A DNA stretch of 64,000 bases from NCBI GenBank assembly GCA_008632985.1, contig QPGO01000007.1, positions 434,001 to 498,000 of the forward strand, read 5' to 3'. How positions within the stretch are numbered: position 1 is the first letter of the stretch; the number at the start of each line of letters is the position of its first letter. Shown here piece by piece: positions 1 through 64,000 of the stretch. The DNA comes from Psammoneis japonica. Its lineage: Eukaryota. The notes under the pieces were generated by a model, which saw nothing but the letters and a program-made list of their open reading frames with translations, was not told where the DNA came from and ran no database searches. Made by a program: the position numbers and the translations under genes.

Positions 1-608
1 ACTTAGCATACTCACCGAGGCAGCTGTCAGCTACTAGTAGTGCATCAGTGGGTGGGCCTGCTTATTTCCGCGTCGTAGTTACGGTAGTACCGCTCACTTA
101 CAATGAAGCAATTTTCTTTCTTTACCGGCACCTCTATCTTCATCTGCCAGCCTAGAGTAGAAACATGAAAGCTAACCTCTCTTTTGTGAGAAGGGAGAAG
201 GGAATGCCTTCGTCTGGTGTACTGGGTACACAGCGGACGAGAACAGACTTTTTTCAGATCTGGCCGGCGTGCGTACAGTACCGTACGTGCCGGCGCGGGG
301 AGGCCCTCCCTCCATTTTACCTGATAATTAACGCTAATTATCGCCATCTCCATGACTATCGATAAATGAGATAAAGACGTTAATTCAACGGATCAAAGAT
401 ATTTTGAAAAATCATCGTTGTCACGACAAAACGGCAGAGGGAGGTCGCATTGAGGGATAAATAACGGCGATCCGCTTTTTTTATGCACTCTCTTCTTCTT
501 TCGGCAACGTGGTTCGATTTTCGATCCACCCAATCCAAACCCGCTACGACTAAACCCCACGTTGTATTGAGACTTTAAATCGCTCCTTATATTGGTGGTC
601 CATGGGCA

Positions 609-1652
609 ATGGCGCCGTCAGAGGTAGCAGCAGGACTGGGAAAAATGACATTATGTAAAGAAAATGTAGAAAATCATGTCAGCAGTCAGAACGGTGTGAA
701 TGGCAGTCGCGTTTTCAATAACAACGATAAGCCGCAGGAAATGAGAATAAAGACGTCGCTCGGGGACGCTGCCGTTCATGTTTACAACCCAGGAAATACA
801 GAGAAGAATGATTATTTAAGCACACCGTTTCAGAAAAACGAGGCTTTCAATGACGAAATGCCTCTGGAAGTAACGATAAAGACCGCGCATGGAGATACTG
901 CCGTTCATGTGTACAACCCAGAAGCAACCGAAACTGTGGTACTTGCACATGGATGTGGGGGTAAGAAGGAACAGTTTCGAAAGGGGCGCATGGCACAGCG
1001 CTTGGCATCCAAATTCCGAGTGATTACGTTTGATTGGTATGGACACGGAACGTCTCCTCCTTGTCCAGAAAATTACAGAAAGGAGGAGTTTCTTGAGCAA
1101 CTGAATTGCATAGTTGATGTGATGGTTCCTTTGGGAGAAACTATTCACCTTTATGGTTTCTCCATGGGCTGCTTTTTGACACTTCACTATGCTGCAATGT
1201 TTCCGCACCGTGTGCGTCGCTTGGTGCTCCATTCTCCGTGGAACGCAGAGACAAGCATATTTGCACCGGGGACCAAATCGGCTGTAAGAATTCCGTTGTT
1301 TGGGATTGCTGGCTTGGCTGTAGTTCGTCATACTTCGTTTCCTTTCTGTCATAATGCTGCTACATTCAAACGAATCCTACTGACTCTGGGTGAAGGGAAT
1401 AAAGCATGGCATAAATTACTGAGTCGCCTTTCCATTGTGGGAGGAGACACGCTAGAGATGATGCTCATTTGTGGCTCGGGAGAGACTCCATTTTACCGAG
1501 TGGCGAAAGAAATCGACAAGGAGTTTGAGGGTTCATCTCAATTGTTTGTTTACCCAAAGTCGCAACACATGTCGTGGTGCGAAAAATGGGACCAACCCGT
1601 TGGTAGCTACTTTCGAAACCGCATTTACGATTTTTTGGCCAAACAGGACTGA
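609..1652 (+). CDS. Alpha/beta-fold hydrolase
   Basis: 347-aa ORF with VVLAHG, FDWYGHG and nucleophile elbow G-F-S-M-G; C-terminal His (SQHM). N-terminus carries a duplicated IKT.xGDxAVHVYNP segment. Confidence 0.85.
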   Translation: MAPSEVAAGLGKMTLCKENVENHVSSQNGVNGSRVFNNNDKPQEMRIKTSLGDAAVHVYNPGNTEKNDYLSTPFQKNEAFNDEMPLEVTIKTAHGDTAVHVYNPEATETVVLAHGCGGKKEQFRKGRMAQRLASKFRVITFDWYGHGTSPPCPENYRKEEFLEQLNCIVDVMVPLGETIHLYGFSMGCFLTLHYAAMFPHRVRRLVLHSPWNAETSIFAPGTKSAVRIPLFGIAGLAVVRHTSFPFCHNAATFKRILLTLGEGNKAWHKLLSRLSIVGGDTLEMMLICGSGETPFYRVAKEIDKEFEGSSQLFVYPKSQHMSWCEKWDQPVGSYFRNRIYDFLAKQD

Positions 1653-1664
1653 CTACTGTATCAG

Positions 1665-2240
1665 GGAGCCCAGTCAATTATCAATAGAAGACTTAATTAT
1701 ATCACATAGCATCGCACTATGAACTGAACAGCCCACTCCTTCTAGCTCTCTAGCCTATTGAACAAGGACAAGCTACCAAGTAGCCCTACAAGAAATCAGT
1801 CAAAGAGATTAGTTTCTTTGCGTCACTTTATGCTCTTTTACAGCCCTAGCCATCTCACAATTATTGTAATCCAATCAATGACGAGTAGACAAGATATTCT
1901 TATCGTTGCGTCAGGGTACGAATAGAACGGCTTACTCCTAGGCCCTACATACTGGCACTATGTACAATGACCAAGGAATGACTAACTGGTAACCCAATCA
2001 AGAAGACATGCATACCATAGCGTCATATTTTGTACTGGATGGCTTGCTCCTACTGTGGTAGCTTTAGCCTATCGACTGAGGACTGACTTACAGGGTATCC
2101 CAATCATTGATCAAAAGAAGAGTGTCTTACTGTTTTGAATTGAGTAGTCTACTAGCCCTAGCTTATCAAGCTTGCAGGCAGCCCAATCAATGATCAAGAT
2201 TATCATCTTAGCGTCGCGTTATGAACTGAATAGCCTACTG
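1665..2240. repeat. Degenerate tandem repeat (about 5-6 units of ~100-120 bp) between convergent genes
   Basis: Recurrent CCCAATCAA(T)...TAGCGTC...TATGAACTGAA.AGCC.ACT words at ~1669, 1870, 1993, 2099, 2182. Confidence 0.55.
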
Positions 2241-2279
2241 AAAATTACTACTAGCTAGCATGTTGATTCAATAGCTTGC

Positions 2280-3352
2280 TTACAAGGCACTCTTGCCGGT
2301 CAATGCATACGTGAGCTGGTCTGCAAGCGTCAAACTGATAATCGAGTAGGGAGCAAGCTTGACAAAGGCGGGCGTGAAACCCGAATACAAGACTAGAATG
2401 CCCTCTCTGCGAACGCTGGTGACAAAACAGTCAATCATTCCACTGTACATGGCGGTTCCGTCTGCAGCGATTGCCATGTTTTGAACACGGGACTTGCACA
2501 CATCGAATGGGTTTGCAACAATGTTTGCAACAAAGGAAGAAAAGAGTGTGGCGCAAAACATGAGGGGCAGTCCATAAAACATTTCGCCTTGCTTTCCAAA
2601 GATACCGCTCTTGGTGAGCTGATTCTTGGCTTCCGATGTGACTCCCAGCGAGCACGCGGAAAGCAACGTGGCACGAGCCACCGTCGGGGAAGCGCCTCGC
2701 CACATGCTTGTAATTCCTTCTTCGCGAGCAATACGGACAAGACAGTCCACTACATTTTTGTAGTTTCGTCGTTCGGCTTCAGGGAGTTTCGAGTCGGCAG
2801 ACATGCGGACGAGCGCAAGTTCCGAGGGTGTTCCCACAAAGCTACCAATTCCTCCAGAGATGAATCCCATGCTGAGTTTCTTTCCAAAGGAAATGTCGTT
2901 CTTGTCGCGACCCATGGCCTCGTTGTTGAGTTGTGCCTTTTCGAGTAAATTGGCATAAATGCCAATGCGGCAACTCCCGTACAGCCACTGCCGCAAATAG
3001 GCAGCAGAGACACCAGCATACAGGCCGCTTCGTAGTCCTGCGCGAGAATAGATTTGCCCAGCAGCATCTAGAGTATGACGATAGTGTGCTCCTTCGGTCT
3101 GCATCTGGACACGCACGACATCCAACTGTAGTACGCACATATAATAGATACAGGGTGAGTAAACAACAGATCTGCGGGTATGATCATGCGCACATCAGCT
3201 AAACTCTTCGAACTCACTGGATGACAAAACGTTGCAGCTCCCATGCCTGAAACGGCGGCAAGCACCATACGTTGCGATAAGGGTATCGCAATGTTTGGCG
3301 TCGTTGCCACTGCTGTCTGCTTGTCGGTAGTAGCGGGAGACGAGGAGGTCAT
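2280..3352 (-). CDS. Mitochondrial carrier (SLC25), 2-oxoglutarate/malate or dicarboxylate carrier type; intron 3126-3217
   Basis: Three Px[DE]xx[KR] signatures (spliced PLDVVR, PSELALVR, PFDVCK); LYAGVSAAYLRQ and RRNYKN motifs; GT...AG intron joins FCHP to LDVVR in frame. Confidence 0.9.
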
Positions 3353-4132
3353 GGTTGACACGATGGAATGATGCGAAACCTGCCAAAAAAGCCGCGAAAG
3401 TGATGTTTTTGCGTGCTTTTGAAGGGGGGCGGGCGGACGCGTCGTCCGTGATGCGTGATGTCTTTGCTTCTGCATTTTCATTGGCTGGAATGTTTGTTCA
3501 AATTTATACGGATTGGTAGGTTTTGTATTCGATGACCATCTGCAATTCCTCCTGAAGATTTCCCCCTATGTATCCTTCAAGATTCTGGATTCCTATTACT
3601 GTACCGTACGATCAGAGCGCATTTTGTGTCCCACGCCGCCAACGGATACAGTACCGTGCGCCCCAGCTCTCAACTTCTAGAGAGGCCAGCTAAGTCCGAT
3701 AATAGTTGCTACCGTAGCTAGAGTCTAGGGAGATAAAGGGAGTTACTATCTCCAGCTTATCAGAGAAGAGTAAGGTTAGAGATTCACAAATAATGCGCAT
3801 CATTCAGAAACCAGGATCTACAAAAAAGTGTTCACACCAATTTTTATAATGACACGCTCTAGTCTAGCTAGCGCTTCTAAAGTACCCACGGGAAGCGGAC
3901 TTAACGAAACCTCGTGTATACGTATTGTCACTCTACCTACCTGAAGCCACGTGAAAGTTGTGTTAACCACTAGAAAGTTGTGTGAACAATTGTGTTTTAA
4001 AACACAACTTTCACGTGGCTTTCGGTAGGGAGCGAAGTCAGTATGGAACAGGTTGGGTCTCTTGCAATGAATCTGAATCATGACTAACGTGCAAAACAGA
4101 ATAATCAACATGGAACTCCACAACAAACCACT

Positions 4133-5164
4133 TCAAATATCTCCGTCATAATAGGAAGAGTCTCCGCTGATGGAACTAATCGCGTCGTTTTCAAACGGAG
4201 AATCCCATTGAGACGAGGGTTCTTCAGACGATGTTCCAGAGAGTTCATTGGATTGTTCTTCGGTCGCTGAGAGGCGACAATCCGTCTTCTTGAGCTCTTT
4301 TTTACGCTTGAAACAGCGGGGAAACACCATAAACACAAAGCCCAGAATAGTCAGGCAAATCAAAACGGCCGAGACAGATGCTACAATTGCCAACCAAGTG
4401 CGATCATCGTCGCCATTGCCTGAATCATCTTGTGGTGCTGCATTTCCTTGCAACTCTGTGAATTCCACCAAGACCTTGCTGCACCACTTGGACAAGACGG
4501 GATCCGTCGAGTTGGAAAGGGCATGGATAAAGTCAGAGCTCTCGAGTGCTGCTTGGCTGACGCCATTCAAGGTTTCCTGCAAAGGCGGAGTCGTAACATT
4601 GGGAGCAAAGTAGAGACTTTCGAGCAATTGCAATGTCAGCACATCCACTTTTTCAGCGTTTAGATTGGATAGCACCAACATTTCAAGTCCGGAGGGCTGT
4701 TGATGACTTGGTAAAACGGTCGAGTATGCTTTCAGCAAAAACTCTTTGATCACTTCTACCAAATTGACTTGGCGTTCCTGTACACGACGATTTCGATCAC
4801 GATGCCCCAGCAAAAATTTGATCGTCATGGGCGAAAGTGTCACTGTGGCGTGCTTACTTTGGTCGGGTCCCACACAAGTTGCTGTGTCGTCATCATGCAC
4901 ACTGCTCTGACAAATGCAGTATGGATGCAAGCAACATGGCGCAGAACCATCTCGAGTTGTAAGCGATTTGCAATCGTCATCTGTCGTGCACGGAATCACT
5001 GTTTCATTAACGGTTGACTCTCTTTGAAATACATTATTTGAATCCTCGTTTGGGCATTTCAGTTCTAGCTGTTGACGTTGTGTCTTCTCAGCCTGAAGTT
5101 TGCCACCTGCTTTTACCAGAATAGAAGCGATGCTCATCATCAATATGGAAAGAAAGAGCTTCAT
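4133..5164 (-). CDS. Single-pass membrane protein with signal peptide and Cys-rich CTTDDDC...CCLHPYCxC module
   Basis: MKLFLSILMM signal peptide, Cys cluster, C-terminal TM helix (WLAIVASVSAVLICL...), acidic tail; paralog of 5918-7277. Confidence 0.75.
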   Translation of the reverse strand: MKLFLSILMMSIASILVKAGGKLQAEKTQRQQLELKCPNEDSNNVFQRESTVNETVIPCTTDDDCKSLTTRDGSAPCCLHPYCICQSSVHDDDTATCVGPDQSKHATVTLSPMTIKFLLGHRDRNRRVQERQVNLVEVIKEFLLKAYSTVLPSHQQPSGLEMLVLSNLNAEKVDVLTLQLLESLYFAPNVTTPPLQETLNGVSQAALESSDFIHALSNSTDPVLSKWCSKVLVEFTELQGNAAPQDDSGNGDDDRTWLAIVASVSAVLICLTILGFVFMVFPRCFKRKKELKKTDCRLSATEEQSNELSGTSSEEPSSQWDSPFENDAISSISGDSSYYDGDI

Positions 5165-5917
5165 TTTTCGTCTCTTACTGCAGCGGCACCAGAAACAACA
5201 AGAACTATGTCTAGAGAGAGGTACCAGTCTTTTCAATACCGTTTTGAAGTCTGCGAACAGAATTCGGACTCACTGCTGTTGCTTTCTCAAGAAACTGATT
5301 CTCAAGGACAGATTTTCTTGAAGCAGTTTAGTTCAATCTTTGAGCAACTTTGCCGTTGTAAGTCGTCGATCGGGTACTTTCTCACCTCTATTCTTTGAAC
5401 GTCGCACGGTATTCGCGTATTCGTGTCGTGACGTTCATGCGGTGATGCACAAACCCACCCCGGGGACGACGTGCCGTGATACGGTACACGTGATGCGTGG
5501 AACAAGCGGTCCTTCGATTCTTTTTGATTTTTTGATTTGAATGCGAAGGCGGGTTGCGCGCCAAAAATCTTAACGCTTGATCTATTCAATTCGTATTCAT
5601 AATTATATATAAGTATATGTCTAAAGCGGGAACAAGTATTCAAAATCAATTAACGACTATGGTTTTTTGAATGCAGGCTTCCTATGTTTGAACGTCTAAA
5701 TGATTGAAGAAATCAAATAAAATAATATGCAAAATGAGTGCATGCAACGGACGTTTGGTCCAGAGTGGTCTGGTTTGGTCCGCTCCAAAACAGCTCCGGC
5801 TTTGGTCCTTTATCGATGCTGTCAACAACCTCTCGGATACACTGTAGATCTAGCTTTTTCTTTCAACAGACAGCTTCGTCTCTCCAATAGAGAGCGAAAA
5901 GGAACATTGAAAAAGTA

Positions 5918-7277
5918 TCAAACTGATCCTTGTTTCGAATGCTTCGAGGCACCATCGCCAGGTGAGGCTTTCAACAGGTCATCGGATGCGACGACATCGG
6001 CTTTGCAATCGGCTAGCCAGGACCCACTTGCAATGGAACTAATGCAGTCCTGCTCGCACGAAGTGTCAATTATGATAGAATGATCGATAGGCGAATCTTC
6101 ACCAAATTCTTCAGAGCTCGTGCTTTTGCTCTCAACATGTTTGGATTCTTCGCCATCGTTCGTGCGGGGACAAAAAACGAAAGCAAATGCCACAATCACC
6201 AGAATGAGTAATACGGCACCAACGCATATCAAAACAATAACCAACCATGTGTTAATGGCATCATCGTTATCGCCTGACTCTTGTCGCATAGTGCCACCGT
6301 CCAGCATTGTGAATTCAAGCGAAACCTGTCTAGATCTTGTCAAGACTGGATCTCCAGACTCTCTAAGAACTCTCACAAAATCATGACTCTCGAGTGCTGT
6401 CTTTGTAACAATATTTAATGAACCTTGTGATGGTGGGCTTGCAACGTCAAAATCAAAGTACACGCTGCTCAAAAGGCGTGTCTCCAGTACCTCCATATCT
6501 GTTTCTCGCATTTCAGACAATACGAGTAGTTGAATGTCTGATACCTGTTGTTCCGGTGGCAAGCTTGTAGAGTATGCCTCGAAGAGATAGTCTTTCATCA
6601 ATCCTACCAATTTGTCTTGGCTTTGTAACAAATACCGACTCCTTCTTGAACGCCCCAGAAAGAAGGTGAGTACCATGGGGGAGAGGACAACAGGAGTGAG
6701 ATCGTCGTAGGTTGGATTTGTAGGTACCAACGGTTGTGGAGATGGAGCCTCTAGTTCTACAACTCCAAGAAACATTGTTGGAGTCATCGAAGGTGCAAGA
6801 GTTTCAACAGGGCCGGGTGATACAGATGGCACTGGTTTCGTCAGCTGGATCATATCTAGACAGGTGGTGCCATCATGGTTCAAACTGCTTTCGCAAACGC
6901 AGTATGGATGCAAACAACAAGGAGGAGACCCGTCTTTTGGGACGAATAATCGACAATCATCGTCGGTCGTGCAAGGAACGAGTTCCGAGTTGATGACGGA
7001 TGGATGGCTTTGAAACAGTTCTGAAATTGCATTTGGACATTTCAATTCTTCTTCTGCACGTCGGGCTTGTTCGTTGTCCTACGAAAAATCAGCGGAAGAA
7101 ACAAAAGTGAGAGGTTTGGGTATAGAGGACAGAGGTGGAGTTGAAATCGGAGCAGCCCAGATTCTTCTCGAGGTAGCTCACCTCTAGTTTATGTAGCTCC
7201 GTCTGAGTGCGCAAGCCGTGACTCGCTCCTGCGAGAGAAATGACATACACGGATGAACTCAAACCCACAAACCTCAT
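5918..7277 (-). CDS. Paralogous single-pass membrane protein; intron 7079-7181
   Basis: Signal peptide MRFVGLSS, GT-AG intron splices in frame to DNEQARR...LKCPN; same Cys module, P/T-rich linker and TM helix as upstream paralog. Confidence 0.75.
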
Positions 7278-7864
7278 TTTTGTTCTACACAACTGATTTC
7301 TCAACCAAAAGAGTCTTTAGCAAAATCAAGATGTAAAGCCTGTTTAAAAACGATAAAATACAACGAAAACAGAGTATGGCGCTATGATTAGCATCAATTT
7401 GTTCATCTTTCGAAGCAAACCATCGTCCTTACCGTCTTCAATCCTGTCAATGATGTTCATCATGCGCGATTGCTGATCTTGGCAGGATGTGGCGGGAAGA
7501 TGATTCCAAGATACCGCCTGCCTGCGCCTTTCTGCTGGTAGGCTGGCCAGCCGTCATTAACATTAAAGCATGAGTAATTTAAATGTTAATTTATCCGTTG
7601 GAACACTTCAACGTAAAACCATTTGAAATTTCATAATATTTTCCTAGATACATTTTTTGATAATATATATACTTCAATAAATTTATTCAAAAACTTATTC
7701 GTTGATGAATAACCATGGTTAGCCACGCATTTGAAAGATCGCCACATCCTTGCTTTGCGCGCTCTGCTTCCAGCTTCAAATCTCTGAAATCTGTCAATGA
7801 AATATCCAGAAGTCTCATCACTCTTCATCATACTGTAGCGCAAAAGACGACAACGCTGTTTAAG

Positions 7865-9269
7865 ATGGACCCGCACACTGATATTGGACGAAAGGCCTTT
7901 GATGTTTACTGCCAACAGGTTGTAGTGAATGCCGTCGAGACGAGCCAACATCTCTTCAAGGAAAATCAAGGTCTCCAAGCGCTCCACGATCAACTCGTGG
8001 GGCTTGAGATTTTTGTGAAAAGGGAGAAAAGGTTCGAGGGAACCGTCTTGTCATTTGACGAGGAGAACGAGACCGGTTTTGTCTACAAGTTGGTCGATGT
8101 GGAGCCCTTTCCTCACGAACAACTCAGTCAGCTGCATGTGGTCGTTTCGGGTCGTAGCGTATCCAACGACGGACTGCGCTTGTTCTCGGGCAACAAGATT
8201 GACGTCATTGGCGTAGAAGGTCAAAACGTTCGTATTTCCATTCGGTACGGCACCCAGGTCGTATTGAACGGCATCATGGAGAGTTTGTCAGGGACGGTAG
8301 AGGAAGTCATGCAAATGTATCAAGCAAATCGAATGATGATGTTTTTTGGTCAAATGGGTTTCATCAACGGTGAAACCGGGGAACCATTGAGGCTTGGCTG
8401 GCTAAATAACGATACTTGCCTAGAAGGGTCAATGGTTCGACTGGAATCACTGCAGTTGACGAAAAGCTTTGTTTTTCCGGTGCGACACTTGGACTCGAAA
8501 ACCCCCATGAGTCACGCCAACTGCGTTGTCTCTAAAGAACTGCACCAAATTTCCCAAAATTTGCCGCAGCACCAGAAAGAACATTGGTCCTCTAGCTCAG
8601 GAGTACTCACTCGAAGCTCTTCAGAATGCAGCGCTTCAAGCTACGCGAAAGATTGTTGACTCGGTAGGTGTGTCGTACTCTGGAAAGTCTTGGCAGCTTC
8701 AACTTTCCAATGGAGAGCGCTCGGCTTTTCTTCATAGCACGAGTGAAAACGCAGAGGCGTGGGAGATTAAGTTCTCACCTGACGAGGAGGCCTTGGTTCC
8801 TTTAACATCACTTATGGAGCTGAGAATCAAATTGGGCATTGTTCCGCTCAAGGAAGATGGAGTGGGCTTTATTGGGAGCTCAGCTCAGTTTTCTCCCAAC
8901 GGTAGCGTCATGGTTGTCAAGTATAATCATGTCGTCGAGTTCATGTTTGGAGTCTTTACCGAGAGCTGGGACGCCCTTAATGTGGAGGAAACCCTGAATG
9001 GACTCGGTTTTTTCCATTGGATTGCGTTTATGATTCAATATCGTGGGCAAAATGGTACAGGCGGATCCACGATGCTTCACAACGACCAACCCATTCCCGA
9101 CTACACAGGTCCCACCCTTTACGTGCGGTTGTTATCGGTCAAGCTTCATCTGGGAATGGTTTCTAGTACTCTGGATAGCTTGAATATCGACCATGCTGCA
9201 GATAGCAACGAGGAAAACGAGAGCAGCAACCACAGCGAGGAACACAAAGAAGAACCAGAAGAGGAATAA
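7865..9269 (+). CDS. Hypothetical protein (frameshift ~8470-8530), apparently two related halves
   Basis: Overlapping ORFs 7715-8659 and 8526-9269 with protein-like composition; both halves end in ...VRL.S..L; no family recognised. Confidence 0.55.
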
Positions 9270-9545
9270 GGCTTTTCTTCTAGTTCTTGCACGGCTCTGC
9301 TTGAATGTATTTAGTTTCTTGTCCAGAAGCCCCTGGTTGTGTGCTTCTTGCATCCCGAGTGTGCCTGTTGATTACTGCGTTACTTCAGTATCTAACTCTC
9401 TAGTTCTTATTCGTGTTTTGGAAGGGGAAATAAAAAGTTTTGCTTTCTTCTCTAAAGTTAGTACTAGAAGATCAAGAAACGAGTGTTTCGGAGCGTAACA
9501 TCATACCAGTAGCCAAGCAGTCTCCTCTCTAGATAGCGAATCCAA

Positions 9546-10478
9546 TCAGTTTGCTGCAGTCCGAGCGACAGCGCTCGCGTAGCTGACACTGCTGTCACGA
9601 GCAGATTGCACGCTGGAGCTCTGTGCATACCTCACAAACCTAACTCCCAGCAAATCACGCTTGGCTTCGCGATTGACTTGTACCGCATTCAGCCAAACAG
9701 AAATAGGGTGTCTCCCGCAAATTGTGTTTGAAGTTTGTTTGAGATACAACGCAAAAGCGCCAGGATCTTGCATCTCTATGTGTCCCATACCAGTTCGATC
9801 CATTTCTTCAATATGCTCAAATATTTGCTTCCCCGATGACGAAACCGGTTGGTAACGAAATCGACTTCCCCAGTGACAGAAATCACTAGACACGACACAG
9901 AGCACAGATGGTCGTGCCAAAATGGGTGCCAGTATTTTCCCAAATGCCTGCTCCTTACTTGTACTTATCCCTCCAACCATGATGGGAAGTACTTTGACTG
10001 AATGCAGCTTGCTTGTTTCCTTGAGAGCCTTGGCAATATATGGGAACTGCATCTCTCCCGAATGTTCTTCTTCGTCTGCTGACTTTTCCATTGTGCTGAA
10101 CTTGTTGGTCGCCAGTAGCTCCTTTCGAATTTCATCATCCGCTATTAAATTTCCCAAAGGAGTTTCAAGCTCGCTAGCATTGGATATTGCACACCCATCT
10201 AAATAGACGTGGTGCGATGGATGCAGAACTACAATATGTCGAATCGAGTTATTCTGATTGGAAGAAGAAAGCGCATCCGTTAGAGCTTTGTACGCATAGG
10301 CTGCGGTTGGTCCAGAGTAGGAATATCCTGCGTGAGGAACTACCAAACCTCGGATGTCCCCGGTCGTATCACTATCATCCTGATCTTCTGAAGCTTGTCT
10401 TAGGTACGTGGCAAGCGTCTCGTTGAGCTCAGCTGGTGAGTCGTCGTACCACGAACCAGCATGATGTGCACGTCTCAC
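9546..10478 (-). CDS. MEMO1: MEMO1 / AmmeMemoRadiSam protein B family
   Basis: RRAHHAGSWY, PHAGYSYSG, PSHH, EHSGEMQ, SSDFCHWG, NTICGRHPI and SVSYAS motifs; exact start uncertain. Confidence 0.93.
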   Translation of the reverse strand: MRRAHHAGSWYDDSPAELNETLATYLRQASEDQDDSDTTGDIRGLVVPHAGYSYSGPTAAYAYKALTDALSSSNQNNSIRHIVVLHPSHHVYLDGCAISNASELETPLGNLIADDEIRKELLATNKFSTMEKSADEEEHSGEMQFPYIAKALKETSKLHSVKVLPIMVGGISTSKEQAFGKILAPILARPSVLCVVSSDFCHWGSRFRYQPVSSSGKQIFEHIEEMDRTGMGHIEMQDPGAFALYLKQTSNTICGRHPISVWLNAVQVNREAKRDLLGVRFVRYAQSSSVQSARDSSVSYASAVARTAAN

Positions 10479-10769
10479 ATAAATCTTGAAGACGGTGTCT
10501 TTTTATCTTTTTTGTTCCACGCAAACATTATGAAAGTAAATTGTCCAGTAAGTTGACGAGATTCTTCGTTTTTGTCGTTGCTGCTGTTGCTATTGCTATC
10601 CACTCAGAACGGCAGTTCTTTTGTGAAATATGCCATGGGCCATGGTTTCGCGCGTGTCGTGTGTGCCAGTGTCGATGGGCTTTGAGCCACTGTGCTACTA
10701 ATTCATCTGCTGGGTTCTATTCTCATTCTATCTATTCTATCTATCTACTGTGTCTATTTTCTCTGTTCT

Positions 10770-11710
10770 ATTCCGTGCGTGCACACAACATGATGTGTGC
10801 CAGCAGCTCCTCCTTGGTCGCACAGCTTGTTGTTAACGCAAGCACCATTGCCCAAGCACCACTGCAACAATTGAGTTTACAGTGCGCCGAGCAAAGGCCT
10901 GCTGGCTGTTGACTTTGAAAGCAGCAGCACCAGCTCTCTCGCACGATCATGATGCTGGAGAAGTGGGCGTGTGCTCTTGACAGAACGACAGCAGTTGAGC
11001 CAGCTGGGAGGGGGTTGGACCCTGACTCTGACACCCCTCACTGGCAGTTGAATCAGAGAGGGTGTGCTCTTCCACACCAGTTGTCAGAAGGCTTGGCAAG
11101 CTCAGTGCCCCACAGGCTGCCAGAAGGGATGAGTGGAGTGAGATTTTCTTGGAGGGGGGGGGGGGGGGGCATTGCATTTGGCACTTCTTTCACAGGATGG
11201 CTCATCCTTCAAGATGGCTGTTTGTTGGAAGCTTGTGACAGAAGCACAACAGTCATTGCTGAGGACCCAGGCTGCTTGCAACATTGTGGTGGCCTCTGCA
11301 AGGATGACTGCACACCTGATGTTGTCTCAGAGTTTGGTCATCTTCAACACTTTGCACATCAGAAGCAGAATGCAAGAGCTGCCTTTGCATGAGGCATGGC
11401 AAGGAGGTGGACTGAGTCATTGCAGCATGCCAACTTGCTGATCAACACAAGCCCTTGCTTTCACAAGTTGAAAATTCGGGCATGCTCCCTCTCTTTCGTT
11501 TGAGGGTGTCTGAAAAGCAACATGTGTCCCGTTGCTGCCATCTTCTTTTTCTCAAAGAAAATCCATTGGCTGTCTTGGATGGTGTAGAGCTTCAGCACCA
11601 CGCACAGCAGACGAGAGAGGACACAAGAGCGGGACAAGTGATTTTCTCGGGAGCTCAGGATGAGGGCGAATGTGGGGATGTCTGCGCTGCTTCACACTGT
11701 GATGTTTAGT
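10770..11710. other. CpG- and TpA-depleted (hypermutated) island of unknown origin
   Basis: Almost no TA or CG for ~0.9 kb, TG/CA-rich; left edge abuts a (TTCTA/TCTA)-like microsatellite at ~10715-10772. Confidence 0.8.
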
Positions 11711-11930
11711 GCGACAAGCACGTCGCGTCGAGCAACGAACACCAGCAGAGATCGCGGAGTAACTTTTCAAGGAGAAACTATCAAAGAATCAAACTCGTTG
11801 TACCGGTAAAGCGTCGCCTACTAGAGACATTTCCGTATAACAAAGCTACATTATAGCGACCTACGTAGTAAGCATAGTCAGAAATTGCAACGTTGTCAAC
11901 CTCCGCCTTTCAAAGTTTTCTCCCATCAAC

Positions 11931-13599
11931 TCAACCCTCAAGCTGTTCGTCAATTTCACGAAAGTGCTGAAAGAACGCCTTGAATAGATTCGCCCCGTGG
12001 GTCACTAGGTGTTGAGGAAAGAACACAGGGTGAGCATATAGAAACCAAAGGGTAGTGAGTAATGGAAACTATTCTTTTTGACAAGATACGTACAATCTGC
12101 AATACCCATGACTTCTCGACACGAGTGCATGGAAAGTTGAGGCATGCCTGCGTCCACGGTACGAATGCCGGTGTTTCCGCTAATGATGGGACCAATGGTA
12201 GTTCCACAAGGACAATCGTTCCGCACCACAAACTCTTGAATAGGAACGTCCGCCTTACGTCCTAGTTCCCTCGCAATGAAACCAGTCACAGCATTGGTTG
12301 TGTACCTTTGGTTGCTGTTGGTCTTGATGACGACGCCGGCATTCATCATGGGAGTGTGGCTGGATTCATGCTTGGCTGTTCAACGGAAACGGACGAAAGT
12401 TTGAGCACAATAGCAGAGCCATAACAAGTATAGTGCCTTTCCCAAGAATGACTCACAAGCATAGTTGGGGTGAACGGCGTGCGCTTGGTCGACACTCAAC
12501 ACAAACGACTTTCGAATGCAAGCCGAGTACAGGTCAGGATCCAAAACGCCCTTATGTTCGCTTAACGCCGAAGAGATGCGTCGAACGGCTTCCATCATGA
12601 CGGGTGAACCAGCACCTTGAGCAGACTCTGTGTGAATTTCGCAAAGCAAAGAAAAATGGTTCAGTATAACTGGATAAGGAAGAACTTGCACAAGTCCAAT
12701 TTTATATACTCACGGCTTCCAACTTCTTCATGATCAAACATGGCAATAAGAGAAATATCCGTGTCATTCTCCAGATTCGCCGAGTGAGCCACAAGAGCTT
12801 CTAGGGAACAAAAGACTGTGGCTAGATTGTCCAAGCGCGCCGAGTAGAGAAACTCCTTTTCCAACCCACCCAAGCACGCTGGTTGAACATCGAAGAGATT
12901 CACTTCAAAGTCTGCGATATCGCTGACTTCAATGTCCAGTTCCTTGGCAATAGCTTGCAGTAAGAGCGGCTCATGACCACTGCCGCCTCCAAGTTGCTCT
13001 TCTGCGTTCTTTTCCAGGATAGACTGCGTTCCGAGAATAGGAGCCGTGTTGGTCTCCTTGTTGACTGTAAAGGCTTTCCATTCCTCGCGTGTTTGCAAGT
13101 GAATACAGAGTGTCGATATACGAGCCACGGGTTCGTTGATTTTGACAAGACGCTGTTCAATCTTGTCGTTGCGACGCACGAGGACCCGACCGCTCAAGCC
13201 GAGATCACGATCAAACCACGTATGCCAGAGACCGCCGCCATAGCATTCCACACCCAACATGAGGTACCCTTTTTCGTGCTTCTTCGAGTTGGGTTTGACT
13301 TTGAGGTTGGGAGAATCGGTATGCCCACCTATGATCTTAAAACCGTTGCCAGACTCGTATTTGGAACCCACGGTAAAAGCCACCAACGTCGAATGGTTCA
13401 CCGTGTAATAGTACTTGCCACCCGGAACAAGCTTGCCAGCAAAAGCTTCGCGCTTACGGAGTGGAGTAAACCCAGCAGCCTTTAATTGTTCGACGCTGTT
13501 GGAAACGGCATGAAAGGGATCAGGTGAAGCTGTCAGAAAGGTGCAAGCCTTCTCGGCAAGCTCAAGGTGTTGCTGGCTAATGTCCGTCGCTGTTGTCAT
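11931..13599 (-). CDS. DNPEP: Aspartyl aminopeptidase (peptidase M18), multi-exon
   Basis: GGHTDSPNL, VECYGGGLWHTWFDRDL, ARLDNL, FDHEEVGS, DQAHAVHPNY, CGTTIGP, QLSMHSCRE; introns near 12630-12713, 12378-12457 and 12006-12092. Confidence 0.93.
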
Positions 13600-14014
13600 G
13601 GTCGACCGCAGAAAAAGTGCGACATCGGATTGTCGTCGCGACATTGGAATCTGGAATCAAAAAACTGAAAACCGAGCATGTTTGAGAGGCGGCCTGACGC
13701 CACGGAGAGGAGTCGAGTGAGTCGTCGTCGTCGATAACATGAGAAAGGCCCTGCCGATGCGATGCCGGTAGGGCCCTACGGTAGCTTTGGAAGTTACCAC
13801 ACGCCACCTCTATGCTGCTAGTACCGTAAGAACAATGAGGGTGATCGGATCGGCGATCTTGGGCTGGCCCAGCCACCCACCACGCCACCTAATTGATGCC
13901 ACACCTAGCCAATTTTTGCCAAGAAGCAAAAGCAAAATCCGAGAGTTGAACTACGTGTTCGAAACGAGCGCAATATTAAAAAACATAGAAAGGCATCTTT
14001 GATTTTGAATGTGG

Positions 14015-15728
14015 TTAGGCGTCCTCTCTTGCGAGCGAATAAGCGGTAAAAGTCTTGGGGGGCCACGTCCATTTCCCAAGGGCACGGATGATATCCGCCA
14101 CAACTCGGTCTCGGAATTGAATTTCTTTGAGCTTGGATATCGAGTAATTGTATGCGCCTTGGATTGAGCGCAGTTGTTGGATATTCTCGCACCATCGATC
14201 AAGCTTTTCCGTATCATCTTGCATTCCCTTTTTTTCAAGAACCTTGAAGAGGTCTGAGCGGGTCTTTTCGTCCACATCTGGTGGACCACATCTATGGCAT
14301 ACTGGGATGATCTTTCTTTTGGAACAGAACGCGAGGTCAAGTTCATGTAGACACCAGTATCTATGAAAGAAGCTCGGGGACAGAACGCACACAAAGACTT
14401 TGCACTGCTGTACGTTTCTTTCAATCTTCTGCTCAAACGTTTCACCAGTTTGAATACTCTGAGCGTCAAAGAAGGCATCAACACCGTGTTGTCTGTATAA
14501 AAAATCACAAAGGTACGCAGCAAAAATCATGGAAGGCTCATCTTGACCTGTGTGGCTGACAAACACTTCCGATGCCTTACCGAGGCGTGTTTGTTCCTTC
14601 GTGAGTTCCTGTAGCTCCCTTTGCTGCTCCCTAAGGAGACGTTGAAGGGGAGCTGGTGTATTTGTGATTAGAAATGGATCTTGTAGATACACTCCAGTAT
14701 ACTGAATAGCATGCAAGATTGGTGCCATGAGTTCGTCCCGTTTCACAACCATGGACGTTTCTCTTTTAGGCTGTTTGCATGTGAAAGGTTATTTTCAATT
14801 CCCGGCAATTGCACTCTGACTAGTTCGAGGCGTTTCTTTTGGTCTTCGGCACCGATTCCTACATTGACATCCTCAGAAGTCGCTCCTGGCTCTAGTCCCC
14901 TCCCAATGATGATGTCGAGTTCCTCCAAAATAGCATTGAGGATCGGGACTGATCCGTGTTTTTTGATGAACTCCTTAACGCATTTCAATCGGTCCTCGGT
15001 CGATGCCAGAAATTCTTCGACAGGGGTATACGATTCTGGAAGGCTAGGGCCCTTGCGGTTGCATTATTGTTGTCTCGCACGCCAACATCTGCTCCAAATG
15101 CAACCAAGACTTTCACCGTCTCCAAACAACCATTCATGGATGCTCGATGTAATGGGGTGTTTCCGTCAATGTCGCAAGGAGATGCATCGACTTTCTTGCT
15201 TTCAAGCATCCATTTAACTAAGTCTGCATGACCGTAGCAGCTAGCAGTATGCAAGGGGGATTCTCCTTCTTCGCCTCTGGTTAGAATGTTGGCACCGTGC
15301 TCAACCAGGATAATCAAAGTCTGCTTGTGTCCGTTTTCACAGGTCAAGAATAAAGCTTCCTCGACTTCTGACTCTTCGGGTCTATCCTCTTGTGGCAATT
15401 CTAACATCCACTGCACAACAGAGGAGTGGCCAAAAAAGCTAGCTTCTAGGAATGCTGATGTTTTGTGTTCGTTCGTCCATGTGGGATTGGCCCCTTTGCG
15501 GTACAAATCCTGAGCTAGAACCAATTTGCCATCTGCGCAAGCACGGATAAAGTGCTCTTCAATTTCTTCGTCATCCTTCTCCGTCTCTCTTCTTTGGTGG
15601 CGTCCTTGTCGGCGCCCCTGTCTCTTCTTGTTTCGTAACCCTGCAAACATCATGGTGATTAGAGCAATGGGAAACACGAAGCCGAAAGCAAGAGCGGGTT
15701 CGCGGTTTTTTAGTCTTACGTAAAACAA
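14015..15728 (-). CDS. Ankyrin-repeat + TIR-domain protein (two 1-bp frameshifts, ~15030 and ~14770)
   Basis: About 5 ANK repeats (GESPLHTAS, GNTPLHRAS); C-terminal TIR: VFVSHTG.D, AFFDAQSIQTGE, VCVLSPSFF.RYWCLHEL. The three ORFs join end-to-end by single frame changes. Confidence 0.8.
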
Positions 15729-15829
15729 CCCGGATTTTGGGAGAGGCGTAGATCCGCCGTGCCGTAGACCTCTCTCTCTCTAGCTAGCTAGAGCCACTGT
15801 CGGCAGAGTAGCTGCTCTAGCTAGAGCAG

Positions 15830-18560
15830 GGTCCTGGCCTTCCGCAACTTTGTCGTCGATTGCTCACATCGTCAAATCACAGTTGCCGGCCGGCCTCCCA
15901 TTTCCAGTGCAATTGCACATCAGCCACTGGGACTTTGAATTGTTGAGTGCCACATGCAAAATTTCAAGGGGCGGCCGAGCTTTTCGAAGTTTGAGGAGAT
16001 GACATCATCGCCCATCCTCCATGTGAAGGGATGCAAACAATGCAAAAGCCATGGCCCAACACTCTAATTTGTTCACAAACTTGTCATGTGATGGCATCAA
16101 CAGTGTGGCACACTGCTGCAGCAACAGCACTTGATTCATGTGGGGCAAGAACACAGTGCTGTCACTTTTCTGGCAACAGCAGAACAGCCTTGGGTGGGCA
16201 GGCAATGATGAAAAGAGGTGACAGAAACAAAAAATGCACCCAGGGAGGCATCAGGTGCCAAATTGCAGAGCACAAAGTGGGCAACAGAAACTCTGGAATT
16301 TTGACACAAAGTCAAATGGAGGGTCAGCACCACAAGTGATTTTTGTCAGCCCCCTCCTCTCCTCTCTCTCAGAGAAATCAGAAGCCCATGAGACAGCAGC
16401 CACTGGCATCCCTGAGGTGGTCTCTTGAAGAAAAGAGTGACAACCTGTCTGAGCAACTCACAAGGACTGACATGCACGCTGCAGCTGAAAGCTGGTTGAA
16501 GGGTGGCGTGTGTCACACAAACAGGCTTGCCTTTGGCATGTGCTGTTGGCACATCATCATGGGGGGCTCTCTTTTTTTTTTGAAGAGTCAATCATCACAC
16601 CAATTGTTCACAACAATCCCAAGAAAGTCCAAACGCCAGTCCAAACTTCCATGTTTTGAGTTGTTCTTGTGTTGTGGCAGAGTGGCCAATCTTCAAGCAG
16701 CCATCATTGCAACAATGGCAACTGTGTTTGCACAACCAAGTTCTTCATCATGGAGAAATTGAGACCCATGGAGACCCCACCCTTGACAACTGCTTTCTTG
16801 ACAAGCTTTTGGGGTCATTCTTGATGGTGAAGAATGCAAGGGGCCAGAGCCAGGTCTTCTCAATCTTTTGTGATGCACAGGAGGGTGCAGTCGTGCCCAG
16901 AGGTGGAGCATGACCTTTCCCCTGTCAAGCAGCTTGGTGTCACACAAGGCCGCTGCAGCAACATCCAGGAACTCGGGTGTTCCCTTGACAGTTTGAAAAC
17001 CACAAAAAACACAGACATGGTGAGGCCAGCAGTGTGAGCCAGGGTGACATCATTGTTGTGGCTGATTTTGATGTTTTGCAGCTTTGCTGCAGTGTGAAAA
17101 GACCGGCAGCACTGTCATGATGGTTCTTCAGTCACCCAACCACCAAAGCCAGGCCTGTGGGAGCATTGACCATGGCTGCTGGCAGAGTCTAGTTCTTGCC
17201 ATGGTGGTCATGCCAGATGGCAAAATGATCAGTGACATGGGGCAGCTGCAATCATGCCAGATGGCTCATGTTGAGTTTGGGGCCAGATTTCAGATTGTTG
17301 TTGTCTGCAAGTTGTATTGTGTGATTTGCATTGTTGGGCACAGATGCGTGTGATGCATTTCTGCAAATGTGCCATCACAGTTGTGTTTCAATTTACAAGG
17401 TGAGGACAGGAGCTCAGATTGTCAGCAGGTCATGAGTCATGGCAAAATCCAGGTGCAGTGGTGCAGGTGTTTTTGTGTGGAAATCTGCGGTGAGAGCATG
17501 CCAGGTTGCGGATTTGGCATCATTTGATGCAGCATGTCCTCACTTCATTTTGGTTGATGTTGTTGCTTGTCATTCACAGCAAACAGAGATTCTGTTGTTG
17601 ACAGCACTTCATTGTTGGCAACACATGTGCACAAACTTGTGCAATGGTTTGCACCACCAAGCAAGCTGCATGCAAGAATGCTGGGTGCAAGACAGTCTGC
17701 AAAATGGCGCATGGCAAAGTGGCAAAAGAAGCTTCAAAGGCTGTTGGCGGAAGGAAAAAATGGCACTGTTGCCATCCTGGAGCTGTTGCATTGCATGAAA
17801 TTTGAAAGCGTGAGAAATCAACAGAGTTGTTGATTTGTGAAATGCCATTTTTGCACTTTGTTCATCAAGTTGCCGATGAAGTGATGAAAGAACCAGGAGT
17901 GCAGGGGGATTGAAAATGTCCCGGCCAAGATTCCAGTGGACAGCTGTGTTGGCATTGCAAGAAGCTTGCAACATTTGTGCCAACAATGACCATTGCACAC
18001 TGACCTTCATCCACAATCTGCACAATCAAAAAGTCATTCAACCTTGCGCCATCACACCCGCCACCACTCCCAACTGGGAGGAAAAAACCGCAAACGTGTG
18101 TGCGCGTGGGCATCGACGCTGCTGCACGAAAAGGCACTCAGCACCAACACACAAGTTGCGCACATGCACACTTGACAAAAGCAAGCAACTCAACCTTTCA
18201 TCAGCAACTTGGGCATTGATGAACACCATTAAATTTGACGCTTCACGATGATCTTGACACCGCCAAATGACGCTGGCGCTCTTTTTCTTCTTTTGCACTG
18301 CCACAATTGTGGCACCGCACACATGGCAAGTTGCCACTCAACACAATTTTTCTGCTGTGCCTGTTTCATGTGTGATTTATGGTTGAATGCCTTTGTTGAA
18401 AACCAGCAAAAACTGAGAGTCCCTCTCAACATGCCACGCTAGCGCAATCCCGATTTTGAGCAAACTTCCAGCTCTTCTGGAAAACAGCTCCACACACCCA
18501 CCTCAGGGAGTTCATCGATTTTTAGGAAGGCCCCATCAACTCTAATGTCCTCCATGATCG
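15830..18560 (-). mobile_element. Hypermutated degenerate element/gene, possibly a Cys-rich (KDZ-like) transposase
   Basis: TpA/CpG-depleted block. A minus-strand ORF starting MEDIRVDG (~18555) runs into it with CHVCG...WRC and later CSK...PHHVCVFCGF...HDCTLL...NTVA fragments. Family assignment is speculative. Confidence 0.4.
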
Positions 18561-18762
18561 TTCTTCGAATTTGAGCAATTGACTTGGACCAAACAGCCCA
18601 TGCGTTCGAAAACACGAGGGACTCTCTGCTGAAATGGATGGCGAAAGACCTGGAAAGACCGATCCACCGACCGACCGACCGACCGGACACGAAAAAGTCT
18701 GTAAAAACGAAACCACGCACTCAGTGGTCAGAAAGGTCCATCAAGAAAAATGCACAATTTCA

Positions 18763-19007
18763 AAATTTCAAAACAGCATGCGGGGTGCGATTGACAGCCG
18801 CATCAACTTATCACGCACCGCCAATCATCCTTTGAAACATTCTGACTTGGACTCCCCAGGCTTTGACGCGCTGGAGTCACAAAGGAATGAAAATTTCAAA
18901 GTGGTATGCGGGGTGCGATTGACAGCTGCATCAACCAATCACAACACCGCCAATCATCCTTTGAAACATTCTGACTTGGACTCCCCAGGCTTTGACGCCC
19001 TGGAGTC
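18763..19007 (+). repeat. Tandem direct repeat, 2 x ~128 bp
   Basis: TGCGGGGTGCGATTGACAGC...CCAATCATCCTTTGAAACATTCTGACTTGGACTCCCCAGGCTTTGACGC at 18779 and 18907. Confidence 0.9.
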
Positions 19008-19053
19008 TCATATTTTTACAACATCTCAGGAAGAATTGCAGCACAGCAACAAA

Positions 19054-19229
19054 ATGGTCTTTGGATTCTCTTCATCTTCGCCTTGAACGCTGTTGGTTTC
19101 ACCACTGGTGGTGTTGCCGCCGGGTCCATCGCAGCCTGTATCCACTCGATGATTGGAAATGTGGCCTCAGGAAGCCTGTTTGCTCTGCTTCAAAGCATAG
19201 GTGCGACTGGGATGGCGTTGTTTGTCTAG
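19054..19229 (+). CDS. Small IFI6/IFI27 (Ifi-6-16/ISG12) family membrane protein (1-bp indel just after ATG)
   Basis: Frame from 19056 reads GLWILFIFALNAVGFTTGGVAAGSIAACIHSMIGNVASGSLFALLQSIGATG, matching the ISG12 GFT..G.AAGS.AA...GSL.A.LQS.GA pattern; absent from the ORF track. Confidence 0.75.
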
Positions 19230-20935
19230 TGCATGGGAAGAGTCCAAGAAAGAGAGATGAACCAGCTTGTGAGTGGCCGAAAGACGAAAGTGAAAAGCAA
19301 GACTAGGATGAATGAGTAGAATCATCACGGCATTTGTCATTCTCAAGGTGCTTGATCCAAAAGCGTTTATAATCTAAATTTGACTAGGGATTAATTTTCT
19401 TACAAAAGACATGAACGCAGTACTCGTAGCTCTTGTTCTTTGCGCCGCCCCCCCCCCCCCCCCCCCAGCAGTCGAGTCAATTCGCTGCTACTAGTGTAGA
19501 GTGCACCATGCCTCGTTTCTACCTTCTACCGTTCGACCCGAAGTCGTAGTTTCTCCTCGTCCGCCTTTTCATCACAAATAGTGGCTGGAAACACTCGTGG
19601 GTCCAATCGTGTTGCGTCAACTGACTGTCAACGTCGTCCCTCCCATCGACACCCACCATTGACTCTACCGTAAAGTAATAAAGCGCGATCTAATGATGGA
19701 GAGTCTTCGAGTCGAGAATCGTTTGTAGCAATTTGCTTCCCTTCACACTTTGGCCTCATGCGATGCACAGTTACTGGAAGAGAACCCCAAGGGATGAAAT
19801 AGTTCTGCCGGGCTGTTGGATAAATCTATCGCGAATCGCGATCAGTCGGCTGCACTGAGCCGTACAAAGTAGGATGGAAGCTATATCCCTTGGCTCTGCC
19901 CCATCTTTGCTGCACAATGGTCTTAATGGTGCTACGCCACCTTTAGCGATCGCTGTTGGTCATGATAAACGAGGCCATTGTAGAAATGCACACTGTACTT
20001 TCCAACTTCGTTCTACCGCCTCGAGGAGCCGGACAGGACATTCACACACCGAACAAAGTCAAGTGTGCTGCTAGCACAGATGCAACATGAATCCATACTT
20101 CCTATAAGGAGTAAAAATTTATTACAGCAACAGCGTGTCATTAGATAATAGATGATCTTTCGCAACGGTCTCGCATCAGCTTGACTCATTCACAAAAGAG
20201 CGACTTACCATCAATAGACAACGCAGGTACACAAGCAATTGTCAATATTATTGTTAGTGTAATTTTTAGGAAGTTTCTTTCGATTCAAAAGGGAGCGTAG
20301 GACACGCCACAGTCCCGTCCGATGTGATGAAGAACATTGGTTGAAACAAAATGGTGTCGACACCGACACGAAACTATCAGCCGTTGCTACTCGTTGGGGC
20401 TACTGGCATGATCGAAATCCTTTATCTATAAGTGTTTGAAACGAATGTATCAAAGAAAATGAGTGAGATAATGAAACAAAAGCGCAATAAGATTCGATCG
20501 CGACAGAGAGCGAAGATGAGCAGCGAATCATCGTGGTGCCAGTATAAAGTTCTCTTTTTCATCTTACAAATGACCGATTACCTTCAAACAAGCAAAGTAT
20601 ATTCATTCTATATGATAGTTAAGACTAGTGGTTAGCGTTGGTTTTGTTGAAAGGATCGGAAATAGTCTAATAAGCCGCTCCGATTCTCATGGTGTGTGAT
20701 GTGTGCGTGATGTGCTGTTTTGAGGAATGTGAGCACACGTGACTGAATCAGTCCCGTCTAACTTCTTGGAGACGCGCGCTGCGCGCTCGACTTCCCTCAC
20801 GGACCGACGACAGGCTCTCCAGATTCTTCTCCTCAAAACAGCACACAGCACGTTGACGTTGCGGGAGCGAGAGTGGCGGTGTGTTGCTGTTGTTCAATTC
20901 TTTTTGTGGTTGTGACAGTGTCTTAGTCAATCACA

Positions 20936-23151
20936 ATGTACTCTCAGTATCAGCAATATCAGCAGAATGGCGCTACGACAACGTCGGGTCAGCACTGGAA
21001 CGGAACGTCGTGGGTATCGACCGCTGCTGCTGCTGCCACTCCGACTGCTACGAGTACGCAGTACACTCCCGCAGCATCGTCCTATGCCAGCAATCCCAAT
21101 GCAAACATTGTTGCAACCTACACACAGTATTACTACAAGTGGAAACAACGAGCGGATCAACAGCAACAGCTTGCTCAGTCGTTGCCCGAGGGCCAGGCCA
21201 AGGCGCAAGCCCTTTGTCAAGCGCAGTGGGCGACGTATTACGCCGAGCAGAGCACCCGTGCAGCACACCACTATAGCGGTTCTCAGGTTTTGCAAACACC
21301 ACCGCCTCTTCCACCGGCTCCTCCAGAACCTTCGACTGCTCCGCAGCAGGTGGTATCACAGCAGCCTTCAGTTGCGCCTCAGCCTGCTGCGGTGTCACAG
21401 CCACGCGCTGCTGCTGCAGCAGCTCAGGCCCCAGCGCCACAGTCGCAGCAGCAACAACACCGAAGCAAGTGGGATTCGAAACCACCCACGAATGATGCAC
21501 CTGGAGGGATGAAGGAGTATGTACACCGGTGTTTGGCGCGGTGCTCGACCGAAGAGGAAAAGCAGAAGGTACAGAAAGAGGTGGAGAAGATCATTACCAG
21601 AGCGATTCAGAACGGAACCATGCACACGATGGATTGGAACTCGTTGGAGTTAATCGAGATCAAGGGCAAGGATGAAACTAACAAGCGGAAGAATCATCAT
21701 GAGGATACGAGTTATTATGGACGGACTGCTGATTCTACAAGTGATTATTATGGACCGAGTGCAGCTCAAAAGACGGAAACTACAAACTATTATGGATCTG
21801 AGAATCAAGCGGATGGATATTATGGAAAGAGCACTGCGCAATCCAAGAAGAAGCAGAAGAAGAAGGCACGTCATGGTAAGAAGAATCATGGAAACAATCA
21901 TTACGGGAGATTGCCCAGTTACGATGAAGGATTAGCTGAGAATGATAGTTACTACGGTTTGAACAACACTGGAGAGGAAGATTTCATCGCGATGGAACGT
22001 TCTCCCAAGAGTAAAAAGAAGGTTATACCTTCGCCAGATGGCTTTGAACGTTCTTCGTTGGCGTTGAAGAAACGAGCGAATCGTTTTTCGGGAAGAGGCG
22101 GAGTGGCTCACGCTGCTGCGGTTCCCAAGTCGGCGGGACAGGAAGTGCAACGGTACATGGGAATGGGAGTGATTGGAGGCCAGCACAAGGCGTTGGAGGA
22201 GGCAGATTATGAACACTTGACGGTAAAGGGTACGTGTCGAACGTTGGAAAAGCAATATTTACGTCTCACCGCGCCACCAAAGGCAGAGTTGGTTCGTCCA
22301 CAGCCGATTTTGGAACAACACGTGCAGAATTTAAAACAAGAGTGGAGTCAAGCCAAAAAGCGAGACTATGCTTGGTTTTGTTCGCAATTCAAGGCGGTTC
22401 GACAGGATTTAACGGTACAGAGAATCAACAACGAATTCACTGTGGATGCGTATGAAACGCACGCAAGGATTGCGCTGCAAGAAGGTGACTTGAACGAGTA
22501 TAACCAGTGTCAAACACAGCTTAAGGAATTGTATGATAAACTTCGAGAGAACGAAAAGGCGTTGAAGAATCGTAACGAGTTTGTTGCATATCGTATCATT
22601 TATTACGTCTTTTTGATGGGAAACAAAAAGTATGAAGGCGGATCTTCTGACTTGCTCAAGATTATGTTGTCGCTCACCCCACATCAGCGAGACGATCCCG
22701 CTATTGTTCACGCATTGAAAGGTAAGTGAGAAAAGAATGACGTTTGCTTGTATTCCTAGTTGTTCCCACCCTTCTGACAATCTGTTTGTTTTCTTTGAAT
22801 CTCCATATTGTTGTAGTTCGCGCTTCAGTTGCTGAAAACGACTACCATGCTTTTTTCCAGCTGCAGGATTCTTGCCCTAATCCGGGTTCTTACCTTATGG
22901 ATTACATGGTGCCCAAGGTGCGCCATTGGGGTCTCCAGCGAATCTGTAAGGCGTATCGTCCGACACTTCCGGTCCTTTACGTATTGCAAGAGCTGGGTTT
23001 TGATCCAAAGGATCCAGCAGAGGTGGAAGAAGGCAAGCAGTGGCTCGCTAGCTCCGGCTGCGTGTTGAAGGACAACGAGGAAACATTGTCTTGCAAAGAT
23101 AGTGTCGTCCGTGAGAGTGACATGACGGCCAATACTTCTTCGCTTATTTGA
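20936..23151 (+). CDS. SAC3/GANP-domain protein, LENG8/THP3 type; intron 22722-22816
   Basis: VKGTCRTLEKQYLRLTAPP...VRPQ, SQFKAVRQDLTVQRI, YETHARIALQEGDLNEYNQCQ, EFVAYRIIY; GT-AG intron restores ALKVRAS. Confidence 0.9.
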
Positions 23152-24147
23152 GGGTCCCTCTTGTCTTTGTGGGGTTTCTTTGTGCTACTTTTGTTTTTCT
23201 TTCTTGTCGCGCTCTGTTTGAGCTTTTTAACAATATTGGGCTGACACGAGGATTCAGTTGTTTCTTTGGGTTATTTACATTCTTTTCGCTTTCTTCATCA
23301 ACGTCCTTCTATTTCGCTGGGGATTTGTTCTTTTTTATTCTTCTTCTGAGTTCCTGAAGCTGCCATCCTTCCAGTCTTGGGTCTCAACCTTTCTTTCCCG
23401 ACGCTCAACTATCGAGCGACATTTAGCAGAGTTGTACCGCGCACTTTGCAAGATCGGCGGTGGTTTCATTGGGTGCTGCATTCGAGAGCGCAGGTTAAAC
23501 TCGTCTCTGTTGAACCATTGATGGAATTGCGGGCTTTGCGGAGGAAGTGCAGCAGAGACGCTGTGTTCAAGCGCAGTACTAGTGTATTAGTATGGCTCGA
23601 TTTTCGTGAGTGGCGTCCGCTTGAAAGTTGCTTTTGCTGATTCCGTTGAGGCTTGTCGATGGGGATGGATGTACGTTGGTGTTCTCTTGGTAATTGGAGG
23701 GAGAGAAAGATGATCCGTCTGCTGGAGTTCCCACAAGATTAAGTGCGTTTTGAGTTTTTGTTGTCGGTCAATTGTTAGCATATAGATAAATATCAGATTT
23801 CATCAGAAGTCAGTAACTCTAGCGCCCGTATGTAACTGCAGGACTCTGTACTTCTTCTACCGGGTGGTCTAGAGAGTTCATTGTCAATTGGAATTCCAAT
23901 TTACAGAATTGGGGACAGCAGTTAGTTTCGATTAAGTTAGACCTCTGTACACTTTTCGTTTACGTCCGTCGGCCGTCGGACCGGACAGTTAGCAGTCGCC
24001 ATGTCTGTCCGCGGTCGCAGGTCAGCGAAAAAAAAAATGCAACAAAAATAGCCAAGCAACAACAAGCAACCTGCACGGCATGTTTGCTTGCGTGAAAGGC
24101 CACAACAGTTAGACTGCATCACTACGGTACACTCAAGTAGCTTCTTT

Positions 24148-25093
24148 ATGAGGGGGTGGACAACGTTTTTGATTTTGGGAAGTGTTGGGGCTTGGGTGCC
24201 TCCCACAACACGAACAGCAACAACCTGCTCTCACCACGCCGTTTTCGCAACGCATCTTTCCGCGCATGAAGTACATTGGCTGGATCAGGAAGCAAGAGAA
24301 GAATGCGAGCGCGAAGGTATTCCTCTTGGAGAATCCATTGCTGAAGGCGAGGTGGTTGTATGCCTACCCAACGTTGCCAGCCCAGACGATTGTAACAGAC
24401 TGTTTGAGGCCGGTCTCCAGGCGTGTGAGGGACGAGGCTCTGCAGCTCGTGGACGAAGTCGGTTTAGTGTTTCGGATCCAACGGCCTTTTCAAACGACGT
24501 GGTATTGGTATGCGAAGAAATACTGCTTAAAGTGATGGACTATTTGGACGAAAACATTCCCTCCGTGTACGAGACGCTATTCTTGCCTGGCGAACATTGG
24601 GCAGAGTGGCAACCTCTGAACGCACAGCTCGAGCAACCAACAGTACCGCCAGCTGATCATTTGACAGAAACCTGCGACAGTCTCCGAGAGCTTTACATGA
24701 TGGGCGAACTAGAATGGTCTGAAGGAGAACCAGCAATCAATATATATGAGACTAAGGGGTATTTCGGGTGTCACAAAGATCATCTCGCTCTCACAGTGTT
24801 GATCCCCTTGACATCACCAGATACGTTTTCGGGTGGTGGAACCGGCTTTTGGAAGGGAAATCGTGATGTAGATGAAAATCCAAAGGATCCCCTACGATTG
24901 TACTGAAACCTCCACCTGGATCAGCCCTTATCTTTGGGGGTGATGTCACACACTCCGGAATGCCGGTGGAAGACGGACTTCGCTCCGTTTTGTCTGTTCG
25001 TTTAGCACACGAACACCAGCTTCATCGGAGGATCGTCTCCATGGAATGTTAGCTCCTCCAAAGACAAGCGCAAACTTTAAGGGGACCATCTAG
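24148..25093 (+). CDS. 2OG-Fe(II) dioxygenase (prolyl-4-hydroxylase-like), probable plastid presequence; indels near 24890 and 24990
   Basis: HKD, LTVLIPL, FSGGGTGFW, downstream GSALIFGGDVTHSG...R; signal peptide ending VGA-W. The second copy at ~47095 shows the extra base that keeps frame. Confidence 0.8.
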
Positions 25094-25223
25094 TATTAAA
25101 TAAAAAAGAAATTGATGGATCGAACGTACTTGTAGCATTCACATCACCGCATGCGTGTTGATGCTATCCGTTTCCCCTGTTGCTCTGATTCTAGTTTCTT
25201 TTCTGCCGTTGAGGCTAGCTTTT

Positions 25224-26136
25224 CTAACGTTTCAACATTCGTAGACCGGTTGTTTTGTCACGTTCTTGCGCTGTCATGGGTGATGGCAAACCCGGAAATA
25301 AGAATGCGCAAACGTCAGTGTCAAGAAAGCGATGCGCATACATGGATATTTCTCGCTTTGAAGTGTCACATATCGTGTCTTTATGTTTCTGGTAAAGTTC
25401 TCCCGCAACGTCAAAACGCCCAACTATCAAAAGCTGAATAATTTGGGCCTTCTTTTCGCTACGTCTGCTCTTTTCGTATGCACCAAGAATTCACTCTCTG
25501 CGTCGGTCGGTTCTGGTTGAACGAGGGGTTTCCAAAGGGAAAATCCGATCCAAGGTCGTTCTTTAAGTCCCTTGAAGCTAACCACGCCTACTGGAGCTGG
25601 TGCTTGGGAGGAATAGATGATATCTTGAAATTCTCGATGCCCCGACGAGTCGTTTCTTTGATATCATCATCCGGCCGAACTACCAAAAAGGCAATCATCT
25701 CTTTTTTCGCCGTTGAGGTTGCTCCAGAGATATACGAAACAGCGAATCGTGGATCTATCCCAAAGTATTCCTGATCACGCCTTCTCTGTCTGTTGAGAGT
25801 TGCCGTTGGAATTCCGTCGCGAAAGATGCCAGGGATGTTCCTAATGTCAGTACCATAAAACACCAACGCAAGTACTCTTCCAGCGTCCAAGGATCGCAGC
25901 GCCCGGACGAATCGGTCATATACCATGGTTCCTGCGTACTCATCAGCGGTGACTTGCAACGTAGCACCAGTCAAACCCGCACTCTCGGCACAGTCCACGA
26001 AAGCGCGAGATTCGCAGGCTGCCTTCAAATCGTCAAAATTTAGTTCAGATGTATCATCCTTTAGCATCTTGGCAACGTAGCTAGCATAGAAAAAGGGAAT
26101 TCGTTCCCTCTTCAGAGCGTATACACAATTGCTCAT
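25224..26136 (-). CDS. PARP/ADP-ribosyltransferase-like protein, copy A (frameshift ~25590)
   Basis: ALVFYGT..RNIPGIFRDG...EYFG....AVSY...MIAFLV...HQ(I/L)P resembles the PARP catalytic [H/Y]GT...YF...Y scaffold. Confidence 0.55.
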
Positions 26137-26646
26137 TCTCGCTTCCTTCTGAACGGTTCCAGCTTGTTGACGGCAATCTGTCGGTGTCAAAATACTGTAG
26201 AAGATAGAAGATCATCGCTGTCGCTATCGCTACGACTTCAAACTTCAAACGCGATGTGCGATGTCTTCAGTCGTGCGTACTGCGTACGCGTTGCGCGAGC
26301 TGAAAAAAGAGGTCGTCACACCAGGGTAGACTACGGCAGTCAACGACACACAAAAAACGAGGTACTGCGGGCGGAGCGATGACAAGTGAAAGCCATCGAT
26401 TGCATTTTCATCGCACTCAAACCAACTTAAAGGATCAGCTTGACTGAATTTTGTTGAATCTCGTGCAATGCAGCGTCAAGGAGGGAGACACATTGTCCTC
26501 AGTAAAAGTGATCCTCCGTGTTCACAATCCTCCTGCGCAACTGCAAGAAGGAAAGAAAGCCGCTCAACATCCCAGACAAGTCGTCAGCACTCACAACATT
26601 GCCTTGCTCATCTGAATTAAATCACTGGTCATTCTTCCAAACCATG

Positions 26647-27581
26647 TCAATTGCCTGATGATGGCAATGCAGAAGTGCCAGATTCATGTGCACAGCTCCA
26701 TTCTGATGACTGCGGCCACCGCCATCTCCATCGAATCATCACGCGTGGCGCTTGTCGTCATGATTCAAATGGATCTCATCACATTGCATCTGCACCAGAC
26801 CACAGTTTGGAAATTTTTGTGCTTTTGAAAGTGTGCAGCATCCCATCCCAGGGCTGTCCCTGACAAGGCTTGACCGAGGGAACCATGGCAAACGAGAAGA
26901 GCACACTGGCCAGCATTCTTCTTTTCCCTCTTGACTCGGGACTCACGTTCAAGTTGATGGATTTCTCCCCAAATGCTGTCAGTTGCCTCCCACAGTTCTG
27001 ACAGAGGTTGATGTTTCCTTGGCTTGTCACCTGCATCATCATCAACTCCTCTGCTGTTCGAGTGATCATTCACAACAAATCGCTCTGGGCCACTGTCACC
27101 AACTTCCCAGGCTTGGAACGAGTCGGGGAACTGTTGTTCTGGTTCTTTCTTGTTGCATCCCTCCCATTTGCACAGACAAATTTCTCACAAATCTGCCAAC
27201 ACAATTTTGTTCAATGGAAGCTCACAATGCTTCTTCACAATCTCCAGCATTTGGCGAGCTCGAGTCAGTGGTGAAATGCACACGGCGCCAATCTTGTCGA
27301 TGTTTCGCAGGGCTTGCCGAGCAGCCTCTACAGCCTGAGTCTTTCCCAGATCTGTCAGTCTTGAAAAATCCAAAGACCCTTGAACAAACCCACCGGCATC
27401 TGCATCGGTTTCTCTGTGATGAAGGATTTAAAAGGAACGAGGCATTTCATTGGTGGCAGATTTCACACTGGGAGAAATAGAAAATTTGGCAAAAGCACCA
27501 GAGTTTGCTCTGTCCGGTCTTGAAAGGGTTTCCAACAAAACGCAAATGTGGGAGCTGCTTTGGTTGCTGCGCCAACCCAAC
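26647..27581 (-). pseudogene. Hypermutated, 5'-truncated copy of the histidine-phosphatase gene
   Basis: Colinear with 48807-49730, with systematic CG>TG/CA and TA>TG/CA changes; RHGE region (CGTCACGGAGAA) reads CATCACAGAGAA. Confidence 0.9.
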
Positions 27582-28095
27582 AGCACTCATCATCTTTCAA
27601 CTTTCAACCACCATGACTGATGGGAGTTGAGCTTGATGTCTTCATGATGCAGGCACTCTGTGCAGGGGTGCGGTGTGTCAGCCTTTGCATGTGAGCTCTT
27701 GGTCACTTCAGTGTGAAGATCTGTTGCTCCAGCAAGTCTCAATTGCTGTCCGGTTTGCTGTGGTTTTGTGAATGACCAGCCAGCTTTGTTCTGGTCTCAT
27801 CCATTCTGATCTCCTTTGTGGACCACACTGAAGACGTGTCTTTTTGGTCCCTCTTTTCTCACAAGGCCTTTGGGGCCTCTTCTCACTTCTTGTGGATTTT
27901 CCTGTTTGTGAGGATCAGATCACCTTGACAGCTTGGCAGCTGTTCAGACCTGCATGCTTTAGACTGTCGTTGCTTGTTGCCCCAGCTCATGCTGACATTG
28001 TCTGGCTCATTTCTGTGGTTGTGAGCCCAAGTGTCGTCATTGCTTTGAATTGAATCTGTTGAATTGACAAGAAGCAAAACCTCTGATTTTGTCAA

Positions 28096-31000
28096 ATGAG
28101 CAATCATTCAGCAGGATCAAGCAATCCTTTGTTTGGGGATGCAGACCCTGAACTGTCAAAGAATGAAACATCAGAGGACTCAAGTGAGGAGTCTGAGGAA
28201 AAATCTCAAGGACACTTCTCGGCCTCTCAAGGAGGGATCAAGCAATGCCACTGCAGTGGTTGTTCCTCAAGTTGGCGGGGTTGTTGACAATGTCACAGGG
28301 GCTGGCAGTCCACAAGTTGTGTTGATCCCCACACTGTGGTGCATCATCCACATTGTCAACATCCGATTTCATTCTGTCACTCTGCAACAATTGCACATGT
28401 CATGCTGTCAGAAAGGTTTGCAGTCTAAGATTGACACCAACAAGGACAGCAAGGTGACTATCGCCATTGGTCAGACCAACTCTGTTGACCAGCATCTTCT
28501 CATGAGCAGCATGGATTTGGTGTTCCATGTCCAGAGGAGAGATCCAAGGACAAGGGCACTTGAAGAGTGGAATGTTTCAATGAACTGAGGTTCATTTGAC
28601 CTTCAAGAAGTTAAAGACCATGTTCAATGCTTGCTCTCAATGGGTGATCAATGTGATGAGCAGAAGCTGCAATGGCCAGGAGAGTTCTTTCTTGACTTGA
28701 TCGGGATTGCTCCACTTGGTGACATCCAGAAGTGTGCCAATGGACCTGTGCATGGGCCTGTTGTCTTTAAGCTCATCATGAACGAATTGCATTCATCAAC
28801 TGTGTCGGCTCTCCACTTGGTGTTGGACAAGCTCAAGGCTGTGAAACTCAAGGAAGAACCAGGTGAAACATTGAGAGCTGCACTTCGAAGGCAGTTGAAC
28901 TTTGCAGGCATCTTAAAGGTCATCACAAGTTGCCCAAAGATGCCCCTTCGATCCTTTGCAGTGGAATCGTGACATCGACTGTCAAGCCATTCCGGATTCA
29001 GTTTGTGGCTGTCTTCAATGAAGAGTTGATGTGTGTGGCAAACTTGATGCATGTGCCAACAAGTCACACACCAGTTTGGTTGATCAAAAAGAGTGGATGC
29101 CTTTGAATCAAAGCAAGTCCAGTTGCATCACATTTCTAAATTGTGCAGACCATTGCATTTGCCACAAGTGTGGTCAATGAGGTCACATCCATCCCAACTG
29201 CCCTCAGATTGCTGACAACAACAGTGATCCTGGATGTGGCAGTTTACGTGGCAAAGGTGTTGGTGGTCAATGCGGTGGATGTGAAGACAATTGTGGACCA
29301 GGATGTGAAGGTTGGGGTGATGATCACACTCCTTGGCCACGTCAAACTCCAAGAGGGACCCTCACAGGATTCTCCTCCAAAATGTAGAGAATTTCACATG
29401 CAAGTCTCCAATGGTGCAACCAAGCATTGGTGCAGCAGATGTGGTTGTTGGACCAATCACACTGCTGCCACCAATCACCAAGCTGCCGATGCCAATGCTC
29501 AGAGCACTGCTGCCACTCAAGACCAATTTGAATGCCGTGCGTTGAATGCTGGCAAGTGCCATGTTGCTTGGGACCAGTCCATGCAAGATTCTAGCACTGT
29601 TTCTGATTCTCAAGATGGTGCTTTGGCCAGGAACACATTGAATTGGATCTTTGTGGGTTGTGCCTCAGTGCACAACTTGTCAAACTGGTGGGCCAGTGGA
29701 TTGTTGGTTTGCTTTTCATAAAGGGCCCTGCTCTCTTTAAAACCAATTGTTGGAGGGAAACCAACATTAAAAAAGACTTGGATCAAGTGCCGTTGGAAGT
29801 GCACCCAGAAGTCATGTGTGTTTTGTTGGCACACATGATGTCCATGTGGTCTTTTGCAATGCTCTGCCACATGACTCATGGGCATCATCCTCACTTGTTC
29901 CTGCAAACACCAGGATTTGTTCAGAGGGATGTTGAGACACTCAAGAAAAAAAAAAACACAAGATCCTGAAGTTTTGTCCAAGCAACAATTGTTCCAGAAG
30001 ACTCAACAAACAACATTTTGTTCAATGTTCTGTCCTGAACTTGTTCATGTGTTGGTGGTTGTTTTGACATTTGTTGGGATTCATCAAGCACTGTGGCCAA
30101 GGTCTTCCAAGCAACATCACATGACTCTTCAAGATGAATCAGTTTGCGACATCACAAACCAAGATTGGATCTTCTGACTTCAAACATTGTGTTGCACATG
30201 CTCACGTGCCATTTTGTGAACATTGACTTTTGCAAGAACAGATTGATCATCTTCCAATGTCATTCTCATCTCCTTGTGACAAGCAATTTGAGGTTCTTTT
30301 TGATTCTGGAGCAAATGTCACTTTTGCTTTTGACAAAGAAGATTTTGCACCTGGGGCATTCAAGCTGTTCAACATCACCTGCTGTTGGAGGTTATGTCAA
30401 CATCAAGGGCATGAGCGTTGTTGAGTGGATGGTGTGTTTGATGATGCTGGATGCAAACAACACATCTGCGCTGAGTGCCCCCACATCCTGACTTCTCCTG
30501 TGAAGTTGTTGAGTGTCACTTGTCATGGGCACAACAAGAATGGCAGTGGCTTGGGTTGCAGGCTCAATGTTGACACCTCAAAAGACCATGCTTTCTTTCA
30601 TTAGCATGGCAGTGGCGCCATTGCAATGCCTTGTCATGAAACCAACAGAGTGCCCATTGCAACAGGAAGGAATCCATTTTTGGCAGTGACCTGGAAGCAA
30701 AGCATCTGCACATGTGTGATGGACAAATTCAATCAAAATGTGTCATCAAAACAAAAGAGACTGTTGCAGTGGCATTTTTGCTTGGGTCATCTTGGCTTTG
30801 ATCATGTCAAGTGGTTAGCCAGGAAAGGACACCTTGGGCATGCTGCAAGAGACTGTTGGCTCTGCTGCTGTTGACAGTCCCAAGTGTGGCACATGTCAAC
30901 ATGGTTGAATGACTTGTCGTCCAACCAGAGCTGCACAAACTGAGAAGGTTCCCAGTTGGAATCAATCTCTCAATGTTCTTCATCCTGGACAAGTGGTTGC

Positions 31001-33915
31001 TGCAGACCAGCATGTGTCCTGCATTCAAGGTCATCCATTCAAATCTTGTGAGAAGACCAAAAAAGCAGACAAATGTGGTGGCAGAACTGTTTTTGTTGAT
31101 GTTGCCTCTGGCAAGGTGTCAGCATGTCATCAAGTTTCATCTAGCACTTTCAAGACCATCAAGAGCAAAATGGCTTTTGAGAGGGAGGCTGCTTCTGCTG
31201 GCATTTCCATTCAAGCTCGTCAATCAGATGACACAATTTTTGTGAGCAACAAATTCCTCGAGGAACTCAAGGAGAATGGTCAGGGTGGGAAGCTTGCTGG
31301 TGTTGGGGCACATCATCAGAACACCATTGCAGAGCAAGCAATTTGCAATGTTGCCAAAAGAGCCCACACTGTGATGCTCCATGCTGGAGTTTGGTGGCCA
31401 GATGCAGCAGAGATGGATTTGTGGCCCATGGCCATGAGTCATTCTGTCCATTTGTAGAACTTGACCCCATGAATGGATTTCAATGGATTGTGTCCCAAAG
31501 AAGTCTTCATGGGAGTGAAAGTTTCTTCAAGTTCAACCCTCACAAATTTGGCTGTTCTTTGGGGGATGCCCGACCTGCGTGTTGGACCCAACATTGCAAG
31601 ACAGCAAGAAAATGCCATGTTGGAAGGCCCAACGTTGTCACAGTCAGTTTGTGGGTTGTTTGCCTGTCCATGCAAGCAATGTTGGTTTGATCCAAAACCT
31701 CAAGAGTGGTTTGATGTTGCCCCAATTCCATGTTGTCTGTGACAACTGGTTTGAGATGGTTCATTCAGACAATGAGCGCAGGCCACCAAGGAATTGGTTG
31801 GACCTCCTCACCACTTCAAGACATTGTGTGGACACTGATGATGGTTTGGCATTGCCTCCGTCATTAAATGATTGGCTTGCTGCTGAAGAATTGAATGATT
31901 GGCATGTGCAACAGGAAGAGCAATGGAGGCAACAATGAGTGCAAGCATCAGAACCAATGAAACAGAGGGAGAGGATGCCTGGATCATCTTCTTAAGGACA
32001 ATCCAATGCTCCCAGATGGTTGAGTGTTCCACTTTCAAGCAATGTTTTGCTGGATCTTCCATTGTCTCTAGATTTTGTCCACAATGAAGTCACGCCTCCA
32101 AGCATTGAATCCCCTTTTGCTCCATCTGACATTGCAGAGGCTCAAGAGGAAGACTCCAGAGTTGCTGGGTCTCCAGAATTGCCATTGGTTGCCAACAATG
32201 ATGGCCATTTTCCCAAAGCTCTAGACAAGTTTTGGCTCCATTCTAGTTGCAGGACAGCAGAGTTTGTTGGAACACATGCAATGTTTGCTGACCTTGATGG
32301 TGGCAGTGTCAATTCTGTGCATCCATTGTCAGCATTTTTGTTGGATTCTGTTGCAAGTGAGAAGACTTGTGGTCCTGATGCTTCTTTGCACCATGAAGCA
32401 ATGGCAGCACCACACACAAAGAGTTCAAGAAAGCCATGCATTCCAAGATCAACAATTTGATGTGATGCAATTCATTCACTCTGGTGCTGCACAAGTTGGT
32501 GCCATCTGATGCCAATGTTCTGCATGGCACTTTGGCATTTAAGTTCAAGAGACACCCTGACAGATGTCTCAAGAAATTCAAAGCACAATTTTGGGTGCAA
32601 GGGAACCATCAACAAGAGGGGGTTGATTTCTTTGAGACTTGTGCTCCAGTGGTCCAGCAGAGTGCAGTTTGGTTGGCTCATGAGTCCCTTTGTGTGGCAT
32701 GGATTGGCATCTTGCCAAGCAGATCACTCTCTTGCTTTTGCTCAGACATTGAAAATGACACACACATTGAATTGCCCAAGCTCTTTGAGACAGAACACAA
32801 AGGAGACCATGCACTGAAGCTTGACAAGAGGTTGCATGGGTTGCATCAAGCCATGACTGCTTGGTTCCAGCATTTGCCCAAGGGTCTGGAAGAGGTTGGA
32901 TCACACTCCAGTGAGAGTGATCCTGTGTGTTGATGATTGTTTGTTCTTTGCAAAGGATCTCACAAAAATTGACAACACAACAAGTCAACTCAAGACAAAC
33001 AGATGCAAACTTGATGTTGAGGACAATGCAAGTTGTTTTCTTGGCATCAACATTGACAGAGAAAATGAGGCTGGGACCGTCAATCTCACTCAAAAGGGAC
33101 CTGTCGAGAAGATCATTGCTGCCATGAACATGGAGGGTTGTCACATGAAGGCTGCTCCAGCAAGCTCCACTCCATCAGCCACCAATGCTGACGGTCCTGA
33201 GTGAGTCAAATTGTGGAGCTGCACAAGTGTTTTTGGCATGATGCTCTGTTTGGCTTCCAATGCAAGTGGCCTGATGTCCAACATGCAGTCCACAGCTGTG
33301 CCAGTTCATGCACAATCCCAAGAAGAGCCACAAGAAAGTGGTCTGGGCATCTTCAAGGCACAAAGGACCACAGTGTGACTTTTGCTGTCTCTTGCAACTC
33401 AAGGTTGGATTGCCATTGCAGTGCAGTTCTTGCCAGACATTGGAGCTGCAAAGACCCACAAGATCCCACATGCATCAAAAGTCAGTCTGGTCATTTGTTG
33501 ACCATTGGCAGCAACCCATTGATTTGGGCTTCCAAGCTGCAGACCAAGGTTGCTTTGTCTGCACTTGAGGTGGAGCATGTTGCCCTGTCTCAGGTGATGA
33601 GAGTTCCACCACCCATGAAACGGCTCATCAAGGAGGTTGCCTCTTTGATGAGCATCAATTGGGACAACAAAAAGTTGTTCCATTCTGCCATTTTCAAGGA
33701 TGGCAAAACAGTGCTTTGGCCATGATGCTGAGGATGACTCCACATGCAAAACATGTTGGGATCAAGCATCACTTCTTCAAGTCTCACATTTTGAAACCTG
33801 GCTTTGTGATTCACACTCAGAAGATTGCCAGTGAAGAGCAGTGGGCAGATGTCTTGACTGAGGGTTCAGTGCAGGACAAGTTTGAGCATTTGCGGAAGAA
33901 GATCATGGGGTGGCA
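28096..33915 (+). mobile_element. Ty1/copia LTR retrotransposon (CoDi-like), dead and hypermutated; LTRs not found
   Basis: Copia domain order: gag (GPVVFKLIM...VKLKEEPGE; WCSRCGCWTNH ~29428), protease FDSGAN (~30298), GAG-pre-integrase WHFCLGHLGF (~30770), integrase (ADQHVS...FVDVASG...HHQN), RT (AFKFKR.PD, VDDCL ~32929), RNase H (WASKLQT.VALS..E.EHVALS...KKIMGW). Confidence 0.92.
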
Positions 33916-34214
33916 GGTTGTGGTGGATTCATTTTTTATGTTGATTCAAGTTCAAATGCATGTGTTGCATGTGAAAATGGGGCAATGGCAATCAGGCATG
34001 ACAACTGGGGTTGTTGCATCTTTGCATGTGGTTTTGCATCACTGAGTTGTTTTACAAAGTTTGCTCCTGCAAGAGGATGGGCTGGTTGGAAGAGGACAGA
34101 CCAGTTTTTCTTGCTCTGCAGGCTCTGAGCAAACCATGTGCATGCTGCACAGGTGAGGCAGTTGTTGTTCTTGCTGCATTGCAAGCACAGCATTGTGCGT
34201 TTCTTGAAGTTCCA

Positions 34215-35300
34215 CCAAGACAACAACTGGTCATTTTGTTGAGTTGAAGGACACCACAAAAAAAGACCTCCAGAAGACTGTTGTGCCAACCAACAAAACA
34301 GAAAGAAGAAGTCTGGCAGGGTTAGAAGGACAAAGCCAATTTTCAGTGATCTGGCACTGCTGCAGCAGATGAAGCTGACCAAGTGTTGCAGCAAGCCCAC
34401 TGAGATCCATCCCAGACCCAACATGAGTGTGCATCTTCAGACAGTTTCTCTCTGAAGTTAAGACTGCAGCACAAAGCATGCCTGCCTCAGAGTGTTTGGC
34501 AAAACAGCTGCTCAGATTGCACTGGCATGCACCTGCACATGGATGGTGCAGAAGACTTTGTCCAAGGCTTGCAACTCCAAGGAAAGGCAGAGGCTGATGA
34601 CTTGCCAATCAATGTCTTGAATGGCAAACAAAGGCTGCAGAGACATGTGCACAAAAACCATTCATGCCGATGCAGCTTCAGATCCCAGAGTTGGCGCAAA
34701 CAGCTGTGCTGCAAAGATTTTTTATTCTGCTGTCCTGCAGGAGCAGCATGACAACAGACTTGCATGCTCACACCCATTGGGAGAGGGTGATGATCAACAA
34801 AACCCAGGCAGCACAAATGCAAAGGTCTTTTTGCACTGGTTGCAGCCACTTCTTCTTTGTTTGTTGCACTTGGAGGTCTTCAAATTTTGTTGCACTTTCT
34901 TCACAAATTCTGCACTTTTGCAGACTGAGCCTGCATGTGGCATGCTCTTGGTTGGCCAGCATTGAAAGACAATGATGCCCCCACTGATGCTGCTCTCACT
35001 GAAGCACAAGCAAGGTTTGCCTTGGTGACAGTGGGCACATCAAGGCTGCCCATTGGCCATGCCATTCACAAGGAACAGCTGCTGCCTCTCTGTCTTGGCA
35101 GCTCTAAACTGAAGAGTGTGTTTCTGGACCAACATGCCTTTTGATCTTCCAACCAGATGTGGAAGCCATTGGGTGTTGGAGTTTGGCATGGACCAAATTA
35201 CAAAGAGCATTGCCAATCGTTGCACAAAGGGCTGCACTGCACAGAGCACAGAGGAGAGCTTGTTGATCCAAGCTGGTGACTCCTGTCTCAGCCAATTGTG
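34215..35300 (+). pseudogene. Hypermutated partial copy of the MYND gene (5' half plus upstream)
   Basis: AAAGACCTCCAGAAGAC, CCCAGACCCAACATGAGTGTG, GACATGTGCACAAAA and GCTCTCACTGAAGCACAAG align with 40410-41470. Confidence 0.85.
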
Positions 35301-35314
35301 TTCTTGTCAGTCAA

Positions 35315-35980
35315 ATTTGATGGAAAATCGGCTTCGCCAATTTTGTTTGTTTGTTTGTTTGATCATCAGAGAGAGAGAGAGAGAGAGAGAGAGACTTTCT
35401 AAGTGCACCCAAATGACCCACCATCAAGTGAACTGCAGAAATTGTGGAAAGGTGCAATGGCCAACCCTCTCTGCTCACAACCCCTCTCAAACCTTTGAAA
35501 CCATGCCTGACAATGCATCGGCCTTGACCGCATGATTGTCTGCTGCAGTCACTCTCACAACCTTGGAAATCTCCTTTCCTGCTGCACACTCCGAGTCTCC
35601 CATGCCCCCCAGTTTCGTCCCATTGGATTGCAAACATGGAGGCCACTGAGAGAGAGAGAGAGAGAGAGAGACAACAACTTGACTTGAATCGATTCAACCA
35701 ACCTGTCTGTCCTTCTTTGGATCTTTTTAACACAACAACGCCCACCGCACGACAACAACAACAGCCAGCTGCTGATGAAGCCACCGCAAAAGTCTCATTC
35801 TCCCAACTTCGGCCAATGTTGTTGTGCCTGCTGTTCACTGAAATGGTTGGACAAACATCCGATTGAGCAGCTCCACCTTAGCTGCTTGCATTGCCATTGT
35901 TTGTCACATTTGACGGAAAATTGGCTTTGCCAATTTTGATCATTTGAGAGAGAGAGAGAGAGAGACTTTCTAAGTGCACA
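35315..35980 (+). repeat. Duplicated ~70-90 bp unit containing (GA)n microsatellites
   Basis: ATTTGA.GGAAAAT.GGCTT.GCCAATTTT...(GA)nCTTTCTAAGTGCAC at ~35315-35410 and ~35908-35980; third (GA)n at ~35648. Confidence 0.8.
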
Positions 35981-37389
35981 AGCAGTGTGCATTGGCACAG
36001 CAACATGTTTGGTTTTTGGAGACAATGGCATTGCAGGGTCCAGGGCTCTTGGTGTGGCAAAAAAGGTCAATCATGATTCAGCTGCCCACTGCCAGAGTGT
36101 TGTGCAGCTGTCATTTGCAAAAGAGCCAGAGACAAGGTCTTGGTGAGAGTGCTGTGGCAAGCCTCCCAGGCAAACATTGTGGTGGTGGGGGGGGGGGGGG
36201 GGCAAGTGTTTGGAGAGCACAGCTTGGCAGCAAAAGAAGATGGACAAAAATGGCAGAGGTTGTTCTTGATGTGTGAGTCTGTGAGGTGCAAAGTGGTGGG
36301 TTGAAATGACAAGCACAAGCTGGTGGTGCACAAGAGAGCATTTCATGGATTGCTGGCTCCATGCACAACTTCTCTCTGCATGCCTCTTGTGGAAGGACAG
36401 ACAGAAGGGAAAAAGTGCGCTCACTTGGTGTGGTGCTGTTGTTGTTGAAATTGCCAGCAGGCAGCAGACCAGAAGAGATCATGCAAGCATGCTTGCACAT
36501 TGTCCATGCAGAGAGCATGTGTGGCTGCACACACCAGTGGGAGCACTGAAGACTTTTTGGGAGTTGCTGCAAAAGTTTGTTGCAGCACTTTTCAACAGCA
36601 GAGGCTCTTGCCATCAAGTGTGCATCACAAGATAAAAGAAACTGTGCTCATGCAAAAACATGGGCTGAGATGCTTGAGCACCACCCAGTGTTGCTTCTCC
36701 AGCCCACTTCAGCCAGGGCCATCATGCTGCAGAGGAAGTTGTGTCCTGCAGAAAAATGCAATTGTCAAAATCCAACTGCAACATGCCATGAAAGATCTCT
36801 GGCAAAGCTGAGTTAGAAGTGAGTTTGAAGGTGCAATGAAACAAGGCAACAGAAGCCCACAAAAACAATGTGGCAGTTGCTGCTGTCTTTCTCATCCCTG
36901 GCCAGAATTTTCATTGATGTTGACACAATCCCATGCAAAGAGCATTTTAAGTGAGTGCAAATGCATTGTCTTCAACACTTTGTGTGTCCTGAACAAACAG
37001 ATCATGCAAAAATGGGACAGGGCTGTGTTTGCCAATGTGGTTTGGCAAAAGCCTGTCAGCTTGCATGCAGCCTGGCTTGTGTCCTGTGTGACTGGGAGAA
37101 GAGTTCATTGCACAACACTCTGGACTGTCTCTCAGCTCCACCAGTCTGTTGCTGGGCATGCTTTTTCTCTGACCCTCTTGCACTGTGGTCGTCCTTGCTG
37201 GGCCACAGAGGGGCACTCTGCACAGCTCCTCCATCTGCTTCTCCTTCCCCTTTCCCTTTTTGCTGCCTTGCCACTCTTCCTCTCCTCCTTCTGTTGTGTG
37301 GTTTCATGTCTCCCTGCTGTTGGGTGGTGGCTCTCTGGCTGGAGATCCACATTGGGGTCTCAAGAATGAGCCAGAGACCCAAGTCTGGG

Positions 37390-37443
37390 TTCCCCAGATC
37401 TGGATCCCCAGCTGGAGGTCTGGTGTGCTCATGGCCTGCACCA

Positions 37444-37474
<31 letters not shown>

Positions 37475-37925
37475 AGAGCTTGAGCAAGAGTGCACTGGAC
37501 ACTGGAAGAAGAGAGTCAGAGAGTGACAGAGGGCAATCAACCTGTTGATTGTTTGGCGCAGATTTGAGACCAATGAGGGGCAGCGGTCTGTGCTCCCCCC
37601 TTGTTTGAGTGGGGGGTTGTCCTCCAAGATCTGCCATGCCTCTGCTTCACTTGTCAAGATTGTGGAGGCAGTGTGCAAGTTTGTGAGCACTGTTCAAACT
37701 GCAGCAAGCTCATTCCTTTCTTTCTTCAATGTTGTGCTTCATGTTGGTGAGTTTAGAGAGTGAGAGTTTTTGCTTGCAGCCCACCAGCCCCGATTCCCCC
37801 AGATCGGGATCCCTGGCTTGAGGTCTGATGCTCATGGCCTGCACCACAACCAACCAGAGAGCTTGAGCAAGAGTGCATCAGGCACTAAAATGAGAGAGTC
37901 AGAGATCAACAGAGGGCAATCGACC
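37390..37925 (+). repeat. Dispersed direct repeat (~140 bp x2) with (CCAG)n tract
   Basis: TTCCCCAGATC.GGATCCC...GCTCATGGCCTGCACCAC...AGAGAGCTTGAGCAAGAGTGCA...AGAGGGCAATC.ACC at ~37390-37543 and ~37794-37925. Confidence 0.8.
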
Positions 37926-38135
37926 CACAAAGATCTTGGATCTTCCGACTGAGAACGGCGTTGCCGTGTGCCGTGCGTCTGTTGCGTTGCGCGTTGCGCT
38001 GCTGCGCGTGCCGGTGCAGCACACGGTGCGTGCGGCACGGTGCGGCATCTTTGCGGCGCACCTTGTCTTTGCGGCGCAATCTGCCTGGAGACCTTGCTCC
38101 CAGCTGCCGAATCGAAAAATTTGCGACATTGCAAA

Positions 38136-39828
38136 ATGGACAGCTTGCCGAGTTCATTTTTGGCATGCCAGTGCAAAGTTGTGTAGATCTGTGCATACAA
38201 GTTTCTACGTTGGTTTGTGCTGAAATGGCAGTTGGACCCATCAGCTCATTCAAATTTGTACAGCGACCCACCCGTGCATGCCGCACTCACAATGGTGATG
38301 ATACGACGGCATTGTTTGCACTCTGACGCTGTCTTGCCACATCGCATCTCCCTTGCCACGGAGTTTTAGAACATCACTGACAACTGGTTCAATAAAATGA
38401 CCGGTCGTGACAGAGTTGCAGGGGTTTTGTTTCGCCATGAAAAGACGCCGTTGGACCCATCAACACGACGTATGTACAATGGTCGGTGTTGGAATTGTGA
38501 CGATGCATTGGCCCCATTTGAAGTGTCTTTAGCGGCATTGTGACGTTAGCATGCGGCATGGAAGACTCAGCCGTTCCCAATGTGGTGGCATGACGGTGGA
38601 GTTGGCTGGAGCCCAAGGAGGACTTGTCAACATGACGCACCGGTGCGACGTGCAATGGTTGGTGTTGGAATTGTGATGATGTGTTGGCCCCATTTGAAGT
38701 GTCTTTAGCGGCATTTTATGACGTTGGCATGCGGCATGGAACACTCAGCAGTTCCCAATGTGGTGGCATGACGGTGGAGTTGGCTGGAGCCCAAGGAGGA
38801 CTTGTCAACTTGACGCACCGGTGCGACGTGCAATGGTCGGTGTTGGAACTGTGACGATGTGTTGGCCCCATTTGAAGTGTCTTTAGTGGCATTTTATGAC
38901 GTCAGCATGCGGTGTGGAATGCTCAGCAGTTCCCAATGTGGTGGCATGACGGTGGAGTTAGCTGGAGCCCAAGGAGGACTTACCTTGAATGTGTTTCTGT
39001 GGATGCAAGAAAAGCAAATGACACATTGGCCCCATTGGAAGTTACTTGAGCAGCATTGTGGCAAACACAACCGGCACGGATAACTGAGAAGAGCTTAAAT
39101 TGGTGGCATGACAGTGAATTTAGCCTGAGCCCAAGGATGGCTGTCTCTGAAAATGTTGCTCTCTGTGGCAGGAACTGCGAGTGGTTGCTTTGTTGTCCTT
39201 TTCTCCATGCAGCAGCAGTTTAGATGGCTCTGCTTTGTGGGCACAAACAAGCAATGCTTCTGAAATGATCACTGGTTGTGGATGTTAACCAGTCACACGA
39301 CAAATCTATGACTGAAGTGGAAGTGCTGGAGCGTTGTCAAGTCGGCGGCATTGTCATCTTGTTGGACGAGCTGGAAGTCTCGTCATTTGCTCTTCTGCTG
39401 CAGAGAACATTGGTGGAATTGAACAACAACTTGATAGAGAAGACATCAGCAATGTTGGTGGAGGAGTTGGCTGTGGTTGTGATCTGAGAATGATTCAAAG
39501 TGGGCGACGCAGACGACCTGACAACACGCAAACAGCTGTGCAGTCCATTGAAGCTACTGACCAGCTTTGAAGGCGATTTATTTTGTCTGTTGATAGACCA
39601 ATCATCTATATGCTATGTGACAATAACGTGTTGGCATTTTTACTCAGCATTCACAGTGTATTAGCAACGCCATTAGCTCTGTCGACACCTCTTCGTGCTT
39701 CGTGTTATTCTCGTGTTGGAGCTCGCAGAGTTCGTGATTTTCGTACGCATGTATGAGAAACTGTCGAATGTAGAAACATATTGAATTTCTACTGGCATAC
39801 CAAAAATGAAACTCGGCAAGCTGTCCAT
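38136..39828. mobile_element. Putative non-autonomous DNA transposon (~1.7 kb) with ~37-bp terminal inverted repeats
   Basis: ATGGACAGCTTGCCGAGTTCATTTTTGGCATGCCAGT (38136-38172) is the near-perfect reverse complement of ACTGGCATACCAAAAATGAAACTCGGCAAGCTGTCCAT (39791-39828); no clear TSD. Confidence 0.7.
38470..39140 (+). repeat. Tandem repeat, ~177-bp unit, 3 good copies + 1 degenerate
   Basis: CAATGGT.GGTGTTGGAA at 38477, 38653, 38831; GGTGGCATGAC.GTG.A.TT.GC..GAGCCCAAGGA recurs four times. Confidence 0.92.
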
Positions 39829-40479
39829 AATTCCGAATCCCCGCACAATCATCGCGCGGCGAGTCGAGAAACGACCCTTGTCACCCTCCAAGATCGTCTT
39901 TGCGACGCGGCCAACATCCTCTGGTGCAATTCAAGGTGCAGGCGTTCTTTCTACTTCGATTAAGAAAAGATATGATGCACGAGAAATGACAAGAAATCCT
40001 TATTTTCAAAGGAAATTGCCTTCTCGTGACAGCAACTCATGCCGACGCATCGCAAGATTTCAACAAAAAATGACCTTTTTGGATGATTACACCGCCTTTC
40101 CTCACAAACAAAACGTCATATAGCTCTTAATAATGATAATAATCTGATTGGTTTGTTATTTCATGTCACTTACAGACCTTCGGTTGTCGAAACAGTAGCA
40201 TTTGCTCATTTGAAGCGAAAAATGAAGCACTCAGAGACCTCGCACGTGCTTTCATCGTGAAAAAATTCGAGCTATTTGTTTTTATAAATTAATTTGCGAT
40301 TCGCAAATTTTGCGTTTCAGTAGCCAGGCACCAGCAGGCAGTTTGTGAGTGGTCGCAGTGTCCATTGTCGCAGGTTTGAAGTTCGCAAATACCATAGTAG
40401 TTCGTGTTGTTGACAACAACCGACCAGATTGTGGATTCGAAGGACATTAATCTTCCCGAAAGACCTCCAGAGGACCACC

Positions 40480-42159
40480 ATGCCGACCAACAAAAAGAAA
40501 AAGTCCGGCAGCAAAAGGGGCAAAGCAAATTTTCAGCGATCCGCCACAGTGGTATTTGGAGAGACAGAAGTTAGGTCGGAACTACCCGAGTGTTACGGCG
40601 AACCCGCTGAGATCCGTCCTAGACCCAACATGAGTGTGTCTTCCGAAAGATTCTCTGAAATGAAGTCTGCAGTACAAAACATGCCTGCTTCAGAACGTTC
40701 CGCAACAGCCGCTCGGATTGCACTAGCATACGATTACATGGATGATGTGGAAGACTTAGTCCGAAGCCTGCAAGTCCGAGGAATGGCAGAGACCGACGAC
40801 TTACCGATCGACGTCTTGATTGCGAATAAAGATTACATGGACATGTGCACAAAACTCATTCACGCCAATGCAATTTCAGATCATAGAGTTGGCATCAACA
40901 GCTACATTGCAAAGTTTTTTCCACTGCCATCTTGTTGGAGCCACGTGACAGACTTGCATCCGTTGGGAGGTGAGAATCAAACAAACTTGGGCAATGTAAC
41001 TGCAAAGGCCTTTGTTGCACTGCTTGCGACCGCGTCTTTGTTGATGGTGACTGGGAGTCTTCAACAAATGTCACTGCGCATTGTTCACGAACTCCACATT
41101 CACGCAGACCGAGGCGACGACTGGCTTGATTGGTCAGTGTTGAAGGACAACGATGCATGCGAAATTGCTCTCACTGAAGCGCAAGTGAGGTTTGCGCTAG
41201 CGACTGTGGGTATCAAGGTAGCCCGTCGACTGTACCGTCAACGGGAAGAACGACAGTTTTATCCTGGCAGCCCTAAACTGAAGAGTGCGTTCTTGCTTGA
41301 TACCATTGAAAGACTTGCTCAAGACCAATGTACCTTTGGACCTTCCTTCCAGATGGAAGCGGTTGGGTGTTGGAATTTGGCGTGGGCCGCATCACAAAGT
41401 GTCGCCAAGCGCGGTGTTCATCCGCTCGAGGGAGCGGCAGAGTGTTTGTACCAAATGCGGCGTTGCATGGAGCTCGCTGATTCAGAAGAGAACGACTTTC
41501 TGAGGGCAGAAGCACGCATTGATGCTGCAATGTGTTTGGTTTTGGGAGGCGATGGTATTGTAGGGTACAAGGTTCTCGGTGGCGAAAAAGGTCAATCGCA
41601 GCGCAACTATCGATCGCTGAAGAACCAGAGACGAAACCTTGGAGAGAGCACTATAGCAAACGACCTTCTTCTTGGATTTAAAGTAGGCGGGGATACGAAG
41701 GAGATCCGTTTAGCAAGTATGGAGTATGAAAAGTGTCGAATCAATAAGGGAATTCCATCTACAACATTGGAGGCGGGCGAAAGCCTTCTAGTTGCTTGGT
41801 GGGAGGTCAACAGGTTGTGGAATGAGGCTATTTTGGGGCCTTACGACTCAATCAAACAATGGGGTCACGAGTGCTTTGTCTTTGGCGAAGCCGCTGGTTG
41901 GGATGTTGTTGTTTCCTTTTTGGAGAAGACTCGCAATTACGCAAGAGGAATGTATGCCAACGCACCCAATCCACCTGGACTTCCAGGCAAACGTGACAAG
42001 GGGGGTGAGTACTCGGAGAGTATAACTTGTGCCACCTGCCGAAAGATGGACAAAAATAACAGAACTTGTTCTCAATGTAAGTCGGTGACCTATTGTTCAC
42101 GCGATTGCCAAGTGGCGGACTGGAAAAAGCATAAGCTGGTGTGCAAGTCTGTCTTGTAG
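40480..42159 (+). CDS. MYND zinc-finger protein (C-terminal zf-MYND)
   Basis: Intact ORF ending CATC...CSQCKSVTYCSRDCQVADWKKHKLVC; basic N-terminus (KKKKSGSKR). Confidence 0.88.
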   Translation: MPTNKKKKSGSKRGKANFQRSATVVFGETEVRSELPECYGEPAEIRPRPNMSVSSERFSEMKSAVQNMPASERSATAARIALAYDYMDDVEDLVRSLQVRGMAETDDLPIDVLIANKDYMDMCTKLIHANAISDHRVGINSYIAKFFPLPSCWSHVTDLHPLGGENQTNLGNVTAKAFVALLATASLLMVTGSLQQMSLRIVHELHIHADRGDDWLDWSVLKDNDACEIALTEAQVRFALATVGIKVARRLYRQREERQFYPGSPKLKSAFLLDTIERLAQDQCTFGPSFQMEAVGCWNLAWAASQSVAKRGVHPLEGAAECLYQMRRCMELADSEENDFLRAEARIDAAMCLVLGGDGIVGYKVLGGEKGQSQRNYRSLKNQRRNLGESTIANDLLLGFKVGGDTKEIRLASMEYEKCRINKGIPSTTLEAGESLLVAWWEVNRLWNEAILGPYDSIKQWGHECFVFGEAAGWDVVVSFLEKTRNYARGMYANAPNPPGLPGKRDKGGEYSESITCATCRKMDKNNRTCSQCKSVTYCSRDCQVADWKKHKLVCKSVL

Positions 42160-42339
42160 ATTCGCTCTATGGATAATCTCTCGAACGAACGAACGAACGA
42201 ACGAACGAACAGAATCGAGAAATAGAGGGAAAGAGAGAGAGAGAGTGGGTCCTCAGTTGATCATCCTGGAGGAATATTGATTTTCGTGTTGCCGGGTGCG
42301 GTGGGCCGGAGCGACTGACTTCAATCAACTGGGAGATAT

Positions 42340-43110
42340 GAAGTATCGGACAAGTTTTGGCAACGTGGATGCCAATGCCTTTCTTGCTCTTCTTGCGACC
42401 GCTTCGTTGCTTTTGTCGACTGGGAGCGCATACTTGTCATTGCAAGTTGTCCACGAGCTCCGCACTCATACCAATAGAGCCTACTGTACGATTGGCTCGA
42501 CTGGTCTCTATTGGAAAAGCGTGATGTGGTGTCCGATTCTGTGCCTGTCAACGAGGCGCAGGTCAGATTCGCCCCAGCGGCAGTGGGCATCAAGGCAGCA
42601 CGTCATATTGAATCTATATCGCCAGCGGGAAGCCAGGGCGTCCTTCTCAGGAAGCACTAAACTTGAGTGCGGTTCCTTCCTCGAGTCTGTGGAAAGACTG
42701 TCTCAAGACCAACATGCCTGTCTTAAGACCAATGTACCTACGGTTCATCCTTCAGATAGAAGCTGTTGGATATTGTAGGTCGGGATGGGTCGCGTCACAA
42801 GGCGTTGCCAAGGGTGGTGTCCATCCTCTCGAAGAAGCAGCAGAGTAATTGTTTCAAATGAGGCCTTGCACCAATCTTGCTGATTCGGAAGACAATAACT
42901 CTCTGAATGCAGGAGCCCGCATGGAAGCCGCTATGTTTAGTTTTGGGAGACACCGACGCGACAAGGGGCACAAGTGTTCGCAGAGCTTTACATCATGTGC
43001 CTCTTGTAGACGGTAGACAGAAGGAACAAAAGTGCTCTCGGTGTTACTCGATATGTTTTTGTTCTCGAGACTGTCAGGTGGCAGACGGGAAGAAACGCAG
43101 CTGGTGTGCG
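42340..43110 (+). pseudogene. Deleted/frameshifted tandem copy of the MYND gene (not TpA/CpG-depleted)
   Basis: AFLALLATASLL, GVHPLE, KCSRCYSICFCSRDCQVAD match the upstream gene; stops and large deletions; CG and TA retained. Confidence 0.85.
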
Positions 43111-43694
43111 CGTCCACGTAGAGTGTGGTTGCATGGTAAAACAAACTATGCTTATGCAACAAAATGGACTGAGATGGTAAGGGCCCTCTACTAAGTAGAT
43201 ATTCATACCGCACCGTATTACGCAGTCTCAAAGTCAGTGGCGACGGGGCCGAAAAAGTAGTCGAGTAGACATTTCAGCCAACAACAACGAACGCAAACTA
43301 AACGCATACAACTGGGAGGTCTGTAAGTGGTACGGAAGATGGCAGTCGTCACACCGAACCATGAGAGAAACCAGTCAGCCGTTCGCCGTTGTACGGTACA
43401 GCATGTCGGGGCACACACTTCTTTTGGATGAATGTGAAAGTTCATAGGGCAAATGATATTGGTCACTAGTGTTTCAAGTGTCAAGTGCAGCATCTTTATC
43501 CGTTTGGAGAGCCGCAGCTAGCGAGGCTCGAAAGCAGAAAACGGGAACAAGCCTGGCATTTCTTGAACGGCATTGGTTCAATCTTGTGGCAATGCTATTG
43601 TACGAGGGAAATGATAAGATTCAAACTTCATCTAATTGTTTACCTGCATGCCGCTCGCAGCAGGAAGATACATGGCACCGAGACCGCTGAGCGC

Positions 43695-44703
43695 TCAATC
43701 AGACTGGGCGAGATCCGTGGTGTCTGGAACTCCAATCTGGCCAGAGTTGCTGATAGCGGCGGTGAAGTCGTCAAGGGAGCGTTTCATACCCCGAAGTTCT
43801 CCGCACAGCTCCTGCGTTGCCTTGTTGCCACGATCCTGTTTCTCGAGCATCTTTTGCATCTCTTTCAAGAGATGGTTGGAGTTGTGCTGAGCGGCAGCTG
43901 CGATTTGTTCTTCTAGTTTTTTCTCGTTCTTCTTTTTCAAGAATGCGTAAAGGCGCTCAGAGACATCTACCCAGGAGAAGGGATCCGCACCTTCCGCAAG
44001 CTTGCCTTTGCCTTCGTCGTGCTGGAGAAAGCGGGTCAAGGCGTGGGACAGCCTCTTCTTCTCGAGCGGGACAACGTCTGCAATGTCTGAATTGTCCAGC
44101 TTCTGTTTCATGCAATCGAGATTCTCGGTCCAATCATCCCATGAAAGGGAGTCCCACTCAACTGCCTCGCCTCTCGCAGCGCGAGTGGATTCTGACGAAG
44201 AACCTGCAGGCCACAAATCTGCCTTCTCAGTAATGATGTCGATTTGTATCTTCAAGAGCTTCTTCATGGTCTGGTTGACCTGCAACTGAAGCGTCGACCA
44301 GGACTATCACCATGTCATAATTTCCTTCCTTCAAGACTTCCTTGTACTGAGGATACTTATCGAGGCCGGGATAGTCTGACAACGTTAGCCCTAGTTCGTG
44401 GTGTAGCTCGATAAGGGGTTCGAAGAGGTTGATATTGAACTCTTTCTCCTCCTGTGAGTCAATCTTTTTCTCGTCGTTAGAATTGACCTCCATGATCCTA
44501 TTTAGAGTATCCTTTCGACTGGATGCGGCGTCGGTGAGTGATTCTGCATCGCTTGAGATGAGAAAGTTGTGGATACCTCTGGTGCAGTCTTCCAACCCTG
44601 CCTCGGTGTACTCGTTTCGAAGCCACGCGTTAACGAAGGTGGACTTTCCGTTGTCTCGATGTCCAACGATGGCAACTCTGAGGTTTCGCTTCGTTTCACT
44701 CAT
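43695..44703 (-). CDS. Dynamin-like/TRAFAC P-loop GTPase with C-terminal coiled coil (frameshift ~44285)
   Basis: G1 GHRDNGKSTFVNA, G2 CT, G3 DYPG, probable G4 TEKAD; helical C-terminus. Confidence 0.7.
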
Positions 44704-44737
44704 GGTGGTGACTTTGCTCGCTTCTATGCAAGGAAGA

Positions 44738-45012
44738 GCGATGCTGATGGAGTAAAACAATGACCTCTTGAACGAAATTTTGGATTTCGTCGTGTCTGAT
44801 TGGCTCTGCTCAAAATTTCAGCATGGTACTACGGCCAGTACAAAGTATGTGTTTTTCTTCAGAATATCACAGCATGTGAGCGATGCTGATGGAGTCGTAG
44901 AACAGTGACCTCTGGAACGAAAATTTGGAGTTTCGTTGCGAATTTTTGGTTGGCTGATTGGCTCTGCTCAAATTTTCAGCACGGTACTGCGACCAGTACA
45001 ATTTATGTGTCA
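44738..45012 (+). repeat. Tandem ~140-bp duplication in the divergent promoter between the two GTPases
   Basis: GCGATGCTGATGGAGT...TGACCTCT.GAACGAAA...CTGATTGGCTCTGCTCAAA.TTTCAGCA.GGTACT.CG.CCAGTACAA at ~44738 and ~44880. Confidence 0.85.
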
Positions 45013-45167
45013 TCTTTGCAACAAGATTTCGACACATGCGCAAGTCTTCAACGCTCGATAGCAGCATGAAAATTTGGGTAGCACCAACGGATGCACAAGC
45101 TTTGCACCATCGTTCATGTTCCTTACTTTTTTCCAAGTCTCGCTGGTGAGCACAAGCTTTCTTCACC

Positions 45168-46913
45168 ATGTCCTTGAAAAAGATTCGCATCCCCGTAGTT
45201 GGGTTTGAAAATGCGGGGAAGTCCACTGTAGTAGATGCTTTACTCCAAGGCGAATACACACAGACGTCTGTGCAAGTTTGCACAAAGGCTGTTTACCGCT
45301 TCCAGATCGTTGATGCCAGCTCCAACTCTAATGTTGAGACAGTTCGACAGATCAATGAAAGGTTCGTGATACTAATGCTACCTCCAGGACCAATTTGATT
45401 GAGCGGTTGTTTCCTGTTGAACTTAGGACTCCATTGTGCCAAGGCATGATGGAGAACACTCAGCTGGAAATTGTAGATGTCCCTGGCTGGAAAGAAAGTT
45501 CGGCATTGCAAAGTACGGGCACTGTTGATTGCATTGCAAGAGAGTATATCACTACGAATTGGAGTGATTTTGGACTTGTCTTGGTCGTTCTTGATCTTAC
45601 GCAGTCGAATGAAGAGGCGAGAGCTCGGAATCGAGAACTCTTGCAAGTCTTGCGTGACACGAATGACGGGAAAGAAATACCCATGGTTGTCTTAGGCAAC
45701 AAGGTCGACGCACTTGAAGATGATGGGAAGGCTGAGGCAATTGACATGATTCAAGAAGACATAAGGTCAAGTTACGGTCCTTCCGCACACTTCATCGGGA
45801 TTTCGGCAAAAGATGATCTGTATTACCGGTATGCGATAAAGCTCAGCTACGATGACTTTAAATCACATTATTCGTACAAGATGGCGGAAATTGGGAAATC
45901 TACATACTCCGATATCGACTGGAAACAGATGGCGAGGGCCAGTAATAGTGCAGGTTGCAGAGAGCTGCTGGAACGCCTTCAGGACCGCGAGAAGTACGAC
46001 TTCGTATTGTCCGAGGATTGTTCCAACTTCGGGGAGCTCTTAAAGCAAATTGATTTCAAGGTTGGAGGACAAGAGAATCAAAGAGAAATTCTCAAAAGGG
46101 TGCTTGAGCTGAAAGCAAAACAGCTCACTTTGGAGCAAGAGTGGCTCACCGGTCCAAAGAGCTTTACAGTATTGGCGTCTCGGATCAATCAGAAGTCACT
46201 AAAAAGTTCTGGGAGCTACACGAGCAGTTTGTTGTACAAGCTGCCTATAAATTCGAGGCAAGCATGGACTTCAGCTGTCTTGCACATGCGACAGGTCAGA
46301 TCTTGGAGACACTTGGCAGTAAGATGAGGTCGCAGCTTGACCGCAATGAGAGTCAGTGCCAAGAATTCTACGGTTGCATTCACAAGAGCAGGATGAACAT
46401 TGCGGATCAATATTTTCACGTAATTAGGAAGAAGTTCAACGCGTTCTTGCAGAAAGTGGCCTCTGCTGAAACTCGCCGACCGGCGGAAGAAACATCCCCT
46501 ATCACAGGAAGGGAGCGGCGACACAAGAAGAAACAGAAGACTATCAAGCATTACCTTGTGGAAGAAGTCCCTGGCACTTGGGCAGCATAACTGCTTTTGA
46601 TTGGCGAAGCATTCTGCGAAGATTGATCCAGGAGGTCCCTCATCTGCGCTTCTACTTCCCCGCCGTTTCGAAGTTCTTGGACGACAGTCTTCACTCGTTT
46701 GGGGAACTCTGTGGCATGTCTGCGGATGATGTCAGTGAAATGGAGCAGAACACGAAAGGAACATATGATGAAAACTGGAAGTTTGTGCCGCATAACAAAG
46801 AAATGTATGAAAAGCACGCAAGGCTCAATTTTGGTGATGGCGGTCTTTCTTGCGTTGATGTACGACATTGGGGTTTCATTCTACATCTCGCCATTCGCGG
46901 ACTTTGCAATTGA
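45168..46913 (+). CDS. Dynamin-like GTPase (Dynamin_N type) with helical C-terminus (indels ~45395, ~46170, ~46585)
   Basis: G1 GFENAGKSTVVDALL, G2 CT, G3 DVPG, G4 GNKVD, ISA motif; consecutive overlapping ORFs. Confidence 0.75.
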
Positions 46914-47023
46914 GCAAGTGCCGCATGAATGAATCATCATAAGAAGACACACCGGGAGTATATACGTATTGTAGAGAAAGACGCAACTTGACCTGATGTG
47001 TTTTGCGTTGCGTAGTGTACTGA

Positions 47024-47310
47024 CAGATACGTTTTCGGGCGGTGGCACCGGCTTTTGGAAGGGAAATCGTAATGTAGATGAAAATCCAAAGGATCCTCCG
47101 ACGATTGTACTGAAAACCTCCACCTAGATCAGCCCTTATCTTTGGGGGGGATTGAGGATGTCACACAGTCTGGAATGCCGGTGGAAGACGGACTTCGCTC
47201 CGTCTTTGTCTGTTCGTTTAGCACACGAGCACCAGCTTCATCGGAGGATCGTCTCCATGGAATGCTCCTCCCAAAACAAGCGTAAACTTCAAGGGGGCAA
47301 TTTTTTAGTA
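47024..47310 (+). pseudogene. 3' fragment of the 2OG-Fe(II) oxygenase
   Basis: Only DTFSGGGTGFW onward is present, with extra indels. Confidence 0.8.
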
Positions 47311-47428
47311 CTTAAAAGAAATTGATGGATAGAAAGTACTTGTAGCTTTCACATCTATCACCGCATGCGTGTTGATGCTATCCGTTTCCCTTGCTGCTCT
47401 GATACTAGTTTCTTTTCTGCCGTTGAGA

Positions 47429-48339
47429 CTAGCTTTTCCAACGTTTTAGTTCGGCTGTTTTGTCACGTTCTTGCGCTGTCATGGGTGATGGCAAACCAGG
47501 AAATAAGAATGCGCAAACGCTTTTGTCGAGAAAGCGATGTCCGTACATGGATATTTCTCGCTTCGAAGCGTCACATATCGTGTCTTGATGTTGCTGGTAA
47601 ACTGCTCCCGCAACGTCAAAACGCCCAACTATCAAAGCTGGATAATTTCGTCCTTCTTTTTCGCCTCGTCTGCTCGTTCGAATACACCAAGAATTCACTC
47701 TCTGCGTCGATCGGTTCTGGTTGAACGAGGGGTTTCCAAAAGGACAATCCCATCGAAGTTCGCTTTTTAAGTCCCTTGAAGCTAACCACGCCTACTGGGA
47801 TCTGGTGCTCGGGAGGAATAGATGACACTTTGAAATTGTCAATGCCCCGACGAGTCGTTTCTTCGATATCATCATCCGGCCGAACTACCAAGAAGGCAAT
47901 CATCTCTTGCTCGCCCTTGAGATTGCTCCAGTGATATATAAAGCGGCGACTCGTGGATCTACCACAAAGTATTTCTGATCATGCCTTCCCTGTCTGTTGA
48001 GAGCTTCCGTTGGGATCCCGTCGCGAAAGATGCCAGGAATGTTCCTCATGTCCGTACCATAAAACACCAACGCAAGTACTCTTCCAGCGTCTAAGGATCG
48101 CAGCGCCCGGACGAATCGGCCATATACCATGGTTCCTGCGTACTCATCAGCGGTGATTCGAACGTACCACCAGTCAAACCTGACCTCTCAGCAAAGTCCA
48201 CAAAAGCGCGAGATTCGCAGGCAGCCTTCAAATCGTCAAAATTTACTTCAGATGTATCATCCTTTAGCATCTTGGCAACGTAGCTACCATAGAAGAAGGG
48301 AATTCGTTCCCTCTTCAGAGCGTATACACAATTGCTCAT
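47429..48339 (-). CDS. PARP/ADP-ribosyltransferase-like protein, copy B (several indels)
   Basis: ORF pieces 48091-48339, 47900-48130, 47616-47903, 47429-47698 match copy A. Confidence 0.5.
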
Positions 48340-48806
48340 TCTCGCTTCCTTCTGAACGGTTCCAGCTTGTTGACGGCAATCTGTCGGTGTTAAAATACTG
48401 TAGAAGATAGAAGATCATCGCTGTGCTACTGTACCGCCTACGACTTGCAAACTTCAAACGCGATGTCTTCAGTCGTGCGTTGCGCGAGCTGAAAAAAAAA
48501 GAGCTCGTAGCACCAGGGTACGATACAGAAAAAACATACAAGGAACTGCGGGAACGATGACAAGTGAAAGCCATCGATGCCTCATCGACTCAACAACTTA
48601 AAGGATCAGCTTGACTGGATTTTGTTGAATCTCGTACAATGCAGCGTCAAGGAGGGAGACACATTATTTTCACTTTGTCCTCCGCGTCCACAATCCTGCG
48701 CAACTGCAAGGAAAGAAAGCCGCTCAACATCCCAGACAAGTTGTTAGCGCTCACAAAATTGCCTTGCTCATCTGAATTAGATCACTGGTCATTCTTCCAA
48801 ATCATG

Positions 48807-49861
48807 TCAATTTCGTGACGACGGCAATGTAGAAGCGCCAGAGTCACGCGCACAGTTCCAGCCTGATGACTGTGGCCATCGCCATCTCCATCGAATCATC
48901 GCATGGCGCATATAGTCATCATTCGAACGAAGCTCGTCCCATTGTATCTGTACCAGACCACAATTCGGAAATTCGTGCTTTCGAAAGTATGTAGCATCCC
49001 ATCCCAGGGCTGTTCCTAACAAGGCTTGTCCGAGGGAACCATGGCAGACGAGAAGCGAACACTGCTGAGCATTCTTCTTCTCGCCCTTGAATCGGGACTC
49101 ACGTTCTAGCTTATGGATTTCTTCCCAAACACTGCCAGCTCTCTCCCATAGTTCTAATAGAGGTCGACGTTTCCTCGGCTTATCACCTGCATCATCTTTG
49201 CCTCCTATGCTTTTCGAGTGATCATTCACGACAAATCGATCTGGGTCACCAACTTCCCATGCATGGAACGAGTCGGGGTATTTTCGTTCTAGTTCTTTCT
49301 TGTTGCATCCCTCCCATTCGTACAGATCAATTTCTCGCAAATTTACCAACACAATTTCGTTTAACGGGAGCTCACAATGCTTCTTTACAATCTCCAGCGT
49401 TTCGCGAGCTCGAGTCAGTGGTGAAACGTACACGGTGCCAATTTCGTCGATGTTTCGCAGCGCTTGCCGAGCAGCCCTACAGCCTGAGTCTTTCCCAGAT
49501 CTGTCAGTCTTGAAAAATCAGAAGACCCTTGAATAAACCCACCAGCGTTTGCGTCGGTTTCTCCGTGACGAAGAATGTAAAAGGAATGAGGCATTCTGTC
49601 GGTGGGAGTTTCACACTGGGAGAGCTAGAAAATTTAGCAAAAGCACCAGAGTTTGCTCTATCCGGTTTTGAAAGGGTTGTCCAATGAAACGCAATCGTAG
49701 CAGCTGCTTTGGTTACTACACCGACCCAACGATCCAATAGACAATACCAGTTGACAATGTAATGGCAAACTGGTAGCATCAGCTCGGTCAACAGTCGAGT
49801 CAACAGGCAAACAACAATCAACAGGCGACAGACAAGCGCGGTCCGTCCGCCCGGCCACCAT
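48807..49861 (-). CDS. Histidine phosphatase / phosphoglycerate mutase family (indels in 5' part)
   Basis: ILRHGET at ~49557-49577, SPLTRARET, LREIDLYEWEG, LLVCHG, FPNCG; start approximate. Confidence 0.85.
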
Positions 49862-49997
49862 CAAGGATACGTCATCATGACGTATGCTTCAATGCGGGAC
49901 TCAAAAGATGCGTTCTCGAGACTGGCCGACTGCGCCGCCGACCGCCGACACGACTGGAGCACTTGACGACACGACTTGCATTGACACAACACTGTAA

Positions 49998-52065
49998 ATG
50001 TCTTCTACTGCAGAAGTCTTAGATCTCAAGCGACGTGCAGTCGCCTTGAAACGAGAGGGTGATGTGAAAGGTGCAGTTGAGTTGCTGCGACAGGCAAAAC
50101 AGCTAGAGCAGCAGCAGAAAGAGGGTGCAGCGGAGCCGAGCGGTAGTCAGACTGTCGAACCAAAGAAACATGTATCCAGTCAAAAAGACGCACAGCACCA
50201 GCAACAGTCGGGGGAGGCATCGATACAAGAACAAGAGACCTCACCACCGCCAGAAGAAGTCGAGGAGGACGAAGATGTTGTTTTAGAAGAAGACGAAGAT
50301 TTGGGAGAACTGATGCTAGAGGACGGGCAGATTACCTACACAGACGAAGAAATGAGAAATTGTGAAATGATGACAGAATTCAAATTGGGAGGAATGCCGG
50401 TGCCCTCCAACGACGAGTATGAAGCAAAGATCATAGCCACCAAGAAGAAAGCTCTGGCTCTCAAGAATGCCGGAGACATTGCGGGAGCGAAAAAGGAATT
50501 GGCTTGTGCCAAGCAATTGGAAAGCGTTAGAATTGCCCTGTCTCACATGAATGAAGGATTGGGATTAAGAATCAACGAAGACAATGATGGTTGGTTGGAA
50601 GAGCTGTCCGAGCCGGATAGCGCTCTAGTTGGAAACATTCTGAACAAGAATAACACCCACGCTGCAATGGTTCTCGATATGGATGACATTGATACCATGA
50701 GTCCAGAAGACTCTCTGACGCGATAGAAATGGGCATGGAATTGCCTACCGTGGAAGATATCATGGCTAAAGCAAACGAGAAAAAGTCTCTTGCCTTACAA
50801 TACAAACAGCAAGGAGACTTGGAAGGGGCCAGAACAGCGTTGCTAGCTTATAAGGAGCTTCAGGCTGCCGCTTCAAAGGTACAGTCGTTGAAACAGCAAA
50901 AGAACGAAAATCTTCAGGAGAAACTGGGAAGAAATCTCAATGGAGGCGCTAGAGTCTCTGGTCGAGGAAGCGAGCGGAGACAAAAGCAAATGAAACCAGA
51001 GCCGAAAAAGGCGCCGCCGACAAAGTCAGCCGCGAGCTCCGACAGGAGGCGGTCCGGCTTCGGAACGAAAAAAAGATAAAGGAAGCAACTCAGGTCCTGA
51101 AGCTGTACAAGGCAGCACTACAAAAGGAGGCGGAAGCTGCTGAGAAGAAGCGTGGCGAAGAAATGGTTGAAACTATTCGCAAAGAGATTGTGGTTGCGGA
51201 GCATCAACGGCGTTTCTTCCAATTCTACCAAAGGTTTGTTGACGAAAACTTAGGGAGCGAGCAAGTGAAATGTTGGAACGATTACATCCAAAAATGCGAG
51301 GATGCAATCAAGATGGTTGTGACTAAGGGAGCGAAAGCTGTAGCTATTTCCCGAACGAAGGAAAGTGGTGCACTGTACATTCCTGCTGAGAAGCTTGTGG
51401 ATTTTGTCGAAGGCGGTGCAGATATGTCAGATGAGCGGTTGGAGGTTGCCATACTGGATGTGAAAAATATTCAAGACAACAAAGCTTTTCGAAAGTTGGT
51501 TCGTGGTAGTGGGAAAGAAGCAGAAGTCTCAACCCCGTGTCACATTCTAAAGGTTGAAATCACTATCCAAATCCCTCCATCTGAGACGGAGAGGGATAGA
51601 TCTGTGGAGCTGCTTTTCGAATCGGCCCCGTGTACAGAATCAGGTTCCTCTTATTTCCATGAAGAAAAGTCTCAGTTTGTCAAGCTTCCACGAGATGATT
51701 CCAAATTTGTAAACGCATTACTCCGGCGAATGGAAAGGAGAAAGATACAAATCGGAGTGTATCACGTGCCTCATGAGTTGAAGCGAAAAGGCTGGTTTGG
51801 TACCAGATCTAGTGGAAGTAGTGCGCCCAATGATACAGCTACTCTGCTCGGGAAGGTTGTGTTGGAGCTCAAGGAACTGCTGAAGAGGAAATGTGTTGCT
51901 GGCGACTTTCCTCTCATGACATCGACAAGGTCTGCAGGTGGTGTGGTGGGTTTGGTAGTAAGAACAGGTGTACCCTTCGACAAGGATCAGCTTGAGACGA
52001 CAGGAGTAGAAACAGCGGTATTGGAGCAGTTCGAGCAGATGCATTTTGTTACTTCGGCAGAGTAG
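49998..52065 (+). CDS. CC2D1/Lgd-like protein (DM14-like repeats + C-terminal C2-like domain), frameshifted
   Basis: Repeated K..A..LK..GD..GA...L..AK.LE helices; C-terminal LLGKVVLELKELL...GGVVGLVVR. Confidence 0.6.
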
Positions 52066-52619
52066 TCACTACAGCAACTTGGCAAGATAATGATAGTCTA
52101 GCCCAAGGTGTGAGCGCCCCTAAATAAAAGGTACGAGTAAGCACTTTAACTCCTTCTCGAGAGGCATCCACCGTAGTAGCTACCGTAAGAGTATTCTTCC
52201 TCTATCTCTAGAGAGAGCTACCTATGACAGAGAGCCCACTCTAGTATAGCCACGGTGGGATGGTGGTAGAAGTAGAAGCATGGCTGGTCCTTCTCGAGAG
52301 GAAACTGAAAATTGGAAACCTTTTGCACGGAAAGCGTTCGGATAGACGACCTGACGACAGCCAGACATATTCCAGTCCGTCCGTCCGTCTACCCTTTTCT
52401 CTGCATGCGCACAATTTCGCGATCGACGCCGGATGAAGTCGAGTGATTCGTCTGTGCAGAATCCGGATGGCCCATGCTGGATGACCTCCATGGTCTGTAG
52501 GACGGAAGAAGCGGCATCTCACACCATGAGCGACGATGCGGTTGCGGTTGTTGCCACATTATTTTTGTCACCGACACTACACCAACCAGCATACTCGATC
52601 ATTTGCATCAGACAGCGCA

Positions 52620-53443
52620 ATGAGCCCAGATACAATCATTCGTTACTTTAGCTATGGCGCCATGGTCAATTCAGTGAGCAGATCGCGTCGGAAGCTCGCT
52701 TCTGTAAACGAGCGTCCCGCCATGTTGCCGAATTACAAGGTCGTCTTTACTAATGGCACGGGGGATGTAGTTGCTCAAGAAGACGAAACTGTTCATGGAT
52801 TACTTATGGAATTTCACAGAGAAGAAGATTGGGAAGCGATTAAGAATTTGAGAGTGGTTACGAGGTGTGCCAAGCGAACGTGATCCCATACTCCAGAGGT
52901 GAGGATGGATCCATCAACGAACAAGAGCCTGTACAAGCTCGCTTTTTTCATTTTGATGGCAATGCAGTCGGTAAAGCTCTGCCTACAGAGCGTTATCTAC
53001 GTATAATTGCCATGGGTTTGGAGGAGCATGGCGTTGATCCGCAATATGTGAGTTGGTTGCAAGCTCAGCCCTGCGTACCATCGGTGAAACCAGAAGACTA
53101 TTTAGTAATGGAGAAAGCAGCAGGTGAATTGCCAACTATCAGCATAGAAGAGTATATGCAGAGGGCAAAGGCTGAAAATCTTTTTGTCTTGAGCCGCAAC
53201 AAGGTTGGGCAGCTCCAAACGTTTGATGCGGCCTTTTCCAAGTGGATTATCAGCAACGCAATTGGCAAACCCCCGTGCTTAGGCTGGACTTTGTACAACC
53301 TGCTGTACGAACCCAACCTGCCGCATTGCGAGACAGCAGCTGACCTTACCGATGCACACCATCAATTTGCAGAACATGAGTTCTGCCTCTACTCCAAGAC
53401 TGGCAAATGTAAGGTATCGCACGTGATGAATTTGGAGACCTAG
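52620..53443 (+). CDS. Gamma-glutamylcyclotransferase-like protein (frameshift ~52850)
   Basis: YFSYGAMVN, VHGLL, PTERYLRII..G.EEHGV..YV motifs. Confidence 0.7.
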
Positions 53444-53639
53444 AGTGGCAGACATCGTCGAGGCACGAACATGAGTGAGACGAGCCCCCGGTGGTGTATT
53501 GTTGAGAGCTACAGAGTTTGCTGGAAACTTATTGCTATTTTTACATGTCAGACTCTTTGTATGTGTGCTTATCAATTCTCAAAGAAAGACAGAAGCTATG
53601 GTTGAGAGGTGGGCTTAATGAGAAACCGGCCGAAAGTTA

Positions 53640-55969
53640 ATAAAGACCACTTTTCTGTTACATACTTTGAACGGAAGCGCATTGCTCGTCGATCTTAACC
53701 AGCCTTGCTCGAAATTTCATACACAGAAACACTTCCCACATTGAAAACTCTCGAATCAAAGTCAGAGAGAGGTGCACTGCAAGCAACTCGATGCCGTCAG
53801 GGGACAGAGCAACATCCCAACCGAATCGATCGCCTTGTTCGGCGCCATTGAGACTCCCTGGAGTTGATTCCAGGACCCTGCAACGGCACTGTACTCGAAA
53901 ACGGTCACCTGGCCGGTTGCAACATCATTGTTCGTTTTGAAGGGGCTCCCCACCGCCAATGTTTACCTCCGGCAGAAAGAGCTACCGAGTACCCAAAACT
54001 GTCAAAGCTAGAGTCACCCATTAAGGTTTCACCCAGCATTACCATTCACTTGAGTCACGTGCGAATTGATACACCTGCACATACCCAAGTTTCCTTGGCT
54101 GTTGACCCAATGGCAACAACAGAGCCATCGGCATTCATTGATACACTATGCCCGAATCGATCTCCAGGCGCCCTACCGTAGATGGGCTGCCCTACTTGGA
54201 TCCATTCCAAGCCTTGCAAGTCATACACTTTTACCTGACCGGTGAAATCAGCCGTTCCACCTCCAGACAACTCATTGCTACCAATTGCTCCAACAATTAG
54301 ACGTTCTCCGTTGGCCGAAACAGCGATGGACGATCCAAAAAGACTGAACGCCGCAATACCTTCAATGATTCCGCCAAGCTGGGTCCAAGATCCGTTGACA
54401 AATTATATACACGACCGCACCGCTGTCAACACCTGAATTCCGTCAGCGCGGAGACCCGATTGCAATCGTTGTCGCGTTTGCCGACAACGAGACCGCACTA
54501 CCGAATTCCGCCTCACTACTGATCGTGGCTTCAAGCAGGCTACCAACAACAGTCCATTCACTCGAAAGCTATCACCGTTTTTTGGAAGCATATATTGCAC
54601 CTGTCCTCGATTTTCCCAGCCTGGTGCCCCGACGGCAACCATCATGCCGTCTGGTGTCATTGAAATGGAGCTGCCAGCTCTAGACCCAACGCTAGGGCCC
54701 TTCATTTCTGCAGCTACAGACCACTCTGCACCGTCCCAATCCATAACGAGGACTTTTCCAATCTGAAGTCTATTGGCGCCTTCGTACCACGCAGGAACTC
54801 CAACGGCGACACGATTCCCGTTAGCACCAAAAGACACGACGTGGCCAAACTGAAAATCGTCATCCCGACTAGGATCGATCAAGGCCGACCCGACTGCCTT
54901 CCAACCTATGAGAGATTCTACGTCTGCACTTGAGGATGAGGACCCCCCAAGACCTGTCGTCGTTGCGACAACAACTACCACAACAACGGCGATCAACCCA
55001 ATACCGACAATATAATGCGCTGCCAGAGGTTTCGTTTTGGTGTCTCTTCTTCTTCTGGGACTACCGCGGCGTCCACCAGTTCTCCCATAGGGCGGGTTGT
55101 TCTCCTTCACCTTGAGAGTGGAACCCTGCAAAAGTTTCTTGGTGTGTTAAATCAACAATTTGGGGGACTACACCGGTTGACGGGTCAACAACGTGGGACC
55201 AAACGTCCTCGTCTTCATCGTCTGGCCCAACGGCAAAAGCTCCTGGTACGTCACTGTACATTGCTATACCAGCCAACAGGTCAGGGTCATCAACAGCGTC
55301 GTCTTGGTCTAAGTGGTCGTGTCTCATTTCATCGTCATCGTCAGAATCCATGATGAGGATCCTTCAGTAGCTGAAGGTGGCTCGTCCGCATCCTGATCTC
55401 GTCCAAACTCAAAAGTACTTTCATGTGGTGTTATTGTAACAGCCAAAGGAGGTGGTGGCGGCTTGATGATTTCCATCTTTTCGTTATGTTCGCGTTCTGC
55501 GATAGACATGGCGACCACTCTAGAGATTCTGGCTTGATGTACGTCACTTGGTATGCTACTTTTTGGATCGCAATCGTCGCCCCCCTCCGCATCATTGTAG
55601 CTTCTTGCAAAGTTTCAAATACGGTGTTTTGAATCATTGGAATCCCTGCGTCAACTTGCTCCTCCTCGACAAGTGACGAAAGCATACCCACGCAATCACG
55701 CGACTTGAACTGCGACTAGTCCTCCATGATGATGATCAAAACTGCCATCATCACTGCTGAAATCCCCGACAGTTGGCTTTCTTGATCATACGAGGAGCTG
55801 AGAAGCAAATCAGACGAGGAGTCGACATCACTACATTTGTGAAAGCAGCTGAAGAATCCGATTGCGTGGTGGAGTATTGTTCTGTCGCAGAGCTTTGTTG
55901 TGAAGCAGCGGTAGATATCGCCTCCTCATCAGTGACAGACCTTTCGCTGTCCGATTTCTCATCTGACAT
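53640..55969 (-). CDS. Type II membrane protein with FG-GAP-like beta-propeller repeats (multiple indels)
   Basis: PGAFAVG motif, TM helix (IVGIGLIAVVVVVVVA), repeats FGHVVS..ANGNRVAVG, FGHSVSMNADGSVVAIG, GQVKVY; ends approximate. Confidence 0.65.
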
Positions 55970-56762
55970 TCTTGTTATTTACTTGCTCATATTTGGGAAT
56001 CCATTCGTTTCCAGTATTTGACAGTGTAGGGAATCGGTAACCACACGAGAAGACATCTGGCGTACAGTAGGGATACTGTTTCAAGTTATTCTAAGTTTCA
56101 AAGGCTGTTGCTTGTTTTGGTTTACGCTGATGGAATGATGGAACCCAAGCTTCAAGAGGTTGGCTGGAGCGGAGGTGCAGAGCTTGGAGGGAGCTCGTCA
56201 GCGATTTGAGGGGAAAATCATACCGGGGTGCGGTTCCTCAGAGGTAGAACTTCACGTGCTTTTTCCTCTGCCGGGTAGAATATGGAGAGAGGGGGTTGCC
56301 CCCCTTCCTCCCCCGCACTGGGCATCGTGCATCTCGCAAAATCGTTGCAATGTTAACTTCATTGGGAGAAAGAATACTTTTCCTTGCAATCCATGCTGTT
56401 GCAAAGCCGCGAACGACAAAAGTTGTGCACAAGGGAGCAAGATTTAAGTGGATTCCAAAAAGAGAGCCTTCGAGGCTATTGGAGCTGGATCCAGAGGGTG
56501 CATAAGAGAGACGAGCAGCTAGTCTACCGAATTGGGGGGAAGAAAACGGCTGAAATTGAATCAGAATGATCGATAGTATCAAGTTTGATGGATTGGGAGA
56601 GCTACTCAGTGGCAGCTATGTAGAAAAGTACTAAAACGCCCTGTTGCTGTAGTTTTTAGAGTACAATAGAAAATTGCTTTCATTGAAATGAGAAGAACGA
56701 ACACCACAAGGCCAGCCAGCAAAGGGATGTAGTTCCGAAAACTGCGCTCCTTGAGACTATCA

Positions 56763-57741
56763 TCATGTGCAGCCATAGTTTTGTTCAAATTCATCCAACT
56801 CAGGAAATCCGACAACGCGCTTCACATCTTCCAACGAGGCAAGCGTGTCGGAGGATACGAGACCGCCGTTTGCGAAAAGATCCGTTGCCGTCTTCTGGAG
56901 GATTGCCACCGTTGCCTGCAAAGGCGTGACTCCAAACAACGCTAAAGAGTACCCCGTACTTCCAATTTCTGGCGCTGATAACACTCTATTGTCGTTATTC
57001 CAGTCTGTACTTGCGCAAGCATTAAGATGGTGTCGTCTCTCAACGATTCCCTCAGAGCCATGTATTCGTCTTCGCTCTGGAGGTTTTCGGCATAGACAAT
57101 GTCAGCGCCGAGTTCTTCAAATATTTTACATCTCTCAATAGCTTCCTCAAGCCCCATTGCCATTCTACAATCAGTACGAGCAATGACTGCGATAGAGTTT
57201 CCATCTCGCTCAAAAGCTTCCTCTCTTGCTCGAAGCGCAGTTTGTATTCTCTTGGTCGCCTCTTGTCTAGACACGACATTGACAGACTGCCGGCAACGTA
57301 GGTGCATCGTTTTGGAAATTTCTGGTCCTCAATCGACACTGCAGCAGCCCCCATTTTTGCCAAGTTGCAAATCAGCTTTCGCAAGTTCGATGCACCACCA
57401 AAGCCCGTGTCACCGTCTACAACGACCGGGATGCTGCAAGCTGAAATTATATGCCAAGCAGTATCTTCCATTTCAGATCGTGTCAATATTCCGGCATCTG
57501 GTTCTCCCAATCGACTGGCTGATACACCAAATCCACTCACAAACAAAGCTGGAGCACCTTGTTGCTCCATGATCTTTGCGGACAACACGTCGTGGACGCC
57601 GACAAGAGGAACAGCTCGATTTTCATTGTTTGCAACCGAAAGCAAGTCTAAGAATCTCTGGGAATTTGAAGGTGCCTTGGAACTCGCAAGTCCTCCGCAG
57701 AATGGGATAAACAACATCAGCAACCACCCAATCATGTCCAT
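56763..57741 (-). CDS. PEP mutase / isocitrate lyase superfamily protein with signal peptide (indels)
   Basis: GVHDVLSA, FVSGFGVSAS.LG.PDAG, VDGDTGFGG, IEDQKFPKRC, IARTD, GAD.VYAE. Confidence 0.85.
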
Positions 57742-57992
57742 GTTGAGAGCGACGTGATACAAAACAGAGCAAAAGTGCGAAGCTGCGCCTGCAGAAAAGA
57801 TGAGTGGCGTTGTCATCTTGTCAGTAAATATTTGAAATCATGAACTTGGTTTTCGTGTGAAGTACGGGTACGTAGCGATGATATCGACCGCGCGAGCGCG
57901 GCGCGCGATAACGAGATCCAAAAGCACATAAACCCAAAAAGGAAACTCAATCGGCGTCACCGCGTTTCATCACAATGGCGCAAGCAGAAGAC

Positions 57993-58892
57993 ATGCTCCG
58001 CCCCAACAGCTTTCATCTTCTCCTCACCTTGTCATCCGTGACAGCCTGGAGTCCAACAACAACAAGACTTGCTTCTACCCGTCTCTTTTCAACAAAAATG
58101 CCCTCGGAAAAGAATAACGAACTCTTTTTATTTGATTTTGACGGTGTCGTTTGTGATAGCTGCGATGAATGCACGTATCGGCGTTGCGTACATGCCGCAA
58201 GTTGGGCGTTTTGCCGTCTGCTCAGAATATCCATCGCAATGGCTCTTTGATCATATGCGAGCAATTCGTCCTGCGATTTACGTGGGTTGGCAAATTCCCG
58301 TGATGCTGTCGGTGTTTTTGGAACACGGCGATGAAATGTCGGTCCAAGAAATCATTGCAAATTACGAATCACTTGTGGAGCAAAGGCTCAAAAAATGGAA
58401 CAAGACCGAACACGACATGATTGAGACCTTTGGTGGTGTTCGAGATGCATGGATAAAGGATGATTTGGAGTCGTGGCTTGATATAAACAAATTTTACGCC
58501 GGGGTGCCAGAGGCGCTTGACAGTTGCAAAGGCGAGGCCGTGCTAGTCACAACAAAGCAGCAAAGATTTGCTACTGCTCTTTGTCGTCATGCCGGTATCA
58601 GTCAAGAGGCTCTCCCGGACGACGATATTTATGGACTTGGCATGTACAAGAAGAAGAGTGACGTGATTGTGGACAGAATGAAAGCTGGAGGTACTCACCT
58701 GAAGAAACTCGGTTCTTTGAGGACAGGTGGCCTACTCTTGCAAAGTGTGTCAAGGACGAAAGGCTGGATGGTGTCAAGCTCTATCTTGCTAGTTGGGGAT
58801 ATGTGACCAAAGAAGAGCTTGAGCTGGCAAGTGCTGAACCGCGAGTGGAGGTCATTGGACTGGATGACTTTGGAAAGATTGTCGGCTCATGA
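57993..58892 (+). CDS. HAD-superfamily hydrolase, probable plastid presequence (indels)
   Basis: Signal peptide ending VTA-W, LFDFDGVVCDS motif I, VTTKQQRF, F.EDR and WGY motifs across frames. Confidence 0.8.
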
Positions 58893-58984
58893 AAGTCACG
58901 ACGTGTAAATCGCGAGGTTCATTCACCAACCTCGAGTGAATCTATAAATATTACACTCGCTTTACAGGTTGTTTCACTTAGACT

Positions 58985-60133
58985 TTAGGAAAGGGTCGCT
59001 TTAAGAGTATCCAAAGTCGCTTGCCAAGAATCCTTGGCAGACTTCGCGTGGTATGCAAAAGCCGGATTTGGATTGAAGTCCTGAGCTGGGTTGGTGAAAC
59101 CGTGGTGTGCTTCTGACATGGATGTCAGTTGGACATTATGCCCATGACTGACAAATGTGTCTACTGCTGTTTCCAAATCAGATTGCGATACAAATGGGTC
59201 TTTTGCCCCATTGAAAATCAGCACACGGGCACATGTCGCGTCAGCACGGCTCTTTTCCTCTGCTGTTGCTTTCCGCGTTGGCGGGATACCGTCAAATACG
59301 CCATGAAACGTTGCCATGGCACAAATACCTGGATAATTCATGCGCCCTAATTCTAGAATAGGATGGCCTCCGAAACACCATCCCATGGCCGCTAACCGAC
59401 CGGGATCCACCTCGTTTGGAGCACATTCCAGCAAGGCATCAACTGCAGCTCTGATCCTCATTTGAAGAATAGTGCGTTCACCAGACTCTTGGTCACGTCC
59501 AAGAACATGGTCTCGTGCCTTGTTGTAACGCGTCCGGTCAGGACTCCATGACCATCCAGATTCATCCGACAAAAGGTCCGCAATCAGCACAACGCAGCCC
59601 CTGTCGTGAAACGAGGAAGTGACGAGTGAATCGGCTTTCCACTGCAAAAACAATCGTGGGGTCCTGCGGCTGTATGAAAAGAAGGATTCCGGTACTTTTC
59701 AAGTCGAATCGTCTGACACTGATAACTTTCTACGCACAACATAGCCATACAACGGATCACCCACTTCGTCACGATATGTAATCTGCCTGACTTCGCTTTC
59801 ACAGCGCGCTTCTTCGTTGTCAGATTGTCTTTCAGAGAGGCTATTTCTCCATTCTTCTTGAACAGCCATGACGTAGTCGGTATCTTTAGCCATTTGAGCC
59901 GAAAATGGTAGACGACCTTGTTGCGGTGTTAACAGTAAAGAAGGCTCGACATCTAGGCAGTTTGGTGTCATCGAAAACCAATCGTCGACCATGTTGCTGT
60001 CTCGCAGTTTAAATCTCTTGTCTTTGTTTCGATAATACAAAAAACTATATCGAGACATCAGATAGTACGAAACTTAGTGTAAGGCTTTGGCGCTAGCAAG
60101 AAGAGGTATAATCAAGCGACGTGCCAATCTCAT
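58985..60133 (-). CDS. Dienelactone hydrolase family protein (indels)
   Basis: GWCFGG nucleophile, TFHG, NGAKDPFV, AHHGFTNP; start approximate. Confidence 0.85.
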
Positions 60134-60417
60134 CGTCCTGAGCTGAGACGAGAGACAATCGAAAAAGAAAAAAAAGGCTGTCAATCACGAGTCTGTCACG
60201 AGTCGATTTCAGATCTTTTATATATATCCGGACTTGAGGAAACGTTAATGAAAGATCGTACACTCACTCGTGAGTGCACGGCTCCGAATTCGCGACGACC
60301 GAGTCGTGCTTTCCTCCTCATCAAAGATAGCGACCAGATCTTTCCCTCGCTCACTCATCCGAAAAGGCACCAGAGCTCACATAATCTTTTTGCAAAGCTA
60401 AAATATAAACCAGAACA

Positions 60418-62164
60418 ATGTTGTTTGAAGCAAACGAAGCCTTCCTATCTAAGCTAGAGGGAAAGTCAGTAGTTGATGGCCTTGACCGTCCCATCCAAGA
60501 GCACCTTCATTGCCGTTCCGAAGGAAGAGCTGCACTGTTTGACTTGTCTTTTCTCATTCAGGTAGGTTCATATCTCGTGTGTGTTATAAAGTTACGATAT
60601 ACAAAATGGCTTCTGAAATGAAATATAAATCTACTGTATCGTATTTTCTTAATGCTTGTTCTTCAACAACAGATATCTTGGCGTGGAAAAGACTGTATTG
60701 AGTTCCTGGAGAGAATTCTTGTGGGAGACATTGCCTCTCTAAAACATGGCGCGTGTATCTTGTCCGTCATGACGAATGAAACGGGAGGGATCGTCGACGA
60801 CGCAATCATCACAAATGTTGGAGATCACTTTGTCATGACCACTCACGACCGATACGAAGAGCATTTCAACAAGCAGTTGGAAATATTCGGCGGCGAAGTT
60901 GAAATGGAGTACTTTCACCATTCCATCTTGGCCCTACAAGGTCCCGGCTCGCCCTCTGCAATGGAGAAGCTACTTCCACCTGACTTTGACTTGGAACGCA
61001 TGGCGTTCATGTCCAGCAAAGAAACTCGTCTTCTTGGTAACGCGGAAGTTTGTCGCATTGCTAGGTAAGGATGACAGCTGTACTTGCTTGAGAACAGGCA
61101 TCATCGCATGCGATTGACACTGCCACTTACTAACCAATTGTCATTGTCTTTTTGTTGCAGATGCGGATTTACAGGCGAGGACGGCTTTGAGCTTCACATC
61201 CCTACTATCAAGTCGGCTGTCTTGATTGCATCCAAGCTCTTGGAAGACCCCAGCGTGATGCCAGGAAGCTTGACAGCTTTGAACACCCTCCGCCTTGAGG
61301 CAGGTCTCTGTGCCAAGGGCAAGGAGTTGGGTGAATCGGTGAGCCCTGTTGAGGCAAGCTTGGGCTGGACCATCTCACGTCGCCGACGTCAAGAGGGTGG
61401 ATTCTTGGGTGCTGATCGTATTCTCACAGAAGATGGCAGACTTCAAAAGGCGACACGAAAGCTCGTGGGCATTGTATGCCCGACCGAGGTCCCGGAGGAG
61501 AGCACCGAAATACTCGATGCGACAGGACGCGTCATTGTAGGTCAAGTCACGTCGGCCGCGTTCAGTCCCTGTCTCAACACGCCAATTGCCATGGCATATG
61601 TGGAAACGGCGTTCGCGAAAACGGCGGCGACGTCCTCTTTAAAACCTTCCTTGCGGATGGCATAGGTTACAAAGTCCACAAGGCTCAGGTGATGAAGCCG
61701 GCTTTTGTCAAAACACGGTTCTACCGCATGCCCGACAAGAGTCAGCATCACAAAGATGCAGAGCGTTCTCTGACGACTATTCGTGATCCTGCTACTGGCG
61801 AATTGTTCGAGATCCCTCGACTCAAAGATCAGAACGAAGAATGCAAGATGCACCAGGCCCAAGTAGCAACAACTCCCCCCGAAGTTAATGAGGATCGTCC
61901 TTTGGTGAAGTGCGCGATCCCGCTACGGGCGAGGTGTTCGAGAGCCCTCGCCACGTTGCCACCACCACCATGTACGAGGCCCAGGTGGTGGAGGAGGCGC
62001 CCTTCCTCGACGCTTCATGTGAGAGTCCCGGCATCATCACCCATACCAACAAGACATTTATGGACCAGGAGTCGGTGAAGTCGCCCTTCGTCAAAGCTCC
62101 CTTCGAGATCGTTGGCGGTACAGTCACACCGATCATGTTAGCTCGGCATGCACGAGTTCAGTAG
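60418..62164 (+). CDS. Glycine cleavage T-protein (aminomethyltransferase)-like; introns 60562-60672 and 61065-61160; C-terminal extension
   Basis: EHLHCR...LFDLS, NETGGIVDD, LALQGP, RCGFTGEDGFE, LRLEAGL, SPCL..PIAMAYV; canonical GT-AG introns. Confidence 0.85.
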
Positions 62165-62637
62165 AAGTAGCCACTAATGTCCAGAGTAGTAGTGCCATGA
62201 AGATGTCCAGCTTCCGTGTAAAGCACTTGAAATGAAAGCCGCCTTGGCCAAAACGCTAACTTCGAAGTGGCAAGTACTCACTATTCGACTTTATCAGCCA
62301 TTTTGTAAATACCCATTCATCTACCAAGATATCCGTAGGCCTAAATCCGGTTGGTAACTCTGTAAAGTACAGAAGGCCCTACAGTAGCAGGGTTCATGCT
62401 TGAAGCTTGTGGATCTACAATGGCATTCAATTAGTTTCCCATTATCCCAGCTTCACTTGGCATCTCTCGCGAAGGCTTCAATGACGCAACTGCGTCTTTG
62501 CTTTCAGTTTGGATCAGATTGATACCATGTCCTCCGCGAAGTCTGCCAAAACAACATCCTGCACCTAGAGTGATGCAGCACGCCAGATTTGGTCTGGAGA
62601 CATTACTCAAATTTGTTTTTCTTGGAATAACGAAGCA

Positions 62638-62937
62638 TCATCCTGGATTGCAACCTTCTCCCGTGGGGTTGTACTTGGCCATGTACACAATCGGCGTTCC
62701 CATAAACAACACAACCCAAACCACAAGAAAAAATAATACTCCGCCATTGATGAGTTCATGTGGTAGATCAGATACCAATAGCAGCACGGGAGCGATCAGC
62801 ACACAGAATGTTGCAACCAAAAGTGGACAAAATAGCAATACCGCACCGTCTGATGGAGGCTCCGGTTGACGAGCATCCGAGTGTTCGTAGGAAACGTACG
62901 GATGATGATTCGAAACACCTGGCAGGTTATCGTCCAT
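62638..62937 (-). CDS. Small hypothetical two-TM protein
   Basis: 99-aa ATG ORF with two hydrophobic helices. Confidence 0.4.
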   Translation of the reverse strand: MDDNLPGVSNHHPYVSYEHSDARQPEPPSDGAVLLFCPLLVATFCVLIAPVLLLVSDLPHELINGGVLFFLVVWVVLFMGTPIVYMAKYNPTGEGCNPG

Positions 62938-63273
62938 GTTCTATTCTTAGCCCAACGTGTGCTTCAGGCAGAAAACAGGATTGACGACGTTAGTTAGAAT
63001 TGCTATTGTATTAGATACCATACAAATCAGGCGGACTTTGGCGGGAGAAAGAGAAAGAGGCCGAAATGTGAAATTGAAAATTCCGAAAATATTTATATAA
63101 AAATTATTCGTCCACGAGGACTTTAAAATACTGTACAACAGTGGTGGTGGTTTTCAGTTTTGGGTTTGCTCCGAGAGTCCAGTGCTACTCATCAATCTAA
63201 TCCATCTTTTGCTAGACGATCGCATTGAAAAACAATGTATAACATCGTGTCATCAACAGCTATATGGTGAAGT

Positions 63274-64000
63274 TTATTCGGGATAGCCATTGGACTCAAG
63301 TGATATCTCATCGGAATCTGGCCTAGATTCACCTTTTGCATTGTCTACTTCCGATGGTCGCTCGTCTTCGCCTTCCGGCGACTCCTGCACATCCTTCGCC
63401 ACATCTCCGTTTTGTTCTGGTCCATTGTGCGCATCAAGGCTCTCAGGTTCTCCATCTTTTTCTGCGCTCGTGTCTTTGCTGATCGTGTTTTCGACACCAG
63501 ATACTTTCTCGTCTCGAGTCTCCTGGTCCGTCACCTCTTCTCGCGAGGGTGTTGTGTCGTCCTCCCCACCTCTTCCAGCGTCGTCCTGAGAGCTGTCGTC
63601 GTTCTCTTTCGGTACGACCTCATCTTCTACTTCCTCTCCACTGCTTTGTTCCGTATCCATATGTTGATGTGAAACTTCCTTTCCTAGAGCATCATCCTCT
63701 TCGTCGTCGACGCATTCAGCGTCGCCATCCTCCGCGTCTTCAACGTCACTCACTGGTTCATCTATGGCATCGTCAATAGCCTTCATTAAATCCTCCTTCT
63801 TGACTTCATCGCTCAACTCTTCTTCCGTTTCCTTGGTGTCGTCGACGATATTATCTCCTTCGCCTTTTGTCTCAACTTCTGCGAAGGCTTCCTCCATTTC
63901 TGCATCGGTCAATCTAAGTTGCTCAATGCCTGACTTAATTCTATTCATCAAGTCATCAAGCTCAGCCGCTTCATCATACTCCTCTTTTTCGACAGCAGCG
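63274..64000 (-). CDS. Acidic low-complexity C-terminus of a protein truncated by the window edge
   Basis: Open frame to the window end, E/D-rich. Confidence 0.65.
   Translation of the reverse strand, partial: AAVEKEEYDEAAELDDLMNRIKSGIEQLRLTDAEMEEAFAEVETKGEGDNIVDDTKETEEELSDEVKKEDLMKAIDDAIDEPVSDVEDAEDGDAECVDDEEDDALGKEVSHQHMDTEQSSGEEVEDEVVPKENDDSSQDDAGRGGEDDTTPSREEVTDQETRDEKVSGVENTISKDTSAEKDGEPESLDAHNGPEQNGDVAKDVQESPEGEDERPSEVDNAKGESRPDSDEISLESNGYPE

Follow-up and report, generated by a model that had tools for sequence, protein, structure and literature searches.

How can a stretch of diatom DNA lose almost all of its CG and TA dinucleotides while its GC content and its flanks stay normal? 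This question is raised by the window analysed here, 64,000 nucleotides of Psammoneis japonica (GCA_008632985.1, QPGO01000007.1:434001-498000), for which the original prediction had described a near-loss of both steps over about 13 kb, with TG and CA dominating and ordinary levels on either side. The counts confirm the loss, which is even stronger than first described: positions 27600-37600 hold 65 CG against 561 expected and 38 TA against 691, compared with 2484 CG (2642 expected) and 1811 TA (3195 expected) in the 46.6 kb of unaffected DNA. In 2-kb windows from 28001 to 36001 the observed/expected ratio is 0.06-0.19 for CG, 0.03-0.08 for TA, 1.71-1.86 for TG and 1.71-2.04 for CA; the flanks are indeed normal (CG ~0.8-1.1, TA ~0.45-0.7). 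GC content stays at 0.46-0.51 throughout the same windows, with 0.474 in the core and 0.476 in normal DNA. Since the density of YpR steps is unchanged as well (236.7 per kb at 27600-37600, 237.8 in the unaffected 46.6 kb), the identity of the YpR step is the sole change. The claimed extent holds for TA, which is depleted from ~26.4 to 39.4 kb, but not for CG, whose depletion starts at ~26.5 kb (partial) or 27.6 kb and ends at 37.6 kb.

By TA depletion, the main hypermutated domain spans 26400..39400. It has a core at 27600..37600, where CG is also near-absent, and a right margin at 37700..39400, where TA is depleted and CG mostly normal. Two further patches lie beyond the domain described earlier. 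Patch C (10879..11706) is free of TA save for one survivor at 11585 and encloses a CG-free interval at 10987-11476. Patch A (15823..18900, ~3.1 kb) retains roughly a dozen TA and has a CG-depleted core at ~16010-17800 within the TA-depleted interval; no Pfam or copia similarity was found in it. The three patches measure 0.8, 3 and 13 kb, and their borders are sharp to ~100-250 bp.

The 13-kb domain had been called transposon-rich, but it contains a single recognisable transposable element, a decayed Ty1/copia retrotransposon; the pseudocopies of two host genes, an inserted repeat and a tandem array make up the other features. The copia coding remnants (28600..33999) lie on the plus strand. They comprise a stretch matched by tblastn at 28600-28899, which its position marks as probable gag and which has no domain call, and a PR/INT/RT/RNase H portion at 30200-33999 with Pfam matches to GAG-pre-integrase (30605-30874) and RVT_2 (32466-33204); no LTR pair was detected for this element. 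The internal duplicates described earlier are present, but both are copies of ordinary genes rather than transposons. The first (24818..27581) is a copy of the intact paralogous segment 47024..49730 with 86% identity, rising to 93% when bases are compared as purines and pyrimidines; up to ~26.35 kb it is unmutated, past that point hypermutated, and it carries a decayed histidine-phosphatase-like reading frame (26765-27184, minus strand). The second is a hypermutated pseudocopy of a MYND-finger gene (34156..36374, plus strand), colinear with 40347-42182, where the intact gene of 559 aa resides (40480..42159, plus strand). An insertion at 35225..35954 interrupts this pseudocopy. It represents a dispersed repeat, because its word depth in run X1 is high (summed depth 2260), and in its 730 bp TA is already at core level (3) but CG only partly lost (14). 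A 178-bp tandem repeat of 2.8 copies occupies 38477..38981. All sequence strings quoted previously are present, one of them starting at 49145 rather than 49146.

The two intact segments served as unmutated references for the direction of change. In positions 26251-27581 of the first duplicate, 7 of 40 TA are kept, 14 read TG and 12 CA, and 35 of 75 CG are kept, with 24 now TG and 9 CA; the rest of this duplicate, which lies outside the patch, keeps 48 of 60 TA and 74 of 87 CG. The MYND pseudogene has kept none of 49 CG and one of 21 TA. Conversion to TG or CA accounts for 26 of the 33 changed TA in pair 1 (24818-27581 versus 47024-49730) and for 18 of 20 in pair 2 (the MYND pseudocopy versus the intact gene). 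Moreover, five out of five conserved tyrosine columns of the copia reverse transcriptase read C or H, which fits TAY>TGY/CAY, and its YVDD motif is now CVDD. The intact paralogues together with the five tyrosines prove that the direction is TA>TG/CA and CG>TG/CA; for the direction predicted from the duplicates, both gene pairs agree.

An earlier concern was that heavily modified DNA had produced a sequencing or basecalling artefact. The sole run with the sequence is one sample from one study, and run X1 may be the window's own source sample, its library type and platform being unrecorded. Nevertheless, such an artefact is very improbable. Contigs independently assembled from 31-mers of run X1 (covering 28837-29712, 29684-30955, 33817-35335 and 36187-37437) match the converted sequence with 0-1 differences, at a word depth of 60-69, which is that of single-copy flanks. 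Indels and transversions are present in the affected genes too, as in true pseudogenes. Independent metagenome contigs contain TA-free or TA-poor copia elements with Tyr>Cys/His changes; one environmental copia contig, L049, has 0 TA in 3085 bp at a CG observed/expected ratio of 0.92, and compared with its kin L053 shows LYGL>LHGL and YVDD>CVDD. Finally, the same mutation type has been called from Illumina mutation-accumulation data of Bigelowiella natans, according to a preprint (Mettrop et al., bioRxiv 10.64898/2026.01.13.699255, April 2026).

The change is in place, on DNA, and dependent on position. The left border of the main domain falls between 26332, where the last intact TAY sites lie, and 26464, where the first converted ones are found. 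Onset thus occurs within ~130 bp inside the colinear gene duplicate, whose left part (24818-26330) is unmutated. Both intact paralogues, at 40347-42182 and 47024-49730, have been spared, whereas the pseudocopies inside the domain are affected. In the tandem array one ancestral TA is now TA, TG and CA across the three units; conversion therefore took place in situ after duplication. The proposal that the process is regional, acts at the level of DNA and has silenced or foreign sequence at its centre is supported by the border within the duplicate and by the untouched paralogues elsewhere.

These observations bear on two alternatives. If the RNA or cDNA of an element had been hyperedited in ADAR or APOBEC style and then inserted, discrete, sharply bordered tracts such as Patches A and C would be expected, and L049 is a lone copia. 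However, on its left side the main domain begins within a genomic duplicate, non-TE pseudogenes and a tandem array whose units diverged after duplication are affected, both strands are hit symmetrically, and the margins show a graded, component-specific spread, which makes editing before integration highly unlikely. APOBEC/ADAR editing of replication intermediates was rejected as well. Those systems are strand-biased and confined to the replicating element, whereas the diatom pattern is strand-symmetric and crosses element borders; host-gene copies and the tandem array are also hit, and TG and CA outcomes are balanced without runs (runs-test P 0.31-0.87). The second alternative, a process akin to RIP and set off by homology or duplication, could invoke the fact that both alignable domain segments are duplicates. 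RIP also requires a protein of the RID/DNMT4 type, and many diatoms have a DNMT4 related to fungal RID (PMC9998398). Like the diatom pattern, fungal RIP inactivates repeated or foreign DNA in situ through dense transitions in a specific context, some of which leak into neighbouring sequence. On the other hand, RIP needs duplication and mutates both copies, whereas here one copy per pair is mutated, and just its in-domain part. RIP changes C to T mainly at CpA, creates TpA and lowers GC content, whereas in the diatom patches TpA is destroyed, CA and TG rise and GC content is constant; the contrast with RIP drawn in the original prediction is thus correct. With copy selectivity, TpA loss and constant GC, a RIP-like process failed on its defining features and is exceedingly improbable.

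Which adenines are hit? Inside the patch, A>G was found at 26 of 80 adenines in TA context versus 37 of 587 others (P=3e-10), but outside the patch at 9 of 123 versus 28 of 617 (P=0.25), so that the enrichment at TpA expected from the start is evident. In the left margin, other changes are equally frequent inside and outside, both for transitions outside CG and TA (59/1043 versus 53/1114) and for transversions (58/1274 versus 59/1414). The 42 TA that survive in the cores comprise 29 YTAR, 8 YTAY, 4 RTAR and 1 RTAY, compared with 329/459/462/561 in normal DNA (chi-square P=3e-15); YTAR survives about 50 times as often as RTAY. Per site, TAY was converted in 34 of 68 cases and TAR in 12 of 64 (P=2e-4), and the outcome follows a strand rule, YTAY giving TG (12:1) and RTAR giving CA (8:1), as obeyed by 20 of 22 sites (P=1e-4). 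Across four core segments TAC and TAT are at 0.00-0.05 of their normal frequency, and TAA and TAG at 0.05-0.30. TAT is lowest in all three margins, and in the right margin (37.7-39.4 kb) TAY stands at 0.22-0.28 of normal and TAR at 0.42-0.75; TAC, however, is not below TAG in 26300-27600 (0.20 versus 0.17). The process thus strongly prefers adenine in 5'-TAY-3', or 5'-RTA-3' on the other strand. A weak effect on A before Y outside TA is seen in pair 2 (P=3e-6) and absent from pair 1 (P=0.73), so that its support comes from one old paralogue pair. In the comparison of L049 with L053 the strand rule of the window is not reproduced (YTAY 5 TG and 8 CA, RTAR 3 TG and 1 CA), this pair being 30% diverged and L049 saturated.

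The context also bears on error-prone patch repair, by which T:G mismatches left by deamination of 5-methylcytosine would recruit a Pol-eta-like polymerase that introduces A>G at WA, much as phase 2 of somatic hypermutation does. In its favour, TA is a hotspot for A>G by Pol-eta, and the TA and CG signatures co-localise. Like APOBEC and ADAR, AID plus Pol-eta is locally targeted and context-specific and serves defence or diversification. Pol-eta, however, hits WA including AA, and here A>G at AA sites shows no rise (13/208 inside versus 11/229 outside, P=0.53). Near-complete TAY conversion with unchanged transversions and other transitions is unlike a low-fidelity polymerase. Furthermore, TA loss reaches 1-1.8 kb past the limits of any CpG loss, and it is seen by itself both in L049 and, as far as the preprint describes it, in B. 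natans. The Pol-eta idea put forward originally is therefore a poor fit and hardly credible.

The motif can equally be read as 5'-RTA-3' with T>C; which strand bears the lesion cannot be told from sequence alone, because both strands are equally hit without strand-coordinated runs. A TET/JBP-like oxidase or modifier of 5-methylpyrimidines might act on T in RTA and on 5-methylcytosine in CG, with mispairing of the oxidised bases giving T>C and C>T. As T is always '5-methylated' and C needs prior methylation, this would explain the wider TA loss. In other protists TpA is a site of base J and 5hmU, and 5-formyluracil is mutagenic; on the other hand, 5hmU:A pairs are only weakly miscoding, and our literature searches found no precedent for near-saturating T>C by this route. 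We consider a lesion on the pyrimidine improbable.

The loss of CpG is read as a second process superimposed on the TA loss, since the two are separable: CpG loss is absent from the 37.7-39.4 kb margin and from L049. At six out of six borders the CG-free zone is nested within the TA-free one, with TA loss overreaching CG loss by 0.1-1.8 kb at every border, and in the right margin three of the four NCG trinucleotides are at 0.92-1.25 of normal (TCG at 0.48). In the left margin CpG conversion is periodic at ~190 bp (reached in 0 of 5000 permutations), whereas TA conversion there is near-complete; the difference suggests that CpG has to meet a further condition, for instance methylation. Surviving CG contexts differ less than 2-fold, so that CG>TG/CA shows little flanking specificity, and C is converted in 60 of 157 WCG versus 25 of 114 SCG (P=0.005). 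This slight bias towards A or T on the 5' side is reminiscent of methyl-CpG decay and of the TCG hypermutation described in basidiomycete transposable elements (PMC3318451). Decay of methylated elements in vertebrates and plants likewise confines CG>TG/CA to silenced elements; both known processes spare TpA, whereas the diatom CpG loss sits in a wider zone of TA loss.

A single dual-activity, chromatin-targeted ADAT2/TadA-type deaminase acting as a RIP-like defence on A in TAY and C in (W)CG would account for both signatures appearing in the same patches. Amphioxus ADAT2 deaminates C and A in DNA with 5'-TCG-3' as its preferred cytosine context (PMC10354150), and the excess of WCG over SCG conversion is in the same direction. 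Such an enzyme is nonetheless unlikely, given the nested zones, the TA loss without CG loss in the right margin and L049, the periodicity of CpG conversion beside near-complete TA conversion, and the B. natans data, in which A>G/T>C makes up 230 of the 231 mutations in the two viral regions without a C>T component (10.64898/2026.01.13.699255). The second process is most likely deamination of 5-methylcytosine, presumably in the chromatin, CpG-methylated and nucleosome-phased, with which diatoms cover transposable elements. In a centric diatom CpG methylation of these elements reaches 84% (PMC11842555), and linker-phased DNMT5 methylation is reported from other marine algae (PMC9998398).

The original prediction knew of no described genome-defence pathway giving near-saturating A>G at TpA, a view outdated by the B. 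natans preprint (10.64898/2026.01.13.699255). In that work, integrated viral DNA undergoes A>G/T>C hypermutation restricted to TpA. All mutations of this type in two viral regions of mutation-accumulation lines were at TpA, with a de novo rate raised ~1000-fold in the region and active in some lineages only; TpA-poor, CpA- and TpG-rich clusters were enriched for RT and DDE domains, and ADAT2 was suggested as the mechanism. Common to B. natans and the diatom are A>G/T>C at TpA, the restriction to particular foreign or silent regions next to normal DNA, and TpA loss matched by a gain of CpA and TpG (in the diatom, TA 0.03-0.08 and TG/CA 1.7-2.0). The differences are considerable. The hosts are a diatom (stramenopile) here and a chlorarachniophyte (rhizarian) there; the targets are a copia element with adjacent dead host-gene copies instead of giant-virus or virophage inserts; TA falls to 3-8% of expectation compared with a Rho of 0.45; and the diatom evidence is a sequence footprint, that from B. 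natans a measured mutation rate. The 3'-pyrimidine rule is not reported in the preprint text at hand, in which 'CpG', 'trinucleotide' and 'context' each occur 0 times, and a G:C>A:T component is absent from the B. natans type, whereas CpG>TpG/CpA is present in the diatom cores. We infer that this locus represents a diatom member of the B. natans kind overlaid on probable methyl-CpG decay; the mechanism may be shared, although the preprint, in that text, gives neither the 3' preference nor the CpG effect.

Overall, our analysis shows that discrete patches of 0.8, 3 and 13 kb in this diatom, apparently harbouring foreign or dead DNA, were mutated in place by two context-specific transition processes. 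Both drive every self-complementary YpR step to TG/CA and leave other substitutions and GC content unaffected. The first converts A of TpA to G on either strand with a strong preference for a pyrimidine 3' of the A, TAR sites following slowly and other A-before-Y sites being weakly affected in the most exposed part; the second converts CpG to TpG/CpA with little flanking preference. The first is probably the same kind of process as in B. natans and may be a locally targeted, defence-like mutator of silent or foreign chromatin. The account as a whole, TpA hypermutation in diatom patches plus probable methyl-CpG decay, we regard as likely.

The most likely chemistry of the first process would be enzymatic deamination of adenine to hypoxanthine. 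TadA, ADAT2-ADAT3 and engineered adenine base editors have a chemistry that would yield A>G in DNA. In the natural tRNA substrate of these deaminases the target A is preceded by U, and U-A-C is the sequence read by bacterial TadA; ADAR, and fungal ADAT in mRNA editing, favour G rather than a pyrimidine on the 3' side. We know of no link between TadA/ADAT2 deaminases and chromatin targeting. A sequence-selective TadA/ADAT-type DNA deaminase, in line with the adenine deaminase of the original prediction, is our leading guess for the enzyme, reasonable if tentative. Amphioxus ADAT2, whose DNA adenine context is GAA rather than TAY, is described as the sole natural ADAT2 shown to edit DNA (PMC10354150).

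For the diatoms, the finding would mean that TA hypermutation of the B. natans type extends to this group and has a more narrowly defined target there, TA with C or T as the next base. It is conceivable, though doubtful, that a chromatin-targeted defence exists in diatoms, and perhaps in SAR protists at large, in which a TadA/ADAT-derived deaminase reads 5'-TAY-3' in silenced foreign DNA and possibly also deaminates C in WCG. If true, such a deaminase would erase all tyrosine codons and both TA-containing stop codons, and would be a natural two-base 'base editor' with the role that RIP plays in fungi.

The flagged hypermutated domain is real. In 2-kb windows between 28 and 37 kb the observed/expected ratio (o/e) falls to 0.06–0.19 for CG and 0.03–0.08 for TA and rises to 1.7–2.0 for TG and CA, at a GC content of 0.46–0.51, and the composition of the flanks is ordinary. 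At 27600–37600, where base composition predicts 561 CG and 691 TA, the observed numbers are 65 CG and 38 TA; in the 46.6 kb of unaffected sequence, observed and expected values are 2484 and 2642 for CG and 1811 and 3195 for TA. Since the total density of pyrimidine-purine (YpR) steps is equal in both (236.7 per kb at 27600–37600, 237.8 in unaffected sequence), no steps were lost, and transitions altered their identity. The original prediction had found the largest patch (main domain, ~26.4–39.4 kb) and missed two smaller ones, which a finer composition scan located at ~15823–18900 (patch A) and at 10879–11706 (patch C, ~0.8 kb). Its quoted example strings are all present in the window, one of them beginning at 49145 rather than 49146. 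Adjacent TIR-domain and ankyrin-repeat ORFs lie directly to the left of patch A (14015–15653, minus strand).

Self-comparison of the window yielded two internal pairs. When the window is recoded as purines and pyrimidines, which masks transitions, the pair identities rise to 93% and 86%, and the second pair lengthens. Pair 1 (24818–27581 versus 47024–49730) straddles the left border of the main domain. Outside the patch it retains 48 of 60 TA and 74 of 87 CG, as compared with 7 of 40 TA (14 now TG, 12 CA) and 35 of 75 CG (24 TG, 9 CA) inside. In pair 2, the dead copy of a MYND gene, none of 49 CG and one of 21 TA are retained relative to the intact gene (40480–42159, plus strand). The intact copies of both pairs are protein-coding. 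All five Tyr columns that are conserved in related copia reverse transcriptases are Cys or His in the element of the window, e.g. ETYAP>ETCAP, LYGL>LHGL and YVDD>CVDD. As Tyr-to-Cys/His replacement is what TAY>TGY/CAY (Y, pyrimidine) is expected to give, the direction of change is settled. A general mutator is not at work: in the left margin, transitions other than those at CG and TA affect 59/1043 sites inside versus 53/1114 outside, and transversions 58/1274 versus 59/1414. The window also holds a tandem paralogue of the intact MYND gene, a further, partial member of the family that lies downstream (40916–41582 versus 42281–42983), and a pair of diverged duplicates (4289–4881 versus 6140–6729) with unannotated ORFs at 4133–5164 and 5918–6853.

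No RNA run is listed as containing the sequence, and a single public sequencing run, X1 (one sample, one study), was found to contain it, including 90% of the words sampled from the domain. Its contigs, which were built independently, show a word depth of 60–69 over the domain, equal to that of the single-copy flanks, and they match the converted sequence with 0–1 differences at 28837–29712, 29684–30955, 33817–35335 and 36187–37437. Clean 31-mer contigs of this depth speak against a basecalling artefact of noisy reads. Since the platform of X1 is unrecorded and the run may come from the source sample, its support is not fully independent. Independent support comes from environmental copia contigs and from an Illumina-based precedent in Bigelowiella natans, both described below. 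Contigs of another run, X2, leave out 95 bases bounded by GT..AG within a SAC3/GANP-like gene (22719–22815); X2 is therefore probably RNA and the segment an intron. X2 gives no cover over 28.0–36.0 kb, which we do not take as evidence of silence.

The left border of the main domain falls inside a colinear gene duplicate, the distal part of which forms the left end of the domain: TAY sites (e.g. GTAC, ATAC) are unchanged as far as 26332, TA is converted from 26464 on, and CG conversion begins at ~26519 and remains partial in this margin. There follow a decayed Ty1/copia element with coding remnants at 28600–28899 and 30200–33999 (plus strand) and the dead MYND copy (34156–36374), which is interrupted at 35225–35954 by a dispersed repeat; a stretch of ~1 kb without assigned content and a 178-bp tandem array complete the domain. 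The description as transposon-rich thus fits the domain only in part. Distant paralogues of the duplicated genes are unmutated, and in three units of the array a single ancestral TA is now TA, TG and CA. Together, the border inside the duplicate, the mixed contents, the intact paralogues and the diverged tandem units exclude, for the main domain, editing of RNA or cDNA before insertion. The same evidence for action in place, by position, excludes a homology-triggered process of the RIP type. With the purine/pyrimidine recoding, self-comparison revealed no pair of LTRs for the copia element, and nothing similar to patches A and C above a shuffled background of ~108 bits. A Pfam search of the ORFs in patch A, at 36.0–40.6 kb and in the copia region returned only RVT_2, gag_pre-integrs and a weak His_Phos_1. 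Between the domain and the intact MYND gene, the segment 39400–40350 has normal CG and TA; its very high summed word depth in X1 (1577–2353) marks it as a dispersed repeat, and it may represent a boundary or a recent insertion.

The surviving TA sites disclose the adenine target. In the two large cores, 42 TA remain, comprising 29 YTAR, 8 YTAY, 4 RTAR and 1 RTAY (R, purine), versus 329, 459, 462 and 561, respectively, in normal sequence (chi-square P = 3e-15); only in YTAR does neither strand have a pyrimidine after the TA. Direct ancestor-descendant counts agree, with A converted in 34/68 TAY versus 12/64 TAR (P = 2e-4). The strand of the change is also as the TAY rule predicts, YTAY becoming TG at 12:1 and RTAR becoming CA at 8:1 (20/22, P = 1e-4). 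A lesion centred on the thymine of the step is a rival reading of low probability. Across four core segments, TAC and TAT are at 0.00–0.05 of their normal frequency and TAA and TAG at 0.05–0.30. The same ordering holds in two of three margins, the exception being the left margin (26300–27600; TAC 0.20, TAG 0.17). In pair 2, the most heavily hit, adenine before a pyrimidine is also raised where no T precedes it (59/218 versus 25/244), a secondary effect that is based on this one old pair and is absent from pair 1; in this part AT o/e is down to 0.71–0.75 and GC o/e up to 1.25–1.37. Within the domain, AT o/e drops to 0.71–0.83 and GC o/e rises to 1.25–1.37 only at 33000–37600, which is consistent with such a weaker A>G change. 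AA sites are not raised (13/208 versus 11/229, P = 0.53), which speaks against error-prone repair by Pol-eta with its WA signature (W, A or T). Strand-coordinated, kataegis-like runs of events were not observed. Biased T:G mismatch repair of the Vsr/VSP type was rejected by reasoning alone, as it would make CpG from TpG and not remove TpA. CpG conversion shows a mild preference for WCG over SCG (S, C or G; 60/157 versus 25/114, P = 0.005).

The TA and CG components are separable. At six of six patch borders the CG-free zone is nested in the TA-free zone, with offsets of ~0.1 to 1.8 kb. In the right margin (37.7–39.4 kb) TAY is at 0.22–0.28 of normal, and the NCG trinucleotides are at 0.92–1.25 with the exception of TCG, at 0.48. 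In the repeat inside the MYND copy, TA is down to the level of the cores (3 in 730 bp), yet 14 CG remain. A single deaminase acting on both A and C is a less probable, rival view of these two components; a natural ADAT2 of amphioxus is reported to deaminate both bases in DNA, with TCG and GAA preferred (PMC10354150). At 26500–27581 the CpGs alternate between converted and unconverted with a best period of 190 bp, the power of which was matched by 0 of 5000 label permutations, while TA conversion is near-complete over the same stretch. A period of this length suggests that methylation or deamination was phased by nucleosomes. The spacing fits the reported CpG methylation patterns of algae with DNMT5 (PMC9998398), and transposable elements of a centric diatom are reported to be heavily CpG-methylated (84%; PMC11842555). 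On these grounds we read the CpG component as probable methyl-CpG decay. The TA-only right margin (37700–39400) further has more TG than CA, ~1.6 to 1 (e.g. 59 versus 27 per 400 bp), an excess that may reflect the ancestral composition or a strand bias; elsewhere TG and CA are in balance.

The genes in the flanks are of an ordinary eukaryotic kind. For one of them, an M18 aminopeptidase, the best matches that carry a name come from diatoms (Detonula 63%, Thalassiosira 59%, Cyclotella and Nitzschia 52–54%). A search with the MYND protein gave 14 relatives, and scanning metagenome contigs with the decayed reverse transcriptase returned 79 copia loci. One of these, L049 (3085 bp, GC 0.57), has zero TA at a CG o/e of 0.92 and a 727-codon open frame without tyrosine; it carries LHGL and CVDD at motifs in which Tyr is retained by a relative, L053. 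None of the 57 TA of L053 is retained in L049, 23 being CA and 13 TG. L049 resembles a form of the process that is restricted to TA and has gone to full saturation, and its lack of TA at normal CG means that TA loss without CG loss is found elsewhere in nature. The strand rule was not reproduced between L049 and L053, which are 30% divergent. A further locus, L059, is affected in part (TA 0.21, CG 0.54), and L001 is ambiguous (TA 0.32, CG 0.30, long ORFs and three of five conserved Tyr kept).

The original statement that no pathway of this kind had been described is outdated. A preprint of April 2026 (bioRxiv 10.64898/2026.01.13.699255) reports that, of 302 nuclear mutations in mutation-accumulation lines of B. 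natans, 231 were located in two viral regions integrated in the genome. Of the latter, 230 were A>G/T>C, every one at a TpA step; the rate was ~6e-7 per site per generation, and only some of the lines were affected. The genome is described as having 124 TpA-poor, CpA+TpG-rich clusters enriched in reverse-transcriptase and DDE domains, and an ADAT2 homologue is the enzyme proposed; in its available text the preprint mentions neither CpG, trinucleotide context nor diatoms. Our literature search found no report of such hypermutation in diatoms, and Maumus 2009 (PMC2806351) contains neither 'hypermut' nor 'deaminat'. We regard the diatom TA component as a new member of the B. natans type. In the diatom the target is resolved to a preference for TAY, the process has reached saturation in a retrotransposon and its neighbours, and it lies over the probable methyl-CpG decay. 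The mechanism class proposed originally, a silencing-coupled A:T>G:C mutator, possibly a deaminase, is still our best guess, and a link with chromatin structure is given by the nested CG and TA zones together with the ~190-bp periodicity.

With the TAY and strand rules, candidate deaminases, or enzymes of other kinds, can be screened against a concrete biochemical fingerprint. Because the patches lack Tyr codons and TAA/TAG stops, they give rise to long false ORFs in annotation, and standard RIP indices, which seek a gain of TpA, would miss them. The sole earlier report of TpA-targeted A:T>G:C hypermutation is the 2026 preprint on a chlorarachniophyte; a saturated footprint on a diatom retrotransposon and its neighbours suggests that transposons, beyond integrated viruses, are targets of the process and that it is widespread among SAR algae.

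Follow-up and report, generated by a model that had tools for sequence, protein, structure and literature searches.

The first description of TpA-directed hypermutation acting on foreign DNA dates from 2026 and concerns a single alga, with no enzyme named (Mettrop et al., 2026, bioRxiv 10.64898/2026.01.13.699255): in the chlorarachniophyte Bigelowiella natans, integrated giant-virus and virophage DNA undergoes hypermutation restricted to TpA, the description includes live mutation-accumulation evidence with 231 published de novo mutations, and adenine deamination was proposed to be responsible. A rule for flanking bases is absent from the main text of that preprint (“trinucleotide”, “context” and “flank” occur 0 times), although its Table S2 could contain one. 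For TadA, the reported motif is UACG, with a requirement for U/T on the 5′ side and a C on the 3′ side (PMC13170351). Our literature search found no report of TpA-only hypermutation in diatoms, nor of a flank rule.

The window analyzed here comprises 64,000 nucleotides from the diatom Psammoneis japonica (contig QPGO01000007.1, positions 434,001 to 498,000); its mutated core domain consists of a degenerate copia element and adjoining duplicated fragments of host genes (Table 1; positions are those of the window). As in B. natans, the changes are almost exclusively A>G/T>C at TpA, yielding TpG/CpA, and they are confined to separate domains in which the DNA is foreign or repetitive, here the copia element with its neighbors and a second domain at 16-18 kb. 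Long-term TpA depletion with gain of CpA and TpG is likewise shared, being enriched in reverse-transcriptase and transposase ORFs in B. natans. The two systems differ in their hosts, a rhizarian there and a stramenopile here, and in the degree of depletion, with a TA observed/expected ratio (o/e) of 0.45 in the NCLDV region of B. natans and of 0.03-0.10, near saturation, in the core described here. Moreover, CpG is co-erased here, while the term does not occur in the main text on B. natans (0 occurrences), and de novo mutation was seen there in living lines, whereas the diatom offers the footprint alone (Mettrop et al., 2026).

Table 1. Features of the window, with positions and strand.
Feature	Position	Strand	Remarks
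Second fully erased domain, no recognizable content	16000..18000		4 TA and 16 CG in 2 kb
Flank, TA depleted, CpG near-normal	18001..19250		TA o/e 0.16, CG 0.73
Segmental duplicate of 47024-49730	24818..27581		blastn, 84.6-88.9% identity
Core hypermutated domain	26466..37900		TpA and CpG near-absent, TpG/CpA twofold
Degenerate Ty1/copia-type retroelement	28100..34000	+	many TGA stops, frameshifts
Copia: CCHC knuckle	~29150	+	
Copia: integrase	30290-31900	+	
Copia: RVT_2	32400-33260	+	match with E 2e-10
Copia: C-terminal part	to ~33900	+	
Heavily mutated duplicate of MYND-finger gene 40459-41597	34262..36072	+	68.6% identity, 992 columns
Multi-copy repeat flank, TA depleted, CpG near-normal	37901..39500		TA o/e 0.26, CG 0.73
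Unmutated reference copy, pair 2	40459..41597	+	inside 576-aa MYND-finger ORF 40429-42159
Unmutated reference copy, pair 1	47024..49730		intact His_Phos_1 ORF
His_Phos_1 in reference copy, pair 1	48807-49433	-	

Across the core, CG o/e is 0.02-0.36 over all counts made (0.06-0.19 in one of them) and TG/CA o/e is 1.6-2.0, and both strands are affected alike (1290 TG, 1224 CA). The core begins in the intergenic part of the segmental duplication, at ~26.47 kb, and ends at 37.9 kb. Mutation within the 2.76-kb duplicate is confined to the right 1.1 kb, a histidine-phosphatase pseudogene copy: TA sites of the reference are retained at 16 of 18 positions in 25901-26235, compared to 5 of 36 in 26426-27585. 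Since this edge falls inside a segmental duplication and CpG is erased as well, the process acts on DNA, in situ and targeted to a domain; since the partner copies are untouched, targeting tracks the silenced domain rather than sequence duplication as such. Fungal RIP, which also pseudogenizes transposons and adjacent duplicated genes over kilobase domains by transition-only hypermutation, was rejected on these grounds: RIP raises TpA by C>T at CpA and mutates both copies over their shared length, whereas here TpA is destroyed, CpA is gained, and only part of one copy is mutated, the partners at 47.0-49.7 and 40.5-41.6 kb being intact. No Pfam family was found inside the second domain, where the four surviving TA sites are CTAA, CTAG, GTAT and TTAC. 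In the two partially depleted flanks, YTAR makes up 38-40% of the TA sites (5 of 13 in the left, 10 of 25 in the repeat flank). The latter, with a contig depth of 400-2000, has internal tandem copies at 38474-38981; among the matching contigs, differences between copies are mostly transitions.

Could such a footprint arise with no dedicated agent, through drift, GC-biased gene conversion, selection against TA, or an artifact of sequencing or assembly? Genome-wide TA is already low (o/e 0.57), which would suit such a reading. However, the G+C content of the domain, 0.462-0.483, equals the background of 0.476 over most of its length, and AA, AG and GA steps are near background in every sub-domain, with AA (strand-symmetrized, and thus including TT) at an o/e of 1.16-1.34. 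AT steps are near background over most of the domain as well. A mild departure is seen in the oldest sub-domain, 34.0-37.9 kb, which contains the MYND-finger duplicate: AT is lowered there (0.71, compared to 0.90), the GC step stands at 1.29 and G+C at 0.494. The exclusion of drift and GC-biased gene conversion in the preliminary description is thereby upheld. Pseudogenization with frequent stops further argues against a process without an agent, as do the sharp edges of the domain and its unmutated neighbor, the other half of the same duplication, in which only 9/117 TA and 10/171 CG sites changed. Against an artifact, contig pieces of 790-1576 bp from the SRA match the window with 0-1 differences and one run, X1, contains 0.91 of the sampled words (the set may stem from the assembly's own sample and is therefore not independent), and three contigs of other assemblies share the signature. 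Context dependence, described below, has already largely refuted a process without an agent, to which we assign next to no probability.

The TA sites that survive reveal this context dependence. Between 26640 and 37900, there are 43, all at or beyond 27329, which comprise 30 YTAR (TTAA 12, TTAG 7, CTAA 6, CTAG 5), 8 YTAY, 5 RTAR and 0 RTAY. These counts bear out the preliminary description, which had estimated about 40 survivors, roughly three quarters of them YTAR and none RTAY, and whose five examples (28611, 29592, 31141, 31992, 32221) are all YTAR. The 1853 TA sites in unmutated parts of the window (YTAR 0.185, YTAY 0.253, RTAR 0.256, RTAY 0.306) predict 8, 11, 11 and 13 survivors, respectively (chi-square p=7.4e-17). 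Scaled to the counts expected before mutation, which follow the NTAN make-up of this mostly genic background rather than that of the ancestral element, survival is 0.37 for YTAR, 0.07 for YTAY, 0.04 for RTAR and 0/~134 for RTAY. Context-blind back-mutation of TG/CA, as a source of the survivors, would yield 11.0, 11.7, 10.7 and 9.5 in the same order and was rejected (p=5e-10). A multiplicative model with four parameters, in which the A of each strand is hit independently, fits all 16 NTAN counts (deviance 6.75), and the division of the 3′ base into Y and R improves the fit (2dLL 64). Fitted survival per strand, by the base 3′ of the A, is 0.82 for A, 0.45 for G, 0.07 for C and 0.09 for T, and the negative logarithms of these values give relative rates of roughly 13:12:4:1 for TAC, TAT, TAG and TAA. 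The higher resistance of TAA relative to TAG is significant in the survivor fit only (2dLL 7.3).

The direction of change was read from two paralogue alignments in this one window, which together hold 53 reference TA sites, 21 of them asymmetric and informative. In pair 1, the phosphatase alignment (26560-27585 against 48.7-49.73 kb; 33 reference TA sites), nine YTAY sites became TG (5), CA (1) or transversions (2) or were kept (1), and eight RTAR sites became CA (5), TG (1) or a transversion (1) or were kept (1). All substitutions listed in the preliminary description are present; its statement of a single exception, in contrast, has to be amended, as GTAG>GTGG at 27549 joins TTAC>TCAC at 27236. 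In pair 2 (34262-35205 against 40459-41399), YTAY changed to TG at 6 of 6 sites, and RTAR gave 3 CA and 1 CT. Taken together, 19 asymmetric sites follow TAY>TGY (or RTA>RCA) and 2 the opposite course (binomial p=2.2e-4). Equal survival of all NTAN classes or symmetric TG and CA outcomes at YTAY and RTAR sites had been named beforehand as contrary to a TAY preference; both were tested, and neither was observed.

Counted per strand, A>G occurred at 21/33 TAC, 10/19 TAT, 5/22 TAA and 6/33 TAG sites, i.e., at 31/52 TAY compared to 11/55 TAR (Fisher p=3e-5), with TAA and TAG showing no difference; in the unmutated control half of the duplication, 4/72 TAY and 5/45 TAR changed. At the +2 position, where numbers are small, 4/5 TACG, 8/16 TACA and 7/9 TACC changed. 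A>G is also most frequent after a 5′ T (42/107, compared to 33/287 after A, 32/287 after C and 28/271 after G), as would be expected of a TadA/ADAT-like enzyme. A very improbable alternative is that heterochromatin recruits an error-prone repair polymerase of the Pol eta type (WA>WG), which then produces the A>G changes. Its WA motif does include A>G with a 5′ T, and in pair 2 A before Y was changed outside TpA, too (45/178, compared to 19/212 otherwise), with AAY raised to 17/56. For the oldest sub-domain, the term “TpA mutator” is therefore too narrow, and the 5′ T is not absolute there, a point missing from the preliminary description. In pair 1, however, AA, the other hot spot of such a polymerase, is at baseline (AAR 4/81, AAY 3/74; 29/455 for all A outside TpA) while TA is not (TAR 8/35, TAY 16/31); the AA step is undepleted in all sub-domains, and the strands are hit alike.

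The copia element provides a coding-sequence view of the same polarity. In tblastn searches with 10 copia-type proteins, whose sources include two diatoms, identity was 31-59% over the aligned segments. The eight consensus Tyr codons now read TGY (Cys) in five cases and CAT (His), CGT and TGG in one case each, the single Tyr-to-His codon being preceded by A; 10 undepleted copia relatives have 3 Cys and 2 His among 92 consensus Tyr codons. Compared to its family, the element in the window shows a product excess of +19.6/kb for YTGY versus +7.9/kb for YCAY, and of +12.8 for RCAR versus +8.4 for RTGR. In metagenomes, 3 of 80 copia loci are TA-depleted, with 19 YTAR, 11 YTAY, 0 RTAR and 0 RTAY survivors; these three contigs, from other assemblies, thus carry the same signature, RTAY being absent. 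Their products follow the rule at YTGY (+15.5, exceeding YCAY at +5.6), and run against it at RCAR (-0.3, versus +10.1 for RTGR). The loci L031 and L032 have an overall strand bias of TG over CA, and the few Tyr codons of the three loci comprise one Cys, two His and two that are kept.

A retroelement in the core might also suggest that double-stranded RNA of the transposon was edited in an ADAR-like manner, the edits being fixed through reverse transcription and re-insertion. A 3′ G is the neighbor that ADARs favor; here, TAG is one of the contexts mutated least, in the alignments as well as in per-strand survival (0.45, compared to 0.07-0.09 for TAY). Such editing would further be limited to the transcribed double-stranded RNA of the element, whereas adjoining DNA outside it (the phosphatase and MYND duplicates and the repeat flanks) is mutated continuously and in place, up to an edge inside a segmental duplication. 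ADARs do favor a 5′ U (Mettrop et al., 2026), but we hold their involvement to be extremely unlikely.

CpG is erased together with TpA across the core, a loss that the preliminary description leaves out. C>T changes are CpG-specific (75/214 before G, compared to 24/287 before A, 15/186 before C and 18/221 before T) and more frequent at WCG (0.40-0.46) than at SCG (0.24-0.25). The loss is most simply read as the deamination of methylated cytosines at CpG sites of silenced DNA, and its specificity and its place in a transposon-bearing domain resemble methyl-CpG decay in silenced transposons, with methylation presumed. Such decay would cover the CpG half of the footprint only; because the flanks at 18.0-19.25 and 37.9-39.5 kb have lost TA and retain near-normal CpG, the two processes are separable. 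This separability also bears on the possibility that T is attacked instead of A, i.e., that a TET/JBP-type dioxygenase oxidizes T to 5-hydroxymethyl- or 5-formyluracil at 5′-R-T-A-3′ in silenced DNA, which would mispair with G and give T>C. 5-Formyluracil is mutagenic, and 5-hydroxymethyluracil of dinoflagellates is found preferentially in TpA and TpC. The counts of survivors and polarity fit this alternative equally well, as a TAY>TGY change appears as RTA>RCA when read from the opposite strand; the core has lost both TpA and CpG, the two steps in which a 5-methylpyrimidine precedes a purine, and the same chemistry on 5-methylcytosine could add to CpG loss. The separable losses in the flanks and the different flank rule for CG speak against it, and the authors of the B. 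natans study favor deamination of A, albeit without proof (Mettrop et al., 2026). Overall, we regard an attack on T as unlikely.

A motif-specific agent is well supported, and the data support an A:T>G:C transition at TpA whose probability is set by the base 3′ of the A or, equally, 5′ of the paired T. To this extent, the interpretation in the preliminary description stands; its choice of A as the attacked base does not follow from the sequence, in which TAY>TGY and RTA>RCA are indistinguishable. We consider it probable that a TAY-preferring DNA mutator, targeted to a chromatin domain, has been at work, and that its agent is an adenine deaminase of the same kind as in the B. natans system. This mutator would turn A:T into G:C at TpA, in place and on both strands. 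The data show action strand by strand on 5′-T-A-Y-3′: RTAY, favored on both strands, is thus wiped out, YTAY becomes YTGY, RTAR becomes RCAR, and YTAR (TTAA, CTAG, TTAG, CTAA) is the last to survive. The agent may be a DNA adenine deaminase whose product, inosine, is read as G, and which requires a T on the 5′ side, as TadA/ADAT enzymes do, and prefers a pyrimidine on the 3′ side. TadA/ADAT2-type deaminases and TadA-derived adenine base editors share the conversion, the 5′ U/T and the reported 3′ C, whereas T at +1 is as good as C in the window; their natural substrates are loops of tRNA and mRNA, not chromosomal DNA, and the likeness is one of signature only.

The same TpA footprint is thus found at saturation in a diatom, and three unrelated metagenomic copia contigs show it as well. 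The strand-resolved, quantitative motif (T-A-Y far above T-A-G above T-A-A) constrains any candidate enzyme and argues against ADAR-like and Pol-eta-like agents, and the absence of RTAY with survival of YTAR in TA-poor, TG/CA-rich blocks offers a simple diagnostic for scans of other eukaryotes. The TAY fingerprint could help to identify a genome-defense enzyme. More tentatively, diatoms and Bigelowiella, and hence two or more branches of the supergroup SAR, might possess a “reverse RIP”, in which a TadA/ADAT-derived DNA adenine deaminase, guided to silenced chromatin, would rewrite TAY to TGY on both strands until neither transposons nor integrated viruses can be read; the TAY rule would then be the fingerprint of this enzyme, and its action a second, motif-based layer of defense beside CpG methylation.

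The window derives from the nuclear genome of a diatom; the best relatives of its Memo-family ORF (9546-10478) show 52-73% identity, and all of those with a named source come from diatoms (Attheya, Nitzschia, Seminavis, Cylindrotheca, and others). Against a background with a G+C content of 0.476, a TA o/e of 0.57 and a CG o/e of 0.94, two blocks are erased, at 16.0-18.0 kb and at about 26.5-37.9 kb, where TA o/e is 0.03-0.10 and CG o/e 0.02-0.36, with TG and CA up to 1.6-2.0. The G+C content of the blocks stays near background because the gain through TA>TG/CA offsets the loss through CG>TG/CA. Single 1-kb bins of the background (e.g., 4001-5000 and 11001-12000) have TA o/e values as low as 0.29-0.34, with TG/CA slightly up. 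A Pfam search found no family inside the 16-18 kb block. The copia element in the larger block carries TGA stops and frameshifts throughout.

Features in and around the erased blocks (window coordinates)
Feature	Position	Strand	Remarks
Ifi-6-16 family match (PF06140, E 1.8e-14)	about 19065-19230	+	short ORF segment just outside the 16-18 kb block
Segmental duplication, 2.76 kb	24818-27581 vs 47024-49730		about 22 kb apart; right 1.1 kb inside the larger erased block
ORF	25588-26190	-	on the unmutated left side of the mutation boundary
Intact histidine-phosphatase ORF	in reference copy 47024-49730		
Degenerate Ty1/copia retroelement	CCHC knuckle about 29.15 kb; integrase 30.3-31.9 kb; RVT_2 32.4-33.3 kb	+	
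Partial MYND-finger gene copy	in the larger erased block		partner gene 40.46-41.6 kb, 68.6% identical
Repeats	within the larger erased block		
Very high-copy repeats	35300-36250 and 38100-39500		summed contig depth 900-2100 vs about 65 in single-copy parts (run X1); include (GA)n-type tracts (translated ERERER) and tandem copies at 38474-38981

The duplication records where the mutated zone begins. Its left part is 91% identical to the partner and keeps 16/18 TA and 19/20 CG, while rightwards of about 26.47 kb 5/36 TA are kept, which places the start of the zone in the intergenic part of the duplication, at about 26.24-26.47 kb. The mutation process works in place on chromosomal DNA, because the duplication is mutated only in part and the partner copies (47.0-49.7 and 40.5-41.6 kb) are intact. 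Moreover, the mutated region is continuous with the retroelement, does not follow the duplicated length and spares the other copy, and a pairing rule of the RIP type is therefore excluded. For the same reason, we reject RNA editing by ADAR followed by retrotransposition. An artefact of the assembly is rejected as well: contigs of the public sequencing run X1, which may be the assembly's own sample, contain 0.91 of the sampled words of the window and reproduce it in pieces of 790-1576 bp with 0-1 differences. Among 1082 contigs of this run with at least 80% likeness, inter-copy differences at about 1170 places are dominated by transitions (A>G 225, T>C 237, C>T 223, G>A 192, vs 27-41 per transversion type).

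Which TpA sites escape depends on their neighbors. Between 26640 and 37900, 43 TA survive, namely 30 YTAR (TTAA 12, TTAG 7, CTAA 6, CTAG 5), 8 YTAY, 5 RTAR and 0 RTAY. This bears out the preliminary description, which had claimed a YTAR majority without RTAY among roughly 40 sites; each of its example positions (28611, 29592, 31141, 31992 and 32221) is indeed a YTAR site. Across the 1853 TA sites in unmutated parts of the window, the shares are YTAR 0.185, YTAY 0.253, RTAR 0.256 and RTAY 0.306, i.e., YTAR, the least frequent class outside the mutated blocks, is the most frequent one among the survivors. Measured against these shares, the survivors are not compatible with equal survival of the NTAN classes in this window (chi-square p=7.4e-17), and the chance of finding 0 RTAY among 43 survivors is 1.5e-7. 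Survivors could also be context-blind back-mutations of the abundant TG and CA; this possibility is rejected at p=5e-10. Scaled by length, survival is 0.37 for YTAR, 0.07 for YTAY and 0.04 for RTAR; of about 134 expected RTAY sites, 0 remain. A model in which the A on each strand survives independently, with a probability set by the 3' base only, reproduces all 16 NTAN counts (deviance 6.75), with fitted per-strand survival of 0.82 before A, 0.45 before G, 0.074 before C and 0.089 before T. The split between Y and R adds 64 to twice the log-likelihood and the split between A and G a further 7.3; the greater resistance of TAA relative to TAG is seen in this fit only. In the partly eroded flanks, the YTAR shares are 5/13 and 10/25.

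The direction of change was read from two paralogue alignments of the window with 53 reference TA sites: the phosphatase copy (pair 1, 26560-27585, 33 sites) and the MYND-finger copy (pair 2, 34262-35205, 20 sites), each against its unmutated reference.

Fate of reference TA sites by context in the two paralogue pairs
Pair	Context	n	TG	CA	Kept	Other
1	YTAY	9	5	1	1	transversions 2
1	RTAR	8	1	5	1	transversion 1
1	RTAY	7	2	4		AA 1
1	YTAR	9	4	2	2	AA 1
2	YTAY	6	6			
2	RTAR	4		3		CT 1
2	RTAY	5	3	2		
2	YTAR	5	2	1	1	TT 1

At asymmetric sites (YTAY and RTAR), where a symmetric outcome would yield TG and CA alike, changes run 19:2 in the TAY>TGY sense over both pairs (binomial p=2.2e-4). At symmetric sites, neither strand is favored. 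All substitutions that had been listed for the phosphatase alignment are present and the polarity holds, but the single exception then conceded is joined by a second one, GTAG>GTGG at 27549. Counted per strand, A>G occurs at 21/33 TAC, 10/19 TAT, 5/22 TAA and 6/33 TAG (TAY vs TAR: odds ratio 5.9, p=3e-5). The unmutated left 1.4 kb of the duplication served as control and gave 4/72 for TAY, 5/45 for TAR and 26/601 for other A, as well as 10/171 for CG and 25/482 for other C. Positions -2 and +2 around TAY had no visible effect at 51 sites. The pattern of survivors and polarity is genuine, and chance falls far short of explaining it.

The influence of the 3' base might extend outside TpA. In pair 2, A without a 5' T had changed at 45/178 positions before a pyrimidine vs 19/212 before a purine (p=1.7e-5); pair 1 shows no such effect (15/207 vs 14/248). 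The sub-domain at 34.0-37.9 kb, the oldest, has an AT o/e of 0.71 and a GC o/e of 1.29. One old, 69%-identical alignment thus hints that the 3'-pyrimidine rule may be intrinsic, with the 5' T strongly preferred and not absolute.

CpG is erased along with TpA in 26466-37900 and 16000-18000 (o/e 0.02-0.36). Both alignments taken together show that C>T is specific to CpG, with 75/214 at CpG vs 15-24 per about 200 in other contexts, and the decay is somewhat stronger at WCG (ACG 24/52, TCG 29/73, CCG 10/41, GCG 12/48). Pair 1 has lost 85% of TA and 64% of CG. CpG decay is separable from the TA process because the flanks at 18001-19250 and 37901-39500 are depleted in TA (o/e 0.16 and 0.26) with a near-normal CG o/e of 0.73; the two erasures therefore differ in reach or speed.

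For the copia element, a protein search for close unmutated relatives returned only 10 hits with 33-42% identity. Since such distant relatives preclude site-by-site polarisation of DNA, we used conserved Tyr codons, i.e., codons with Tyr in at least half of at least three homologous copia proteins. Nine positions were flagged, of which 31575 overlaps 31576 (two HSP frames), leaving eight: TGY 5, CAT 1, CGT 1 and TGG 1, with no TAY kept. The codon that became CAT is preceded by A and is therefore an RTAY site. At 92 such positions in 10 undepleted relatives, Tyr occurs 39 times, Cys 3 and His 2. Relative to 41 undepleted copia loci in coding-strand orientation, the element gained YTGY at +19.6/kb vs YCAY at +7.9/kb, and RCAR at +12.8/kb vs RTGR at +8.4/kb, as predicted if the conversion is polarised and the accompanying CpG decay is not.

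Integrases of nine copia-type proteins from this protein search, one of them from a named diatom, were aligned and used to scan metagenomes, which returned 80 loci. Three of these lack most TA from end to end: L031 (TA o/e 0.04, CG 0.05), L032 (0.01, 0.37) and L045 (0.19, 0.31). None shows DNA similarity to the window's copia, and the 80 loci include neither a close DNA relative of that element nor an unmutated partner of the three. Their survivors are 19 YTAR, 11 YTAY, 0 RTAR and 0 RTAY; in L045, a pyrimidine precedes 25/25 TA. The product test agrees with the model for YTGY vs YCAY (+15.5 vs +5.6) and goes against it for RCAR vs RTGR (-0.3 vs +10.1). On the coding strand, TG exceeds CA in L031 (184/141) and L032 (270/180; median TG/CA of the 80 loci 0.82), which suggests that the two strands of these contigs may have been hit unequally, unlike those of the window (1290/1224). 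Conserved Tyr positions of the three loci hold one Cys, two His and two unchanged codons, a mix that carries no clear signal. When the 80 loci were scanned in steps of 500 bp, no more depleted blocks emerged except single windows in L043, L060 and L062, and a scan of viral contigs yielded 121 pattern matches, 0 of them confirmed.

Survivors and the 19:2 polarity together support an agent that is strand-resolved and motif-specific, as the preliminary description had proposed, and drift and gene conversion are rejected in its favor. ADAR favors a 3' G and Pol eta the motif WA; neither fits, because few contexts have mutated as little as TAG, and pair 1 leaves AA intact. The comparison with TadA, whose natural motif is given as UACG in the portion of PMC13170351 consulted, succeeds in part: the 5' T and the 3' C fit, but in the window T equals C at +1.

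The footprint is best filed as a variant of a recently described TpA hypermutation. According to the main text of a preprint (10.64898/2026.01.13.699255, bioRxiv 2026), mutation-accumulation lines of Bigelowiella natans show an about 1000-fold elevated mutation rate in two viral regions integrated into the genome. Nearly all of these changes are A>G/T>C, and every one lies at TpA. Clusters poor in TpA and rich in CpA+TpG carry an excess of transposon-type ORFs, and an ADAT2-like DNA adenine deaminase is the proposed agent. The words trinucleotide, context, flank and CpG have 0 occurrences in that main text, and its supplementary mutation table could hold flanks. Our literature search did not return a second paper that deals with TpA hypermutation, nor one linking it with diatoms. 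Relative to the main text of this sole description found, the quantitative T-A-Y rule is new here, and so are the diatom lineage, the saturation and the spatial coupling with CpG decay.

Follow-up and report, generated by a model that had tools for sequence, protein, structure and literature searches.

Within the literature searched, a single report, published in 2026, describes programmed or targeted mutation of genomic DNA from A:T to G:C; it concerns Bigelowiella natans, in which integrated NCLDV and virophage DNA is subject to TpA-targeted hypermutation (Mettrop et al., bioRxiv 10.64898/2026.01.13.699255). As described in the main text of the preprint, de novo changes from TpA to TpG or CpA arose in integrated viral DNA of mutation-accumulation lines at a rate of ~6e-7 per site per generation, and the long-term footprint consists of low TpA and high CpA and TpG, enriched on reverse-transcriptase and transposase genes. 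The authors read the process as genome defence, performed perhaps by a DNA adenine deaminase. The same text reports TpA hypermutation alone, with 0 occurrences of the term “CpG.”

Other systems resemble parts of this process. The enzymes ADAR, ADAT2/3 and TadA convert A to I, which is read as G, and prefer a 5' U or T, but they are RNA enzymes in nature. Fungal RIP introduces heavy transitions into mobile DNA, leaks into neighbouring sequence and inactivates genes. In diatoms, transposable elements are portrayed, in a study of their methyltransferases, as the methylated compartment, with DNMT5 as the enzyme concerned (Hoguin et al., 2023, PMC9998398), and decay of CG to TG/CA is the footprint to be expected from deamination of 5mC in such elements. 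No report of TpA hypermutation or RIP-like decay in diatoms was found in the literature searched.

Here, we analyzed a stretch of 64,000 nucleotides of genomic DNA from the diatom Psammoneis japonica, a stramenopile, hereafter called the window. It contains three domains depleted in CG and TA, with the following parts (no strand applies):

10880..11705: third, small depleted domain; core 10990-11475 with 0 CG and 0 TA
15825..19300: second depleted domain; core 16010-18045, right halo 18045-19300
26365..39600: largest CG/TA-depleted domain; core 26760-37920
26365..26760: left halo of the largest domain; CG 18 versus 21.4 expected, TA 3 versus 15.7 expected
37886..38184: flagged halo, a TA-free gap of 298 bp; 27 CG, CpG o/e 1.22
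38181..39600: outer right halo; TA 28 versus 56.3 expected, CG 54 versus 76.9 expected (mild loss)

The core of the largest domain holds 88 CG where 604 are expected and 43 TA where 442 are expected, with excesses of TG (o/e 1.72) and CA (o/e 1.86). Likewise, the core of the second domain retains 15 CG (110 expected) and 4 TA (81 expected), and the TpA o/e in the cores ranges from 0.00 to 0.06. Within the largest core, an internal island at 35273-35900 contains 13 CG and 3 TA.

The original prediction was that TpA loss extends beyond CpG loss at the domain edges, leaving zones with CG and without TA. The boundaries for CG and TA were placed by separate change-point fits and compared at the borders, where they did not coincide: the TA boundary was located outside the CG boundary at all six (6/6; one-sided sign test p=0.016). 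The TA and CG limits are 10880 versus 10990 and 11705 versus 11475 in the small domain, which has halos of 110 bp and 230 bp, 15825 versus 16010 and 19300 versus 18045 in the second domain, and 26365 versus 26760 and 38180 versus 37920 in the largest domain, with overlapping support intervals of the two fits at the 26365/26760 border. TA loss thereby extends ~100 to 1,300 bases past CG loss, and beyond 38180 a partial loss of TA runs on to ~39600. The edges at 15830-16000 and 18050-18300, which had also been singled out, proved TA-poor with CG present, and the entire right halo of the second domain has 56 CG versus 68 expected and 13 TA versus 49.8 expected. The six inner halos together (2,441 bp) hold 126 CG versus 132 expected and 17 TA versus 96.7 expected, a pooled figure that is descriptive only, since these very counts served to delimit the halos.

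The stretch at 37930-38180, from which the prediction started, is indeed full of CG and free of TA: its 251 bp hold 26 CG, 0 TA, 31 TG and 15 CA, with ~10.5 TA expected by composition and ~6 if the background TpA o/e (0.57-0.58) is applied. TA-free windows of 251 bp also occur in “normal” sequence, in 13 of 44,995 cases, all 13 at one locus of 263 bp (43968-44231) that is likewise CG-rich. By itself, so unusual a stretch would not settle the matter, and it is the border-wide pattern that counts. Its suggested likeness to the motif GTACCGTACG, present at 278 and 3601, was borne out by TA-less versions at 37968 and, inverted, at 38029, both within the flagged halo; a degenerate form of the pattern has five matches, including the variant GTACCGTGCG at 3651, where a first-order Markov model predicts 0.4. 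That the stretch is derived from such motifs is plausible.

The direction of change could be read from duplicated sequences of which one copy is intact. The elements and genes in and around the largest domain are:

24841..27584: duplicated 2.7-kb segment, copy A; unmutated to the left of ~26365, mutated rightward
26768-27184, minus strand: His_Phos_1 pseudogene in copy A
47047..49733: duplicated segment, copy B, unmutated; reference for the direction of mutation
48807-49517, minus strand: intact His_Phos_1 ORF in copy B
32466..33201, plus strand: decayed Ty1/copia reverse transcriptase (RVT_2 E=2.4e-12 and 5.6e-8, in two reading frames)
34261..35225, plus strand: zf-MYND pseudogene inside the core
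40414..42159, plus strand: intact zf-MYND ORF of 581 aa, unmutated paralog of 34261-35225
38136..39828: TIR element of 1.69 kb with TIRs of ~42 nt, spanning the outer halo boundary
38477..38981: tandem repeat, 178 bp x 2.8 copies, within the TIR element

The left halo of the largest domain falls within the segment that is duplicated at 48540-48920, and at 26461 the window has TCGTGCAATG, compared to TCGTACAATG in the intact paralog, with CG kept and TA lost as had been claimed. Across positions 26450-27620 of copy A, 33 of 64 CG sites have become TG/CA, as have 26 of 38 TA sites, with 26/64 CG and 4/38 TA surviving (Fisher p=0.0014). In the reverse direction, 7 of 166 TG/CA sites changed to CG and 0/166 to TA. 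The zf-MYND pseudogene shows the same directionality: 43 of 53 CG and 18 of 21 TA have changed to TG/CA, with one of each kept. The A:T changes are confined to TpA (26/38 and 18/21); at the remaining C/G and A/T sites of the border pair, transitions amount to 5-7%, equal to the background outside the domain. The process appears to be positional rather than driven by duplication, because the ~26365 border sits inside a continuous duplicated segment of which copy B is untouched.

The pattern disregards reading frames and breaks ORFs. A Pfam search with the 82 ORFs of the depleted domains recovered RVT_2 and His_Phos_1 alone above noise. A k-mer diagonal search found no LTR pair and no mutual similarity among the three domains, and the two smaller domains had no terminal repeats, element structure or recognised element. 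In the TIR element, two positions with TA in the outer arm read CA and TG in the inner one, and the common CG is retained. The right-hand outer halo consists mostly of this element with its tandem repeats, and its composition could in part date from before the insertion.

TA loss depends strongly on the flanking bases. Relative to normal sequence, TA survival in the cores is 0.006 for RTAY, 0.036 for RTAR, 0.066 for YTAY and 0.32 for YTAR, a ~50-fold span among flank classes, while CG survival varies just from 0.10 to 0.21. The ranking is nearly the same in the inner halos at a lower dose, and the same in the outer halo, where survival is 0.29 for RTAY and 0.97 for YTAR. Furthermore, sites at which one side alone is predicted to be hit were altered on that side in 20 of 22 cases: RTAR became RCAR in 8/9 and YTAY became YTGY in 12/13 (Fisher p=2.4e-4), and the outcomes at RTAY were evenly divided, 6 to 6. 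These outcomes, together with the flank-dependent survival, suggest that the target is the trinucleotide RTA, or TAY on the other strand, and would give the TA process a signature of its own in the form of a three-base rule. No strand-coordinated runs of outcomes were detected in 59 and 61 events (runs tests, p=0.41-0.93). The native TadA target reads U-A-C, which fits TAY. ADAR favours a 3' G neighbour; in the window the 5' T holds, but survival is highest at TAR sites, and TAY sites are the first to disappear.

The two losses can also be compared in related elements elsewhere. A word-indexed protein search with the mutated reverse transcriptase gave no matches, whereas an exhaustive protein search succeeded and led to 80 related metagenomic copia loci. 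Several of these are depleted in CG only (CG/TA values of 0.06/0.68 at L005 and 0.07/0.82 at L023), and 4 of the 80 are depleted in both dinucleotides, in either order. YTAR makes up 40 of the 86 TA that survive in the four doubly depleted loci, versus 20% among the remaining 76. A pair of metagenomic copies, 96.5% alike, has the loss of TA in common but differs at 14 CG versus 4 TA sites, which seems to indicate that TA was lost earlier in time. “TA first” is not universal, because CG is more depleted than TA at L016 and L069.

The view that the two mutation classes are separable is thereby upheld, because their spatial limits differ at 6/6 borders, because CG outlasts TA at 26450-27620, because flank dependence is strong for TA and slight for CG, and because several metagenomic loci are depleted in CG only; we count the TpA-only hypermutation described in the B. 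natans text alongside. The further claim that the TpA process is faster or reaches further was supported as an either/or, and within the window faster cannot be told from further.

We consider it probable that the three domains represent silenced, transposon-bearing islands in the diatom chromosome, in which ordinary CpG decay is combined with targeted transitions at RTA and TA is lost far faster per site; that the domains are silenced and methylated is what we infer. One process would be the decay of methylated CpG to TpG/CpA, and both features expected of 5mC decay, a directional change from CG to TG/CA and a slight flank dependence, appear to be present. Such decay leaves the loss of TpA, the TA flank motif and the halos unexplained. 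The other process would be a targeted A:T-to-G:C transition at TpA, with 5'-RTA-3' (5'-TAY-3' on the other strand) as its true target, altering the T:A pair that adjoins a purine:pyrimidine pair. RTAY would then be open to attack on both strands, RTAR and YTAY on a single strand, and YTAR would change only slowly. The process would be governed by position in the domain and not by duplication, would work site by site without strand-coordinated bursts, and would have stayed active, with TG and CA changing into one another within the core. Among enzyme classes, a DNA adenine deaminase with a preference for TAY, as proposed for B. natans, would be the likeliest candidate, an assignment we infer from a pattern in which an origin at A and an origin at T look alike.

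The halos could in principle arise from a difference in rate or in reach. We favor a difference in rate, by which the per-site rate of the RTA process would be far above that of CpG decay, and DNA at the edge or newly entered into a domain would lose TA while its CG is still intact. Faster loss of TA is suggested by the counts in the border pair, the island at 35273-35900 and the near-identical metagenomic copies. It is possible, though we lean against it, that recruitment of the TpA process instead extends over more DNA than CpG methylation does, for instance where adjoining promoters keep out the methyltransferase for CpG and admit the mutator of TpA. Domain edges do lie near the ends of flanking ORFs (15825 and 15779; 26365 and 26211), the CG counts per 100 bp jump abruptly from 0-1 to 11-12 at 37920 while TA remains 0, and the stretch at 37930-38180 looks like a CpG-rich promoter with GTAC-type motifs. 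However, a rate ratio of roughly at least 35 would account for every halo in the window without a wider footprint, CG declines gradually and not abruptly at the left border (26400-27600), and the metagenomic copies place the loss of TA first in time. The base that is attacked might also be the thymine. A TET/JBP-type oxidase could convert the T of RTA into 5-hydroxymethyl- or 5-formyl-uracil, whose mispairing with G would yield T>C, and enzymes of this class, if they also acted on 5mC, could tie both processes to 5-methylpyrimidines at pyrimidine-purine steps. Both of the lost dinucleotides are self-complementary steps of this kind that end as TG/CA, and the motif can equally be read as R-T-A. 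In dinoflagellates and kinetoplastids, modified thymines are found preferentially at TpA, and 5-formyluracil is known to mispair with G. We nevertheless think a thymine origin unlikely, and a single enzyme for both losses is difficult to reconcile with their different spatial limits and with a flank dependence that is strong for TA and nearly absent for CG.

A duplication-sensing burst on repeats, as in RIP and for example by way of the methyltransferase DNMT4, is very unlikely here. The mutated DNA does contain repeats and duplicated gene segments, and diatom DNMT4 is grouped with its fungal relative RID in the diatom study (PMC9998398). RIP mutates both duplicates, whereas each paralog pair in the window has one mutated and one unmutated member, copy B stays untouched, and the domain border cuts through the uninterrupted duplication; mutations are likewise missing from the right TIR arm and from the bins at 39809-40375, where the summed contig depth is high. 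Furthermore, RIP turns CpA into TpA and leaves strand-coordinated runs, but TpA is destroyed in the cores and no such runs are present, so that this reading was rejected. The alternative that modified bases were miscalled as TG/CA during sequencing or assembly seems extremely improbable to us. On some platforms, dense base modification can lead to systematic miscalls. Core pieces of 856-1519 bp are matched by the contigs of a public run with 0-1 differences at a single-copy depth of 61-69, compared to 60 in the normal flank, although the run may be the window's own assembly data and so not independent, and no long piece among those listed covers 37930-38180 itself. Under strand-dependent miscalls, k-mer paths would split; the pseudogenes also carry indels and transversions, and independent metagenome assemblies display the same signature. 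We give equally little credence to the idea that foreign DNA avoided CG and TA from the start, or that selection purged both. There is a retroelement in the core, and avoidance of CpG and UpA at the RNA level is known from viruses (PMC7879557). Yet it is precisely these directional changes that separate the host-gene pseudogenes from their intact paralogs, the changes are blind to reading frames and have destroyed ORFs, and the boundary cuts across a duplicated host segment.

Compared to the B. natans process as set out in its preprint, the window likewise shows changes from TpA to TpG/CpA that are A:T-to-G:C only and that occupy many-kb blocks of foreign or mobile DNA. The copia reverse transcriptase is situated in the core of the 13-kb domain, but host pseudogenes and flanks are also covered, a spill-over unlike what the preprint describes. 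Saturation differs as well, with a TpA o/e of 0.45 in the NCLDV region of B. natans versus 0.03-0.06 in the window's saturated footprint, and so does the near-total loss of CpG that coincides with TpA loss in the window. The main text of the preprint reports no extended motif of the RTA/TAY type. The de novo rate was measured in B. natans, whereas the window was read from assembled sequence alone, and the hosts, a diatom and a chlorarachniophyte, are different.

The window would extend targeted A:T-to-G:C mutation to diatoms, a major and genetically tractable group of phytoplankton, and would show the process at its end state of saturation. Flank dependence, together with either space or rate, sets the TA process apart from the decay of methylated CpG, and the three-base rule constrains any candidate enzyme. 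One tentative hypothesis is that diatoms and chlorarachniophytes share an old chromatin- or RNA-guided defence that deaminates adenine in TAY, faster than and independently of cytosine methylation. If so, silenced transposons and viruses and their flanks would be permanently rewritten by an equivalent of fungal RIP with A and not C as its substrate, which may be widespread in the SAR supergroup. Since loss of TA removes TAA and TAG stops and changes the codons for Tyr to those for His or Cys, decayed elements give rise to long spurious ORFs and to “Tyr-free” proteins in public databases. In the copia reverse transcriptase of the window, conserved Tyr positions are now His or Cys.

The window has a G+C content of 47-48% across its whole 64 kb and contains three stretches (~11.0-11.5 kb, 16.0-18.0 kb and 26.8-37.9 kb) in which the dinucleotides CpG and TpA (CG and TA below) are nearly absent and TG and CA are about twice as frequent as expected. 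Outside these stretches, the observed/expected ratio is 0.96 for CpG and 0.58 for TpA.

Counts of CG and TA in the cores, where both are lost
~11.0-11.5 kb: CG 0 vs 26 expected; TA 0 vs 19 expected
16.0-18.0 kb: CG 15 vs 110 expected; TA 4 vs 81 expected
26.8-37.9 kb: CG 88 vs 604 expected; TA 43 vs 442 expected

The G+C content of the two larger cores (0.475-0.479) is the same as that of normal sequence (0.476), which is what CG>TG/CA and TA>TG/CA would produce by roughly offsetting each other. The genes are long eukaryotic ORFs, almost without introns, with products including an alpha/beta hydrolase, a mitochondrial carrier, Memo, an M18 aminopeptidase, ankyrin, SAC3, zf-MYND, a histidine phosphatase and others. 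The Memo protein has its best named relatives exclusively in diatoms (Attheya, Nitzschia, Bacillariaceae, Seminavis, Craspedostauros, Cylindrotheca), which makes the window a diatom nuclear chromosome; the top match is 73% identical, with no close sequenced relative in the collection searched.

Recoding the window into purines and pyrimidines, which masks transitions, revealed two internal duplications, each with one copy inside a depleted domain and a normal partner with an intact ORF.

Internal duplications
24841-27584 with 47047-49733: His_Phos_1
34261-35225 with 40458-41420: zf-MYND

Relative to the intact copy, 26450-27620 has kept 26 of 64 CG and 4 of 38 TA, with 33 and 26, respectively, converted to TG/CA, and the reverse changes are 7/166 (TG/CA to CG) and 0/166 (TG/CA to TA). 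Left of the border, the same duplicated segment keeps 81/96 CG and 50/64 TA. In the core pair, TG/CA has replaced 43/53 CG and 18/21 TA; a single CG and a single TA are kept. These alignments show that the losses of CG and TA are mutations with a direction. Transitions at other sites amount to 5-7% in the border pair and 12-17% in the core pair, in which 16/151 TG/CA were swapped to the alternate form; the swaps and raised transitions in the core fit a long-running process in which new CG and TA are soon resolved to TG/CA. Decay after the 2.7-kb duplication was reciprocal: the His_Phos_1 ORF is kept at 47047-49733 and destroyed at 24841-27584, and the latter copy retains a 207-aa ORF (25588-26211, minus strand, no Pfam family), the counterpart of which is broken into three overlapping shorter ORFs (47616-48414).

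The original prediction described 37930-38180, at the right edge of the largest domain, as CG-rich and TA-free, and this stretch does hold 26 CG and 0 TA; the TA-free gap around it measures 298 bp and contains 27 CG. In normal sequence, 13/44,995 windows of 251 bp lack TA, all at a single locus, so that the stretch taken alone is unusual and not conclusive. The sole TA-free run above 250 bp in otherwise normal sequence (43968-44231; 263 bp, 16 CG) is overlain by overlapping ORFs on both strands. When borders were fitted as change points separately for CG and TA, the TA boundary lay outside the CG boundary at 6/6 borders (sign test p=0.016), with outward offsets of 110, 230, 185, 1255, 395 and 260 bp and overlapping support intervals at one border; TpA loss thus extends beyond CpG loss, as had been proposed. 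The six inner halos, the margins where TA is lost and CG largely kept, together (2,441 bp) contain 126 CG vs 132 expected and 17 TA vs 96.7 expected, counts that are descriptive because the halos were delimited with the same data. Past 38180, TA is partly lost as far as ~39600, and most of this outer right halo consists of a single element.

38136-39828: non-autonomous element of 1.69 kb, bounded by 42-nt terminal inverted repeats, with an inner 178-bp tandem repeat (2.8 copies)

Two TA are retained in its outer arm where the inner arm has CA and TG, and the CG common to both arms is kept. Its summed contig depth is 15-30x that of single-copy flanks, and in some contigs 38137 is joined to 39829 through 8 other letters. 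In the second domain, a 129-bp tandem repeat (18762-19007; 1.9 copies, 91% matches) lies in the right halo.

The TA left in cores are overwhelmingly YTAR (R, purine; Y, pyrimidine). The outer halo ranks the flank classes in the same order, and the inner halos, at lower dose, in nearly the same order.

Survival of TA by flank class
Cores, relative to normal: RTAY 0.006, RTAR 0.036, YTAY 0.066, YTAR 0.32 (chi-square p=3e-16)
Inner halos: RTAY 0.10, RTAR 0.16, YTAY 0.12, YTAR 0.40
Outer halo: RTAY 0.29, RTAR 0.35, YTAY 0.56, YTAR 0.97

Newly made TA do not account for the excess of YTAR, since TG/CA in the cores have unbiased flanks (51% pyrimidine). At one-sided sites in the paralogs, RTAR became RCAR in 8/9 cases and YTAY became YTGY in 12/13 (p=2.4e-4), and the outcomes at RTAY split 6:6. 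The changed side is the one that the model predicts, which makes the trinucleotide 5'-RTA-3' (5'-TAY-3' on the other strand) the recognised unit. Strand runs were sought among the TG and CA outcomes, which were interspersed, with none found (p=0.41-0.93). The distinct borders, the different survival in the border pair and a flank dependence that is strong for TA and small for CG (survival of only 0.10-0.21 across classes) bear out the earlier claim that the two losses are separable, TpA loss being a process of its own and no by-product of CpG decay.

Expressed as dose (minus log survival), the loss in the inner halos is ~1.7 for TA and ~0.05 for CG; the cores have reached ~2 for CG, with TA at the floor. 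Both would follow from a single gradient of exposure if TA were lost at least 35 times as fast as CG. Three observations also place TA loss first: the border paralog counts (4/38 TA vs 26/64 CG kept); an island inside the core, 35273-35900, with 13 CG and only 3 TA; and two metagenomic copies, 96.5% alike, that have the TA loss in common and differ at 14 CG vs 4 TA sites. The island has very high summed contig depth and looks like a younger nested repeat from which TA is gone and CG not yet. Alternatively, the TA process may have a wider spatial footprint than the CG process, which would agree with the abrupt step in CG at 37920 and with the position of the domain edges, tens to hundreds of bases from the ends of flanking ORFs. 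However, the one gradient fits and the three observations give the order of loss, and we therefore favor the explanation that the halos arise from a faster TA process over a further-reaching one. It had been suggested that the TpA process is "faster or spreads further"; the former is what the gradient and the order of loss support, and the latter is the less likely reading.

A decayed element lies in the core of the 13-kb domain, which also includes two host pseudogenes.

32466-33201: decayed Ty1/copia reverse transcriptase (RVT_2)

Bins in this domain with a summed contig depth 15-50x that of the flanks suggest repeats. Its left border falls within a continuous duplicated host segment with an unmutated partner, and the process thus follows position, independent of duplication. 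We infer a silent chromatin state for the domains.

When the decayed reverse transcriptase was used as the query in an exhaustive protein search, two relatives, P0145 and P0163, proved to lack tyrosine entirely. The conserved Tyr positions in the alignment are His or Cys in both and in the query, the protein footprint of TA>CA/TG. Both dinucleotides were depleted in four of 80 related copia loci taken from metagenome contigs, and strong depletion of TA alone was found in none of the 80.

Observed/expected CG/TA in metagenomic copia loci
Doubly depleted: L014 0.20/0.04; L026 0.20/0.09; L016 0.11/0.25; L069 0.10/0.18
CG-only depleted, examples: L005 0.06/0.68; L023 0.07/0.82; L017 0.11/0.50; L043 0.20/0.65

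YTAR represents 40/86 of the surviving TA in the four doubly depleted loci vs 20% in the other 76. In L016 and L069, CG is more depleted than TA, opposite to the order in the window, so that the balance of the two processes varies between loci or hosts. Where TA is lost, TAA/TAG stops and Tyr codons go with it, and decayed copia elements are consequently predicted as long, open "proteins" with few or no Tyr. Such entries in public protein collections are an artefact that can be recognised and used to trace the process in other organisms; one of them, P0274, is 1502 aa long with 12 Tyr.

An artefact was considered and rejected: miscalls tied to the strand read would split contig paths, and contigs from a public run of one sample, which may be the window's own source data, match core pieces of 856, 876, 1273, 1519 and 1251 bp with 0-1 differences. 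The contig depth over these pieces is 61-69 vs 60 in normal flank; no long contig piece spans 37930-38180 among the matches listed.

RIP disagrees with the data in the three features tested, which are the dinucleotide targeted, the mutation of both copies and strand runs. ADAR prefers a 3' G, a preference contradicted by the surviving sites, which are TAR. The native substrate of TadA is U-A-C, a motif that the TAY rule would seem to resemble. In mutation-accumulation lines of Bigelowiella natans, two integrated viral regions show ~1000-fold hypermutation that is confined to TpA and consists almost entirely of A>G/T>C, with a weaker long-term footprint (TpA-poor, CpA- and TpG-rich) in transposon-like genes, and the authors proposed an ADAT2-like DNA adenine deaminase (bioRxiv 10.64898/2026.01.13.699255). 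The main text of that preprint does not contain "CpG," "diatom" or "stramenopile" and gives no flank context past TpA. We conclude that the phenomenon is a variant of this very recently described TpA hypermutation, and that, compared with the preprint's main text, the window differs in its new lineage, in CpG decay alongside, in saturation, in reaching host DNA and in a defined three-base target; the enzyme, chromatin state and present activity are what we infer. In Phaeodactylum, young transposons are de-repressed and DNA methylation is depleted when DNMT5a is lost; diatom DNMT4 clusters with fungal RID, and its function is not known (Hoguin et al., 2023, PMC9998398). The literature searched gave no account of mutation directed at TpA, or of decay resembling RIP, in diatoms.

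Five copies of a GTACCGTACG-type 10-mer, TG/CA variants included, lie at 278, 3601, 3651, 37968 and 38029 (0.4 expected, both strands). The copies are intergenic and paired 50-61 bp apart at two of three sites, and may represent a promoter element.
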